Shown here piece after piece: positions 1 to 64,000 of a stretch of DNA of 64,000 nt (position 1 is the stretch's first letter; each line of letters opens with the position of its first letter). The notes below the pieces were generated by a model that was not told where the DNA came from, did not search any database, and saw only the letters and a program-made list of their open reading frames with translations. Origin of the DNA: Paragordius varius (lineage: Eukaryota > Animalia > Nematomorpha); assembly GCA_964247055.1 (NCBI GenBank), contig OZ176052.1:434001-498000 (forward strand). Direction: 5' to 3'. A program made the position numbers and the translations under genes.

Positions 1-1672
1 AAAAAAATAATAATATATTGTTATATTTTACAAACATTCAATTGTATTTGCAAAAGGGCTTCCAAAGTCAGTACAAAACGTTAAGGAACTTGGAGAAATA
101 TTGACAGGGAATTCATGGTGAACACTTGGCAGATAATTATTCGATGGAAAAAATAGCGCAAAATATAAAAACAACTATTTCGTGATAAGTTTGCATCCGA
201 AAATTAGAAATATTTCTTATGTATATACCTAAAAACATAATTACTTGTGGTAAAATAATAGAATAAGAGCGAATGGTTTCAACAATTTAAATTTAGATGC
301 CGCACTCACTTTTTTAAAAAATCTTTAATATTATAATAACATAGGTGCCATTGAGTTTGAGCGAAAAACTTGACAAGTGTTGTGTTATCACCGATCGTCA
401 AGTGTCTAGCTGGCTCATTATAGGAATTTTATAAATATTGATAATCGGAAATTTAAAGAAAATATTTTTTTCTTCCTAATAATTTTACTTTTTCAACCAC
501 GCTTGACTTTCAAGTACGTTTTTTATCACCCCACCTAAAATTTTAAAATAATTTAAATTTTTAAATGTGGGCTCCGAAAGTCTGAAATTTTTAGGCTTTT
601 CTAAAATGGGCTAATTTCCTAAAAATAAACGCAAAAATTCCGATACTGCGCTCTAAAAATAAATGTATGCTAAATTTTGAAATCAATTTAAAATATTAAT
701 AAAAAATGCAAGCATTTTCCCAAAATTGAATTAATAACAAAATTATGTTAAAGCGTTCACACTAGCCGTTATAAAAAGCAAGAATTTTAAGAGTTTAAAA
801 AACACTTTTTCTCCATATTGATGATACTGAACATTTCTATTACTTAACTTTGATTAAAATATCTTTCTGTAAGTTAAATATATATTGTGTTTTACAAAAT
901 CACCCAAATTTGAAAGCAAAACCTTTAAATAAAATCTGAAGCGATAAATGTTCAGTCTTATCGATTTAAATAGAAAAAGTGTTTTTATAATATAGCGTTT
1001 TTATACCGTTTCCATCATGCCTTAATTAACTTTTTGGAATACCAATTTTTCGGATGTTAAACTTTAGCTATTTAAAGGTTCTGTCACGCAATCTAGAACT
1101 AAGTTTTTTTCGTTTATTATAAGAGAACTAGACCATTTTAGAAGGGGCAAAATAGATATGGATTGGCCCACTTATGGATAATCTTAAAAAATTTATTAAA
1201 TTTTTATTAACAATTGCAAATTCAATGGCTAAAAAGTTAATACACAAAAAATTAATTATTATGGCAATTAAAGAACAATAAGAATATTACAAGGAAATGC
1301 CTCATGAACATAACATTTAATAATTTAAAATAAACATAGCGAAAAAATAAAAAATTTATGAGTTTATAAATAAATACTGTAAGAAATTCACGATAATAAA
1401 AATGGTGGCAGCATTGTTGCAAAATATGTAGGGCCATGTAAATGAGCCGGGTAACAGGCGCATTAAAAACGGATATCTAGGGAATTATAAAGTATTTTTG
1501 GGTCTGAAAACTGTGTTATCTTAATTAAAGTAAATTTAAAATGTGTATGGTATGTTATGGAATATTTGAACATGTATTAATAATTATTTTTCAAACAAGC
1601 GTGCAATGGTAGATATAATTTTTTGTTTACAATTTATATTTTAAGCCTTAAATAAAAATTTAAGTTAATGTA

Positions 1673-1971
1673 CCATTTGCGAATGCACCCTTAAACAATT
1701 CAAATTGCCCTTCGAACAATTTAAATTTACCCTAAAAATGAATTATGTGTTTTTAAACTATAATATAATTATTATTAATATGAAATATATCTTTATGGCA
1801 TAGTTTATTTTTTTTCAATATTATTTTAATTTCAAACATAATTTCATTTTTCAAAATTTGTATAAAATATAGGTAAATTTTAATCTTAAACAACATATAA
1901 TTTATTTAAGGGTGTATTTGAATTGTTCAAGGGTGAATTTGAATTGTTTAAGGGTGAATTTGAATAAATGG
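1673..1971. mobile_element. Short MITE with CCATTT termini, TA flanks and subterminal TTCACCCT/AGGGTGAA repeats
   Basis: TA|CCATTTGC...ATAAATGG|TA; similar copies at 46596-46868 and 54723-54995, partial copies near 28499-29195 and 30300-30390. Confidence 0.7.
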
Positions 1972-2679
1972 TATATTTAAAAAAACATTCTAACCCTGTG
2001 AAATTTGAATTAACAGATAAACAGGTATTCAAAAATGCCTATCAGAGAACGTTGTAAAAATACTTTCAATCTTTATTCATGGGTATAATTTTATCGGATG
2101 AATATTTAACAATTTCATTATCAATTCAGAAACAGGGCTCTCATCTATATTTTTTAAACAAGTTATGAATTGTGTAAATTTTTAGGTTTGCTAGTGCTTT
2201 TGGCTGTAATGAGAGCATAAGCCTCGCAACTGAGGAGAGAATATATAATATATATGAAACTCTTGAATAATATATATATCATTTATTTTATATTTATAAT
2301 CTATATATTTATTATATTCAGCAAATATTCTTGTTTTGTTGGGATTCTGGAAAAATTTAATACTGGTGTTAATGGAGTTAAATGAAGAACCTAAAAATTA
2401 TATTTTATCTGGATCCTGACGATGTTTTGAGCAAATTATACGACTGTTATTGAAGTATCAATCATTAGCAGGTTTTCAGAACAATATGATAAAATACCTA
2501 TTATGTATAATAATAATGATATTAATCTCTTGAAAAATGATTTGTGATAGTATAATAAATTAGAGTTATTATGCGTAAATGAGTCGATTTTTTAGACCAT
2601 TCATGTGACGCGTAGTGTTTGTAAAATAATTTTAAAATACATAAACTATAATAAAGCGTTGTAAATGTGCGAATAGTAT

Positions 2680-3005
2680 CAATTGGTTGGATATTGTCAA
2701 TAATTTAAACCGCTCATAAACATGTGATACATGTCGCAAGAAGGTTTGATTTTATTGGTGAAAATTGATTTCTTGAGTAGTGCTGGGTAACGAAAATTGA
2801 TTTTGTCAAAAAGAATATCATTTTTTGAATACTAGGAACCGATGTTCCCTACGACAACTGAGATGACCTGGGTATTGTTGCTATAGGTTTCTTGTAATTG
2901 ATAAGCCATACAGCTATGCTTCATTACTTTATTGTTAAAAGCCGTTTCGAACGATTTTAGCCTGTTATCAAACGGCACTGTGGAATAGATGATAAAGCAA
3001 TCATT
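2680..3005 (-). pseudogene. Utopia/NeSL-like REL-domain fragment (lineage C), inverted arm
   Basis: Reverse complement aligns with about 3255-3590 (e.g. acagtgccgtttga, tcgttcgaaacggc, cacatgtttatgagcgg). Confidence 0.8.
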
Positions 3006-3009
3006 TTCT

Positions 3010-3600
3010 CTACCAAGCGCGGTTCAATATCCTACCAAAGAAAATGCGCGACACTGAGGATCGTCTGAACAAATATGCCGTCGATGTGCCAAGCAAACGT
3101 TTTAACCATTGCCTCAAAGATAATAATACAGTAGTCAAAAATCTCAAGATCATAGTCAACCAGATAAAAGACAATTTCTCATCAAATTTTAAGGTCTTAA
3201 GTGAGAAGCAAATTATTGATTCGTCCAGACTACGCCCTGACTTCATTGTAACAAATGGCACTGATTGCTATATCATTGATCCTACAGTGCCGTTTGAAAA
3301 CAGGCTAGAATCGTTCGAAACGGCATTCAATAATAAAATAATGAAGTATAGCTGTATGGCTCAACAATTACAGGAAACATACAGCAACACCCAAGTCATT
3401 CCAGTTGTTGTAGGGAGCCTCGGCTCATGGTATTCGAAAAACGATGTTCTTTTTGAGAAGATCAGGTTCCGATGCCCTACCCAACTAAAGAAATCAATAG
3501 TTACCAATACTATCAAATCATCCTCGGATATGTACCACATGTTTATGAGCGGTCGAAATTCCCTCATAGATAACAACCTAACAAATGCATTTTATTATTT
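3010..3600 (+). mobile_element. 5'-truncated NeSL/Utopia-like element, REL endonuclease C-terminus (lineage C)
   Basis: ORF 3044-3670: NHC, RPDFIV, IIDPTVPFE, KIMKY, IPVVVGSLGSW, matching the REL motifs of the 964-aa ORF. Confidence 0.85.
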
Positions 3601-4692
3601 TTATTTAAAAATATATATATACATTTGTTATATAAATAAATTAATATTTTCTCTAACTGTTTCCATTTAACTTTCCCATGCCCAACATTGTTGCCTAGCA
3701 TATTTCTTCAAACTTAATAAAAATGTTGAGAAAAATTTTAAAGTTAAGTTAAAATGATATGGTGTATGTTTAGAAACTCTTAACAAATTTGTAATGTGTA
3801 TCGATATCAGGAAATTTCCTATCATACCAAACCAATTCTCCAAAAAATAACAAATTAGTATGTAATAAAAAATATTTTATCAAAATGACAAATATACTTG
3901 AGTTAATAAACAAGTAAACAAGTAAAGGGTGTAGCGTCGGAAGATCGTCGGCCACCTGCCGTCAAGGCAATCCCTACCCACCCGTAATGCATTGAGCTTC
4001 AGAGCGGGGAAACACATCGGAGGTTGGGGTTGACGTTAGTATCTACATACATAAATAAAAGCCTTCATGTTAGATGTGTTAATGGGAGTTAGTATAGTTA
4101 ATAAGCTATATATATACATATATTAAAAGAAATGTTAATATCGCCTTGTTAGGTAAATAAAAGCAATATTTGAGTTTAAATAACCGTACAAACAGGGTTT
4201 GATTACTCCATAAAGTAATGTCAAAGGTCTATATTGGATCAAATGTAGAGTTAATTAAGCTCTTATCTTTGGTGTGGAAGGGGGTCTTCTTTTGCTTCTA
4301 AATGAGTGTGGCCTTTAAGGTAGACCAATTTTGGAGATCTTAGACATTACAAGCGTCAACGTTACCCCTTCGTGCGACCATGTTTCAGTTGTACCTTCAA
4401 CTGGGACGCTAACCCGGGATAAGTGGTCGTTGACCTTGCTCTGAGGTAAGACTCAACTCCGACCAACAAAATGTCGGAGATTGGTAACCAGCCCTGCTCA
4501 AATATCAGCGGCTCCAACATTGCTTCCCAGGACGTCGTCCCACAATAATTGGTTAATAGTCTACTCAGAGTCGCGTCTTGCATGCTTTATACATTCAGTG
4601 GTACATTTTGTTCGTGGGATATCTGTGGGAAGCAGTCTATATTCTTAACTATCTGTATAGGTGTTTACCATTAACAGATTTTGTTTTAAATA

Positions 4693-5030
4693 TTACATCA
4701 ATACTAACTGACTTTAACAGAGCGTTGTAAAATAAAAATTTATACCTTAATTACATGAATACTAACTGACATTAACAGAGCGTTGTGAAATAAAAATTTA
4801 TACCTTAATTACATCAATACTGACATTAACAAAGCGTTGTAAAATAAAAATGTATACCTTAATTACATGAATACTAACTGACATTAACAGAGCGTTGTGA
4901 AATAAAAATTTATACCTTAATTACATCAATACTGACATTAACAAAGCGTTTTAAAATAAAAATTTATACCTTAATTACATCAATATTAACTGACATTAAC
5001 AGAGCGTTGTAAAATAAAATTCATACCTTA
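4693..5030. repeat. Minisatellite, six units of 54-58 bp
   Basis: Unit ttacatcaatactaactgacattaacagagcgttgtaaaataaaaatttataccttaa; lengths 58,58,54,58,54,56. Confidence 0.95.
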
Positions 5031-6059
5031 TCCAGCAGTGGGAATTAACCTTAAAATAATACCGACTTCGCAATAGTATCATTCAATCTGGAGCATATCC
5101 GGTTCAAATAAAAGTTGAATATTGGTAATCAGCCCTCAAAAATCAGCGGTTCCGATGTCATCGTCATATAGCAGGGAGTTTTGCGTTGGTTTTCAACGGG
5201 ATAGGATTAGTAACTCTGGTGCGTTTCCTCTTGCCAAGAGCCTAAAAGTGATCGAGGTTTTCGGGGTATAATCGTAATCGCGTTCATCAGCGCAGCTTCA
5301 AGAGCTCAGTTGGCCACAATTATTGAAGTTTTTTCGGTAAGTTTTAAAGATCGGGGTCATTAAGGTTACGGTCATTGTTCGATTCTAGCCTGGAGAGGAT
5401 GTTGCGTCAGCCGGTGCCATACATCAAAAAGTCCACTTGAGTTAATAATGAATAAGTTGTAATATGAAAATGGTATAACAATGATGTTCGGAGAAAAATT
5501 ATTACAATTAATCAAAATCTAAGTGCTATTACAAATTTAATGCTTAAAATCTTTATGACAATTGAAAAAACAGATACGTTATAAAGTGCATGATAAAAAT
5601 ATATTAATAAATCTGCAAAAAAATTTAATATATAAATACTAAAAAAATGCGCGAAAATAAAATGGTGGGTAGTAAGTAGTGTTTGTAAAATAAATTTATA
5701 ATTAGAACACGAAAATAAAATCAGGATGAAGCTTTGTAAAAATCCGAATAGTATAAATGAACACCTCGATTCGAATTGGGATATAGAGTAACTTTATTCT
5801 ATATTTAGGTTAATGTTTAAAAAAATACTGAGGGAAAAGGTTCCATTTGTTGAAGAAAATTTAGTTTTGAAAAAAAAATTTCATATTAAACTCCTCAAAT
5901 TTTTATATTACAAAATTTTTGCAAAATATTAAGTTGTTTTTAAATTTAATAAACCACAAACTAAAATATATTCTGAAAGTATTTTATTTTGCAATATTTT
6001 GGTAATTATATGCGCACATGTCAAGTTTTATACATAAAATTAGTATCAAGTTTTTCAAT

Positions 6060-7099
6060 GGGTGGGGTGATAAAAAAGTCGCACTTGACTTGTAAGCCAA
6101 GCTTGGCAAGTTGAGCAAGATTACTTAAGCCAGCAAGTGTACACTTGAAGATCGGTAATAAAAAAAACACTTAAGTCAAGTCTTTTGCTTATGAATGTAA
6201 CAGTTTTTTGACACCCAATTCGAATTTTATGGAAATTCTTTTGATCATTTTCAGCTTAAATTTATGAAATAAGGCATAAAAAGATAAACAATAAATACAA
6301 TATGCATTTATTGAAGTTTTTCAAACTCACTGGCAAGTATCCTATATAATATTATAGAGTTTTCTAAATTGTGAGCCTGGTAATAATTTTTAGATTGATG
6401 AAACCATTCGCCCTTAAAACACTTTCCATTATTTTACCACACTACTTATTTTGTTTGGAGTCCAGTTGCAAATATAATGGGAAGATGTTTATACAATATA
6501 ACATATTATTTTTAATTGATTATAAACATTACATTCGAAATAAATTTATGATGAAATAAATTCTTTACATTGGATAAAAGTGAAGTTTTGCTTTTAATAA
6601 ACGAAGATTTGAAATTTTACAAGATTAATATTTAATTATTAATTTTAAGAAATTTTCGAGAATCCAATTTTTTTGCGGTCACGGAATTGATATATTTAGC
6701 ATATTTTTATGTGCCATGTTATTTTATATTAGCAGAGTTTTTCTATAAATTTATCCTCTTTTGTATCCACCCATTGAATAGATTAATTAGCCAAAATTTA
6801 TCAAATTAACATTTTATAGCATTAATAAAGGTTTGAATTACATATAAAACCTAAATTTTGTATATAAATAGATTCCAAAATAATTTTATCCATATTTTTA
6901 AATCTGTCAAGTGTGCCCTACACCACACTTGCAAAATCTTTAAGTTTTACTTGAACATATGATTTTTTATCACCTCCTTATCAAGTTTTCTTGCTTGACT
7001 TAAGTCTTGTAATGTTAATTTTTTTTTATCACATGAAAGCAAGCCATGACTTGAAAAACTTGCAAGTCAGGTCAAAAAAAATTTTTTATCACCCGACCC
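6060..7099. mobile_element. About 1-kb non-autonomous DNA transposon, PIF/Harbinger-like
   Basis: TIR GGGTGGGGTGATAAAAAA / TTTTTTATCACCCGACCC; flanks AAT|...|AAT (3-bp TSD); superfamily inferred from TSD size and GGG ends. Confidence 0.7.
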
Positions 7100-7590
7100 A
7101 ATGATTCTTTCATATTTTGGTTTATCAATTATATAAGTGGACACTTTTGATATATTTTCATGTTTTACCGTATTTGTAAAATATTTAATTTGACAGGCCT
7201 GGGGTGACCAATGACCCCAAAATCGAGGGAATAAAATTGATGTGTTATATCCGAATGTTAAATGGGCTCATTTTAGAAGGTTTAAAACTTTAGCCCATAA
7301 CTATTATTTATAAAATATGGTTTTGTTATATAATATATTATATTAACTTATTTCACAATGAAGATTTTTCCGAAATATTTAGAAATACGCAAATTGTGTT
7401 ATTTACTCATAATTTAATCACTCGTAAGAGCCAAAACCAAAAGACCATATGCTGATACAATTTCTATCAAAATCATATATTTTCATCCGGATATTGTTAC
7501 CCCTAATTTTGTGTGCAGTTTATGGTTAAATAATGTTAAAAGTTAATAAGAAGATTTTATGTATAGCAGAAAATAATTGATATTTTTGTT

Positions 7591-8781
7591 TAGTTGGGTG
7601 ATAAAAAAATTTTTTTGACTTGACTTGCGAGTTTTTCAAGTCATGGTTTGCTTTCATGTGATAAAAAAAATTAATAGACGACAACAGAAAACTTGATTCG
7701 GAGGTGATAAAAATCACATGATCAAGTAAAACTTAAAGATTTTGCAAGTGTGGTGTTGAGCACACTTGACAGATTTAAAAATATGGATAAAATTATTTAT
7801 GCAAAAAATTTAATATGTAATTCAAACCTTTGTTAATGCTATAAATTGTTAATTTAATAAATTTTGGCTAATTAACTTCATTGGGAGGATACAAAAGGGG
7901 ATAAATTTATAGAAAAACTCTGCTAGTATTTAAGAACATGGCATATAAAATATGCTAAATATATGAATTCCGTGAACGCAAAAAAATTTTATTCTCTTCT
8001 TAAAATTAATAATTAACACATGGATACAACACATTTATTTTAGTCCTTCGATTCAAATTGGGTTAGTTTAATACCCCCTGTTTAAAATTAAATTCTTAAA
8101 AAAATATGGAACTTTTATAACATTTAAATATTTTGGCATATCTATATAATTTTGATTAGGATAGAAGCATAAATTTAAATTGGGACCGTTTCACTAGTTT
8201 TTTAAAAATCCTAACTCAAATTCAGTCTGGGGTATTTAGACCCAATTTAAATCGAAGTCTTTTATTAAACGCTAAAGGTTATTTCACTATCAACTAATGT
8301 AAAGAATTTATTTCATCATAAATTTATTTCGAATGTAAGGTTGATAATCAAAAATAATATGTTATATTGTAATAAACATTTCCCAATTATATTTGCAAAT
8401 GGACTCCAAACAAAATGAGTAGTGTGTGTAAAATAATGGAAAGTGTTTCAAGGGCGAACGGTTTCATCAATCTAAAATTTACCGGGCTCAATATTCAAAA
8501 AACTCTATAATATTAAATAAGATACCTGCCAATGAGTTTAAAAAAATTCAATAAATGCATATTGTATTAATTGTTTATCTTTTTGTGCCTTATTCCATAA
8601 ATTTTGGATGAAAATGATAAATAATTTCCGTAAAATGGGTGAAAAAATGTTACATTTATAAGCAAAAGACTTGGCTTAAATGTTATCACTGATCTTCAAG
8701 TGTACACTTGCTGGCTTAAGTAATCTTGATCAACTTGCCACGCTTGGCTTACAAGTCAGGTTCGACTTTATCACCCCACCC
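7591..8781. mobile_element. Second copy of the 6060-7099 element, opposite orientation, with a nested TTAA-MITE remnant (about 8013-8258)
   Basis: Ends agttgggtgataaaaaaa...tttatcaccccaccc; internal sequence is the reverse complement of 6060-7099. Confidence 0.7.
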
Positions 8782-8866
8782 ATTGTTTATAAAAGCCTCA
8801 ACTTGATTCATTTATATGATAATTTATATGAACTCATTAACATTGTATTACACAGCGACTAAAAAT

Positions 8867-8867
<1 letters not shown>

Positions 8868-8908
<41 letters not shown>
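8868..8908. repeat. (TA)n microsatellite
   Basis: Direct reading. Confidence 0.95.
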
Positions 8909-8911
<3 letters not shown>

Positions 8912-9939
8912 AAAAAAAAAAGTATTAGAATTATTATAGTGCTTTTGGTTTAGTCTTTACGAGGGTTTAAGAAAGTTATTTAAACTTTTGTAGCACGTGC
9001 TCCATAAATGGCAAAATTTGCACACATTTTTTAATAAAATCTTTTTGATGAAAGGTAAAGGCTTCCAAAAAATATTACTAAAATATATTATAAACTGCAT
9101 ATGAAAAACTTAAAAAACATTTTAAATTTATATCCAAATCCCTATTTTTTTTCATTTCTAAAATGGGCTAATCCTCTTAAAATATACGCAAAAATGGCAT
9201 TGTGAAATAAAAATTTTAAACATATTATCTAAATGATATCAACTAAAATTTTTTAAAAAAAAATGCTTACTCAAATCTTTTTAAATTTTGTTTAAGGGTA
9301 CTTCAAACGATTTTGAGGTATGATGGAAACGGATTAAAAACGATTTAAGACTTTATAAAAACACCTCTATATAATTGGATGGAGTCCATCTTTGTATAAA
9401 AATTCGTTGGTTTTCATATTCATATTAAATATAAATTGTGGTTTTTTACAATATGCACCAAAATCTGAGGAAAACAATTTAAAATCAAATTCTGAAGCCA
9501 TAAAAATGTTTAGCATGATTAAATTATAAAAAATGTATTTTTGAATCCTAAAGAGTTTTAAAACCGTTTTCATCAAGATTCAAAATAGTATGAAGTAATC
9601 TGCAACAAAATTTTGATAAAATTATTTTTGAAAAATGAATATTTTTAAAAATTTTTAATTGATATTAAAATTTTGCATATATTTATAATTATTATCGTAC
9701 TCTCCCTAGCCATTTTTGTGTCTGTTTTAAGGGGACTGGCCTATTTTGATGTTTTAATTTTTTATGTAGTTTATGATATTCATATTTTTTGGAATGAAGC
9801 CCACACCTTTTAGCAAAAAATTTATATTAAAAAATGAATTTTTTAAAAAATAAATATATATTTGATCGGTATAATAGGTTTCTTGGTTGGGTTAGGTTGT
9901 TTGAAGAAGATAAGGTTAACGATTTAAAATAAAGTATAC

Positions 9940-11900
9940 CCAAAATACACCTGCAGGTGGGCTCTCCTAACCCTACAAGAAGAGACTAAGGAGCTAGAAA
10001 TCCTTAAAAAATCCATCCAAATAAGCATTTCTTGGGCAACAACAACAGTAAATGTACCAAAACGGTATGGTCAAATACGGATATGTGGGGATTTCATCGG
10101 TATTAATCCTCATTTGCCCAATTCCGATGTCATTTCAAATTTTGATATGTTACTCGACGGTTTTTATATCATTAGACATGAAAGATGCTTGCAACAACAA
10201 GTTTGGCTTCTTTCTAACGACTTCTGTTTGGATTAGTTACTGCACCTCATATATTACAACGGATGATGAATAATTTGATTGGTAGGTATATGCATCTATT
10301 TGGGTATAATCAAGAACTAAAACCAGGTATGATGCAACATTGACCGAGGTATGACGATTGAACAGGGTTCAATCTGAGCAGAAAATTGCAACTTGCCGTT
10401 CCATTGGTCAATTACATGCTGTATGAAATTTTTAAAGAATGGAATTCGTCCCACTGATAAAATTCAAGCTTTTATCAAATATCCGAACCCAGTACTTAAA
10501 CAGAATTTAGATCATTTTTAAAACCGCTAAACTTTGGTGAAATATGTATACCAATCCATTAAGCGATATTAAACCTTCACAAAAACACCGGTTCAACTAA
10601 ACCATGAAACAGGACCGATGTGGAAGAAGAGGTTTCACTCAGCAAAACTACTAAGAGTAATTTTCAATACAAAACCCTATAACCCAAAGCCTATAATAGA
10701 AACAAATGCATCCAACAAAGGGTTTGGAGCGATTTTACTACATGTTACCCCTGCGGGAAATCGTTCCATATCATACGATTCAACATTTGGTCGAAACTCG
10801 ATTTTATTGAATATTAACACTATTAGATGGTATAAAACATCGGGATACGATTTTGAAATATAAGAAAGGGCAAAAACAATTTAGCTGACGACTTATCCTA
10901 TAATATAACAATGATGCCATTACTGTGCTAAACAAAGACGATGAAGTGTCACACGCGGTAAAATTTTAACTATAAAAAAATTAACCTAAGTATGGAATTA
11001 GTTGAAAATATTGGATCCACTTGGAAACAAAAATCAGCAGTATGGACAAATATGATTGGAGTGATTCAAATATCATGAATTCCTTAAAAAAACTTTAAAC
11101 CAAATATACTATCTTTTATTTGTGAATGATAGATTACTAATACCGACACACTTGCAGCGGGGCGTAATGTAATTCTTACACACTCCTGACGGATAGCGAT
11201 TAATTATTTCGTTTATTGGCCATGCTTAGAAACAAGAAAATTTTTTAGAATCATGTCAACCGTGTAAAAAGAACAACCACAATATAAAAGAAAATCCTAC
11301 GTGGAAATGGAACTCAATACCGCGTTGTGGGAGAGATTTCCCTTGACATAGCCGAACCCATGGACGACTATTTTTGGTTACTCACGATTAGTGCTTTCAG
11401 ATAAATTGAACTGGATTTACTAAAATCAATATCACAACTAATTTTGAATTGCCTAGAAATATGGCGAGATTTGGGTCTTCTTGTGATAAGGGGACATACT
11501 TTACATCCATGAATTTGTACGTTACTTATTCTTAATATAAAACATATTTTAGTGAGTCTAAATCGAATGGATTGGTTGTATGATGTAGTGCCTGCAAAAC
11601 TGAGAGCATGTATGGACACGGAGCAATGAACACAATTTATAGGGATATCGATACACAGTGCAATTATGAATACACAAAAAGTCTTTCTCATAAGACACCC
11701 CAATGGCATAATATCATGGCTCAAATCCGAGTTCATAAATAAATAAAACAGACTCGCCAATTTGTTTAAAGGCATGTTCTTATAAAAAATAATAGAAGGA
11801 TGGAGATCAGAGAAGTAGAACGGAGGGGTTCATTGTGCTATATTGTAAAGGACAAAACTGACAGTGTCCTAATCATTTGAACAAAAAATGGAAGGCATTT
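9940..11900 (+). pseudogene. Decayed Ty3/Gypsy pol (RT, RNase H and integrase remnants)
   Basis: SWATTTVNVPKRYGQIRICGDF (RT); IIETNASNKGFGAILLH and RWYKTSGYDFEI (RNase H); WERFPLDIAEP (integrase-like); many stops and frameshifts; no LTRs recognised. Confidence 0.75.
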
Positions 11901-14401
11901 ATATCAAAAGAAATTACCTTTATCCCACAAGATCTAAAAGCCGCAAACAATGACATAAAATCAACGACGATAGACACACCAACACATGATAGCAGCTAAG
12001 TACGGCACCGAGTTTAACACATATATCCAAATAACCACAATGTCAACAAAAACCACCCGATCGTTGTATATCATAACATAATTCTAATTCAATTAATTGC
12101 CAATTATCTATTCAAAAATATATAAATACATCTGTAGAGCCACAAAGCACTTAGTTATAATTTAACTCAATTCAATATAATAAATTTATAATCAAAATAT
12201 AGACGATTATAATCAAACTCAACGAATTTAGAAGTCAAATTCTGCAAAAAAACAAGATTTTTAAATAAAGAAAAAGAATGTTTGATATTAAAATTAAACC
12301 AAAACAACTTTCATATCAGTAGTTTTTTCAAATAAATTCCTCGTTTTTTGAAACAATAAAACGTGACATTGCACTAGTTATTATGTTTGGAGCCCTAGAA
12401 AATTTGGCATAAAATATATATTGATTTTTTTTATAAAACACTTGGATGCAGCACATTCATTTAAGTCCTTCGTTGGGGTAGTAACCCCTGGCCTAAATAT
12501 TAAAAAAAAATGAACTTACACACATGGATAAACCAAAATATAAAAAATTTATTTAAAAAACTTGATAATACTTATTTCATATATACCGTAATGTGCAAAA
12601 CAAAATACTTTTTCTACTTTTAATCTAGATATATTTTAATAAAAATAACTTTCATTTTAGCCATAGAACCAAATATACTCAATATTTAAATTTTGATTTT
12701 GTTTTTCTTACTAAACTTTATTTTTTATTTTCTAATTTCAATCATTTTACAAATAAACACCATTTTATATTATCTTGCATTTCTTTCACTATTCACGTGT
12801 GCGAGTTTTTAAAACTTGTATTTTACCTTGTGGTATCTATCGTGTTGTCAGCTGACGACAAAACCACATGGCCTTTGAAATCCGGCGATTCGGTCAAGAT
12901 CGTCTGCCTTATACATTTTTTATTTATAATTTAGGAATATGAATGACTCAATTTGTAATGAGTGCAATCTGAAGATGATGAAGTTTTACAGTAACTCGGA
13001 AAAGAATCCTTTTATAATAAAAGTAAAGCTCTTTTTATACTAAATTTATATTTTTTATTTAGGTTTTTGTCTATCGATATTATCGTTAACGTTTTATTCA
13101 ATTAAAACCAACAACGGCTGAATTAATATCAAACCTTTGATCCATTAATCAAACAATATCCTTTCCAAAAGGCAGCTCATTATGTACAGTATTTTTTTAA
13201 TTCCTTCTTTTGATATATTAATCAAATTTAATAACACTATTTTACAGTAAATAAATATTAAAACATAATAATATTGTATATCTATATATATTATGCAAAT
13301 ATTTGCAATCATAAAATTGGAAAAAGTTTTAAAAGGGTTTTTTCCCAATATTATGACGGCCACAGGACGACCCTTACCGTCTTCTTACGCTTTTAAACGC
13401 CTTAGTGCAGGAGGGATTAGCATATAATTCTTAACGGATTCTAATAACATCCAATGAATTGTATAATACTAAATTTCTGATAAGCAAAAATGTGTAAATA
13501 ATTATAAAATGCGCAAACTAATAACGATATATGATAAAAACACGATGATTTAAAACCTATAATTGGTTACATTTTTATATTATATCCCAATACCTTAAAT
13601 ATGTTTGTCATTTAGACATAATCTCCATAATGTTATTTGGAGCCGCCTCTTATTGAAATCATTTAAAAAAATTTATAAAAACAAAAATAACATATTCGTT
13701 AAATCACGACATTCCTTTTTTAATTTCAATATTTTATTGTAACAATTCACCCGATAGGGATATAGGCAAGTTTAAAAATGCCTCTCCGAAATTTCCAGAA
13801 ATAAGGTTATTTGGGACCTCTTTAGAGGTAGTATTGATATTAAGCTGAAAAGCACAATTCAATTTATTTAACACACCATTACCTTTTGGGGTTGTTTCTA
13901 TCCCAGAGCATTTGTTTTTGAATATCCTAAAAGTAATTAAAATATTAAGCTAATGCTTTCTTTAATCTTTTAAGCGCATTCAAAAATTTTATACAATGTA
14001 AAATAGTAAAAAAAATTGTCTCAATTATGCCGCTAATTTTTCCAATAATTTTTTAATCGCCAATGTAACAATGGTTAGAAAAAATATTTAACTTTAAAAA
14101 GTTTCAGGCTACATTTTACCATCAAATACTTTATCTATATTATATCAATTGTTCGTTTATAAAGTGTTTTGGAGGCGTCCAGATTTTAGACTCTAGAAGT
14201 CACAAAACTGTAAAATACAAGCTTTTTATCTAATACATGAATTAATTTAATTTTAACTAAAATAACTTTCAAAGCCGTAATATATCAAAATCAAGCTCTG
14301 GGATATAAACTAGCCCAAAATTTAAAATAGGACCAAAAAGTCAAAAGTTAATTTTGTGATTTGTGTGTTATTACATTAATTTATTATATGGATGAGATGT
14401 A

Positions 14402-14933
14402 ACTAGTAAGCTTGGTGTAGCTTAGCACGTATCACACTACAGAAATGATCCTGAATCCAAATCGACTATGTACACCACCACCATACGACCCGTTCTAATT
14501 TACGCAACCGAAGCTATGGCTTTAACCAAAACAAATTCACTAAATTTACAACAAGCGGAAAGGAGAATTCTAAAAACTATACTTTATGCTACAAACCCAA
14601 ACCTCTATAATTACAATAATAAATTTGATCCATATACTGTCCTACAAATGACTCCGCTTATCGACTGTTTGCGCACAAATCGTCTGAGATTTGCGGGACA
14701 TGTTCACCGACGCCCACATGAAAGTTGGCTATATCGTATGGTCAATTTTTCTACAAGTTTGCGAAATCGTAAAGGACGTCCATTACAAAGTTGGCTTTCT
14801 ATTGTGGAAAACGATCTGGCTATTTTAAACCTGAAAATGGATGATGCACAGGACCGATGCTCATGGCGTAAATCTATCCGAAGGGTTACCTCCTTGTTGG
14901 GAGAAAAAACCCTTAAAGAAACATAAAGAAACA
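14402..14933 (+). mobile_element. 5'-truncated RTE-clade LINE fragment with 17-bp TSD
   Basis: ORF 14468-14926 has RLRFAGHVHR, RKGRPLQSW, AQDRCSWR; tail (TAAAGAAACA)x2; TSD TATATGGATGAGATGTA at 14385-14401 and 14934-14950. Confidence 0.85.
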
Positions 14934-15054
14934 TATATGGATGAGATGTAGATGTAAATGTGCTATACTTGTTATGGTACTGAGAATAAATTGATTATTT
15001 TATAGATTATTTAAAATAAGAGGATTGTCTATTTTCTACATATTTATTTGAGAT

Positions 15055-15245
15055 TATAAAGGATTTCCATGTTTCTGAGCAATAGAAAATGGTACTGCTC
15101 ACCATTTGCTTGCGAACGATCTGAGCATCTAGCGATGAGCAGAGTTTATTAAGGATAATCTCATTTTTCGGGTCCCATGCACCTAATGCTCCTACAACTA
15201 GTGGAAGATTCCAGACTGTTTTAAATTGGGATTGTAATTGAGGAA
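15055..15245 (-). pseudogene. REL C-terminal fragment, lineage B-like
   Basis: Minus-strand translation LPLVVGALGAWDPKNEIILNKLCSS...VRKQMVSSTIFYCSETWKS. Confidence 0.75.
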
Positions 15246-15461
15246 TAAGTAGTTTATATAAAGTTTTTTTTTGTTTTTGGAGTTTTGGTTCCTGGTATAA
15301 ATAAAAAAGTGGTTCGATTTTAAACTATGAAAATTTGTATAAAACTCAAACATACACAACATTATCATTCTTATAAACTTTTCATTTTTTTATCATCATT
15401 TTTTAATAAACTTTGTTAAAAATTATTTGTTTCAAAAAGGTTTTTAAAATGGTTTGATTGT

Positions 15462-15611
15462 GTTTGGGCTCCTGGGGATACTGCAATACCAGGTTGACCC
15501 GATGGAGAGAAATAGGCAAGCTCAGAGCGCCTCCCCAAATTTGCCAAAATTAATTTAGTATCATGGACCTCTTTAGAGGTCGTATCAGATATTAAACTGA
15601 TAGGAACAGAT
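15462..15611 (-). ncRNA. U2: U2 snRNA 3' fragment (about nt 38 to end), pseudogenic
   Basis: Reverse complement atctgttcctatcagtttaatatctgatacgacctctaaagaggtcc...cctggtattgcagtatccccagg: stem-loops IIa/IIb and the SL IV loop. Confidence 0.9.
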
Positions 15612-17476
15612 TTTTACTTATTTTACATATGATATTTTACATATATACAAAAGTGCTTGTGATTATTATAATGTATTTTTCCATGTATTGATCATTATTG
15701 GATATGAAATGAAGACTTGCGAATTTAATATTTTTAACATTTAGTAATAAAATATTTTACGTGTTAAAAAATATCTTCCAATAGGGGGAAAAATAGGACA
15801 GAAAAATCCCCGACGTACGGGGTTAGAAAAAAACTTTCCCAAAGCAATCTTTGTTTGATCCAGTTGGTTGGTTTGATTCTTTCACTATTTCGTTTTCATT
15901 CAACTGTTGTATTGTTGGATTGACCAAAGTAACAGGGGGTCCTAATGTCATTTGTGATGTTAATTGAAAATGATCACTATTGGTTGTGTTCTAAGTACAT
16001 GTTTCGGCAGTGGCTAGAGAATTGACGGTCAGGTTCGAGGTTACATCTCTGTCGGGAAGTTTCTCCATTTTTAAACTCGACCAGAACTGAGAAACGGAGT
16101 AACTTTGTGTAATATGCTGCAACCTTTCGTCATTTTTCGGATACCATAATCCTAAACTTCCAACGACAGTGGAAGTATCTTGATCTCGTTTGGGTTATGC
16201 AATAAGGCAATTAAGGCGTATTTTTTTCTAGCTTATTGTCCCAACCGAGGTCAAGGCCCCCAACCGATCATCGAAAGAAAATTATCCTCCGGTATTTAAC
16301 CATTAAATCCGGTTTAAGGGGGAGAGAAGCTGGGTAGGAGTTCTCGGATATAATTTAAACTCTGCTTTAAGTATATTGACGATGGAATCATATTGAGCTC
16401 TCCATGCGCGGGAATATCTTAAACAAAATAAGGGGTAAAGTTTTCAGGTAACGCCCGCATCTACGACATGAGTGGTTGAGAAGAACCTGGACGCGCGTTC
16501 GTAGGAAGTAGATTTAGTCGGGGCTCGATAAATGAATCCCAAACCACGGAAAGAAATACCTGACCCTAAGGTTATAAATGAGAAGCTGACGAGGTAAGCC
16601 ACCTCGATGGCACGACCTTGGGATCGAAACGCGATAAGGTTGATTAAAAACGAACAAGTATTTTTAGAATAAATTGTGCGAACAAGTGCGCGACGGGAGA
16701 ACGGATCAATATTAAGGTTTTTTTTAATCAGAGTATTCCCACTGAAGCCCGAGGCGCGTGGATGCCAAGCGTGATCTGAAGATGTTAGAGACACCAAAAA
16801 ATTCTAATTTATTTGACTGAGAGAAAATCAGAGATATCGGATTCAGAAGGGGTTTCGACTTTAGTTCTTTGGGAAATGGTAGCTATAAGGGTAGAGAAAG
16901 CATGTTCGGAAATGGACGGATCAGAGCTGGAAAGAAGCTTAAAAGCTGAATCTAGTCTGTAAATAATAGAAAGAAGGGATGTTTTGGGAATACCTAGACC
17001 GCCTTTAGAGACTGGAATATAAAAGTAGTTTGTGGAGGCTCCCTGGGGAAGCGATGTGATTTTCCTTATTATATTACGAATTTGAGAATCTATTTTATTT
17101 AAGTCAGATTTAGACACCGATCCCATACGAAATTTATGTGTCAGTGTTGGGAATACACATGTTTTTAAGGCATCTAGAATCTGCCATGGTTTCAGGTTAG
17201 ATGAAACTATGGTTTCCTGTGCTAGTAGGAGATCCGATAAGTTGTCAGGATGAACCAGCAATCTTATCGGTTTTCCTAGGTAATCATGGGCCTGGTCTTC
17301 CTGCAGAAGTGGATAAACCTCCCTGAGTAGGCTTGAAGTTTGTTGTAGATAGGTTAATTCATATTCCGGCCTAGAAAGGAGTTAGCCAAGCTTGCACCAG
17401 ACTTAATATCATCACTATTATTGGATATGACACCATGTCATCTGCATAAGCGAGACAAGTGGTGTCATTAGTGTTG
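15612..17476 (-). mobile_element. Degenerate 5'-truncated Utopia copy (lineage A)
   Basis: ORFs 16809-17261 and 16444-16797 are near-copies of the 964-aa ORF; shared 3' UTR abuts the U2 fragment. Confidence 0.9.
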
Positions 17477-17486
17477 TGCAGTGTTC

Positions 17487-19670
17487 CTTTAATTACAATA
17501 TACTAGTGGGCGACGCCGCTAATCCAACCAACCTTAGGATTCGCTTTTAGATACCAGCTACAAAATTTCGCTAATATATTTTCAAGTCCCTCTCCACTTA
17601 TCTACTAAAAACATTATTGTTCCCCCCCATCAGAAATGATTTATGCTCACGATTAGATTCTCGAACATATATCTCTCATTTGGCAAAAATTGTCTTCTGC
17701 CAGACATCATCAACGCTCATGCGTCCTTCTGTGGCTCCATGTTCCCGATTTTGTTTCCGTCCAGCATTTCGGAGGCCCATTGCGGTATGGGTATTTCTGA
17801 TAATTTGTTTTTAATTCTGTCTAATCCTTTTTTGATTCTTCGCACATTCTAAACGAACTTCTTAAGAGGAATTCGCCAAGCATGTCCTCTTTTCCCACTA
17901 CTTTCCCTGAACAACACTCATGACGCCACTTGTCTCGCTTATGCAGATGACTTGGTGATCATATCCAATAATAATGAAAATATTAATTCTGGTGCAAGCT
18001 TAACTCTTTTCTAGGCCAGCTTGGAATACGAATTAACCACTTTATATCCAAATTATTAAACTTCAAGCCTACTCAGGGATGTTTATACACTTTACATTTA
18101 GAGATAGATGGACACGTGGTTCCATCACTGCAGAAAGGTCAGGTCCATGATTACCTAGGAAAACCGATAGGATTGCTGGTTTTTTCTTACAACTAATCGG
18201 ATCTATTACTAGCACTGGAAACCATAGTTTCAAGTACCTTAAACTATGGGAGATGCTGGATGCCTTAGAAACGTACGTATTCCTAACACTGACACATAAT
18301 AATGTATGGGATCGGTGTCCAAATCTGATTTAAATAAAATAGAGTCCAAAATTCGTAAAACTATAAGGAAAATCACCGCTTCCTCAGGGAGCCTCCACAA
18401 AATATTTTTACATCCCAGAGTCTAAAGGGGTTAACCGTCCCTAAAGGATCCCTTCTTTCTAATATTTACAGACTAGATTCAGCTTTTATGCTTCTTTCCA
18501 GCTCTGATCCGTCCATTTCCGAACACGCCTTCTCTACCCTTATAGCTACCATTTCCCAAGAACTAAAGTCGAAACCCCTTCTGAATCCGATATCTCTGAT
18601 TTTCTCTCAGTTTCATATAAATTAGAATCTTTTGATGTCTCCAACATCTTCAGCCAATCACGCTTGGCATCCATGCGGATCGGGCTCCAATGGGAATACT
18701 CCGATTTCCACTTTTTTATAAAAGGTGCAAACTCCCGTCGCGCACTTGTTCGTACAATATTTTCTAAATATACTTGTTCGTTTTTAATCAACCTTATCGC
18801 GTTTCGATCCCAAGGTCGTGCCATCAAGGTGGCTTACCTCGTCAGCTTCTCATTCATACCTTCGGGTCAGGTATTTTTTTGAGATTGAAGATTCATTTAT
18901 CGAGCCCCGACTAAATCTAATTCCTACGGGCGTCCAAATTTTTCCACAACCCCTCGTTTCGGCGATGTGGGCATCACCCGGAAACTTTACCCCTTATTTT
19001 TATTCATTGTTTAAAATATTCCCGCACTTGGAAAGCTCGGCATGATTCCATCGTCAGTATACTTAAACACATTTTTCTTGTAGCGTTGAAATTATATCCG
19101 AGAACTCCTACCCAGACCTGTGATCAGTTGGTGGCCATGGCTCGGGACAATAAGGTGAAAAATTATACTCCGTTAATGTCACGATTGTCTCATAACCGAA
19201 GTCAAAATATTTCCACTAGTCGTCAGAACTTTAGGATCTTGTTCTCCGAAAAACGACGATATTGCACACAGTCCCTCTATTTTTCGGCTCATCACGGCGT
19301 ACGAGTTTAAAAATGGAGGAACTTTCCGACAGAGATGTGACATCGAACCCGACCGTCAATTCTTTAGCCACTACCGAAACATGTTTCAGAAATGGTGATC
19401 ATTTTCAATCAACATCACAAATGACGCCAGGACTCATCAATGTTACTTTGGTTAATCCTTCATCAATACAACAGTTTTCGAGTAAAACGGAATTGTGCGA
19501 GAATTACACCCCTTTCGAAGAGTTTTTTTTCCAACTCCGTATGGGGTTTTTCTCTCCTATTTTTTTAACGTAAAATATACAAAATTTATTAAAAATCTTA
19601 ATTTGAATTCGTAAGTCACCACTTCATAGCCAGCATTCATCAATCTATTGAAAAATATGGTATAATTAAT

Positions 19671-19701
<31 letters not shown>

Positions 19702-19719
19702 GTATAACAATAAATAAAA
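17487..19719 (+). mobile_element. Degenerate 5'-truncated Utopia copy (lineage A), head-to-head with the previous copy
   Basis: Aligns with the 964-aa ORF from the IPIYKSG region to the stop; followed by (TA)n, an A-rich tail and U2. Confidence 0.9.
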
Positions 19720-19850
19720 ATCTATTCCTATAAGCTTATCTGCTGCGATTTCTAAAGAGGTCCATAATATTTAATTTATTTTTCTGCGCTTGCCTATCTC
19801 TCACCATCGGGACCACCTGGTATTGCATTATCTCCAGGAGTGGCCCAAAC
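19720..19850 (+). ncRNA. U2: Degenerate U2 snRNA 3' fragment with an internal deletion
   Basis: atctattcctataagcttatctg...ctaaagaggtcc...cacctggtattgcattatctccaggagtggcccaaac. Confidence 0.85.
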
Positions 19851-21602
19851 ACAATCATTAAAAACAATTTGGAAACTTTTAAACAATATAACATCAAAAT
19901 GTTCGAAATTATTAAAAATTTTTGTATTTTTATAACATTTTTAATATGAACAAAATTTGTTTAACACAAGCATCTGTATTACCAATTAGCCAACAATAGA
20001 GTGATTAGGCCAAAACAAATGTGCTTATCGTATGTTAAATGGATAAATTTTTGCTGTAAACGAGATCGAATCCAAAAAATAAAAAAGGCGTAATTAACTG
20101 ATCATAAAATATGTCGATTAGATCAATGTATTAATTAAAATTGCTTTAAATTTTATAACTCAATGGACAAAAGAAACAAATTACAAACTATATTGTAGTG
20201 ATCATTTATTTTGAATGATTGTGCGTATTAACATTTGGAGACAACGCATTCATTTCAGTCCTTTGATTCATATTGAGGTAGTTAGACATCTCAGGCTTGT
20301 ATTAAAATTAAATATTTTAAAAAATATGGAATAAATTGAAATTATGGCAAAGGATTGCGTTTATATAAATGAACCTAAATATAAAAATTCATTCAAAAAT
20401 ACTTAATATTACTTATTCATAGGTAAAACCCTAAGGTAAAAATTTAGCCAACATGACATGTGTGCATAAGCTAAAAAAAATAATGCAAAATATACCACTT
20501 TTTCTGCTATTATTAATGTCAAATATGATTTTACTAAAAAAGTAAACCTAATTTTAGCCTTATAAAATAAACAAGATATTTTGCAAAATAATAATTATAA
20601 AATTATGCCGGATCAACATTAATTTTATATAGGCGTATGCCAAAGATAAATCTTAGGAGTTAATGCGGAATTTTAAATGCAGCAATTATAATATAAAGTA
20701 AATTACAATTGAAATTTATAGATAAAAGATAATGATTACGAATGCGGCATATTAACATGATCTACAAAAAAAATTGGAATTTAAGATCTAAAAAAACCCA
20801 AACATTAAAAACGGAATTATATATTAACAAAACACAGTAATCAAAATTAAATAATGATTTACAAAATCGTATTAAGCAGATAAATACTGTAACAGTATGA
20901 TAATAGGGACTCGGTTAAATTAAGTTAGAATATACATACGTTATATTTTTAAGAATGTTATGCTATAAAATCCTATTAGTATAAACATATAGGATATAGT
21001 TGATAAGAATTATTTTACGTGTAAAATATCAAATATTTCTTCATTTTATTTTATACTTGTCTTAGATATAAAACTCATCATTATATCCCTAGAAGTCAAC
21101 CCGAACCCCCACGTAACTAGACGGCTGTCATTGAACTACCATTGACTGGTGTATGGAAGGGCAGCAAGGGACGTCTTTTGTGGACAGAGGCGACGTGGGT
21201 CTGCTACCCCCTTTTCTTGGTACGCCTTGATTACCATTAAGAATCATAAATTTTATATTTTTTTGTAAATTTTTTAATATTATTTAATTTCATGACGCCT
21301 TTCCATGTAACATCTGTATTGTTAACCCTATAAAAATTCCTTTACTTTACATTGAATTCGTAATTCTCACTAAAGAATATTTTTTTGCGTTGGTAAACCA
21401 TTTTATCACTACTCAATTGTTATTCACTCAAGTATGTTTATCATTTTGTTATAGTGTAATTCATCACTTAAGTTTGTTCGGTCCCTAATGTTTTTTTGGA
21501 GTTTTAGTAATCCCTGGGATATACAGAAGTGGCTAGATATAGATACACATTATTAAAACTGATATATCTATTTTGTTTAAAAAAATTCAATTGGTGATGA
21601 TT

Positions 21603-21752
21603 GTTTGGGCGACATCTGGAGATACTGCACTGCCAGGTTGACCCGATGGGAAGAGATAGGCAAGCCCAGAGCGCCTCCGCCAAATCTCCAAAAAAATTAA
21701 TATCACGGACCTCTTTAGATGTCTAATCAGGTATTAGGCCGATAAGAATAGA
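21603..21752 (-). ncRNA. U2: U2 snRNA 3' fragment
   Basis: Reverse complement tctattcttatcggcctaatacctgattagacatctaaagaggtcc...caacctggcagtgcagtatctccag. Confidence 0.85.
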
Positions 21753-24205
21753 AAGAAATTATTAAATATATTTAGATTTTATCACAATTATATTATATTA
21801 ATTAGATATGGAAGAAAATGTTACGAAGAAGGAAAAAAGGAATGAATATAAATGATGTGTTTGTTTAATACTATAATAACTTATTCATATTTGTTAAGAT
21901 TTTTTGATGTATGGAAAAGATTAGATCCAATATAATCAGATACAAATGAGCTCCATAGTTCTGAGCTATAGAAAATGGTGCAGCTTGCCATCATTTTCCG
22001 GATTGTGGAAGCCTCTTGGGCTGGGCAATTTGTTGATGACAAAATGATTTTTTGGATGCCAAGCACCAAGAGCTCCTAATACCAGAGGTTCTATTTCAAC
22101 CTTCTTATAATGTGTTTGCATTATAGTTATTAGAGGGTTGTATTTGTCAATTTTTTGTTATATGCCTCCGTTAGAAACTGATATCTGTTTTTAAATGGAT
22201 AGACGGCATCTATTATATAACAGATATCTTTGTTGAGTAATATTAGGCCAGGTTATAATAATAGATGTGTCGAGTAGGTGTTTTCATTCATTATTGTTGT
22301 ATCCTTTGTTTTTCTAAAATATCCAAACAAGCGTTGTGTCGCCTAATCCAGTGCGGAGAGTATTGGAGGCAACGATTTAACACATGTGGGAGTGTTTCAT
22401 TAGTCTTCCCACATCTCCTGCACATTGGATTTTTGGCTGATCCTGGACGGCTATTCACGGGCAGCAGATTAAGGCGTGCTTTATGAATAAACCGCCAGCA
22501 TTTAAAAGATGTATATGTGTCCGAAAGGGTAAAGTGGGATGAGGCTGGATGTTGTTGAATGGCTTCAATCACTTTACCCTGATTCGGGCAATCAATTAGG
22601 GATTTTAGGTGGTTTTTCGCATTTCTTTTGCATATTGAGGATACAATAATTTTTCTGGCATTGGGGTCAATGTTTACCGATTGCCCATTTATGAAAGGTA
22701 TCGAATTCTGAAATTTTCATGCCAGGTCAAGCCTTTTAGAGGCTTGCCTGGCTTTGGTGTATTAGGATGAGCATCCAGTAGTTTTGATCTGTATTTCATT
22801 ATTGAAGTATTGGTTTAACTCAGTATCGTTAGTGGAGGTTGAGTTTGTATGTTTAGCTATTGTATGTTTAAGATGGATTTTAGCTTGGTCTGCCAATATT
22901 TCATCGGGAGAAGTGAGGAGTTTGTAGGTTGAGTCAATTAAATATGCATCATGTAGAATACCAAGCTGAGATAAACCGAGACCGCCTGCTTTTGTGGGTG
23001 CGTAGAAATAATTGGTATAGGCACTGGCGGATAAGGCTGTAATTTTTGATCAGGGATCGAATTTTATTATCAGATTTAGTTAGATCGGTTTTTTTCAAGG
23101 CTCCCATTCTAAGAGATTGAATAATGGTGGGAAATATGGTTTTAAGGCAGTCTAATTTCTGCCACGGTGCCAGATTGGATTGTATTATATTATCAACCAG
23201 GTTATTCAGTTCATGGGTATTTTTAGGTGGTGCTAAAGGTGAAATTGGTTTGCCAAGGTAGATGGATTTTCCTTCTGGGATTTGTTCGAGGATTTGATTA
23301 TGTATGGTTATATTAGGATTTGGCGACTTAATACATAGAAGAGCAGATTTGTTCGCATTGATTGTTATGTTATGGGATTGAAGCTATTTCTCTGCGGTGT
23401 GGATAGTTTTCTGGAGAGCATCTACTTTGTGTGCGATGATTACCAAATCATCGGCATACGCTAGGGATGTGGAGGATATGTTTAGCAACTCCAAGAATGG
23501 GTTGATGGCCAGGTTAAATAAGGTTCCGGAGACAGGGAAGCCCTGTTTAATGCCCTTTTGAAATGGAATAGGATATGTCAGTCCGCCTTGTGTATAGATT
23601 TGGGTTTTAGAATTAGTTATATTTTGAATGATTATATTTTTTAGTAATGTGTTTATTGGAAGTTGATTAATTGTATTGATAAGTATGTTGTGCGGAATCG
23701 AATACGCTTTGATAATATCAAGAAATGCTATTAATAGTCTATGTTTATCTTGTTTCGCACTCTTTATTTTTTGCTCAATCACATAGTTGTGCTCAAATAC
23801 TCCATCAAAGGGCATAAAGCCTTTTTGATTAGGGTGAAATAGAGATTTGTCAATTATGGATTTCAATAGGGTTTGGTTGACATATTTAAAAAAGATTCTA
23901 TATAGTGTGTTTGAAATAGTTGGTCTAAAATTTTTTATTTCATTAATGTTACCGGATTTGTGTATTAGGATTGTTTTGGAAGAGAGCCAGTCATCAGGTA
24001 ATGTCCCTAGCTGAATTATTTTATCAAATATTGTTTTTATGATTGGTGAATATGTCTCTATTTTTAGCCAGGTGGTAGGTGTAATACCTTTTGGGCCTGG
24101 TGAGGTTGATTTAGACCTTAGGAGCTGTTTGGTAACTTCATTATAAGATAATGGAAATGGGGAAAATGGTACAGGTTGTGGTTGATGTAGATTGGGGGAT
24201 CAATA
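21753..24205 (-). mobile_element. Degenerate Utopia-like element, lineage B (RT, CCHC, REL, 3' UTR)
   Basis: QKGFMPFDG, KGIKQG, LAYADDL, WRFIHKARLNLLPVN, CRRCGKTNETLPHVLNRC, VLGALGAWHPKN; its 3' tail joins U2 at the same site as lineage A. Confidence 0.88.
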
Positions 24206-24236
24206 AAAAAACTGAGCTAACTAAATCAGATAATAA

Positions 24237-25450
24237 ACTGGGGACAATACCCGATGACTGGCTTTGTTCCAAAACAATTCTAATACACAAAAGGGGTACC
24301 ATTAATGATATAAAAAACTTTAGACCCATAACTATTACTAACACACTCTATATAATTTTTTTAAATATGTCAACCAAACCTTACTGAAAACCATAATAGA
24401 TAAAACTTTAATTCACCCTAATTAAAAAGGCTTTATGCCCTTTGATGGAATATTAGAGCACAACTATGTGATTGAACAAAAAATAAAGAGTGCGAAACAA
24501 GATAAACATAAACTACTAATAGCATTTCTTGATATTATCAAAGCCTTTGATTCGATTCCGCACAACATACTTATCAATACAATTAATCAACTTCTAATAA
24601 ACACATTACTAAAAATATAATCATTCAAAATATAACTAATTCTAAAACCCAAATCTATACACAAGGCGGACTGACAGATCCTATTGCATTTCAAAAGGGC
24701 ATTAAACAGGGCTGCCTTGTCTCCGGAACTTTATTTAACCTGGCCATCAACCCACTCTTGGAGTTGCTGAACATATCCACCAAACCCCTAGCATATGCCG
24801 ATGATTTAGTAATCATCGCACACCAAGTAGATGCTCTCCAGAAAACTATCCACACCGCAGAGCAATGGCTTCAATCCCATAACATAACAATCAATGCGAA
24901 CAAATCTCTTCTATGTATTAACTCGCCAAATCCTAATATAACCATACATAATCAAATCCTCGAACAAATCCCAGAAGGAAAATCCATCTCTTACCTTGGC
25001 AAACCAATTTCACCTTTAGCACCCCCTAAAAATACCCATGAACTGAATAACCTGGTAGACAATATAACACAATCAAATCTGGCACCGTGGCAGAAATTAG
25101 ACTTCCTTAAAACATTCATATTTCCAACCATTATCCACTCTCTCAGAATGGAAGCAATAAAAAAATCGAGCTAACCAAATCAAATAATAAAATTCGTTTC
25201 CAGAAAAAAATAACAGCATTACCCCCCACAGCTAATACTAACTATTTCTATGCCCCCACCAAAGCAGGCGGACTTGGTCTGCCACAGCTAGCAAACCTAA
25301 ATGGCAACTTTATAATTGATTCAACTTACAAACTATTAACGTCTCCTGATCAATATTTAGCAGCTCAAGCCATTAATGATTTAAAACATACCGTATCTAA
25401 ACATACAAAGTCAACCACCACTAACGATATTCAATTAAACCAATACTTAA
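24237..25450 (+). mobile_element. Lineage B RT fragment, inverted arm
   Basis: ORFs 24435-24620 and 24758-25174 closely match the reverse complement of about 22830-24012. Confidence 0.88.
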
Positions 25451-25869
25451 AATTACACTTGTAACAACGTTGCCCATTTGCATCTCATCTATTAATCAGA
25501 TGCTCTGTGTAACTCTTTCTTGTGGGATCCACACTCTTGGAAGCAAATCAAGGGTCCGGCCATCTCTAGTAATGTCAATGATCACTTTTATATTGACCCG
25601 TGGAAAATCGAATATGTAACTCTCTCTCAAGGATATTTATCCCTATTAAGAAATCATCACTAAATAGTATGTCACGTGCCTCAAAATCACTATCATCAAC
25701 GATCCTTTTTAAAACATAGCTTATGATTGATTTGCCTTCATATCTTGTCTTTATAAAAAATTCCTCTCTGTTCAACCATAAACTTTAATACCAGCAAAGA
25801 TTTGATATGCCAATTTTTGATAGTGTGATCATGTCATGTCGTCTATTTTGGTTAGGAATGATTGATATA

Positions 25870-26494
25870 CCATTTGCACTTCAAGAGTTTCCTTGAACAC
25901 TTCAAGTCGCTCCTTAAACATTTTTGGTTCTTGAACATTTCAAGTTGGTCCTTAAACATTTCAGTTGGTCCTTGAACACTTCAAGTTGATTCTTAAACAC
26001 TTCAAGTTGGTCCTTATTTTAAATTTTGATTTACCCATAATTTTTGGAAGTATTTTTTTATTTTATTATTTTTTAACCTATTCTTTATTTATTATATATT
26101 TATTCATCTAAAAATAAAAACTTTTATTAAAAAACCACTTTGTTTAAAACTATTTTTTTCATTTGAACAAAATTATTGACTTTTAAATGTTTTTAATGAA
26201 AAATTTTAATTAATAACCCTGAAAACTTATATATTTTTTCATTTCGTGTTAAAATCTTATTATATTCAAAATTATATTTAGAAATTATTAAAGATATACG
26301 GTTTCAAGATTAGAAGTTGATATCAATTTAATATTTATGTTTAATAATAGAAAATAGGTTAAAAACAAAAATAGATGAATAATTTACGATTTAATTGATG
26401 AAAGTTAAAAACAAAACAAAAAAGCCCAAGAACCAACTTTAATTGTTCAAGGACCAACTTGAAGTGTTCAAGGACACTCTTGAAGTGCAAATGG
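25870..26494. mobile_element. MITE with CCATTTGCACTTCAAGAG TIRs and subterminal CAAGTTGGTCCTTGAACACTT arrays
   Basis: TA|CCATTTGCACTTCAAGAG...CTCTTGAAGTGCAAATGG. Confidence 0.75.
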
Positions 26495-26639
26495 TTCAAA
26501 TAACTTTTTCGTAAGGACCAAAACCAAAAGCACTATGATAATCCTGATACATTTTCCTATCAGAAAATACATATATATATAATTTTAGATTATTTTTAGT
26601 GGACGCTGTATAATAAAATGTCAATGAGTTCCTCAGCCT

Positions 26640-28388
26640 TACTAACTCCGCAGCCATCGAACATGCACGTTCCTTCTCTAAAGACAAAGCTTAAGATACT
26701 TTGGAAAACCGATAAAATCTGATCCCATTCGACAACCTATCAGATTTGCTGGTAACCTTGGTAGAACCAGAGCAAATGAATATGTATTCACAAAACGGTA
26801 CCATGAATTTCATATTGGGTCAGTGTCTGAAACAGGCCGAACTTAAAAGGACTCGCGCATTCATAGTAAAAGAATAATCACATCGCTTCTCCAAAGAGCC
26901 TCGACTAACTATATCTACATTCCTGGTTCTAAAGAGAATCTTGACGTTTCTAAAACATCTCTTCCTTTGGATATATACAGATTAAACTCAGCTGCGCTTT
27001 CTACCATTTTAACCACCAAATTTGAGAGAACACTCGACTTCGCTCTGTCTCGTATATTTCAAAATTTGGATCAAATAACTTGAAATCATTAATGTCTCCA
27101 ATATTTCAGCTAATTTCGTTCGGCATGCGTCTCTCGGTCTCCGCTCTAGGACTACTCCAATTAGCACTTTTTTTATAAAAGGGTAAAACCCTTAACATTG
27201 ACCCATCCTCCCGCCGCCTTGTTCGAACTATTTAGTCTAAAATAATTCTCTGTTTTTACATAGCCTTATCGAGCGTCATTCCCAAGCTCGCATCGAGGCG
27301 GCATCCCTCCACTAGACCTCTTTCAAAACATCCGGGGTAGGATTCAAAATTGAAGATTCATTGAATCAACTCAAATTTAAAACCCTACAAACACTCGTCC
27401 AGGTTCCCGCATCATCGCAATAGTGATGCGAGCGGTACCCAACTTTACCACATATCTTTAATCAGTGCTAAGATTTCTTATGAATAAATAGCTCACTATT
27501 ACATCGTCTTTATAATTATTTAAAACATTTTTATGTTGCGTTGAAGTTTTGTCCGACTACTCTTATCCGGCTACCCTTTCTCTTTATTATATTTAGTAAT
27601 AAATACCACGGTATTCAATTTCTAATTGATTTCTCTTTATTATATTTAGTAATAAATACCACGGTATTCAATTTCTAATTGACGTAACCTGCCTTGATGA
27701 ACGCGGGGGGCTTTGGTCTCAACCTGTATCAATAAGGTGGACAAATACACCCAACTGATGCCCTTATTGTCTCAAAACCCAAACGATGTCAAGATACTTC
27801 CGCTGATCTACGGAAGTTTATGATAACGGTATTCCAAAAACGACCAACAGTTCAAATATTTAACACCTTGTTACTTGATTTTCGGTTCAGAAGCCTGATG
27901 ATTAGTTCAACAATATGGCTCCTATAACAGCTCTGGTCCTAGTAAAATGGTAGCTATGTTATCAAAACCGTTTTAACAAGCCAATGCTAATTAAGTTAAT
28001 TCATTAGCCACAGCTTAAACATCAACACAGACAATCATTGCTCATCACCTCCAATCAGAAACACAGATGCTACTTGAACATAGCTTTGTTAGGGTGAAGC
28101 TTTTAACGAAACATTTAACAAATTAAAACAAATATGCTGCAATCAGACCAACAACAGGATCAACCAATTCCCTTGGAGGAATTTTTCAACCCTGCTCGGG
28201 GTTTTTCATTCATATTTTTTTCCATGAGTGTTATTTTACATAAAACATTTTTACAAAATTTATTATAAAATAATCATAAATTCATGTTTCCATCCCATAA
28301 TCCAGCATTCACCAATCAACCTATGTAAAAAAATATTATATTTAATCTCACTGACCTTTTTTTAATGTATACATTGTAAATAAAATAT
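26640..28388 (+). pseudogene. Heavily degenerate Utopia copy (lineage A)
   Basis: Starts near the YLGKPI region and follows the 964-aa ORF through the REL region; shared 3' UTR. Confidence 0.8.
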
Positions 28389-28477
28389 ATATGTTTTATC
28401 ACTTATAGCTGATACGACCATTAAAGAAATCCATAATAATAAATAAATTTATTTTTGGAGATTTCGGGGAGGCGCTC
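28389..28477 (+). ncRNA. U2: Short degenerate U2 fragment (about nt 38-125)
   Basis: atatgttttatcacttatagctgatacgacc...aaatttatttttggagatttcggggaggcgctc, including the Sm site. Confidence 0.7.
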
Positions 28478-28542
28478 ACTTTGATCACTATTTATATACC
28501 ATTTAATTTCAAATTCACTCTAAAAATAAATTATAAAGTTTC

Positions 28543-29071
28543 AGCCAACTACAAGAGTGTCCTTGAACATTTTAAGTTGCTTGAACAATTCAAGTTGGTC
28601 CTTGAACACTTCAAGTTGGTCCTTTAACTTTTTTGTTTTGTTTAATTTTTATCAATCAAATAGTAAATAATTCATCTATTTTATTGTTATTAACCTATTT
28701 TCTATTATTTACATAAATTTTAAATCGATATCAATTATTAATCTTTAAGAAACCGTAAATAATTATTAATTTCTTAAAATAATTCCGGATATTTATAAGA
28801 TTTTAAAAAAATATACAAGTTTTCTGGGTTATTTATTGAAATTTTCATTAAAAACATTTAAAAGTCAATAATTTTGTTTAATTGAAAAAAAAATAATTTA
28901 GTGGTTTATCAATAAAAAATTTTTAAATATATAATAAAGAAAATTAGGGTAATAAATAATAAAATTAATGCAAAAATTAGCGTTAAATCAAAATTAAATT
29001 TTAAGGACCAACTTGAGAACTGTTCAAGGAACAACTTGTAGTGTTCAAGGACACTATTGAAGTACAAACGG
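28543..29071. mobile_element. Inverted copy of the 25870-26494 MITE, nested in a short CCATTT MITE (28499 to about 29195)
   Basis: Same subterminal arrays; internal sequence reverse-complementary to 25870-26494. Confidence 0.7.
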
Positions 29072-29423
29072 TATATCTTTATGGCATAGTTTATTATTTT
29101 TTCAGTAATAATTTAATTTAAAACATTTCATTTAAAATATATTTGAATTGTTTGAGGGTGATTTGTTCAAGGGCAAATTTAAATTGTAAGTGGTATAAAT
29201 ATTGGATTGAAGAGATGAAGCTTTAATTTAAGATGCGCAAAATAGAGGTCGTATTAAATGTAAAAACTGATGGGAATAGATTAAATTTTTACAAATGTGT
29301 TTAGGTGTTGCCATAATACATTATATAAATGGAAGAATAAGAAAAAGGAACTAATACAAATCCTATATTGTTTAATACTATTAACATAATAAATTAATTA
29401 TATTTATGAAATGCTTGAATGTA

Positions 29424-29695
29424 CAGTAAAAATTGAAATTATACGGACAAAACGTAAAAATATAAAGACAAAATTTTTATTTCCAAAGACAGCCATATCG
29501 TTATAATCCTTAATTTATCCTAAAAATCATTAAACACAATTGTAAGATACATAATTGATTATGTTACTAATACACACATATATTTCATATTTTAAAGTTT
29601 AAAACAACGAGTTATATTTAAAAAGTATGGTTGTCTTTTGGAAAAAAATATCTGTCTTTATATTCTTACGTTTTGTCCAATTTCATTTTTTACTG
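29424..29695. mobile_element. Tc1/mariner-like MITE
   Basis: TA|CAGTAAAAATTGAAATTATACGGACA...TTTTTACTG|TA; related copies at 51326-51581 and 51588-51802, mirrored at about 57876-58352. Confidence 0.7.
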
Positions 29696-29719
29696 TAATG
29701 TGTGTTGGTTTAGTTTTTA

Positions 29720-30190
29720 AATATAATCTTTTATGAATGTGTTCTATACTTCTGAGTTATAAAAGATGGTGCTGCTTCCTATTTGTTTGCATAAGCCATT
29801 CATTATATGTGTCATCATCAATATTTTTGTTTTTTGTGCTTGCATTAGGGGTAGAATACTGTTGGTATTTATTATTTTTTTATTATAGTGAATAATTTCA
29901 AAAGGACAATGCATCTATTTCAAAGCAATTACCTTTAATATTGATTATATAAGGGTTGTTGTGTTGAAAAGGTGTGTTTTCATAAACTAATTTGGTGTTT
30001 TATAAATACAGGCATGCGTTATGCCTTTTTGTCCAGTGTGGTATTGAAGGCAATGGTTAAGCTGATGTGGAGTTTCATTTGCCTTGCCATTTTATTACCA
30101 TGAGTTTTCATGTTTGGGCCACTATTCACAGGTAACAGTTTTCGGCGATTTTTGTGGATAAATCAACCAGCCAGCCGGTTTTGAAATGTA
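29720..30190 (-). pseudogene. Degenerate lineage B-like CCHC/REL fragment
   Basis: Translation resembles FIHK..LLPVNS...NETPH..NHCLQY..RHNAC and STIFYNSE. Confidence 0.65.
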
Positions 30191-30920
30191 TTTCCCGTCT
30201 GGATATGTTAATTTATTTTTTCTGTATTAAAAGAAATTTTATTTGTTTAAAAATATAAAAAAATATTGGTAATTTTTATATTGAACCGTACATAATTTAT
30301 TTTAGGGTGAGTTTGATATGTTCAAGAGTGAATTTGTATTGTTCAAATAGGAAATTGAAATCACGGGTAAATTTGAGGTGTAAATGGTATATCACTGATA
30401 GAAGAAAGAGGTTGGAAAGGAAAGGCATTTTTTGACTATGTAATACCATACTACTACGTTATATTTTTTCCCTTCATTATTAAATAGTAAAAATAGTTAT
30501 TATTTGATGGGCATGGTAATGCTTAATCGTGCACCATGTCCCTTCGTTTCTTTTTTATTTTCATTAATATTCATTTTTTTACTCCTCTAATATTAATTTT
30601 TTTACTACAAATATTCTTTTATTCAATCCACTGTAATCCACCAGAATTGGTTTCACTATAGAAATAAGCATTAATTTCACCTTGCGAGAGAAATGTACAG
30701 GACTTAAGATTTGTGCGAGGATGAGTCAATTAAAGATATATCTGAGCTTTTGATGATTAGTCAGCATAATAAACGGCTGTCGCATTTTGGCCAAGGGGTC
30801 ATGGAATAGAGGAATACAATTTTATCGATAAAATGAATAAAGCTTGTAAATTTGTCCGAAACAATCAAGAATCCAACAAGACCCAAGAAATAACGGGACT
30901 TATCGAGCAGGTATGGGGTT

Positions 30921-32850
30921 GGGTGATCGTTGCCCCGACTCTATGAAAGCCGCAATTGCCCTAACCCTATCCTTCTTATCTTCTATTGATATAAAAATAA
31001 CCTAATTATAAATCGCACTCCAATGACTTAGGACCCATTCAACTGTGATGATGGTAAGGTCGTCTGCGAAGGCCAAGCATGAGGTAAGGGGTTGATTGTT
31101 AAGGGCTACGATAATGAGATTAATGCAAAGGTTAAAAATTAGACCTGAAAGTGGGCACACCCTTGCTTTATTCCTTTAAGATAGTGGATCGGAGGTCGGT
31201 AAGATTTTTATCAATTAAAAATTGGGCTGATGAATTAAGTAAAATAAAGGTTAGAAGGCATTCAACCGGTGGAGGCAGGCCAAGGGAGCTTAGAAGTTTG
31301 GTGCAGACAGGGTGGGGAATGGAGTCGAAAGCGGCGGAGATGTCTAACCATAAGAAAATGGATTGGTGGTTCGCGGTTCGGGCTTTAGACAGGCGATTGG
31401 AAATGTAAAAATTAATGTTCAACACGCCATCAAAAGGGGAAAACCCTTTTTGTTGGGGGGCGATGAGATTGTGGAGGGACACATGGTGGCTGAGGAACTT
31501 ATGGATGATTTTAGAAAAGATTCGATAGATTATGTTAGAAATGGCGATGGGGCGAAAGTTGGCCGGGTCAGAGGTGTTGCCTTCCTTATGAAATTTCGTG
31601 GAAATTCATGTATATATAAAGTCAAAAAAAGATAATATGGATGGATATCCCGCTACAAGCGTATTCTATCCCTTCTAAGAACCAATTTAAAAAATGGTTT
31701 TGAAATTTTATTTGAAAACAAATTTGTGGATTTTTTTCCTATAAGCCTGATGTAATGTTGAGATCTTTGAATGCCTTAAACATAATCGATGCCAGTGTTT
31801 TTGACAAAAAGTTAGCAGATTTTATTCATTACCAAAGAGGACCTTTGCACCAAACCAATTATCGCTACATTAAATATCAAACCCCTGACTTCGAGTTTGG
31901 GCCTCGCAGATGACCTTATCATCGCAGATAGCCCCCTAACACCATAAAAGTCGCAATTTCCCTTACTTGCTCCTTAATTTTGATTAATATAAAAATAAAT
32001 ATTCAAGTCTTGGATCCTTGCAAACCATCCAATTATTTATCGGCGACCATCGAATTCCAAGCCTCCTTCATAGTTAGTCCCATATTTGGGAAAACGCGTC
32101 TTTGTGATTATTTCCAAGATTTTTGAAATATGTTTCCCTTATATTCCAAACTGTCCCCAAAGCATGGCTTCAATCTTTTTCTATCTTAATCCATAAGAAA
32201 GGTGACACCTCCGACCCCTCCAATTTTCGCCCCATCGCCATTTCTAACATAATCTATCGAATCTTTGCTAAAATCATCCATAAATTCCTCAGCCACCATG
32301 TAGCCCTCCACAATCTCATCGCCCCCCAACAAAAAGGGTTTTCCCCCTTCGACGGCGTGTTGGAACATAATTATTACATTTCCAACCGCTTGTCGAAGGC
32401 CCGAACAGCGAACCACCAGACCATCTTTCTATGGCTGGACGTTTCCGCCGCCTTCGACTCGATTCCCCTGCCCGTCTGCACCAAACTTTTAACGTCCCTT
32501 GGTGCCTGCCCCCACCCCTTGAAAGCCTTTTAAATTTTATTTTACTTAACTCTTCGACGCAATTTTTCATCGATAAAAACATTACCGACCCCATCCCCTA
32601 TCTTAAAGGAATCAAGCAGGGGTGTTCTCTTTCCGGGCTAATCTTTAACCTCTGTATTAACCCCATTATCCTAGCCCTAAACAATCGACCCCTCACTTCA
32701 TGCTTGGCCTTCCCTGACGACCTAACTATCATCAGAGATAGCCCCGGTTACCTTCTATTGATATAAAAATAATCCTAATTATAAATCGCAGTCCAATGAT
32801 TAACGACCCATTCAATTATGTATCGACAACCATTCAATCCTTGATGGTGA
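30921..32850. mobile_element. Lineage D NeSL/Utopia-like RT fragments in mixed orientation (minus 31045-31600; plus 30921-31044, 31860-32100 and 32150-32850)
   Basis: NFRPIAISNIIYRIFAKI, QQKGFSPFDGVLEHN, WLDVSAAFDSIP, GIKQGCSLSG, CLAF(A/P)DDL. Confidence 0.85.
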
Positions 32851-33465
32851 GCCCATAATTTTTGGGCAAACCTGTCAGGTTCCTGATTGCTAAATATAAA
32901 CACTCAAGCTTTATTCTTTTTAATCGAAGTCTATATCATAATTTAAACAAAAAAGTGCTAGCATATACAATCATCAAAAATAAAACGGTTCTGAAATATT
33001 ATAGTCCCGGTTCTAAAATATTTGTTTATAACCACAATATTTATTAACCAAAAGTTACAAATACTTGCCAAGTGTATAATAGAGACCAAGTAGAAAAATT
33101 AATTTATAAATAAAATTACACCATTGAAAAGTTACAAAAATAAAATATACTTAGGTGCATTCTTCACAAAGATAAACAACTTGGCTTTCAAAATCAGAAA
33201 TCATTATCTTAATGAATTCATAGCGACCTGTAAGAGTAACAACTCAACATTTTGAATGATTCTCAAAATAATCTAGGCGATAAGATATTTGATTTCCCAT
33301 TCCATGAAAGATTTTGATTGTGTTGGGACAAAATTTAATTAAAGGATTCAATTACACTCTTCGTTCATGTATATAACTAAAATATAACATAAAAATTTAC
33401 CGGATGTTAAAATATTCCAAAATTTAAAACATGCGCGTTATAACCATATGAACCAGATTTTTTAA

Positions 33466-33996
33466 CACTTGGATACAACACATTCATTTTAGTACTTCGA
33501 TAAATTGGGGTCGTTAAATACCCCAGGCCTGTTTAAAATTAAATTTAAAAAATATGGAAGGAATCAAAACGATGACAAAATTTTAAATACCGGAATATAT
33601 AAAAAATTTAGTCAAAAATACTTGATATTACTTATTTTAAGCTAAAACCGAAGAGTTAAAATTTAGTCAACGTGACATGTATGCATTAGCTTAGTTTAAA
33701 TAACCATTGTTTCTTATTCTATCAATGTTAGATGTGATTTAAAAAAATAATTAGCTTTCATTTTAGCTTTAAATACAAATAAACACGATATTTTGCGACA
33801 ATGTTGTAAAAGGGCGCCAAAGTAATTTGATATGGTTTTTTTACAAAACCAAATTTTTTTGGATATTTTGGCTTATTTATATAGTTTGATAAGGATAGAA
33901 GCATAAAAAATGGGACCATTTCTTTTAATAGTTTTTTAAAAATAAAAATATAAATATATTCTGGGCTATTTAGATACCCCAATTTAAATCGGAGTG
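33466..33996. mobile_element. TTAA-flanked MITE (CACTT termini, piggyBac-like)
   Basis: TTAA|CACTTGGATACAAC...GATACCCCAATTTAAATCGGAGTG. Confidence 0.7.
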
Positions 33997-34161
33997 TTCG
34001 ATAGTTTATAATAATTATTATAAAGGTATTCGTTATAAATATACAAATAATAGTATTGAATATTATTGTATTTTAGCAATTTTACTATTAAATATTGTTT
34101 TATAATTTAGAGCTAAATAAAAATTATGAGGAAATAAAATTTTTTAAAGCTTGATATTTAA

Positions 34162-35273
34162 CACTTACAACCCATTCATTTTAGTCCATCGATTCAAATT
34201 GTGGTAGTTTATAACCCAAGCCTCTTTAAAATTTTCTTTAAAAAATATAGAAGCAATCATAACCATGTCAAAATTTAACACTTATATAACATTAATAAAC
34301 CGAAATATATAAAAATATTTGATCAAAAATACTTGGTGTTACTTATTTAACACTTGGATACAACACACTAATTTTAGTCCTTCGATTTAAATTAGGGTAG
34401 TTGGATACCCCAGGCTTGTTTAAAATCAAATAAAAAGTATAAAAGAAATCGAAATCATGGCAAAATTTTGCACTTATATAACTTTAATAAACCGAAATAT
34501 ATAAAAAGTTATATTCAAAAATACTTGATATTTTAAGCTACAATCGAAAGGTAAAAATTTCGTAAACGTGACATGATATTTTTAAATTAAAAAAAATAAA
34601 ACAATATAAACCGCTTTTTCTATTTCTATGATGTAATTTATATAAAAAATTAGCTTTACTTTTACCCTTAAAACTAAATGAAGACGATATTTTGGAAAAA
34701 AATTTAAAATAAAATGGCGTCGAAGTAGTTTGAGATAAAGCTTTTATTCAAAACAAAATTTTATCAAGATATTTTGGCATATTTGTCTAATATTTATCAG
34801 AATAGAAGTATAAATTTAAATTGAGACCGTTTCCTTCAGTAGTTTTTTAAATTTAATTTAAATTTAGTCTAGGGTATTTAGATACCCCAATTTAAATCGA
34901 AGTGTTAATGCTAAAACCGAAAGGCGAAAATTTAGTCAACGTAACATGTGTGCAATTATAAAATTGATAATAATACAAAATAACCCACTTTTTTATTTCT
35001 ATCAATGTTAGATGTAATTCAAATAAAAAATTAGCTTTAATTTAAAATTAAATGAAGATGATATATTACAAAAATTTTGTAAAATAAAAATGGCGTCGAA
35101 GTAGTTTGACATAGAACTTTCTTTTTTCAAAACAAATTTTTATTTAGATATTTTGGCGTATTTATATACACTAGGATAGAAGCATAAATTTTAAACGTTT
35201 CATTCTGTAGATTTTATAAATCCCAACTCAAATTTAGTGTTGGGCATTTAGATACCCCAAATAAATCGAAGTG
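34162..35273. mobile_element. TTAA-MITE with a second copy of the same family (34351-34904) nested at an internal TTAA
   Basis: Outer and inner copies both have TTAA|CACTT...AAGTG|TTAA ends; the outer sequence resumes after 34908. Confidence 0.8.
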
Positions 35274-35486
35274 TTAATTTGGTCGGTTATTTACAATACA
35301 AGATATATAATCTTTTAACATTCTTATGTCATCGAAAATATAAAGGGTGTTCTTCAATTTCTCTAATTTAAAATATGAACATTAACGTGTTGAAAAAAAA
35401 AGTTCAAGCAATGAAAACAAAAAAACATATTTTTTTAAACATTTTTCTTTTCCCAAAAGTCTTTTTATAAAAATAGAAGGCTTTCC

Positions 35487-37508
35487 GAAAACCGGTAGAC
35501 CCAATCAAATCATTGCATACCTCGACAATAGCTTGGTCTTTAATTGAATTAGGCCCCCAGTTGAGACCCATTGCGTGTTAGAAACAATTTTTTTTGAAAA
35601 CAAAAGTCCACAAAAATCATGTCTTTGATTCCGAATAACGTGTTGGACCATTTGATATAAAATATGATTTTTTTACTTTTTTTGATTGCGCCGAATATAG
35701 TCGGCTCGCTTTTTTAATTTATGCCCTATTTTTACCCGGTCCCCTGTAAAAGGCCATATTTTTCAAAAAAATTCACAAAAATAAATTTTTGAAACCATTT
35801 TTTGCCCAATATATGAAACCGGAAAAATTGAATAAGGATTCCAGATTCCCTGTTAAAAGGCAAAAATTTGAGGTAAGCGTTTTTTTGATGATAGCTGCTG
35901 GGTAAAGAATTACCCCTAAAAACTGACCCGTCATATCTAAATAGCGAGCTTTTGGGGCTAAATTTCAGAAAACCTATCAGGCCATATAAGTACAATTCGT
36001 GCTTAAAATACCCGTAACCAAGCAAAAATTAAGGTTGTGAGTTTTTTAAAATTTCCCTTTATTATGTATGCTATTTGGAATAATTTATGACTTTCTTCCA
36101 ATGTATACTTATTCATAATGTACCGTCTATGTCGGGGCTTACTTTTGTAGTTCACGATCCCATTTATGATTGCGAGTTTCTTAACGACCCCAACAAATAT
36201 AAAAGAAATATTTTCTTCGAAATAACATCTTGAAATTTAGTTGATAATATAAACAAGCAAGATTATTTCGGTTTTAAGAGATTGACAAAAATAAATCTAA
36301 ATTTATAAATTTCTATAATATTTTCTGCTCACAGATACTAGCTGTTGTCACGCTTCGGTGTGGCTTAGTCTCACCGATAATTACGCTTAATAATTTGCAA
36401 TAAATAGAGTGATGGAGATAAAAAATAATAATAAACATATTCAAAAAAAGTCTTTAATCATTCTTTTACGGGTTTTTGCATAGGCTGAAATATTATGTAC
36501 TCGAAGACCATATTTAATCTGCCCTTATTAATGTTTTCATCATTGGATTTATTTAAAATATTAGTTTTAAGAAATCATGGTTAAAAGTTCTAATTTAAAA
36601 TTGTGTTCATACAGCTGGGATCAAAGGATATGAAAAGTAAATCATTTATGGTTGCCTTTTTAAAAGAAAGAATGATATCATACAACCCCAGAAATGTATT
36701 TAATTGAACTCGTATGGCTTCTTAGTTTTTTGAAAATTAGCTCCAATACTACGCCCATTTTGTATTTCGTCTCAGTTTTAAACCGGTAGACCCTTACCCG
36801 CTATATGGAAAAAGCGGTAAGTTAAATTTTATTTCTTCACAAAGAAAATATTTGGAATCATCTTTGAGACCATCGTCTGATGGGTAATTCGAAAAAATAT
36901 CTCAACAATAAATAATCGTCATATGATGACGTTTTAGGGCATAACCAAATAAACGGTTAATAAAAACCCTGCCTTAATTACCTAGTTACGGGTAATATTT
37001 CAGGCTTTTAATGAGCTCATATGGCTTCATTAATTTTCTGTAAAATAGCTCCAAAACAATGCAATTTCTATATAGTGGCGCAGTTTTAGCGGCAATCTGT
37101 TTACCCAGCAGCCAATATTTAAAAAAAGCACGAAAATTTTTGCCTTTTAACAGAATAAGTCGAATCCTCAGTGAAACCGTCTCATACCCTGGGCAAAAAA
37201 TTATTTAGTTTTTTTTTTGAAAAAAATGGCATTTACGGGGGAAACGGGTAAAAAGCCTAAATTAAAAAAGAGCCGACGCAGAAAAAAAGTAAAAAAAACA
37301 TATTTGAAATCAAATGGTCCAACACGTTTTCCGGAATATTGTCACGAAGACACGATTTTTCAGGACTTCTGTTTTCAAAAACCCGTTTTTTACAATGGGG
37401 TGGGCCCGAACTAGGAGCCGAATTCAAAAAAAGGCGAAGCTATTGTCGGGACATTCATCATTGATTATATTATTTGACATTTTGATTTGAATGGGTCCGG
37501 TTTTCCGG
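35487..37508. mobile_element. About 2-kb fold-back-like element with long diverged inverted arms (35487-36020 / 36980-37508)
   Basis: Arms align in reverse complement throughout; partial copies at about 37740-37995, 44040-44160 and 60965-61085; no transposase ORF. Confidence 0.6.
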
Positions 37509-38294
37509 AAACATATCACAAAGCCAGCATTTTCCATTTTTATAAATATATAGAATATAATGATCGGAAGAGAACACTGGTATAAACAGTACGATAATTT
37601 TAATTTTTCTTTATAACAATAATATTACAAGTTAAAAAATATTTTTCGTTAAATTGTATTTTTATCACTCGCGACCCCATAATTTGTTTAAAAAGCCCTG
37701 GTCTATGCAATAAAAATGGAAAGTGGTGGCTTGGATTTATTTCCAAATCCAATTGTCAAAAAAGTATAATCATTAATGAATGCCCGGACAATAGCTTTGC
37801 CCTTTTTTAAATTAGGACCACAGTTCAAGCCCCCCCCCCCCCCCCCTGTGTGAAAAACGGATTTTTGAAAACAAGTTTACAAAAATCGCGTCTTTGAGAC
37901 AATTTTCCAGAGAACGTGTTTGACCATTCGATTTCAAATATGATTTTTTCTATTTTCGATTGCGCCTTCGACTCGCTTTTTTAATTTAAGCCCTCTTTTC
38001 TTGTACTTTTTAAAAATTGTCAAAATATTATTGTATGCTTGATACGATTTTTGAGGCTTTTTGGAAAGGGTATAAAAAACTTTAATTCATTGCAAAACAC
38101 CTTTTATATATAATATAATAATAATGACCACATTATCACCACCGTTTCAATTAAAAGCTTCGTTTGCTTAAAAATTTTGGTAAATTTTTGTAAAATCACA
38201 TATTTTCTTTAACAAAATCTTAAAGACGAACGTAAGTTTTATTCTACATTCTGATGTGATAGAAATGTCGAGCATCATATGATTATAAGTTTAA

Positions 38295-38862
38295 CACTTC
38301 GATTCAAATTGGGGTATCTAAATACCCCAGACTAAATTAAAATTAATATTTTTCAAAAACTACTGAAGGAAACGGTCCCAATTTAAATTTATGCTTCTAT
38401 CCTGATAAATATTATATAAATATGCCAAAATATCTTGATAAAATTTTGTTTTGAAAAAAAAGCTCCATCTCAAACTAACGCCATTTTTATTTTACAAAAT
38501 TTTTGCAAAATAGCGTCTTTTTTTAATTTTAAGGGTAAAACTAAAGCTAATTTTTTATATAAATTACATCTAACATTGAAAGAAATAGAATAGTTTGTAT
38601 AGTTTTTCAATTTTACAATTTGACATATGTCACGTTGACGAAATTTTTACCTTTCGGTTTTAGCTTAAAATAAGTAATATCAAGTATTTTTGAATAAACT
38701 TTTTTATATATTTCGGTTTATTAATGTTAGATAAGTGCAAAATTTTGCGATGGTTTCGATTCCTTCTATATTTTTTGAAGAATTTAATTTTAAACAGGCC
38801 TGGGGTATCCAACTACCCCAATTTGAATCGAAGGACTAAAATGAGTGTGTTGTATCCAAGTG
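38295..38862. mobile_element. TTAA-MITE
   Basis: TTAA|CACTTCGATTCAAATTGGGGTATC...TGTATCCAAGTG|TTAA. Confidence 0.85.
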
Positions 38863-39032
38863 TTAATGTTTTATTATCAAGCATTATACAGTTTCTATAA
38901 TGCAAAATGGCATAAAATACTTTTCAACGAAATTTTGCAAAATTATAATTTAAAAAAATGTATGCTATTTTTTAGTTGATTAGCATATATTTAAATTTTT
39001 TTATAGCAAGCTGCATGTTTGCGTTTATTTAA

Positions 39033-39614
39033 CACTTCGATTCAAATTGGGGTATCTAAATACCCCAGACTAAACTGAAATTGAAATTTTTAAAAAACTA
39101 CTGAAGGAAACGGTCCCAATTTAAATTTATGCTTCTATCCTAATAAATATTATTTAAATATGTTAAAATATCTTGATAAAATTTTGTTTTGAAAAAAAAG
39201 TTCCATCTCAAACTGCTTCGACGCCATTTTTATTTTGCAAAAATTTTGCAAAATATCATCTTCATTTAATTTTAAGGGTAAAACCAAAGCTTATTTTTTA
39301 TATAAATTACATCTAACATTGATAGAAATAGAAAAAGCGGTTTATTTTGTATTATTTTTTAATTTTACAATTTGACACATGTCACGTTGACTAAATTTTT
39401 ACCTTTCAGTTTTAGCTCAAAATAAGTAATATCAACTATTTTTGAATAAAATTTTTTATATATTTTGGTTTATTAATGTTATATAAGTGCAAAATTTTGC
39501 GATGGTTTCGATTGCTTCCATACTTTAAAAAATATTTGATTTTAAACAGCCCTGGGGTATTTAACTACCCCAATTTGAATCGAAGGACTAAAATGAATGT
39601 TTTGTATCCAAGTG
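39033..39614. mobile_element. TTAA-MITE
   Basis: Same termini and TSD; further copies at 44307-44842, 60283-60818 and 63249-63799. Confidence 0.85.
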
Positions 39615-39846
39615 TTAAAGAAACTAATTCCTTTTATATATCCCATAAAGATGGGACTTTGAGAGTTCACATAAAAAAATTAATTTTTTTAAATATAATA
39701 TTATGCTTTTTATATCTAGTTTATAATAAATTTTAATGATATGTTTAGGAAGCATTATATCTTTCACAAAAAAATTTTTGTAATCTTTTTGGCAAATTTT
39801 GCCATTTTCTTATATAAACTCTTGCCACAAAATTGTAATTTTAAAC

Positions 39847-40290
39847 ACGTGTAAGCCCTAAAAAAGCACCGTTCCTGATATTTTATTCTATCGGCATAGA
39901 TATATTTATCAGCTTATCTTTATAATACAGGACAATGTTTGATTTAATTTTTAAACTAAAATAGTGTTCAAAACAGTATTATAGTTAAAAGATTGAGCTC
40001 TGGGATATGTAACGTCCCTTATACATCGGAGACAAAAAAGTTAAAACGTCATTAAGTTCAAATTCAATTTATAAGGTTTAAATGCGCTGGCAAAATTAAG
40101 CATAAAATTTATATATATTTTACAAAATAAAATGTTATGTTATGGCAATTATATATATTTTAAACGTTAAATGCTGTTGTGGTACTTTACTCCATTATTT
40201 TTTAATTCTAAATTTATTTTACAAATAATATATATTTTCAACACCTTACACCATTTTTTATTATCGTGCATTTCTTTCAATTTATTTATT
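39847..40290. repeat. Dispersed repeat, direct copy at about 62816-63240
   Basis: Shared cacgtgtaagcc...aaagattgagctctg(g/a)gatatgtaac. Confidence 0.6.
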
Positions 40291-40720
40291 ACAAATCAAT
40301 CACTATTATCCCTCTTTTTATGATAAAAATATTGTTTCGCTAGATTTATTTTAAATTTTACTAAGTTCATGATACAATCGTTAATTTTTAAAAAATTATA
40401 GTTTCAATTTTTCTACCAATATTATTTTATAATTTATAAGTATGTTTCTCATTTGTATTTTTTGGTCCATAATGTTATTTTTATTTTTGGAGATTTGGTT
40501 CCTGGTATAAATACTAAAGTGGCCTGATATCGATACACATTACTGGAATTGTTTAAAACCTTTTTTAACAAACACAACATATTTATAACTCATAATATCA
40601 ATTCACCAATTTTTTAAACTTAAAAAAATTTCATTTTTTCTATGATAATTTTTTTATAAAATTTGTTAAAATTTTATCTGTTTGAAAAAAAAATGTTTCT
40701 AAATTGATTTTAATGATTGT

Positions 40721-40874
40721 GTTTGGGCCACTCCTGGAGGTACTGCAATACCAGGTTGACCCGATGGGGAGGGATAGGCAAGCCCAGAGCGCCTCCCCAA
40801 AATCTCCAAAAATAAATTTAATATCATGGACCTCTTTAGAGGTCGTATCAGATATTAAGCTGATAAGAACAGAT
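40721..40874 (-). ncRNA. U2: Well-preserved U2 snRNA 3' part (nt about 38 to end), disrupted by Utopia
   Basis: atctgttcttatcagcttaatatctgatacgacctctaaagaggtcc, Sm site atttttgg, SL IV cctggtattgcagtacctccagg. Confidence 0.95.
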
Positions 40875-43800
40875 TTTAATTTATTTACATAATATATATA
40901 TAATAATAAAAAAAAAGATGCATGTGTTTAATTATAATATATTTTTATATTAGATTGATCAATGATGGCAATGAAGTGGTGATTTACAAATTATTTAAAA
41001 TTTATAATAAATATTGTAATAAAAATATTTTACGTGTAAAAAAAATAACCTCCAGTGGAGGAAAAAAAAAATAGGAGAGAAAAACCCCGGACGGGGTTAG
41101 AAAAAAACTCTCCCAAAGGAATCTTTGTTGGATCCTGTTGGTTGGTTTGAATCTAGCACAATTCCGTTTTCGTTCGACGTCTGTTGTATTGGTGGGGGAT
41201 CAACGAAGGTAGCAGCGTCTTGTCCTGGCGTCATTTGAGATGTTGATTGGAAGTGATCATCGTTGGTTGAGTTGAAGGTTGTTTCGGCAGTTGTTAGTGA
41301 ATTGACTTGATTAGGTTTGGTTGAGGCGTTCGTTACACTGTCGGGAGGTTCGACTCCATTTTTAAACTCGTACCAGAGCCGTGATGAGTGTCGTATTGTA
41401 GAACTTATCATCAGGCTTCTGAGCCGAGAAATAGAGGAACTAGTAATATTCTTCAAACCTTCGTCGTTTTTGGGGAACCATGATCCTAGACTTCCGACAA
41501 CCAGTGGGAGTATCTTGACTTCGTTTGAGTTATTAGACAATAAGGGAATCAAAGGGGTATATTTTTCTACCTTATTGTCCCAAGCCGAAGCCAAGGCCGC
41601 CCACCGATCATCGAAAGGACAGGTCACGTCGATGATGTATATAATGCCGCGGAATTTAATTACTAAGTCAGGTTTGGGGAGGGAGGCTGGGTAGGAATTC
41701 TCGGACATGATTTCAGCGCCACAAGATAAATGTGTTTTTAGTATAGTGACGATGGAATCATGCCGAGATCTCCATGAACGCGAAAATCTTAAACAATGGT
41801 TAAAAATATGGGGTAGAGTTTCGGGATGGCGCCCGCATCGCCGACAGGAGGGGTTATGAGAGGAGCCGGGTCGAGTGTTTGTTGGAAGTAAATTAAGGCG
41901 AGCTCGATGGATAAATCTCCAATCTCGGAAAGAAATGCCTGAACCGGTTGTAATAAATGAAGAGCTGGCTTTGTGTAGGGAGGCTGCCTCGATGGCACGA
42001 CCTTGCGAAGGACACGCGATAAGATTTTTTAAAAACGAATTAGTGAACTTAGAGTAAATTGTACGAACTAGCGCGCGACGGGAGAACGGGTCAATGTTGA
42101 AGTTATCACCTTTTATATAGAAGTGGGAATTGGAGTATTCCCATTGGAGGTTGAGTCGCTTGGATGCCAAGCGAGATTGACTGAAGATGTTGGAAACACC
42201 AAAGGAATTTAAATTGTTAGAACCTGAGAGAAATTCGGAAATATCGGATTCAGAAGGGGTTTCGATTTTAACCCTTTGGGAAATGGTAGCTAAAAGGGTG
42301 GAAAAGGCGTGTTGGGAAATGGACGGATCAGAGCTGGAGAGAAGTTTAAAAGCTGAATCTAATCTGTAGATATCGGAAAGAAGGGATGTTTTGGGAATAC
42401 CTAGACCGCCTTTAGAGACTGGAATATAAAAGTAGTTTGTGGAGGCTCCCTGGGGAAGCGATGTGATTTTCCTTATTATATTACGAATTCGGGAATCTAT
42501 TTTATTTAAGTCAGATTTAGACACCGATCCCATACGAAATTTATGGGTCAGTGTTGGGAAAACAAATGTTTTTAAGGCATCTAGAATCTGCCATGGTTTC
42601 AGGTTAGATGAAACTATGGTTTCTATTGCCAATAGGAGATCCGATAAGTTGTCTGGTGGAACCAGCAAGCCTATCGGTTTTCCAAGGTAATCGTGGGCCT
42701 GGCCTTCCTGCAAAGAAGGAACCACATGTCCATCTATTTCTAGATGTAAAGTGGATAACCCTCCCTGAGTAGGCTGATAATTTAGTAGTTTGGATTTATG
42801 CGGGTTGATTTGAATTCCAAGCTGGTCAAGAAGTGATTTGGCTAAACTTGCACTATATTTAATATTATCATTATTATTAGATATGATCACCAAGTCATCA
42901 GCATAAGCGAGACAGGTGGTGTCATGAGTGTTGTTCAAGGAGGATATCAGGGGATTGATGACTAAATTAAAAAGAAGTGGGGAAATAGGACATCCTTGGC
43001 GAGTTCCTCTTTTAAGAAAAATGGGGTCGGATAGGGCTCCTTCGTTTAGAATACGAGTGGAGGAATCAAAGAAAAGATAAGAAAGAATTGAAAACAAATT
43101 TTCAGAAATACCTATACCACGAAGGGCCGCCGAGATAGCGCTATGGGGGACTGAATCAAAAGCTGAAGCCACATCGAGCCACAGAAGGATGCATGGACGT
43201 CGATGTTGTCTGGCAGAGGACAGTTTTTCTGAAATGAGGAAATTATGTTCGAGAACTCCATCATAAGGCATAAATCCTTTCTGCTGGGGGGAAACAATGT
43301 TGTTTTTGGACAGGTAGGTCGCGAGAGACTTGGAAATAATCTTTGCAAAGATTCTATAGCTGGTATCTAGGAGAGAAATGGGCCTAAAATTGGCGGGGTT
43401 ATCGGCGTTGCCCGACTTGTATATAGGAATTAAAGTAGAGACTTTCCAGGCCGTCGGGATAAATCCAGAGGATAGAACTTTGTTGAATATAAGTGATAGG
43501 ACCCTGAAGTTTGGATCAATTAAAAGCCAATGTCTAGCTGCTATTCTGTCCGGTCCCGCCGATGAGTTGAGGCAAGATTTGACAGCAACTTGGATACTAG
43601 GTTGGTCGATTGATGGAATATCAAAAGTATTTGGGGATACTGTGCAATACAAGTGACCAAAGTCTTTCTCTTCACAACTTGCCCAAAGAGACTTATAATG
43701 TTGTAGTTGTTCGGTAATAGGAGCAGAGCAAAATTTGCGGGTCGGATTGAGTAAGTTTCGAATCGTTCTCTTTTTGTTCCGGTTATATTGTTTTTGTATA

Positions 43801-43976
43801 GAATATGGCGTTTTGTTTTTAGCTGTATTTATAGTAGATGTCTTCGGAAGTAGAGATAATTTATCTTGTATTGTTTGTATTATTGAATTGTAAATAATGT
43901 CAAAATCTTCCTGAGTCTCTGACACATCGATCGAGGATGCAATCGACTCTATTTCCAGTCTGCAATTATTAGGATT
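40875..43976 (-). mobile_element. Utopia (U2-targeting NeSL-group non-LTR retrotransposon), 5'-truncated, lineage A
   Basis: RT + CCHC + REL ORF, about 220-bp AT-rich 3' UTR, 3' junction at U2 ATCTGTTCTT. Confidence 0.9.
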
Positions 43977-43991
43977 AAAACGTATGCCCAT
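41097..43991 (-). CDS. 964-aa reverse transcriptase with zinc knuckle and restriction-like endonuclease
   Basis: GPD, QKGF, LDVASAFDSV, GTRQGCPISPLLFNL, LAYADDL, YLG, KGGLG, CRRCGRHPETLPHIFNHC, RHD, KPDLV..IIDVTCPFD..KVEKY; no N-terminal zinc fingers seen. Confidence 0.95.
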   Translation of the reverse strand: MGIRFNPNNCRLEIESIASSIDVSETQEDFDIIYNSIIQTIQDKLSLLPKTSTINTAKNKTPYSIQKQYNRNKKRTIRNLLNPTRKFCSAPITEQLQHYKSLWASCEEKDFGHLYCTVSPNTFDIPSIDQPSIQVAVKSCLNSSAGPDRIAARHWLLIDPNFRVLSLIFNKVLSSGFIPTAWKVSTLIPIYKSGNADNPANFRPISLLDTSYRIFAKIISKSLATYLSKNNIVSPQQKGFMPYDGVLEHNFLISEKLSSARQHRRPCILLWLDVASAFDSVPHSAISAALRGIGISENLFSILSYLFFDSSTRILNEGALSDPIFLKRGTRQGCPISPLLFNLVINPLISSLNNTHDTTCLAYADDLVIISNNNDNIKYSASLAKSLLDQLGIQINPHKSKLLNYQPTQGGLSTLHLEIDGHVVPSLQEGQAHDYLGKPIGLLVPPDNLSDLLLAIETIVSSNLKPWQILDALKTFVFPTLTHKFRMGSVSKSDLNKIDSRIRNIIRKITSLPQGASTNYFYIPVSKGGLGIPKTSLLSDIYRLDSAFKLLSSSDPSISQHAFSTLLATISQRVKIETPSESDISEFLSGSNNLNSFGVSNIFSQSRLASKRLNLQWEYSNSHFYIKGDNFNIDPFSRRALVRTIYSKFTNSFLKNLIACPSQGRAIEAASLHKASSSFITTGSGISFRDWRFIHRARLNLLPTNTRPGSSHNPSCRRCGRHPETLPHIFNHCLRFSRSWRSRHDSIVTILKTHLSCGAEIMSENSYPASLPKPDLVIKFRGIIYIIDVTCPFDDRWAALASAWDNKVEKYTPLIPLLSNNSNEVKILPLVVGSLGSWFPKNDEGLKNITSSSISRLRSLMISSTIRHSSRLWYEFKNGVEPPDSVTNASTKPNQVNSLTTAETTFNSTNDDHFQSTSQMTPGQDAATFVDPPPIQQTSNENGIVLDSNQPTGSNKDSFGRVFF

Positions 43992-46137
43992 TCCAATTGC
44001 AATAGTAAAAATTAATCAATCATTTATCAATACGCCGACTTTATATTAGGCCCTCTGTTTTGTTCCACCCCGTGTAAAAATCGGGTTTTTCCAAAAAATA
44101 GAAGTCCGATTTTAAGTTTGAACGACGTTTCCGAAAAACGTGTGGGCCAGGTTTAATAAAGTACTTTTTGTATTTAGTATGCCCTTTTTGATAATTATCC
44201 CCTCACGTTTAGCCATACACTTATAAAAATAGGGTTTATTAAATAAGTGAATTTTGAGACAGATAATACACAAATATGCATCCGTTCAATAAAGTCCAAA
44301 TTTTTACACTTGTATACAAGCCATTCATTTCAGTCCTTCGATTAAAATTGGGTTAGTTGGATACCTCAGGCCTGTTTAAAATTAAATAATTTAAATTATA
44401 CAGAAGGAATCGAAACTGGCAAAATTTTGCACAAAGCGAAATATATAATAAATTTTATTCAAAAATACTAAATATTTCTTTTTTAATGTAAAACTCAAAG
44501 GTAAAAATATAATCAATGTAACATATGTGCATTGACTAAATTGAATAATAATACATAATAAACCATTCTTGCTATTTCTATTAATAAAAATTAGCTTTAA
44601 TTTCACATTAGAATCAACGAAACACTTTGCAATTTTTTTGTAAAATAAAAATGGCATTTAGGTAGTTTGAAAATAAACTTTTTTTTCAAATTGAACTTTT
44701 ATTTAGATAATTTGGCTCTTTTATAAAATTTTTATTAGGTAGAAGCATAAATTTAAATTGGACTGTTTACTTCAGTAGTTTTTTAGAAATATATTTTAAA
44801 TTTAGTTTGGGGTATTTAAATACCCCAATTTGAATCTAAGTGTTAAGTACGTTAAATGTGCATTATGCATTTTATGGTTGCTTATTTTACATTGGGCGAT
44901 TCACAACACAGTAGTGTATGGAAAAAAGAAATAATTTATTAACCATTTTGTTGTTTTTCTATACAATACTGCACATATTTCCAAACCCTTGTGGATTAAG
45001 CAACCATTAAAATGCCGACTGTAAAATGTTTTCTATGCTTAAGTACCATTAATTTACTTTAATTTTATAGCTAATAAATATTTTTTACATTTTAGTGGCC
45101 TTTGTAATTTTTATCAAATATATATATATATATATATTTTCAGTCTTATTCGGGATTTTACAATAAAAAAATAATGCGGATAAAAGGTCGAAGAATGTAA
45201 ATATCCTAAAATAATTTCTCGCTAATTGCCGCACAAACTTTAAAAGTGATATGGACCTATTATTATAGATATAATATGGCTTTGGTTAAATATATAAAAA
45301 CCGGTCTCAAAAATCGTATGTTTTGCAAACCCTTTCAGAATTTAAACTGCCAATTATATACATCATGTTCTATAAATACTACTTTTTATCTTAAAGGAGT
45401 TTAACCAAAAAGATACAAAAAAAGTTTTTCCATAAATAAAGATAGTTGGTAAATTTAATTTGTGATAAGCTTCAGTTTAACACATTTTTTTAAAAATCAT
45501 GATAGCTTGGCACAAATTATCCTAAGCCGTTTTAAATTTGTTTTTTACTTTTAGGAGGGTTTGCACAAAATTTTAAACGAAGTTTTAATATATCCTGATC
45601 AGGTTTTTATTAAAATTCTTACTTTTTATTTATTATGTAATAGAATAATCCAGAATGTTGCATGTATAAAATTACCATATACAACATTGATGCAAATCCT
45701 TTAGCAAAATGGAAATTTCCGATGTGCTCTTCATAAAAATGATAAATAAATAATTTAATCGTGATTTTCGTTAAAGTGCATAGAAGATCGATTTGTATAG
45801 ACAATAGCGAATTTGATTCAAATTAAGAATGAATTAAAGTTTGGTTTTCGGATTGGATTCCGATGCAATTGGGCTGAAGGCTGGGGGCGCATTTCCTGCA
45901 ACAATTGAAATGGCAAGCTAAAATATTTTTAAATAAAATATTTTTTAAAGCATAAATTATCAAAATGCATAGTTGTAATGTTATATTTAAATAATAAGTT
46001 TATTATATATTTGAGAAAAAAAAGTTTTTTTAATGAAACATGAATGGTTGGTGTAACAGACAAAGACGGTTTCCAAACTAAAATGCTGGTAAAAATAAAA
46101 ATTCAAGCAATAAAACTCAATTATAAAAAACTTTTCT
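43977..46137. repeat. Segment S1, near-identical inverted duplicate of 58988-61148
   Basis: Mirrored identical ORFs (44391-44657 = 60468-60734; 45619-45804 = 59321-59506); both copies 2161 bp. Confidence 0.95.
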
Positions 46138-46561
46138 AGCAAAATATCGCAAAAACGATCACAATTTGCTCGCCATAAAATCTTGCAGTAAGCAAAAGTA
46201 CTTAAATAATGCATTTTCCAAATCTCAAAAAGTATCTTTATCTGGAAAGGTCTTAGAACCAACAACCAATGCAAATACTATTCATATAAATAATCCCAAA
46301 TTAATACGAAATCAAAATCCGATTGTTTCAAATACACCATTTTGTCAAGGTTATCAATCGACAAACTCAAATTATAACATTGCAATCGACTCGTCTACAT
46401 TTCATCAAGACTTTCATTATTTAAATCAGAGGACTCTATTACCACAATCTGAAATTTACGGCTTTCATAAAACATATATGCAAATTTGAATAAAAACATT
46501 GTATTTATACATAAAATTTATTTAGTGAATAAATTTTTTACGAAAATCATGCCGGTCATAC

Positions 46562-46597
<36 letters not shown>

Positions 46598-47752
46598 ATT
46601 TACAATTCTAATTCACCCTTAACTAATTCACCCTAAAAATAAATTGTGTTTTCGGGCAAATTTTCATCATTATAAAAAAGCAAATTCTAATGGCATAAAT
46701 TATTATTTTTTCAGTAATATGTTAATTTTAAACGAAATTTTATTTTTTAAAAATATTAAAAAATATAGGTATTTTTTAATCTAAAAAAACACATTTTATT
46801 TTGGAATGAATTTAAATTGTTCGAGGGTGAATTTGAATCGTTCAAGGGTGAATTTAAATTTTAAATGGTATATGTATATATATAGAACAATTTAGTAGAA
46901 TAGATTGAAGACCTCCAAATTTACAATGTATTTTTTATAGATATTTAAACATATAAATAAAGTTTATAAGATTATAAATAATAAGGGTTCTTTTGAAGAA
47001 TTCTGAATTATGTAAGTATCTTTTTGATGTAAATTTATATCACATTGCCTTAATAAAATTATTACGTAAAAACTTTCAAATTAGTTACTGCCTTATATTA
47101 TTAACACTTGAGAACCCTTGCTTCAAATACATAAGAAGGTGTTCCGATTGCTATAAACTTGTTTGTTGTTTGTATAAATATTATAAAAAACGATACACAT
47201 ATAGACAGGAAGGTATTTTAAAGTAAAATTTATGTACAAGTATAAGCGAATTAAAACAAACGACTTATTTTATAATTATTAATAATTAGCTGTCAAAATG
47301 TAATAAAAAAGATTTTAATAATTTTTATACTAAAAGTCTGAAATAAGGATCCTTAAGCATTTATTTACTGATTTTAGATATCGTTCCAGGGTAAAAAACT
47401 GCCCTAAAAAAGTATACGGATCATCATATAATTTATTTGTTACTGACATTTTCCTAATACTAAATGATTAATAAAGATCTGAGGAATAGTACAGTAGCGT
47501 ATACAGTAAAAGATTATTAGTGCAAAATAATCTTAATGAACACAAAACAGGGTGATATTATGGATATGTTTATAAATAGGACTGAATGATAATTAATATA
47601 TGAAAATTGTCCCCCTGTTTTGTGTTCATTAAGATTATTTTTCACTAACAATCTTTTACTGCATACGCTACTGTAAATAGAGTTAAACCCTTTTTATGCG
47701 TATTTTTCTGTGAGTTAGCTCGTTTTACCTCTTTTTTTAATAAATGATTTTA
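46138..47752. repeat. Segment S2, inverted duplicate of 53839-55501
   Basis: Mirrored identical ORFs (46166-46489 = 55150-55473; 46993-47226 = 54365-54598); the 48-bp length difference lies in the (TA)n tract. Confidence 0.95.
47492..47673. mobile_element. 182-bp Tc1-like MITE with about 70-bp TIRs (mirror copy 53918-54099)
   Basis: TA|CAGTAGCGTATACAG...CTGCATACGCTACTG|TA. Confidence 0.75.
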
Positions 47753-50700
47753 ATTTTTGTGCAACGCTATTTATGGCATATCACGTTTTAACTTTTTTCC
47801 CACAAATCAATTAAAACGTTTTTTTTTCATTTATTTGTGTTAACAGTAAAATTGTATAATCTTTATTATATTTAAGCGTACTTTTCATAAGCGTTTTAGA
47901 CCCAAGGTCCGAGGGTGAGTAATATTTGGAGTCATTCGCGTTATTTTCAGTTTGCAAAATTGTTATTGTTAAATCCCAAAAAACCGCTATTACGTAATAC
48001 CGATAACAAAATAAAATTATAAAAATGGCTGTGATGTATTTTGAGGTTAAGCACCCGTTAATAAATGGGTTTAATAATTATGGATGAATATTAGGAAGTA
48101 TCGCCAAAAAGTGGGTTTAATTAACTTGAATACCAGAAATTCAATAAAATTATTTGGGAAACAGGCGCGGATTCATCCTTGTTGAGATAATTAATAAAAT
48201 CGTACATATGTAAATTTATGTATGTTTGTTTTAAAAAGTGACTCAAATTTTGTTGCAAAACCGTCTGACATCAACAAAATTTTAATATTCCCCCATCTCC
48301 AAAAGACATAAATAAGCGAATGTGATGGAGAGCCATTAAAGAAAGTTGAAAATCCGATTTATAAAATCAACATTGGACTGCATGCCATATTTAAAGATAC
48401 TGAATTCGATTTAGGCAGATATATCGCAAATTAATAATTTTATTATGTTAATAACGTGAGAAATTTTTCCAGACCGTATCATGCATCAGAAAGAAATAAA
48501 GATATTGATTTATGGAACATCATCTATCATCTAAAAAACAACTCACTCAGTTACACTAATTTGCATATTTTAATGCCCATATAAATATTTTATTGTCGTT
48601 TTAAAGTGATTAAAAATCAGTGTGAAAAAAATTATATTTTATAAACAGACACAACAAAAAATAGGCGATGAAAATAATAAAAAACAGTGGGCATGAAAAT
48701 CCAAGCTTGTCTTAAGTTCAGAGTCTACCTCACTCAAAATAGCCTAAAATCCAAACGCTAAAAACCATTTTATTTTTTGAAACAATATAAATTAAACTAC
48801 GATTATGGTCTGACGATTTTAAATTGTAGGTTTAATGGCTTCTAAATATACAAAAAAGATTAATTTCATACAAATATAATTTTGCTAGGACAATAGATAA
48901 TCTTGATAGTGTGTAAAAATTAAAAAGTAATCGGTGATAAATATACTTGTAATGACGGCATTTGGAATACAGTGTAACGCTTTTGACAGACATTTTAATA
49001 TTTAAAAATCATTTGCATTTCAACGAAATAAATGTTTAATATAATTTGAAACATAAATAATTTATTTTCCAGAACGAAAACATCAGTAATCAGCAAAAAG
49101 CCGCCATATAGGTAAATAGTAAATATTTTAAGCGATTATTGTTTTACAAAACTTTTTTATCAATTATTGTATTTTAGCGATTTTTCAATAAAATCTTGTT
49201 TTAATGATAAGGCCCAATTGAAAATTATGAGGAAATCAGTTTTTGAAACAATATGTTTATTAAGTCGCTTATTTACAACTCTACAAGATTTTCTTTTACA
49301 ATCTTTTAGCATTTCTTATGTTATTCATAATAGAGTGGTGCTCTACTGTAATTTTAGTTAATATGAATCACAAGTTGAATACGTGTTAATAAAAAAGATT
49401 GAGCAATGAAAACTAAAACATATTTTAAGTTTCAATTACGTTTATACATTTTTCTTTTCCCTAAAATATTCTAATGAAGAGAAGGCATGCCCATAATAAT
49501 AGTATATGCAATATAAAATTTGCACACATGGAAAAGAGTAATTTTCATGAAGTGCAGAAATTTATTTATCTTTTTAGGTATTTTTACATCTTAAAGAAAA
49601 AAATAAAAACACATTTGGTCGCATAAATTCTCAATTGATATTATTTTCCCTTCTATAAATAAAGAAAAGAATTACCGGCTTTATTTTTCGCTTATTTTTA
49701 TATGGTAATTTATTAAATAAATGTATATCAATATTTTTGTGAATTTTTTTAATTTACAATCTGCATAAGTTACAAATGATTTTATTATCTGCATTATTAC
49801 ATTTTTTCGCGGCATCTGCAACAAAGTTTTTTTTTCCATTTTAATTATATTTTATTTTATATACAGTCATGTATATGTAGAATTGACAGAAATTCGTTTT
49901 TAAATGATTATAATTTGTTTTTAATTGTTTTATTGTTTGATGTGTCAACTTTCAACATGCGCATTTTTAAGCATTAAAATAAAAATAGCTTATTTATTGT
50001 AAACAATAAAAAACAAAGTAAAATCAATTAAAAACGTATATCTGACAATTCTAAACATACATGACTGTAATCATTTTTCATAATTTTAAGCCCTTATTTT
50101 ATATCGTTTAATTCCAAATTTGAATCTATCTTAAATGGTTACTATTGGAGATTTGCCTTATTCTTCAAGTTAATTATGCACCATTTAAAAGTTATATTCC
50201 TCGCGCTTTAAATATAAAACAGTATCAAAAACTATATTTTCTCTTTCATTATCAAATTTACGGATTTATATTTTTACAATTTATTCTTGTATTAGTACAA
50301 ATAATTTTTATATATCGTTATATATAATAAAATATTTTTTTACCGTAGAAAATTGATGCAAATTACATGTATTCTTTTGGAGATTGTTTTATTTGAAAAA
50401 CACTAGAAATTATTCTAATATCCTAGTCAAAATTTTTTTTTATATTTAAAATCATATTCATCATCCCAACATTTGTATAGAATTATAATAATAATAAATT
50501 TATTGTGTGATATTTACAATATATAATGCTGGATATGGATAATATAATAAATACAGGTAAATTAACACACAGAGATAATGTATATACAAACAAAATTCTA
50601 AAACAAATGGATATAATGTGTATAGAAAGCATCTATATAAAAATGGTGAAAATGTGAGAGCAACATTGTAAAATTATCACAATTTGTAACAAAATATAGA

Positions 50701-50840
50701 GTAATTGGTATCATTCGATAGCTAAAAAAATGCCTTTTTCAACTATTTAAATTCGAAAAAAGAATATAAAGGTGAAAATAATGCCTCAAATTCCGGAAGG
50801 AAATAAATTTATATTGAAGAATGAAAATTTGTATGTGGTT

Positions 50841-50867
50841 ATCGCTTCTCGGCCTCTTGGCTAAGAT
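50841..50867 (+). ncRNA. U2: U2 snRNA 5' fragment (nt 1-27), truncated at a duplication breakpoint
   Basis: ATCGCTTCTCGGCCTCTTGGCTAAGAT differs from canonical U2 nt 1-27 at one position. Confidence 0.9.
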
Positions 50868-52050
50868 TTTTGGAAATGAAACCACAATCAAATCATTAAC
50901 CTTAAAAAAAAATTAACCGACTTCATATTTGGACAGTATTTTTTCGGCCACTATACCGGACTAACTCTATTATTTGAAAAATGGTTTTTTTTACATGTTT
51001 TGAAAACTGTTTTAACTAACCTGTACATTGTAATCCCTGTCTTCTGAGACCTAAAAGTAATTTTTTACAGGAAAGGCAAATGGTCGGAACATAATATGTA
51101 TGAGCTTCTAGATTGTGGCTTATTCCACGCGTTCGTCTTTCGGAATCTTGACAGATATTAAAGAAAATATCAAATTAAAGCGTTTTATAAAATATAATGT
51201 GTAAATAATTATACCAATGTCTTCTGGGGCAGTTGTGGATTTTATTCCGAATTCACTCTATTATAATATAAAAAAAATGCGTTTAAGTGACCAAAGCGTG
51301 TGGTTTAATAGAGAAATTATAATTACAGTAAAAATGAAAATTATACGGACAAATAAAAATAAAGACAAATATTTTTATCTAAATGACAACCATACTTTTA
51401 ATCTTTTTATAGCAATATATCATTGTTTTAAATGGCAAAAAGAGAAGAGATTATAATACTAACACAATCCATATTACAATTGTATATGAGAAGAATTAAG
51501 GTTTTAAAAAGTTAATTGTCTTTTAAAAAATATTTGTCCTTAAATTTTTACGTTATGTCCGTATAATTTCAATTTTTATTGTAATTACAGTAAATATGGA
51601 AATTATACAGACAAAATATAAGCAATTTTCAAGGTCAAATTTAACCTTAGCCCAAATTAGTAACACACTCAATTCTAAATTTCAAAATTGTAATTAGTTT
51701 ATATGGGTAAAATAAAAGTTTGAAAAGGTATGGTTGTTATATTTTTAAAAATAATTGTCTTTTGCTTTTATGATGTTATCTGTAAAATCTCAATTTTTAT
51801 TGTTAAAAAAATATATGTTTAAAAACTCTTTTTATTGTCAACACACTTGGTCATATACCAAACGTTACTGTATTTTGATATAATGGTATTTTGGCCAAAT
51901 TAATAAGCGTTTATCTATATAGCAATGCAAAACCGGATCTACCGTCTTATTTTTAACGATATGTGGCTTTATAATGTCTAATTAAAAATTCAAAAACCAT
52001 AACATAACATATCAGCGGTCAAATGGATTGAAAATTTTAAATAACTAAAC

Positions 52051-52341
52051 CTTGCCGACAGGATTAGATATAATTCGACCAGCTGTTGTGTCTCCCAAAT
52101 TATTTGAATCCTCTTGGTTATTTCTCGAATAATTATTCCTTTGCTTAAATAATTGGCTTTGGGAACAATCGTTTGGGACTTTTGTGGCACACCTTTTATG
52201 AAACGGCCTTCCACATCCACTGCACTTTAGTCCTTGGAGAATAAGACCAAAAATCATGGTACCGCAAAAATCACAAAAAGCTGGACTTGTAAAACAATGC
52301 GCATGCAATGAATGTGGGCAAGAATTATAATTTGGTTGCAT
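52051..52341 (-). CDS. Duplicate C1a exon of the PKD-like gene; duplicate C1b exons at 51021-51146 and 45823-45917
   Basis: Reverse complement of 57337-57627, 58532-58657 and 59208-59302. Confidence 0.7.
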
Positions 52342-53703
52342 TTTTATCACGATTTTCGCAACAAAAAAAAAAATGTATGTGTACAACAATGTTGCCAAAT
52401 TTGGAAACGAAAAAAATGAGAAATAAAACGAGAGAAAAAATTTTAGTGAAAGTTTTTTTAGCTGATATAGTACGCAAGGCAGTAAATATTATGTTGCCTT
52501 TGTTATAATTATATATAGTAATTTTATTTTAAACAATTGTTGTACCTTGAAAATGACGCATCTTTGCTACCATATTTATAATTATTGCTTTAAAAAAGTA
52601 TTTAAATATTTTCGTTGCTTATTAAACATAAAAGCAATATAAATAATAACAAAAAATAAAAGAGGAAAAATTAATTTATTAAATGCATAATTAATTGGCA
52701 TAGGATAACTGAATTCACCATTCAAATTCTTTCACACAATTTTCGTAACAAAAACTGTTGCCAGTGGAAATCTAAAAGAGTTTAAAAACTCAATCAACAA
52801 CTTGATTCAAATTGTAATCTCGCTCCATATCGATGAGATGCAAATTAGCAGCATTCTCATTAGTATTAGCCGTACTATCTTGAGAATTATTTTGAGTTCC
52901 ATTTTCCAACATTTTAAACAAATAATCGTTTTCGTGGATTAAAATACTCCTGAGATGACATAGGAAATCAATGTATTCATGAACAAATTTACATGTACTT
53001 ACCTATATAATTATTTTAGGAAGAAAAACCATAGTAGCCCGCGATTGTCCATTTACTACCAGATTGGGGACTTGACTTGCGGCTGAAATGGTTTGACTTA
53101 TCAAATTGCGGTGACGATTTCTTTGAAGTTAACAGTAATAGTTTAAATAAAAACCTTTCAAGTTCTGTATGCTTATCTTTATACGTGGTCATTTAATATT
53201 TTTCTAACGATTCAAAATAATATAGATATCAGACAAAAAAATCTAAAACCCTAATTAAAAGACCTGTCAAATTGTTTTTAAAAAGTTTATATTACATAAA
53301 ATTTTTCAAAAGTTCATTTGAGTGTTGAAAAAATAACGTTCCTAATTAATGGAAGTTGTTAATTAAAAATGACAGTTTTGAAAAGGCAAAAGGGGTACAC
53401 CACTTGTTATGTGTTATAAGATAGAAAATAAGTTATGTAAAAGTTTGAGTGACATATGAACTCTTGAAAAGTGAGATTTTTAATATTTTTAGCATTTATA
53501 GAAAAAATACAGTAGTGTATAGTAAAATTCAACGAATGGTTGAATTTAAACAATTTTATTCCTATATTTTAACATTTTGTTTATTTTATGAATAGACTTT
53601 ATTTTTTTGAAATATTATATATTACAAGTAAAAAAATTAGATAATACAAAATTTATTGATGATTGATTGCACCCAATAAATATATTTTGTTTAATGTTAA
53701 AAG

Positions 53704-53838
53704 GGGCCGCTTTTTTTGATAAAGAATCGTGCAACATTGTAGAGAAACATAGTTGTCCAAATCGAAGGCAAAGGACATCTTTCACGCCACATCAACTAAA
53801 AATATTGGAAAATGCATTCTCAGAATCCCACTATCCAG
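53704..53838 (+). pseudogene. Truncated homeobox exon copy, broken after ...SHYP
   Basis: Identical to the intact exon up to CACTATCCAG, then joined to the inverted S2 copy. Confidence 0.85.
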
Positions 53839-54993
53839 TAAAATCATTTATTAAAAAAAGAGGTAAAACGAGCTAACTCACAGAAAAATACGCATAAAAA
53901 GGGTTTAACTCTATTTACAGTAGCGTATGCAGTAAAAGATTGTTAGTGAAAAATAATCTTAATGAACACAAAACAGGGGGACAATTTTCATATATTAATT
54001 ATCATTCAGTCCTATTTATAAACATATCCATAATATCACCCTGTTTTGTGTTCATTAAGATTATTTTGCACTAATAATCTTTTACTGTATACGCTACTGT
54101 ACTATTCCTCAGATCTTTATTAATCATTTAGTATTAGGAAAATGTCAGTAACAAATAAATTATATGATGATCCGTATACTTTTTTAGGGCAGTTTTTTAC
54201 CCTGGAACGATATCTAAAATCAGTAAATAAATGCTTAAGGATCCTTATTTCAGACTTTTAGTATAAAAATTATTAAAATCTTTTTTATTACATTTTGACA
54301 GCTAATTATTAATAATTATAAAATAAGTCGTTTGTTTTAATTCGCTTATACTTGTACATAAATTTTACTTTAAAATACCTTCCTGTCTATATGTGTATCG
54401 TTTTTTATAATATTTATACAAACAACAAACAAGTTTATAGCAATCGGAACACCTTCTTATGTATTTGAAGCAAGGGTTCTCAAGTGTTAATAATATAAGG
54501 CAGTAACTAATTTGAAAGTTTTTACGTAATAATTTTATTAAGGCAATGTGATATAAATTTACATCAAAAAGATACTTACATAATTCAGAATTCTTCAAAA
54601 GAACCCCTATTATTTATAATCTTATAAACTTTATTTATATGTTTAAATATCTATAAAAAATACATTGTAAATTTAAAGGTCTTCAATCTATTCTACTAAA
54701 TTGTTCTATATATATACATATACCATTTAAAATTTAAATTCACCCTTGAACGATTCAAATTCACCCTCGAACAATTTAAATTCATTCCAAAATAAAATGT
54801 GTTTTTTTAGATTAAAAAATACCTATATTTTTTAATATTTTTAAAAAATAAAATTTCGTTTAAAATTAACATATTACTGAAAAAATAATAATTTATGCCA
54901 TTAGAATTTGCTTTTTTATAATGATGAAAATTTGCCCGAAAACACAATTTATTTTTAGGGTGAATTAGTTAAGGGTGAATTAGAATTGTAAAT

Positions 54994-55077
<84 letters not shown>

Positions 55078-55149
55078 GTATGACCGGCATGATTTTCGTA
55101 AAAAATTTATTCACTAAATAAATTTTATGTATAAATACAATGTTTTTAT

Positions 55150-55521
55150 TCAAATTTGCATATATGTTTTATGAAAGCCGTAAATTTCAGATTGTGGTAA
55201 TAGAGTCCTCTGATTTAAATAATGAAAGTCTTGATGAAATGTAGACGAGTCGATTGCAATGTTATAATTTGAGTTTGTCGATTGATAACCTTGACAAAAT
55301 GGTGTATTTGAAACAATCGGATTTTGATTTCGTATTAATTTGGGATTATTTATATGAATAGTATTTGCATTGGTTGTTGGTTCTAAGACCTTTCCAGATA
55401 AAGATACTTTTTGAGATTTGGAAAATGCATTATTTAAGTACTTTTGCTTACTGCAAGATTTTATGGCGAGCAAATTGTGATCGTTTTTGCGATATTTTGC
55501 TCTCCGGTTTTGAAACCATAT
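55150..55521 (-). CDS. PRD-class homeobox gene, last exon (IWFQNRRAKYRK...YMQI*)
   Basis: Acceptor ttag|ATATGGTTTCAAAACCGGAGA, in frame with ORF 55150-55473. Confidence 0.85.
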   Translation of the reverse strand: MWFQNRRAKYRKNDHNLLAIKSCSKQKYLNNAFSKSQKVSLSGKVLEPTTNANTIHINNPKLIRNQNPIVSNTPFCQGYQSTNSNYNIAIDSSTFHQDFHYLNQRTLLPQSEIYGFHKTYMQI

Positions 55522-55776
55522 CTAATATTAGATAAGGCATTATACTTTATTTATTAAATAATTTATATAATTAATATTTGTGTTACTTAATGGATTTAAT
55601 CTAAATGTCAAATCATCATATAATTTTCAAAAAAAAGTGTTAAATTAATTTAATTATGAAAAAATTATCCAATTAAAACCACTAATTAATAATATTGGTA
55701 CATAACACATTCTTTGCTAAATTCTATATTATAATTGTGGCATAATTAATTTAATGAAGTTTAAAAATAAATAAAC

Positions 55777-55970
55777 CTGAATTTTGGCTTCGTTTAAGTG
55801 AATAAGTTTGGCCAAGTCCTCACGAGCATAAACATCTGGATAGTGGGATTCTGAGAATGCATTTTCCAATATTTTTAGTTGATGTGGCGTGAAAGATGTC
55901 CTTTGCCTTCGATTTGGACAACTATGTTTCTCTACAATGTTGCACGATTCTTTATCAAAAAAAGCGGCCC
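55777..55970 (-). CDS. PRD-class (Q50 paired-like) homeobox exon, residues 1-46
   Basis: [45 protein letters not shown], then a GT-AG intron 55776-55522 at the 46/47 position typical of the PRD class; start exon not located. Confidence 0.9.
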
Positions 55971-57336
55971 CTTTTAACATTAAACAAAATATATTTATTG
56001 GGTGCAATCAATCATCAATAAATTTTGTATTATCTAATTTTTTTACTTGTAATATATAATATTTCAAAAAAATAAAGTCTATTCATAAAATAAACAAAAT
56101 GTTAAAATATAGGAATAAAATTGTTTAAATTCAACCATTCGTTGAATTTTACTATACACTACTGTATTTTTTCTATAAATGCTAAAAATATTAAAAATCT
56201 CACTTTTCAAGAGTTCATATGTCACTCAAACTTTTACATAACTTATTTTCTATCTTATAACACATAACAAGTGGTGTACCCCTTTTGCCTTTTCAAAACT
56301 GTCATTTTTAATTAACAACTTCCATTAATTAGGAACGTTATTTTTTCAACACTCAAATGAACTTTTGAAAAATTTTATGTAATATAAACTTTTTAAAAAC
56401 AATTTGACAGGTCTTTTAATTAGGGTTTTAGATTTTTTTGTCTGATATCTATATTATTTTGAATCGTTAGAAAAATATTAAATGACCACGTATAAAGATA
56501 AGCATACAGAACTTGAAAGGTTTTTATTTAAACTATTACTGTTAACTTCAAAGAAATCGTCACCGCAATTTGATAAGTCAAACCATTTCAGCCGCAAGTC
56601 AAGTCCCCAATCTGGTAGTAAATGGACAATCGCGGGCTACTATGGTTTTTCTTCCTAAAATAATTATATAGGTAAGTACATGTAAATTTGTTCATGAATA
56701 CATTGATTTCCTATGTCATCTCAGGAGTATTTTAATCCACGAAAACGATTATTTGTTTAAAATGTTGGAAAATGGAACTCAAAATAATTCTCAAGATAGT
56801 ACGGCTAATACTAATGAGAATGCTGCTAATTTGCATCTCATCGATATGGAGCGAGATTACAATTTGAATCAAGTTGTTGATTGAGTTTTTAAACTCTTTT
56901 AGATTTCCACTGGCAACAGTTTTTGTTACGAAAATTGTGTGAAAGAATTTGAATGGTGAATTCAGTTATCCTATGCCAATTAATTATGCATTTAATAAAT
57001 TAATTTTTCCTCTTTTATTTTTTGTTATTATTTATATTGCTTTTATGTTTAATAAGCAACGAAAATATTTAAATACTTTTTTAAAGCAATAATTATAAAT
57101 ATGGTAGCAAAGATGCGTCATTTTCAAGGTACAACAATTGTTTAAAATAAAATTACTATATATAATTATAACAAAGGCAACATAATATTTACTGCCTTGC
57201 GTACTATATCAGCTAAAAAAACTTTCACTAAAATTTTTTCTCTCGTTTTATTTCTCATTTTTTTCGTTTCCAAATTTGGCAACATTGTTGTACACATACA
57301 TTGTTTTTATTCTTTGTTGCGAAAATCGTGATAAAA

Positions 57337-57627
57337 ATGCAACCAAATTATAATTCTTGCCCACATTCATTGCATGCGCATTGTTTTACAAGTCCAGCTT
57401 TTTGTGATTTTTGCGGTACCATGATTTTTGGTCTTATTCTCCAAGGACTAAAGTGCAGTGGATGTGGAAGGCCGTTTCATAAAAGGTGTGCCACAAAAGT
57501 CCCAAACGATTGTTCCCAAAGCCAATTATTTAAGCAAAGGAATAATTATTCGAGAAATAACCAAGAGGATTCAAATAATTTGGGAGACACAACAGCTGGT
57601 CGAATTATATCTAATCCTGTCGGCAAG
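57337..57627 (+). CDS. Protein kinase D-like C1a domain exon
   Basis: [50 protein letters not shown] fits the C1 spacing H-x12-C-x2-C-x13-C-x2-C-x4-H-x2-C-x7-C; exon end uncertain. Confidence 0.8.
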
Positions 57628-58531
57628 GTTTAGTTATTTAAAATTTTCAATCCATTTGACCGCTGATATGTTATGTTATGGTTTTTGAATTTTTAATTAG
57701 ACATTATAAAGCCACATATCGTTAAAAATAAGACGGTAGATCCGGTTTTGCATTGCTATATAGATAAACGCTTATTAATTTGGCCAAAATACCATTATAT
57801 CAAAATACAGTAACGTTTGGTATATGACCAAGTGTGTTGACAATAAAAAGAGTTTTTAAACATATATTTTTTTAACAATAAAAATTGAGATTTTACAGAT
57901 AACATCATAAAAGCAAAAGACAATTATTTTTAAAAATATAACAACCATACCTTTTCAAACTTTTATTTTACCCATATAAACTAATTACAATTTTGAAATT
58001 TAGAATTGAGTGTGTTACTAATTTGGGCTAAGGTTAAATTTGACCTTGAAAATTGCTTATATTTTGTCTGTATAATTTCCATATTTACTGTAATTACAAT
58101 AAAAATTGAAATTATACGGACATAACGTAAAAATTTAAGGACAAATATTTTTTAAAAGACAATTAACTTTTTAAAACCTTAATTCTTCTCATATACAATT
58201 GTAATATGGATTGTGTTAGTATTATAATCTCTTCTCTTTTTGCCATTTAAAACAATGATATATTGCTATAAAAAGATTAAAAGTATGGTTGTCATTTAGA
58301 TAAAAATATTTGTCTTTATTTTTATTTGTCCGTATAATTTTCATTTTTACTGTAATTATAATTTCTCTATTAAACCACACGCTTTGGTCACTTAAACGCA
58401 TTTTTTTTATATTATAATAGAGTGAATTCGGAATAAAATCCACAACTGCCCCAGAAGACATTGGTATAATTATTTACACATTATATTTTATAAAACGCTT
58501 TAATTTGATATTTTCTTTAATATCTGTCAAG

Positions 58532-58657
58532 ATTCCGAAAGACGAACGCGTGGAATAAGCCACAATCTAGAAGCTCATACATATTATGTTCCGACCATTT
58601 GCCTTTCCTGTAAAAAATTACTTTTAGGTCTCAGAAGACAGGGATTACAATGTACAG
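58532..58657 (+). CDS. C1b domain, first-half exon
   Basis: HNLEAHTYYVPTICLSCKKLLLGLRRQGLQCT, then a G|GTTAGT donor; not in the supplied ORF track. Confidence 0.8.
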
Positions 58658-59207
58658 GTTAGTTAAAACAGTTTTCAAAACATGTAAAAAAAACCATTTT
58701 TCAAATAATAGAGTTAGTCCGGTATAGTGGCCGAAAAAATACTGTCCAAATATGAAGTCGGTTAATTTTTTTTTAAGGTTAATGATTTGATTGTGGTTTC
58801 ATTTCCAAAAATAAATGCCTTACTATTATAAATAAACATAAAATGCAAAAATTAACCACATATATTAATTACATGCCATTCTTGTTTAAAAAACTTTTTG
58901 TTCGAATAAAATAGAAAACAAAATTGGAAAGAACTTTAAACATGTATTAAAAATTGGTAACGTTTCTTGAAAAGCTACAATATTTAAAGAAAAGTTTTTT
59001 ATAATTGAGTTTTATTGCTTGAATTTTTATTTTTACCAGCATTTTAGTTTGGAAACCGTCTTTGTCTGTTACACCAACCATTCATGTTTCATTAAAAAAA
59101 CTTTTTTTTCTCAAATATATAATAAACTTATTATTTAAATATAACATTACAACTATGCATTTTGATAATTTATGCTTTAAAAAATATTTTATTTAAAAAT
59201 ATTTTAG

Positions 59208-59302
59208 CTTGCCATTTCAATTGTTGCAGGAAATGCGCCCCCAGCCTTCAGCCCAATTGCATCGGAATCCAATCCGAAAACCAAACTTTAATTCATTCTT
59301 AA
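59208..59302 (+). CDS. C1b domain, second-half exon, ending in a stop
   Basis: ttttag|CT TGC CAT... gives (A)CHFNCCRKCAPSLQPNCIGIQSENQTLIHS*; phase matches the upstream donor. Confidence 0.75.
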
Positions 59303-61439
59303 TTTGAATCAAATTCGCTATTGTCTATACAAATCGATCTTCTATGCACTTTAACGAAAATCACGATTAAATTATTTATTTATCATTTTTATGAAGAGCA
59401 CATCGGAAATTTCCATTTTGCTAAAGGATTTGCATCAATGTTGTATATGGTAATTTTATACATGCAACATTCTGGATTATTCTATTACATAATAAATAAA
59501 AAGTAAGAATTTTAATAAAAACCTGATCAGGATATATTAAAACTTCGTTTAAAATTTTGTGCAAACCCTCCTAAAAGTAAAAAACAAATTTAAAACGGCT
59601 TAGGATAATTTGTGCCAAGCTATCATGATTTTTAAAAAAATGTGTTAAACTGAAGCTTATCACAAATTAAATTTACCAACTATCTTTATTTATGGAAAAA
59701 CTTTTTTTGTATCTTTTTGGTTAAACTCCTTTAAGATAAAAAGTAGTATTTATAGAACATGATGTATATAATTGGCAGTTTAAATTCTGAAAGGGTTTGC
59801 AAAACATACGATTTTTGAGACCGGTTTTTATATATTTAACCAAAGCCATATTATATCTATAATAATAGGTCCATATCACTTTTAAAGTTTGTGCGGCAAT
59901 TAGCGAGAAATTATTTTAGGATATTTACATTCTTCGACCTTTTATCCGCATTATTTTTTTATTGTAAAATCCCGAATAAGACTGAAAATATATATATATA
60001 TATATATTTGATAAAAATTACAAAGGCCACTAAAATGTAAAAAATATTTATTAGCTATAAAATTAAAGTAAATTAATGGTACTTAAGCATAGAAAACATT
60101 TTACAGTCGGCATTTTAATGGTTGCTTAATCCACAAGGGTTTGGAAATATGTGCAGTATTGTATAGAAAAACAACAAAATGGTTAATAAATTATTTCTTT
60201 TTTCCATACACTACTGTGTTGTGAATCGCCCAATGTAAAATAAGCAACCATAAAATGCATAATGCACATTTAACGTACTTAACACTTAGATTCAAATTGG
60301 GGTATTTAAATACCCCAAACTAAATTTAAAATATATTTCTAAAAAACTACTGAAGTAAACAGTCCAATTTAAATTTATGCTTCTACCTAATAAAAATTTT
60401 ATAAAAGAGCCAAATTATCTAAATAAAAGTTCAATTTGAAAAAAAAGTTTATTTTCAAACTACCTAAATGCCATTTTTATTTTACAAAAAAATTGCAAAG
60501 TGTTTCGTTGATTCTAATGTGAAATTAAAGCTAATTTTTATTAATAGAAATAGCAAGAATGGTTTATTATGTATTATTATTCAATTTAGTCAATGCACAT
60601 ATGTTACATTGATTATATTTTTACCTTTGAGTTTTACATTAAAAAAGAAATATTTAGTATTTTTGAATAAAATTTATTATATATTTCGCTTTGTGCAAAA
60701 TTTTGCCAGTTTCGATTCCTTCTGTATAATTTAAATTATTTAATTTTAAACAGGCCTGAGGTATCCAACTAACCCAATTTTAATCGAAGGACTGAAATGA
60801 ATGGCTTGTATACAAGTGTAAAAATTTGGACTTTATTGAACGGATGCATATTTGTGTATTATCTGTCTCAAAATTCACTTATTTAATAAACCCTATTTTT
60901 ATAAGTGTATGGCTAAACGTGAGGGGATAATTATCAAAAAGGGCATACTAAATACAAAAAGTACTTTATTAAACCTGGCCCACACGTTTTTCGGAAACGT
61001 CGTTCAAACTTAAAATCGGACTTCTATTTTTTGGAAAAACCCGATTTTTACACGGGGTGGAACAAAACAGAGGGCCTAATATAAAGTCGGCGTATTGATA
61101 AATGATTGATTAATTTTTACTATTGCAATTGGAATGGGCATACGTTTTCCCCAAGCTTTAGGCTCACACCTCTTATTTTTATTAATACATAGATTAACTT
61201 TGGAAAATTTTAACTTACAATTTATTTGATATTTTTTTAGTTTTATAGAGGTATTTGTTATTATCTAATTTCATAGCGCGAATTTTGGATAAAGTTAAAA
61301 AATGTCCAAATGAAAAGTTTTTATATTTTCAGGAAATGAGGGTTTGATAATAAATTTTAACCAAAAAACTTTCAGAAACAATATTTTGTCTACTTAAAGC
61401 ACTGGGCTGTAAACTCGTAAAAAAATCAGATAATAAATA

Positions 61440-61716
61440 CACAAATTTATTGATGATTGATTGCTCCTAATATATATATTTTGTTTAATTTTAAAAAGGA
61501 CGGCTCTTTCTGATAACGAATCATGCAACATTGTAGAGAAACATAGCAAAGGAATCCTTCACTCCACATCAATTGTATATATTGGAAAATGCATTCTCAG
61601 AATCCCATTAGCCAGATATTTATGCTAGGGAGGACTTGGCCAAGCTTATACACTTAAACCAAGCTAAAATTCAGGTTTATTTATTTTTAAACTTAATTAA
61701 ATTAATTATGCCACAA
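61440..61716 (+). pseudogene. Older degenerate copy of the homeobox exon and its flanks
   Basis: Matches 55729-56030 in reverse complement, with an internal deletion and CAC TAT changed to CAT TAG (stop). Confidence 0.85.
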
Positions 61717-61759
61717 AAACAACATAATGTAATAAATTTTAAAAAAATTTAAAATTACA

Positions 61760-62688
61760 CGACTTAAGTCAAGCAAAAAAACTTGATTTGGAGGTGATAA
61801 AAAATTGAAGTAAAACTTAAAGATTTTGCAAGTGTGGTGCAGGGCACACTTGACAGATTTAAAAATATGATTAAAATTATTTTGGAAACTATTTATGTAT
61901 AAAATGTAGGTTTTATATGTTATTAAAACCTTTGTTATTAATATAAATTTTTAGTCTAAATTTGGGCTAATAAACCTATTCTAATTGGGTGGGAAAAAAG
62001 GATAAATTCTCATAATAACTCTGCTAATATTTAATAATTGCATATAAAAATGTGCCAAACATATCGATTCCGTGAACCCGCAAAATTCTCGAAAATTTCT
62101 TAAAAATAATAATTTCTTAAATATTAATCTTGTATAATTTCGAATCTTCGTTAAATAAACGCTAAAGGTTACTTCACTATTTATTAACTAAGGTAAAGAA
62201 TTTATATTATAAATTTATTTCAAATGTAATGTTGATAATCAATAATAATATGTTATTTGTATAAACACTCCCCATTATATTTGCAAATGGACTCCTAACA
62301 AATGAGTAGTGTGGTAAAATAATAAACAGTATTTTAAGAGCGAATGGTTTCATCAACTTAATAATTATTAAGGGGCTTAATATGTAGAAAAATCTGCGAC
62401 ATTAAACAAGATACGTATTAAAGAGTTTGAGAAACTTCAATAAATGCATATTGTATTAATTGTTTATCTTTTGGTGCCTTATTTTATAGAGTTTGGCTGA
62501 AAATCATCAAAATAATTTTCGCAAAATTCGAATGGGTGGCAAAAAAATGTTACATTCATAACCAAAAGACTTGACTTGTGTATTTTTTTTCACTGATCTT
62601 CAAGTATACACTTGCTGGCTTAAATAAACATGCTCAACTTGGCACACTTGATTTACAAGTCAAGTGCGACTATTTTATCACCCACCCA
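61760..62688. mobile_element. Third copy of the Harbinger-like repeat
   Basis: Collinear with 7700-8781; ends tattttatcacaccccc. Confidence 0.65.
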
Positions 62689-63248
62689 TAATATTTTATG
62701 AAAAATTTAGCTATATTTTATGAATGTAGATTTAGCTTTAACCAAAAAAATTTTAATACATTCGCAAATTTTTCTATTTTCTGATATCGAACTCTTAGCA
62801 CAAAAGTGTAACTTCACGTGTAAGCCTTAAACCAAAAGCATCATTCCTGCATTTTACTATCGTAATATAAATATTTCATCATTTTATCCTTATAATACTA
62901 AACAATGTTTGATAATTATAATAAAATAGTTAAAACCAGTATTATAGTTAAAAGATTGAGCTCTGAGATATGTAACTTTCCCAATATGTCATCGCGGACA
63001 AAAAAGTTAAACAGGTCATGAAGTGCTAATTCAAGCAAAAATTCATAAGGCTTGAATGCACGGGCAAAATTAGACATAAATATAAATCTATATTTTCAAA
63101 ATAAAATATTATGTTATACTTTAAATGCTGTTCGCAATCATCATGGTTTTATTTTAATTTATTTTACATATACATATTTTTTAAATACTACATATTTTCG
63201 ACATGCTTCCACCATTTTTTATTATCGCGCATTTCTCTTAGTGTTTAA

Positions 63249-63799
63249 CACTTGGATACAACACATTCATTTTAGTCTTTCGATTTCGGGGTAGTAATAC
63301 CCCAGGACTGTTTAAAATTATCTTTAAAAATTATGGAAGGAATCGAAACCTCGGCGTTTTGCACTTACAATAAATCGAAATATATAAAAAAATTATACAA
63401 AAATACTTGATATTACATATTTTAAGGTAAAAACTAAATAAAAAATTTAGTCAGCGTGACATGTCTGCAATGGTAAAATTGAAAAATAATATAAAATAAA
63501 CCGCTTTTTTAAATTCTAATGTTAGTTGTAATTTAAATAATAAATTAGCTTTAATTTACCCTTAAAATTAAATGGACGATATTTTGCAAATATTTTGTAA
63601 AATAAAAATGGCGTCAAAGTTGACATGGAACTTTTTTCTCCAAAACAATATTTTATTTGGATATTTTGGCATATTTATATAATTTTTATTAGGATATGAG
63701 CATAAATTTAAATTGGAACCGTTTCGTACAGTAGTTTTTCAAAAATCCTAACTCAAATTTGATCTGGGGTATTTAGATACCCCAATTTGAATCGAAGTG
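63249..63799. mobile_element. TTAA-MITE
   Basis: TTAA|CACTTGGATACAAC...GAATCGAAGTG|TTAA. Confidence 0.8.
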
Positions 63800-64000
63800 T
63801 TAAATCAATTATTATTATCCCTATTTTTTAAATAAATGTTTTATATTCACTAGATTTATTTTAAACTTTTAATGGTTAAATAGGTTCATGAGGGCCTTCA
63901 TTGTATTATTTCTATCTATTGATTTTTAAACGCCATAGAACATTAAAATTTAGTAATAATTTGCCTAATGACATTTGTTTTCCATTTTTAATAATACTAC

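Follow-up and report, generated by a model that had tools for sequence, protein, structure and literature searches.

How can what appears to be a single U2 snRNA gene come to lie in two halves, 10 kb apart and on opposite strands, with a U2-targeting retrotransposon attached to one half and inverted duplicates of host DNA lying between them? We addressed this question in a window of 64,000 nt of the Paragordius varius genome (the whole stretch of DNA that was analysed), in which duplicate pairs were defined by self-BLAST. The gene halves, their flanks and the element are arranged as follows.

40000-40720, minus strand: downstream flank of the U2 gene (Lf), single copy, in its ancestral position
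40721-40874, minus strand: U2 snRNA from nt 39 to the 3' end, the same as the matching part of the intact U2 in L012
40875-43976, minus strand: 5'-truncated Utopia-type RLE non-LTR retrotransposon, by its RVT_1 domain, R2 match and U2 site
47753-50840, plus strand: U2 upstream flank and promoter region (u1), single copy, inverted with respect to the ancestral order
50841-50867, plus strand: U2 snRNA nt 1-27, matching the genome's own intact U2 at 27/27 positions

The Rfam model RF00004 matches 40718-40919 (-) with 121 bits, the true match beginning only at model position ~38, and the sequence, read by eye, resumes with ATCTGTTC at 40874. The U2 of Paragordius varius carries one A more (GATCAAAGTGTAGTATCTG), which puts the start of the 3' half at nt 39 and the loss between the halves at 11 nt (28-38); the initial annotation, which had U2 from nt 38 onward and about 10 nt missing, was correct in its coordinates and is amended in these two figures. 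The 27-nt string of the 5' half occurs once in the window, 100 shuffles gave 0 matches at ≤3 mismatches, and the 770 nt upstream of it share 86-92% identity with other U2 loci. On the other side, Lf is colinear with the flank of an intact U2 at C3:525604-526785 (97.6% over 40453-40874) and with L017.

The element contains an open reading frame of 964 codons (41097-43991, -), the first 5 of which lie inside the adjoining duplicate, segment A. The predicted protein has an RVT_1 domain (E 1.2e-37; R2/NeSL-like RT type), and its best solved relatives are R2 proteins (E 3.5e-58), the match beginning at R2 residue 310; its residue 21 aligns with residue 399 of the ORF of the element in L017, and its identity with another U2-inserted element of the same genome is 32%. 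Towards the C terminus the translation contains a CCHC motif (CRRCG...HIFNHC), then a PD-(D/E)xK-type motif (KPDLV...IIDVT...EKY); a zf-RVT match is weak, and R2 chains match over a second stretch as well. As far as sequence motifs can tell, a C-terminal zinc finger and a predicted restriction-like endonuclease are present, and by RT type, C-terminal motifs and precise U2 3' junction the element is classed as Utopia-type. At this junction the tail gives way to ATCTGTTCTTATCAG at 40874 and U2 takes over at nt 38/39, and the junction is identical in the C4 copy and in L017. This copy is young, because its reading frame is still open despite 5' truncation. In arthropod-type insertions, which have no target duplication, the 5' part of U2 lies directly upstream; at this copy it is not found there on the same strand, and the 5' end of the element adjoins segment A. 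A copy of the same family at C4:7260-8323 (99% identity) is a normal, clean insertion with U2 on both sides, and the Utopia/U2 copies at C4, L014, L015 and L017 have both U2 halves on one strand with no loss. The presence or absence of U2 sequence directly upstream is a property of the insertion, not of the Utopia element.

Between the element and the right flank, the duplicates and the joints between them are the following.

43976/43977: joint J1, Utopia 5' end with segment A
43977-46137, plus strand: segment A, inverted copy of 58988-61148, 100% identical over 2161 nt
46137/46138: joint J2, A with B, blunt and without GT-AG
46138-47752, plus strand: segments B and C, inverted copy of 53839-55501
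50865-50867: joint J4, U2 nt 27 with D, sharing a 2-nt AT overlap
50866-53838, plus strand: segment D, inverted copy of 55836-58812, 99.9% identical, displaced
53838/53839: joint J5, D with c, blunt
53839-61148, plus strand: right arm, in the order c, b, x (55502-55835), d, y (58813-58987), a, which matches the ancestral order
61149-62000, plus strand: right flank (Rf), ancestral continuation of a, with L010 unbroken over 60460-61998

The left part (43977-53838) is made up of three flipped pieces, A, B-C-u1-U2(1-27) and D, and the inverted duplication totals ~6.7 kb; x (334 nt) and y (175 nt) are single copy and absent from the left part. Overlaps at J2, J5 and J4 are 0, 0 and 2 nt, and none of these joints has splice signals; no longer copy of this Utopia family was found, and microhomology at J1 is therefore left out of these figures. 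Both duplicate boundaries fall where the initial annotation had set them, with self-BLAST placing the start of A at 43977, directly beside the Utopia 5' end (43976), and the start of D at 50866, adjoining U2 nt 1-27 (50841-50867, +). Its statement that host genes had been copied holds for the copying, but what was copied are gene fragments only: D contains a C1-domain exon (-) and a homeodomain exon (+) severed at J5, so that in the left copy the homeodomain exon ends at the D|c joint after 28/57 domain positions.

The ancestral order can be read from a paralogous unit 50 kb away, at C3:525604-536811, which contains an intact U2 and runs downstream flank, U2, u1, c, b, x, d, y, a. The paralogs L014, L015 and L017 agree with this order, and C-u1-U2 is colinear in all three as well as at C3:526954-530152. 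The right arm aligns in one piece over 55066-59394 to the paralog L003 (88.5%), and also to C3:531735-536055. Judged against these paralogs, the right arm (53839-61148) retains the ancestral order and the left part (43977-53838) is derived. Since L010 is unbroken across the equivalent of 61148, 43976/43977 is a derived joint; J2 likewise lacks the 3.5 kb, y'-D-x', found between A and B in all paralogs. D was considered as a mobile element and rejected, as A-y'-D-x'-B is colinear in all of the 85-89% paralogs, so D is resident; only a ~280-nt internal repeat of D is dispersed. A U2 5' motif adjoining D was sought in the paralogs and is absent from them, and the U2|D joint is thus no long-standing feature that the units share.

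With the ancestral order given by the paralog, both U2 halves sit where one gene should be. J1 and J4 flank a single ancestral position, the Utopia site, where 11 nt are missing, and two ancestral neighbour pairs, Lf with U2 39-end and u1 with U2 1-27, have stayed together as they would in an inversion. The proposal that the halves are one split gene is thus upheld by the colinear intact-U2 paralog and by the placement of both derived breakpoints at one ancestral point, and the comparison supports a single ancestral U2 locus whose parts are complementary but for these 11 nt. Re-inverting 43977-50867, which had been expected to restore the original arrangement, does return the halves to one strand; it does not recover the ancestor, as the A|B join without its 3.5 kb, the displaced D and the lost x and y all persist. 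The two arms are 99.9-100% identical, against 85-89% for all other paralogs, and by this measure the duplicates are very young.

We attribute this arrangement, at a probability of roughly 0.55, to one complex end-joining or template-switch repair of a Utopia integration break. Utopia would have entered one U2 gene, with the usual nick (U2 nt 38/39) priming reverse transcription that halted ~1.2 kb before the element's 5' end and left the cDNA end unsealed to the upstream U2 half. Both break ends would then have been repaired in a single complex event with nearby DNA, probably the sister chromatid: an inverted copy of segment a, which lies 11 kb away, would have been attached to the cDNA end; the 5' side of U2 would have shed 11 nt and been inverted along with its flank; and inverted copies of b-c and d would have been taken in before the chain rejoined the chromosome at c. 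The expected outcome is an inverted U2 5' half and a 6.7 kb inverted duplication with four near-blunt joints. The coupling of this event to integration is what we infer from the anatomy, as is the repair route, which may have been fragment end-joining along the lines of the chromatid staggered-break model or a series of template switches by a cDNA or DNA 3' end; the four new joints and the loss of x and y exceed what a simple staggered break predicts. A single sequence does not tell whether the integration or the break came first. Inverted and chimeric 5' ends are known to arise in target-primed reverse transcription, through L1 twin priming and through template jumping by the R2 reverse transcriptase, a polymerase that shifts to a new template without homology. 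In L1 twin priming the inverted part is the element itself, whereas here it is flanking host DNA. Copying through RNA (a retro-copy or spliced template) was rejected, since the A|B joint lacks GT-AG in either orientation and the inverted piece holds the U2 promoter flank in its only copy; this flank, which lies upstream of the transcription start, cannot derive from RNA.

It is unlikely, in our assessment, that the true locus has the ancestral order with an ordinary 5'-truncated Utopia and that its 9.9-kb inverted filler came from chimeric molecules formed by amplification or ligation, an assembly or library artefact. The near-100% or full identity of the arms would fit such an origin, as would joints that, being blunt or with 2-nt microhomology, are chimera-like. 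Contigs of four public runs (Logan; 100-400 nt) were placed on 48000-53999, a range that holds J4 and J5: those of runs X1, X2 and X3 bridge the C|u1 adjacency, and among the contigs listed none bridges J4 or J5, a length of 100-400 nt being too short to show or exclude such bridging. In run X1, the single contig over 52365-52371 has the right-arm (ancestral) state only, the left D copy being unseen there, which counts against our main reading. In its favour, a contig that carries a second organism label goes on beyond 50867 and includes U2 nt 28-35. An exact-protein look-up in public assemblies of the ORFs spanning J1 and J5 gave no match. However, the placed contigs derive from other, diverged individuals and are informative on presence, not absence. 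Assemblers do not make four novel serial joints at repeats, the three reordered pieces differ from the simple X + rc(X) (rc, reverse complement) of a missed-adapter or duplex read, and two joints lie exactly at the Utopia site, where random chimeras would not place them. Moreover, four small sites set the arms apart, and private derived states, substitutions included, occur on both, so they are two physical copies, and this argues against a single-read chimera; between the copies of B and C the differences are a 48-nt (AT)n length change and 3 substitutions.

We also hold it rather improbable that Utopia inserted normally and that an unrelated rearrangement came later, through a subsequent break near its 5' joint or through palindrome or repeat instability in the U2 cluster. 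That cluster does contain paralogous units in both orientations and many inverted repeats, and the arm divergence of ~0.06% implies that the event is not brand new, yet a random break somewhere in a 17-kb region would have to land no more than a few tens of nt from the Utopia|U2 5' joint and to erase any remaining Utopia 5' sequence while removing just 11 nt of U2; the joined segments also share no homology for ectopic recombination. Units in both orientations on the same contig, with head-to-head Utopia/U2 pairs nearby, could also have supplied the halves from two U2 genes, as neighbouring opposite truncated units whose arms were kept alike by gene conversion in an old palindrome. This origin is very improbable: Lf, U2 39-end, U2 1-27, u1, x, y and Rf are each present once, the halves complement each other except for 11 nt, every other pair of units is no more than 85-89% alike, and gene conversion leaves the sharp blunt boundaries, the A|B deletion and the displaced D unexplained.

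Repair of a Utopia integration break can be set against three bodies of earlier work. In the consulted part of Kojima & Jurka 2015 (PMC4640811), Utopia elements are RLE non-LTR retrotransposons targeting U2 snRNA genes, 5'-truncated copies are often without flanking U2, and integration can lose a 5' fragment of U2. The element studied here resembles those described there in its single ORF with RT, C-terminal zinc finger and restriction-like endonuclease (here predicted from sequence) and in its precise 3' junction, with U2 from nt 39, as well as in the variability of 5' junctions. It departs from that part of the description in that the U2 5' half is neither adjacent nor deleted and survives inverted 10 kb off, and in that an inverted copy of host DNA directly adjoins the 5' end of the element; we met no inversion-duplication outcome for Utopia in the same part of that source. 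Aberrant LINE-1 integration in tumours leads to L1-bridged fold-back inversions and duplications (Rodriguez-Martin et al. 2020, PMC7058536), in which, as here, the 3' junction is canonical and the cDNA end finds its partner in a second DNA end, not in the upstream flank. The partner there can be an inverted sister chromatid, giving an element-bounded copy gain, to which the present one is comparable: a canonical 3' junction at the nuclease site, a 5' end on a foreign flank and a gain of copies are all found at this locus. In contrast, LINE-1 has an APE-type nuclease with loose sites, and its events are somatic, megabase-scale and often dicentric, whereas the element here is site-specific and RLE-type, and the rearrangement is kb-scale, in an assembled animal genome, with a chain that turns back and leaves the chromosome linear and monocentric.

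Staggered breaks are the third precedent, yielding inversions flanked by inverted duplications, with a chromatid version that uses two sister chromatids (Ranz et al. 2007, PMC1885836). Here too a formerly unique flank is duplicated in inverted orientation at a breakpoint and the joins lack repeat homology. The duplications in that study are contiguous and ≤ ~1.9 kb, in contrast to 6.7 kb in three reordered pieces here, with two small losses and one breakpoint that is a retrotransposon integration site. Compared with a contiguous block of that kind, A, B and C fit, while D lies at the other joint and x and y are missing from the copy.

Outcomes similar to this one are on record for LINE-1 in tumours; for R2/Utopia-type elements, and for inherited genomes, we found none. 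Provided that the junctions are real, the locus is a base-pair-resolved natural record of a site-specific RLE retrotransposon failing at 5' sealing, in which every step can be counted because the paralogous ancestor has been kept 50 kb away. It bears on the way in which target-primed integration completes its second half, and on whether inversions and duplicated gene fragments in multicopy RNA gene clusters can stem from such elements, although one locus supports the mechanism by example, not by statistics. The wider proposal in the initial annotation, that these retrotransposons drive palindrome formation and gene duplication, goes beyond what this locus shows. We tentatively raise the doubtful prospect that the 3' end of Utopia cDNA repeatedly lands on an inverted template, this being its own cDNA in head-to-head pairs and host DNA 11 kb away at the present locus. 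Were this true, palindromes and local segmental duplications would arise repeatedly in the germline from a site-specific RLE retrotransposon at snRNA genes, and the element would help shape the U2 cluster at C3:250-540 kb. The head-to-head Utopia/U2 pairs on the same contig form two classes, with arms that are 77-84% alike and stop ~38 nt past the U2 3' end, and may reflect either fold-back copying or separate insertions into two U2 genes that face each other.

Rfam gave three U2 matches in the window. The one at 40718-40919 (minus strand) truly aligns only from model position ~38 onward, and direct reading of that strand shows the A/T-rich tail of the Utopia element giving way at 40874 to ATCTGTTCTTATCAG, with U2 extending to its 3′ end at 40721. 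The U2 start is matched at 27 of 27 positions by 50841-50867 (plus strand); with up to 3 mismatches allowed the window holds no other such match, and 100 shuffles gave none. An intact U2 of this genome reads GGCTAAGAT-CAAAGTGTAGT-ATCTGTTC, and its middle 11 nt are the exact part missing from the window; the small gap proposed in the initial annotation is thus upheld, with its size corrected from about 10 nt. All U2 copies checked (including L012:8786-8980, minus strand, at another locus) carry an extra A on the 5′ side of the branch-point-interaction region, GATCAAAGTGTAG against the usual GATCAAGTGTAG, which shifts Utopia site numbering by one.

The element (40875-43976, minus strand) has a single 964-codon open frame (41097-43991) with an RVT_1 domain; R2 proteins are its closest solved relatives, and a CCHC finger and a PD..D..K nuclease motif can be read in its translation. 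It is 5′-truncated, with residue 21 aligning with residue 399 of the element at the U2 locus L017 and residue 80 with residue 310 of an R2 protein, and a search of the genome found no longer copy of the family. Judged by its sequence, it fits Utopia in the features examined (RT, RLE motifs and a 3′ junction at U2 nt 38/39), as these are set out in PMC4640811.

Paralogous units place the two U2 halves on either side of what was a single U2 position in the ancestor. The window is C3:434001-498000. At C3:525604-536811, on the same contig, an intact U2 (526786-526980, 177.7 bits) lies in the order downstream flank, U2 (minus strand), upstream flank, c, b, x, d, y, a, where c, b, d and a are the right-arm counterparts of duplicate segments C, B, D and A, and x and y are single-copy pieces. 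Identity to this gene is 97.6% for 40453-40874, which cover its 3′ part and the flank downstream, and 86% for 50073-50867, which correspond, in opposite orientation, to its 5′ part and the flank upstream. The order C, upstream flank (u1), U2 is common to the units L014, L015 and L017, and in L017 a different Utopia-like element lies between two U2 halves on one strand. Paralogs of D, at 85-89% on C3, are all colinear with the right arm (b, x of 334 nt, d, y of 175 nt, a), and a continues unbroken into 61149 and beyond in their alignments. Across C3:250000-540000 (loci L003-L018 and L031-L033) lie at least six copies, 85-89% identical and in both orientations, of an ~11-kb unit of downstream flank, U2 gene, upstream flank and, in D, C1-domain and homeodomain exons; Utopia-like elements, from at least two families, occupy most of the U2 genes, and one U2 gene is intact.

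Comparing the window with itself identified four near-identical pairs, the only segments doubled there; the downstream flank (Lf), U2 39-end, U2 1-27, u1, x, y and the right flank are present once each.

Inverted pairs from self-comparison, and derived joints
43977-46137 = 58988-61148, inverted: pair A
46138-46595 = 55044-55501, inverted: pair B
46565-47752 = 53839-55026, inverted: pair C
50866-53838 = 55836-58812, inverted: pair D
43976/7: joint J1, Utopia 5′ end to A
46137/8: joint J2, blunt, no GT-AG in either direction
U2 nt 26-27/start of D: joint J4, 2-nt AT overlap
53838/9: joint J5, blunt, mid homeodomain exon

These coordinates agree with the earlier placement of the Utopia 5′ end and U2 nt 27 each at a duplicate boundary. 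From the paralogs one would expect Lf, U2-3′, Utopia, U2-5′ (same strand), u1 (reversed), c, b, x, d, y, a; the assembly instead has Lf, U2-3′, Utopia / A / B C u1 U2(1-27) / D / c b x d y a. In the derived part, three pieces are individually flipped and stand in a different order, and the copy lacks x and y. Host genes had been described as copied; copies are present, but as fragments, such as the homeodomain exon cut at J5 (28 of 57 domain positions in the left copy, 47 in the right-arm copy). A C1-domain exon also lies in D. A second homeodomain-exon-like stretch in the right flank (61413-61740) is ~80-84% identical to 53628-53838 and 55735-56046, and the homeobox gene itself is locally duplicated.

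Normal Utopia insertions in this genome show no U2 loss and keep both halves on the same strand. No fewer than nine further U2 loci look like such two-sided insertions when judged by coordinates and strand, and four of these were checked by sequence. L014 and L015 read U2 1-37, then element; a same-family copy at C4:7260-8323 (99% identity, 868 nt, 5′-truncated) reads U2 1-39, element, ATCTG, and this clean copy suggests recent activity of the family. Contig C4 starts with (CCTAA)n telomere-type repeats, the Utopia-bearing U2 gene lying ~7.2 kb in (L034, G000:C4:1-10000).

J1 and J4 both map to one ancestral point, the Utopia cleavage site. We put the probability of a real, integration-coupled event at roughly 55%. 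In the simplest account, the 5′ end of the insertion would never have been sealed normally. The piece B-C-u1-U2(1-27) is chromosomal DNA turned round; an RNA-derived copy is ruled out for this piece because it holds the sole copy of u1. The move of D and the loss of x and y add two joints, pointing to end-joining of several fragments or to serial template switches of a cDNA or DNA 3′ end. If the displacement of D is set aside, a model of staggered chromatid breaks (PMC1885836) fits, with inversion and inverted duplication at one breakpoint and the Utopia break as the other; it differs in that here D is displaced, x and y are lost and two more joints exist. Comparable outcomes are known from LINE-1 integration in tumours, where a cDNA end can be bridged, in inverted orientation, to the sister chromatid (PMC7058536). 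The event here belongs to two known kinds, rearrangement that accompanies integration and inversion with duplication at a breakpoint; here it involves an RLE element with a specific target, an snRNA gene, in an animal genome that is AT-rich.

An assembly or amplification artefact is improbable, as each arm carries private changes, which would not be expected from one chimeric molecule.

Differences between the arms
48-nt (AT)n length change
46915-6: CC vs TT
46984: A vs G
52365-52371: GAAT deletion and A vs C

Polarised by paralogs, the derived states are those of the left arm at 46984 and 52365-71 and that of the right arm at 46916; divergence is ~0.06% with the microsatellite left out. A later rearrangement unrelated to integration, which we consider slightly less probable still, would need a random break to hit within tens of nt of the Utopia site in a 17-kb region, and to strip the U2 side of whatever was left of the element yet of only 11 nt of U2. 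That the halves derive from two separate U2 genes is very unlikely, the paralogous units placing both at one position.

Head-to-head same-family pairs, U2(39-end)-Utopia facing Utopia-U2(39-end), occur at five C3 loci.

Head-to-head pairs, each, read along one strand, with the antisense element before the sense element
15459-19880 of the window
C3:257419-261041
C3:264531-268974
C3:317337-321053
C3:503651-507427

They fall into two breakpoint classes, 1164/666 and 681/2034 (query scale), and abut within 0-6 nt; their arms are 77-84% alike and end ~38 nt beyond the U2 3′ end. Clearly, the five loci descend from two original events as segmental copies. Snap-back of a cDNA end would produce exactly this arrangement, but so would two joined insertions, one in each of two U2 genes that face each other. 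Because of this mimicry, and because at least nine U2 loci look normal, the proposal that Utopia at snRNA genes drives palindromes and duplication is a lead, not a result.

Logan contigs from four public runs were placed on 48000-53999, and five public runs contain part of the stretch. With lengths of 100-400 nt and identity mostly of 95-99%, which shows that they come from other, diverged individuals, these contigs give the following picture. Contigs of runs X1, X2 and X3 bridge the C/u1 adjacency; those of X2 continue from the D end into ancestral x′ sequence, a single X1 contig covering 52365-52371 has the right-arm state, and one from X3 (different organism label and study) extends beyond 50867 into CAAAGTGT, U2 nt 28-35. 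At 48384, 48388 and 48399, all four runs, including the second organism label, agree, at full depth, on three letters other than the assembly's, so the assembly has private variants or small errors there. Summed contig depth in all four runs is 100-fold above neighbouring bins at 49800-50200, 51200-51600 and 53800-54000, which indicates short dispersed repeats. The repeat inside D (~51320-51590) has more than 100 genome-wide matches, often on both strands, and looks like a MITE-like inverted-repeat element.
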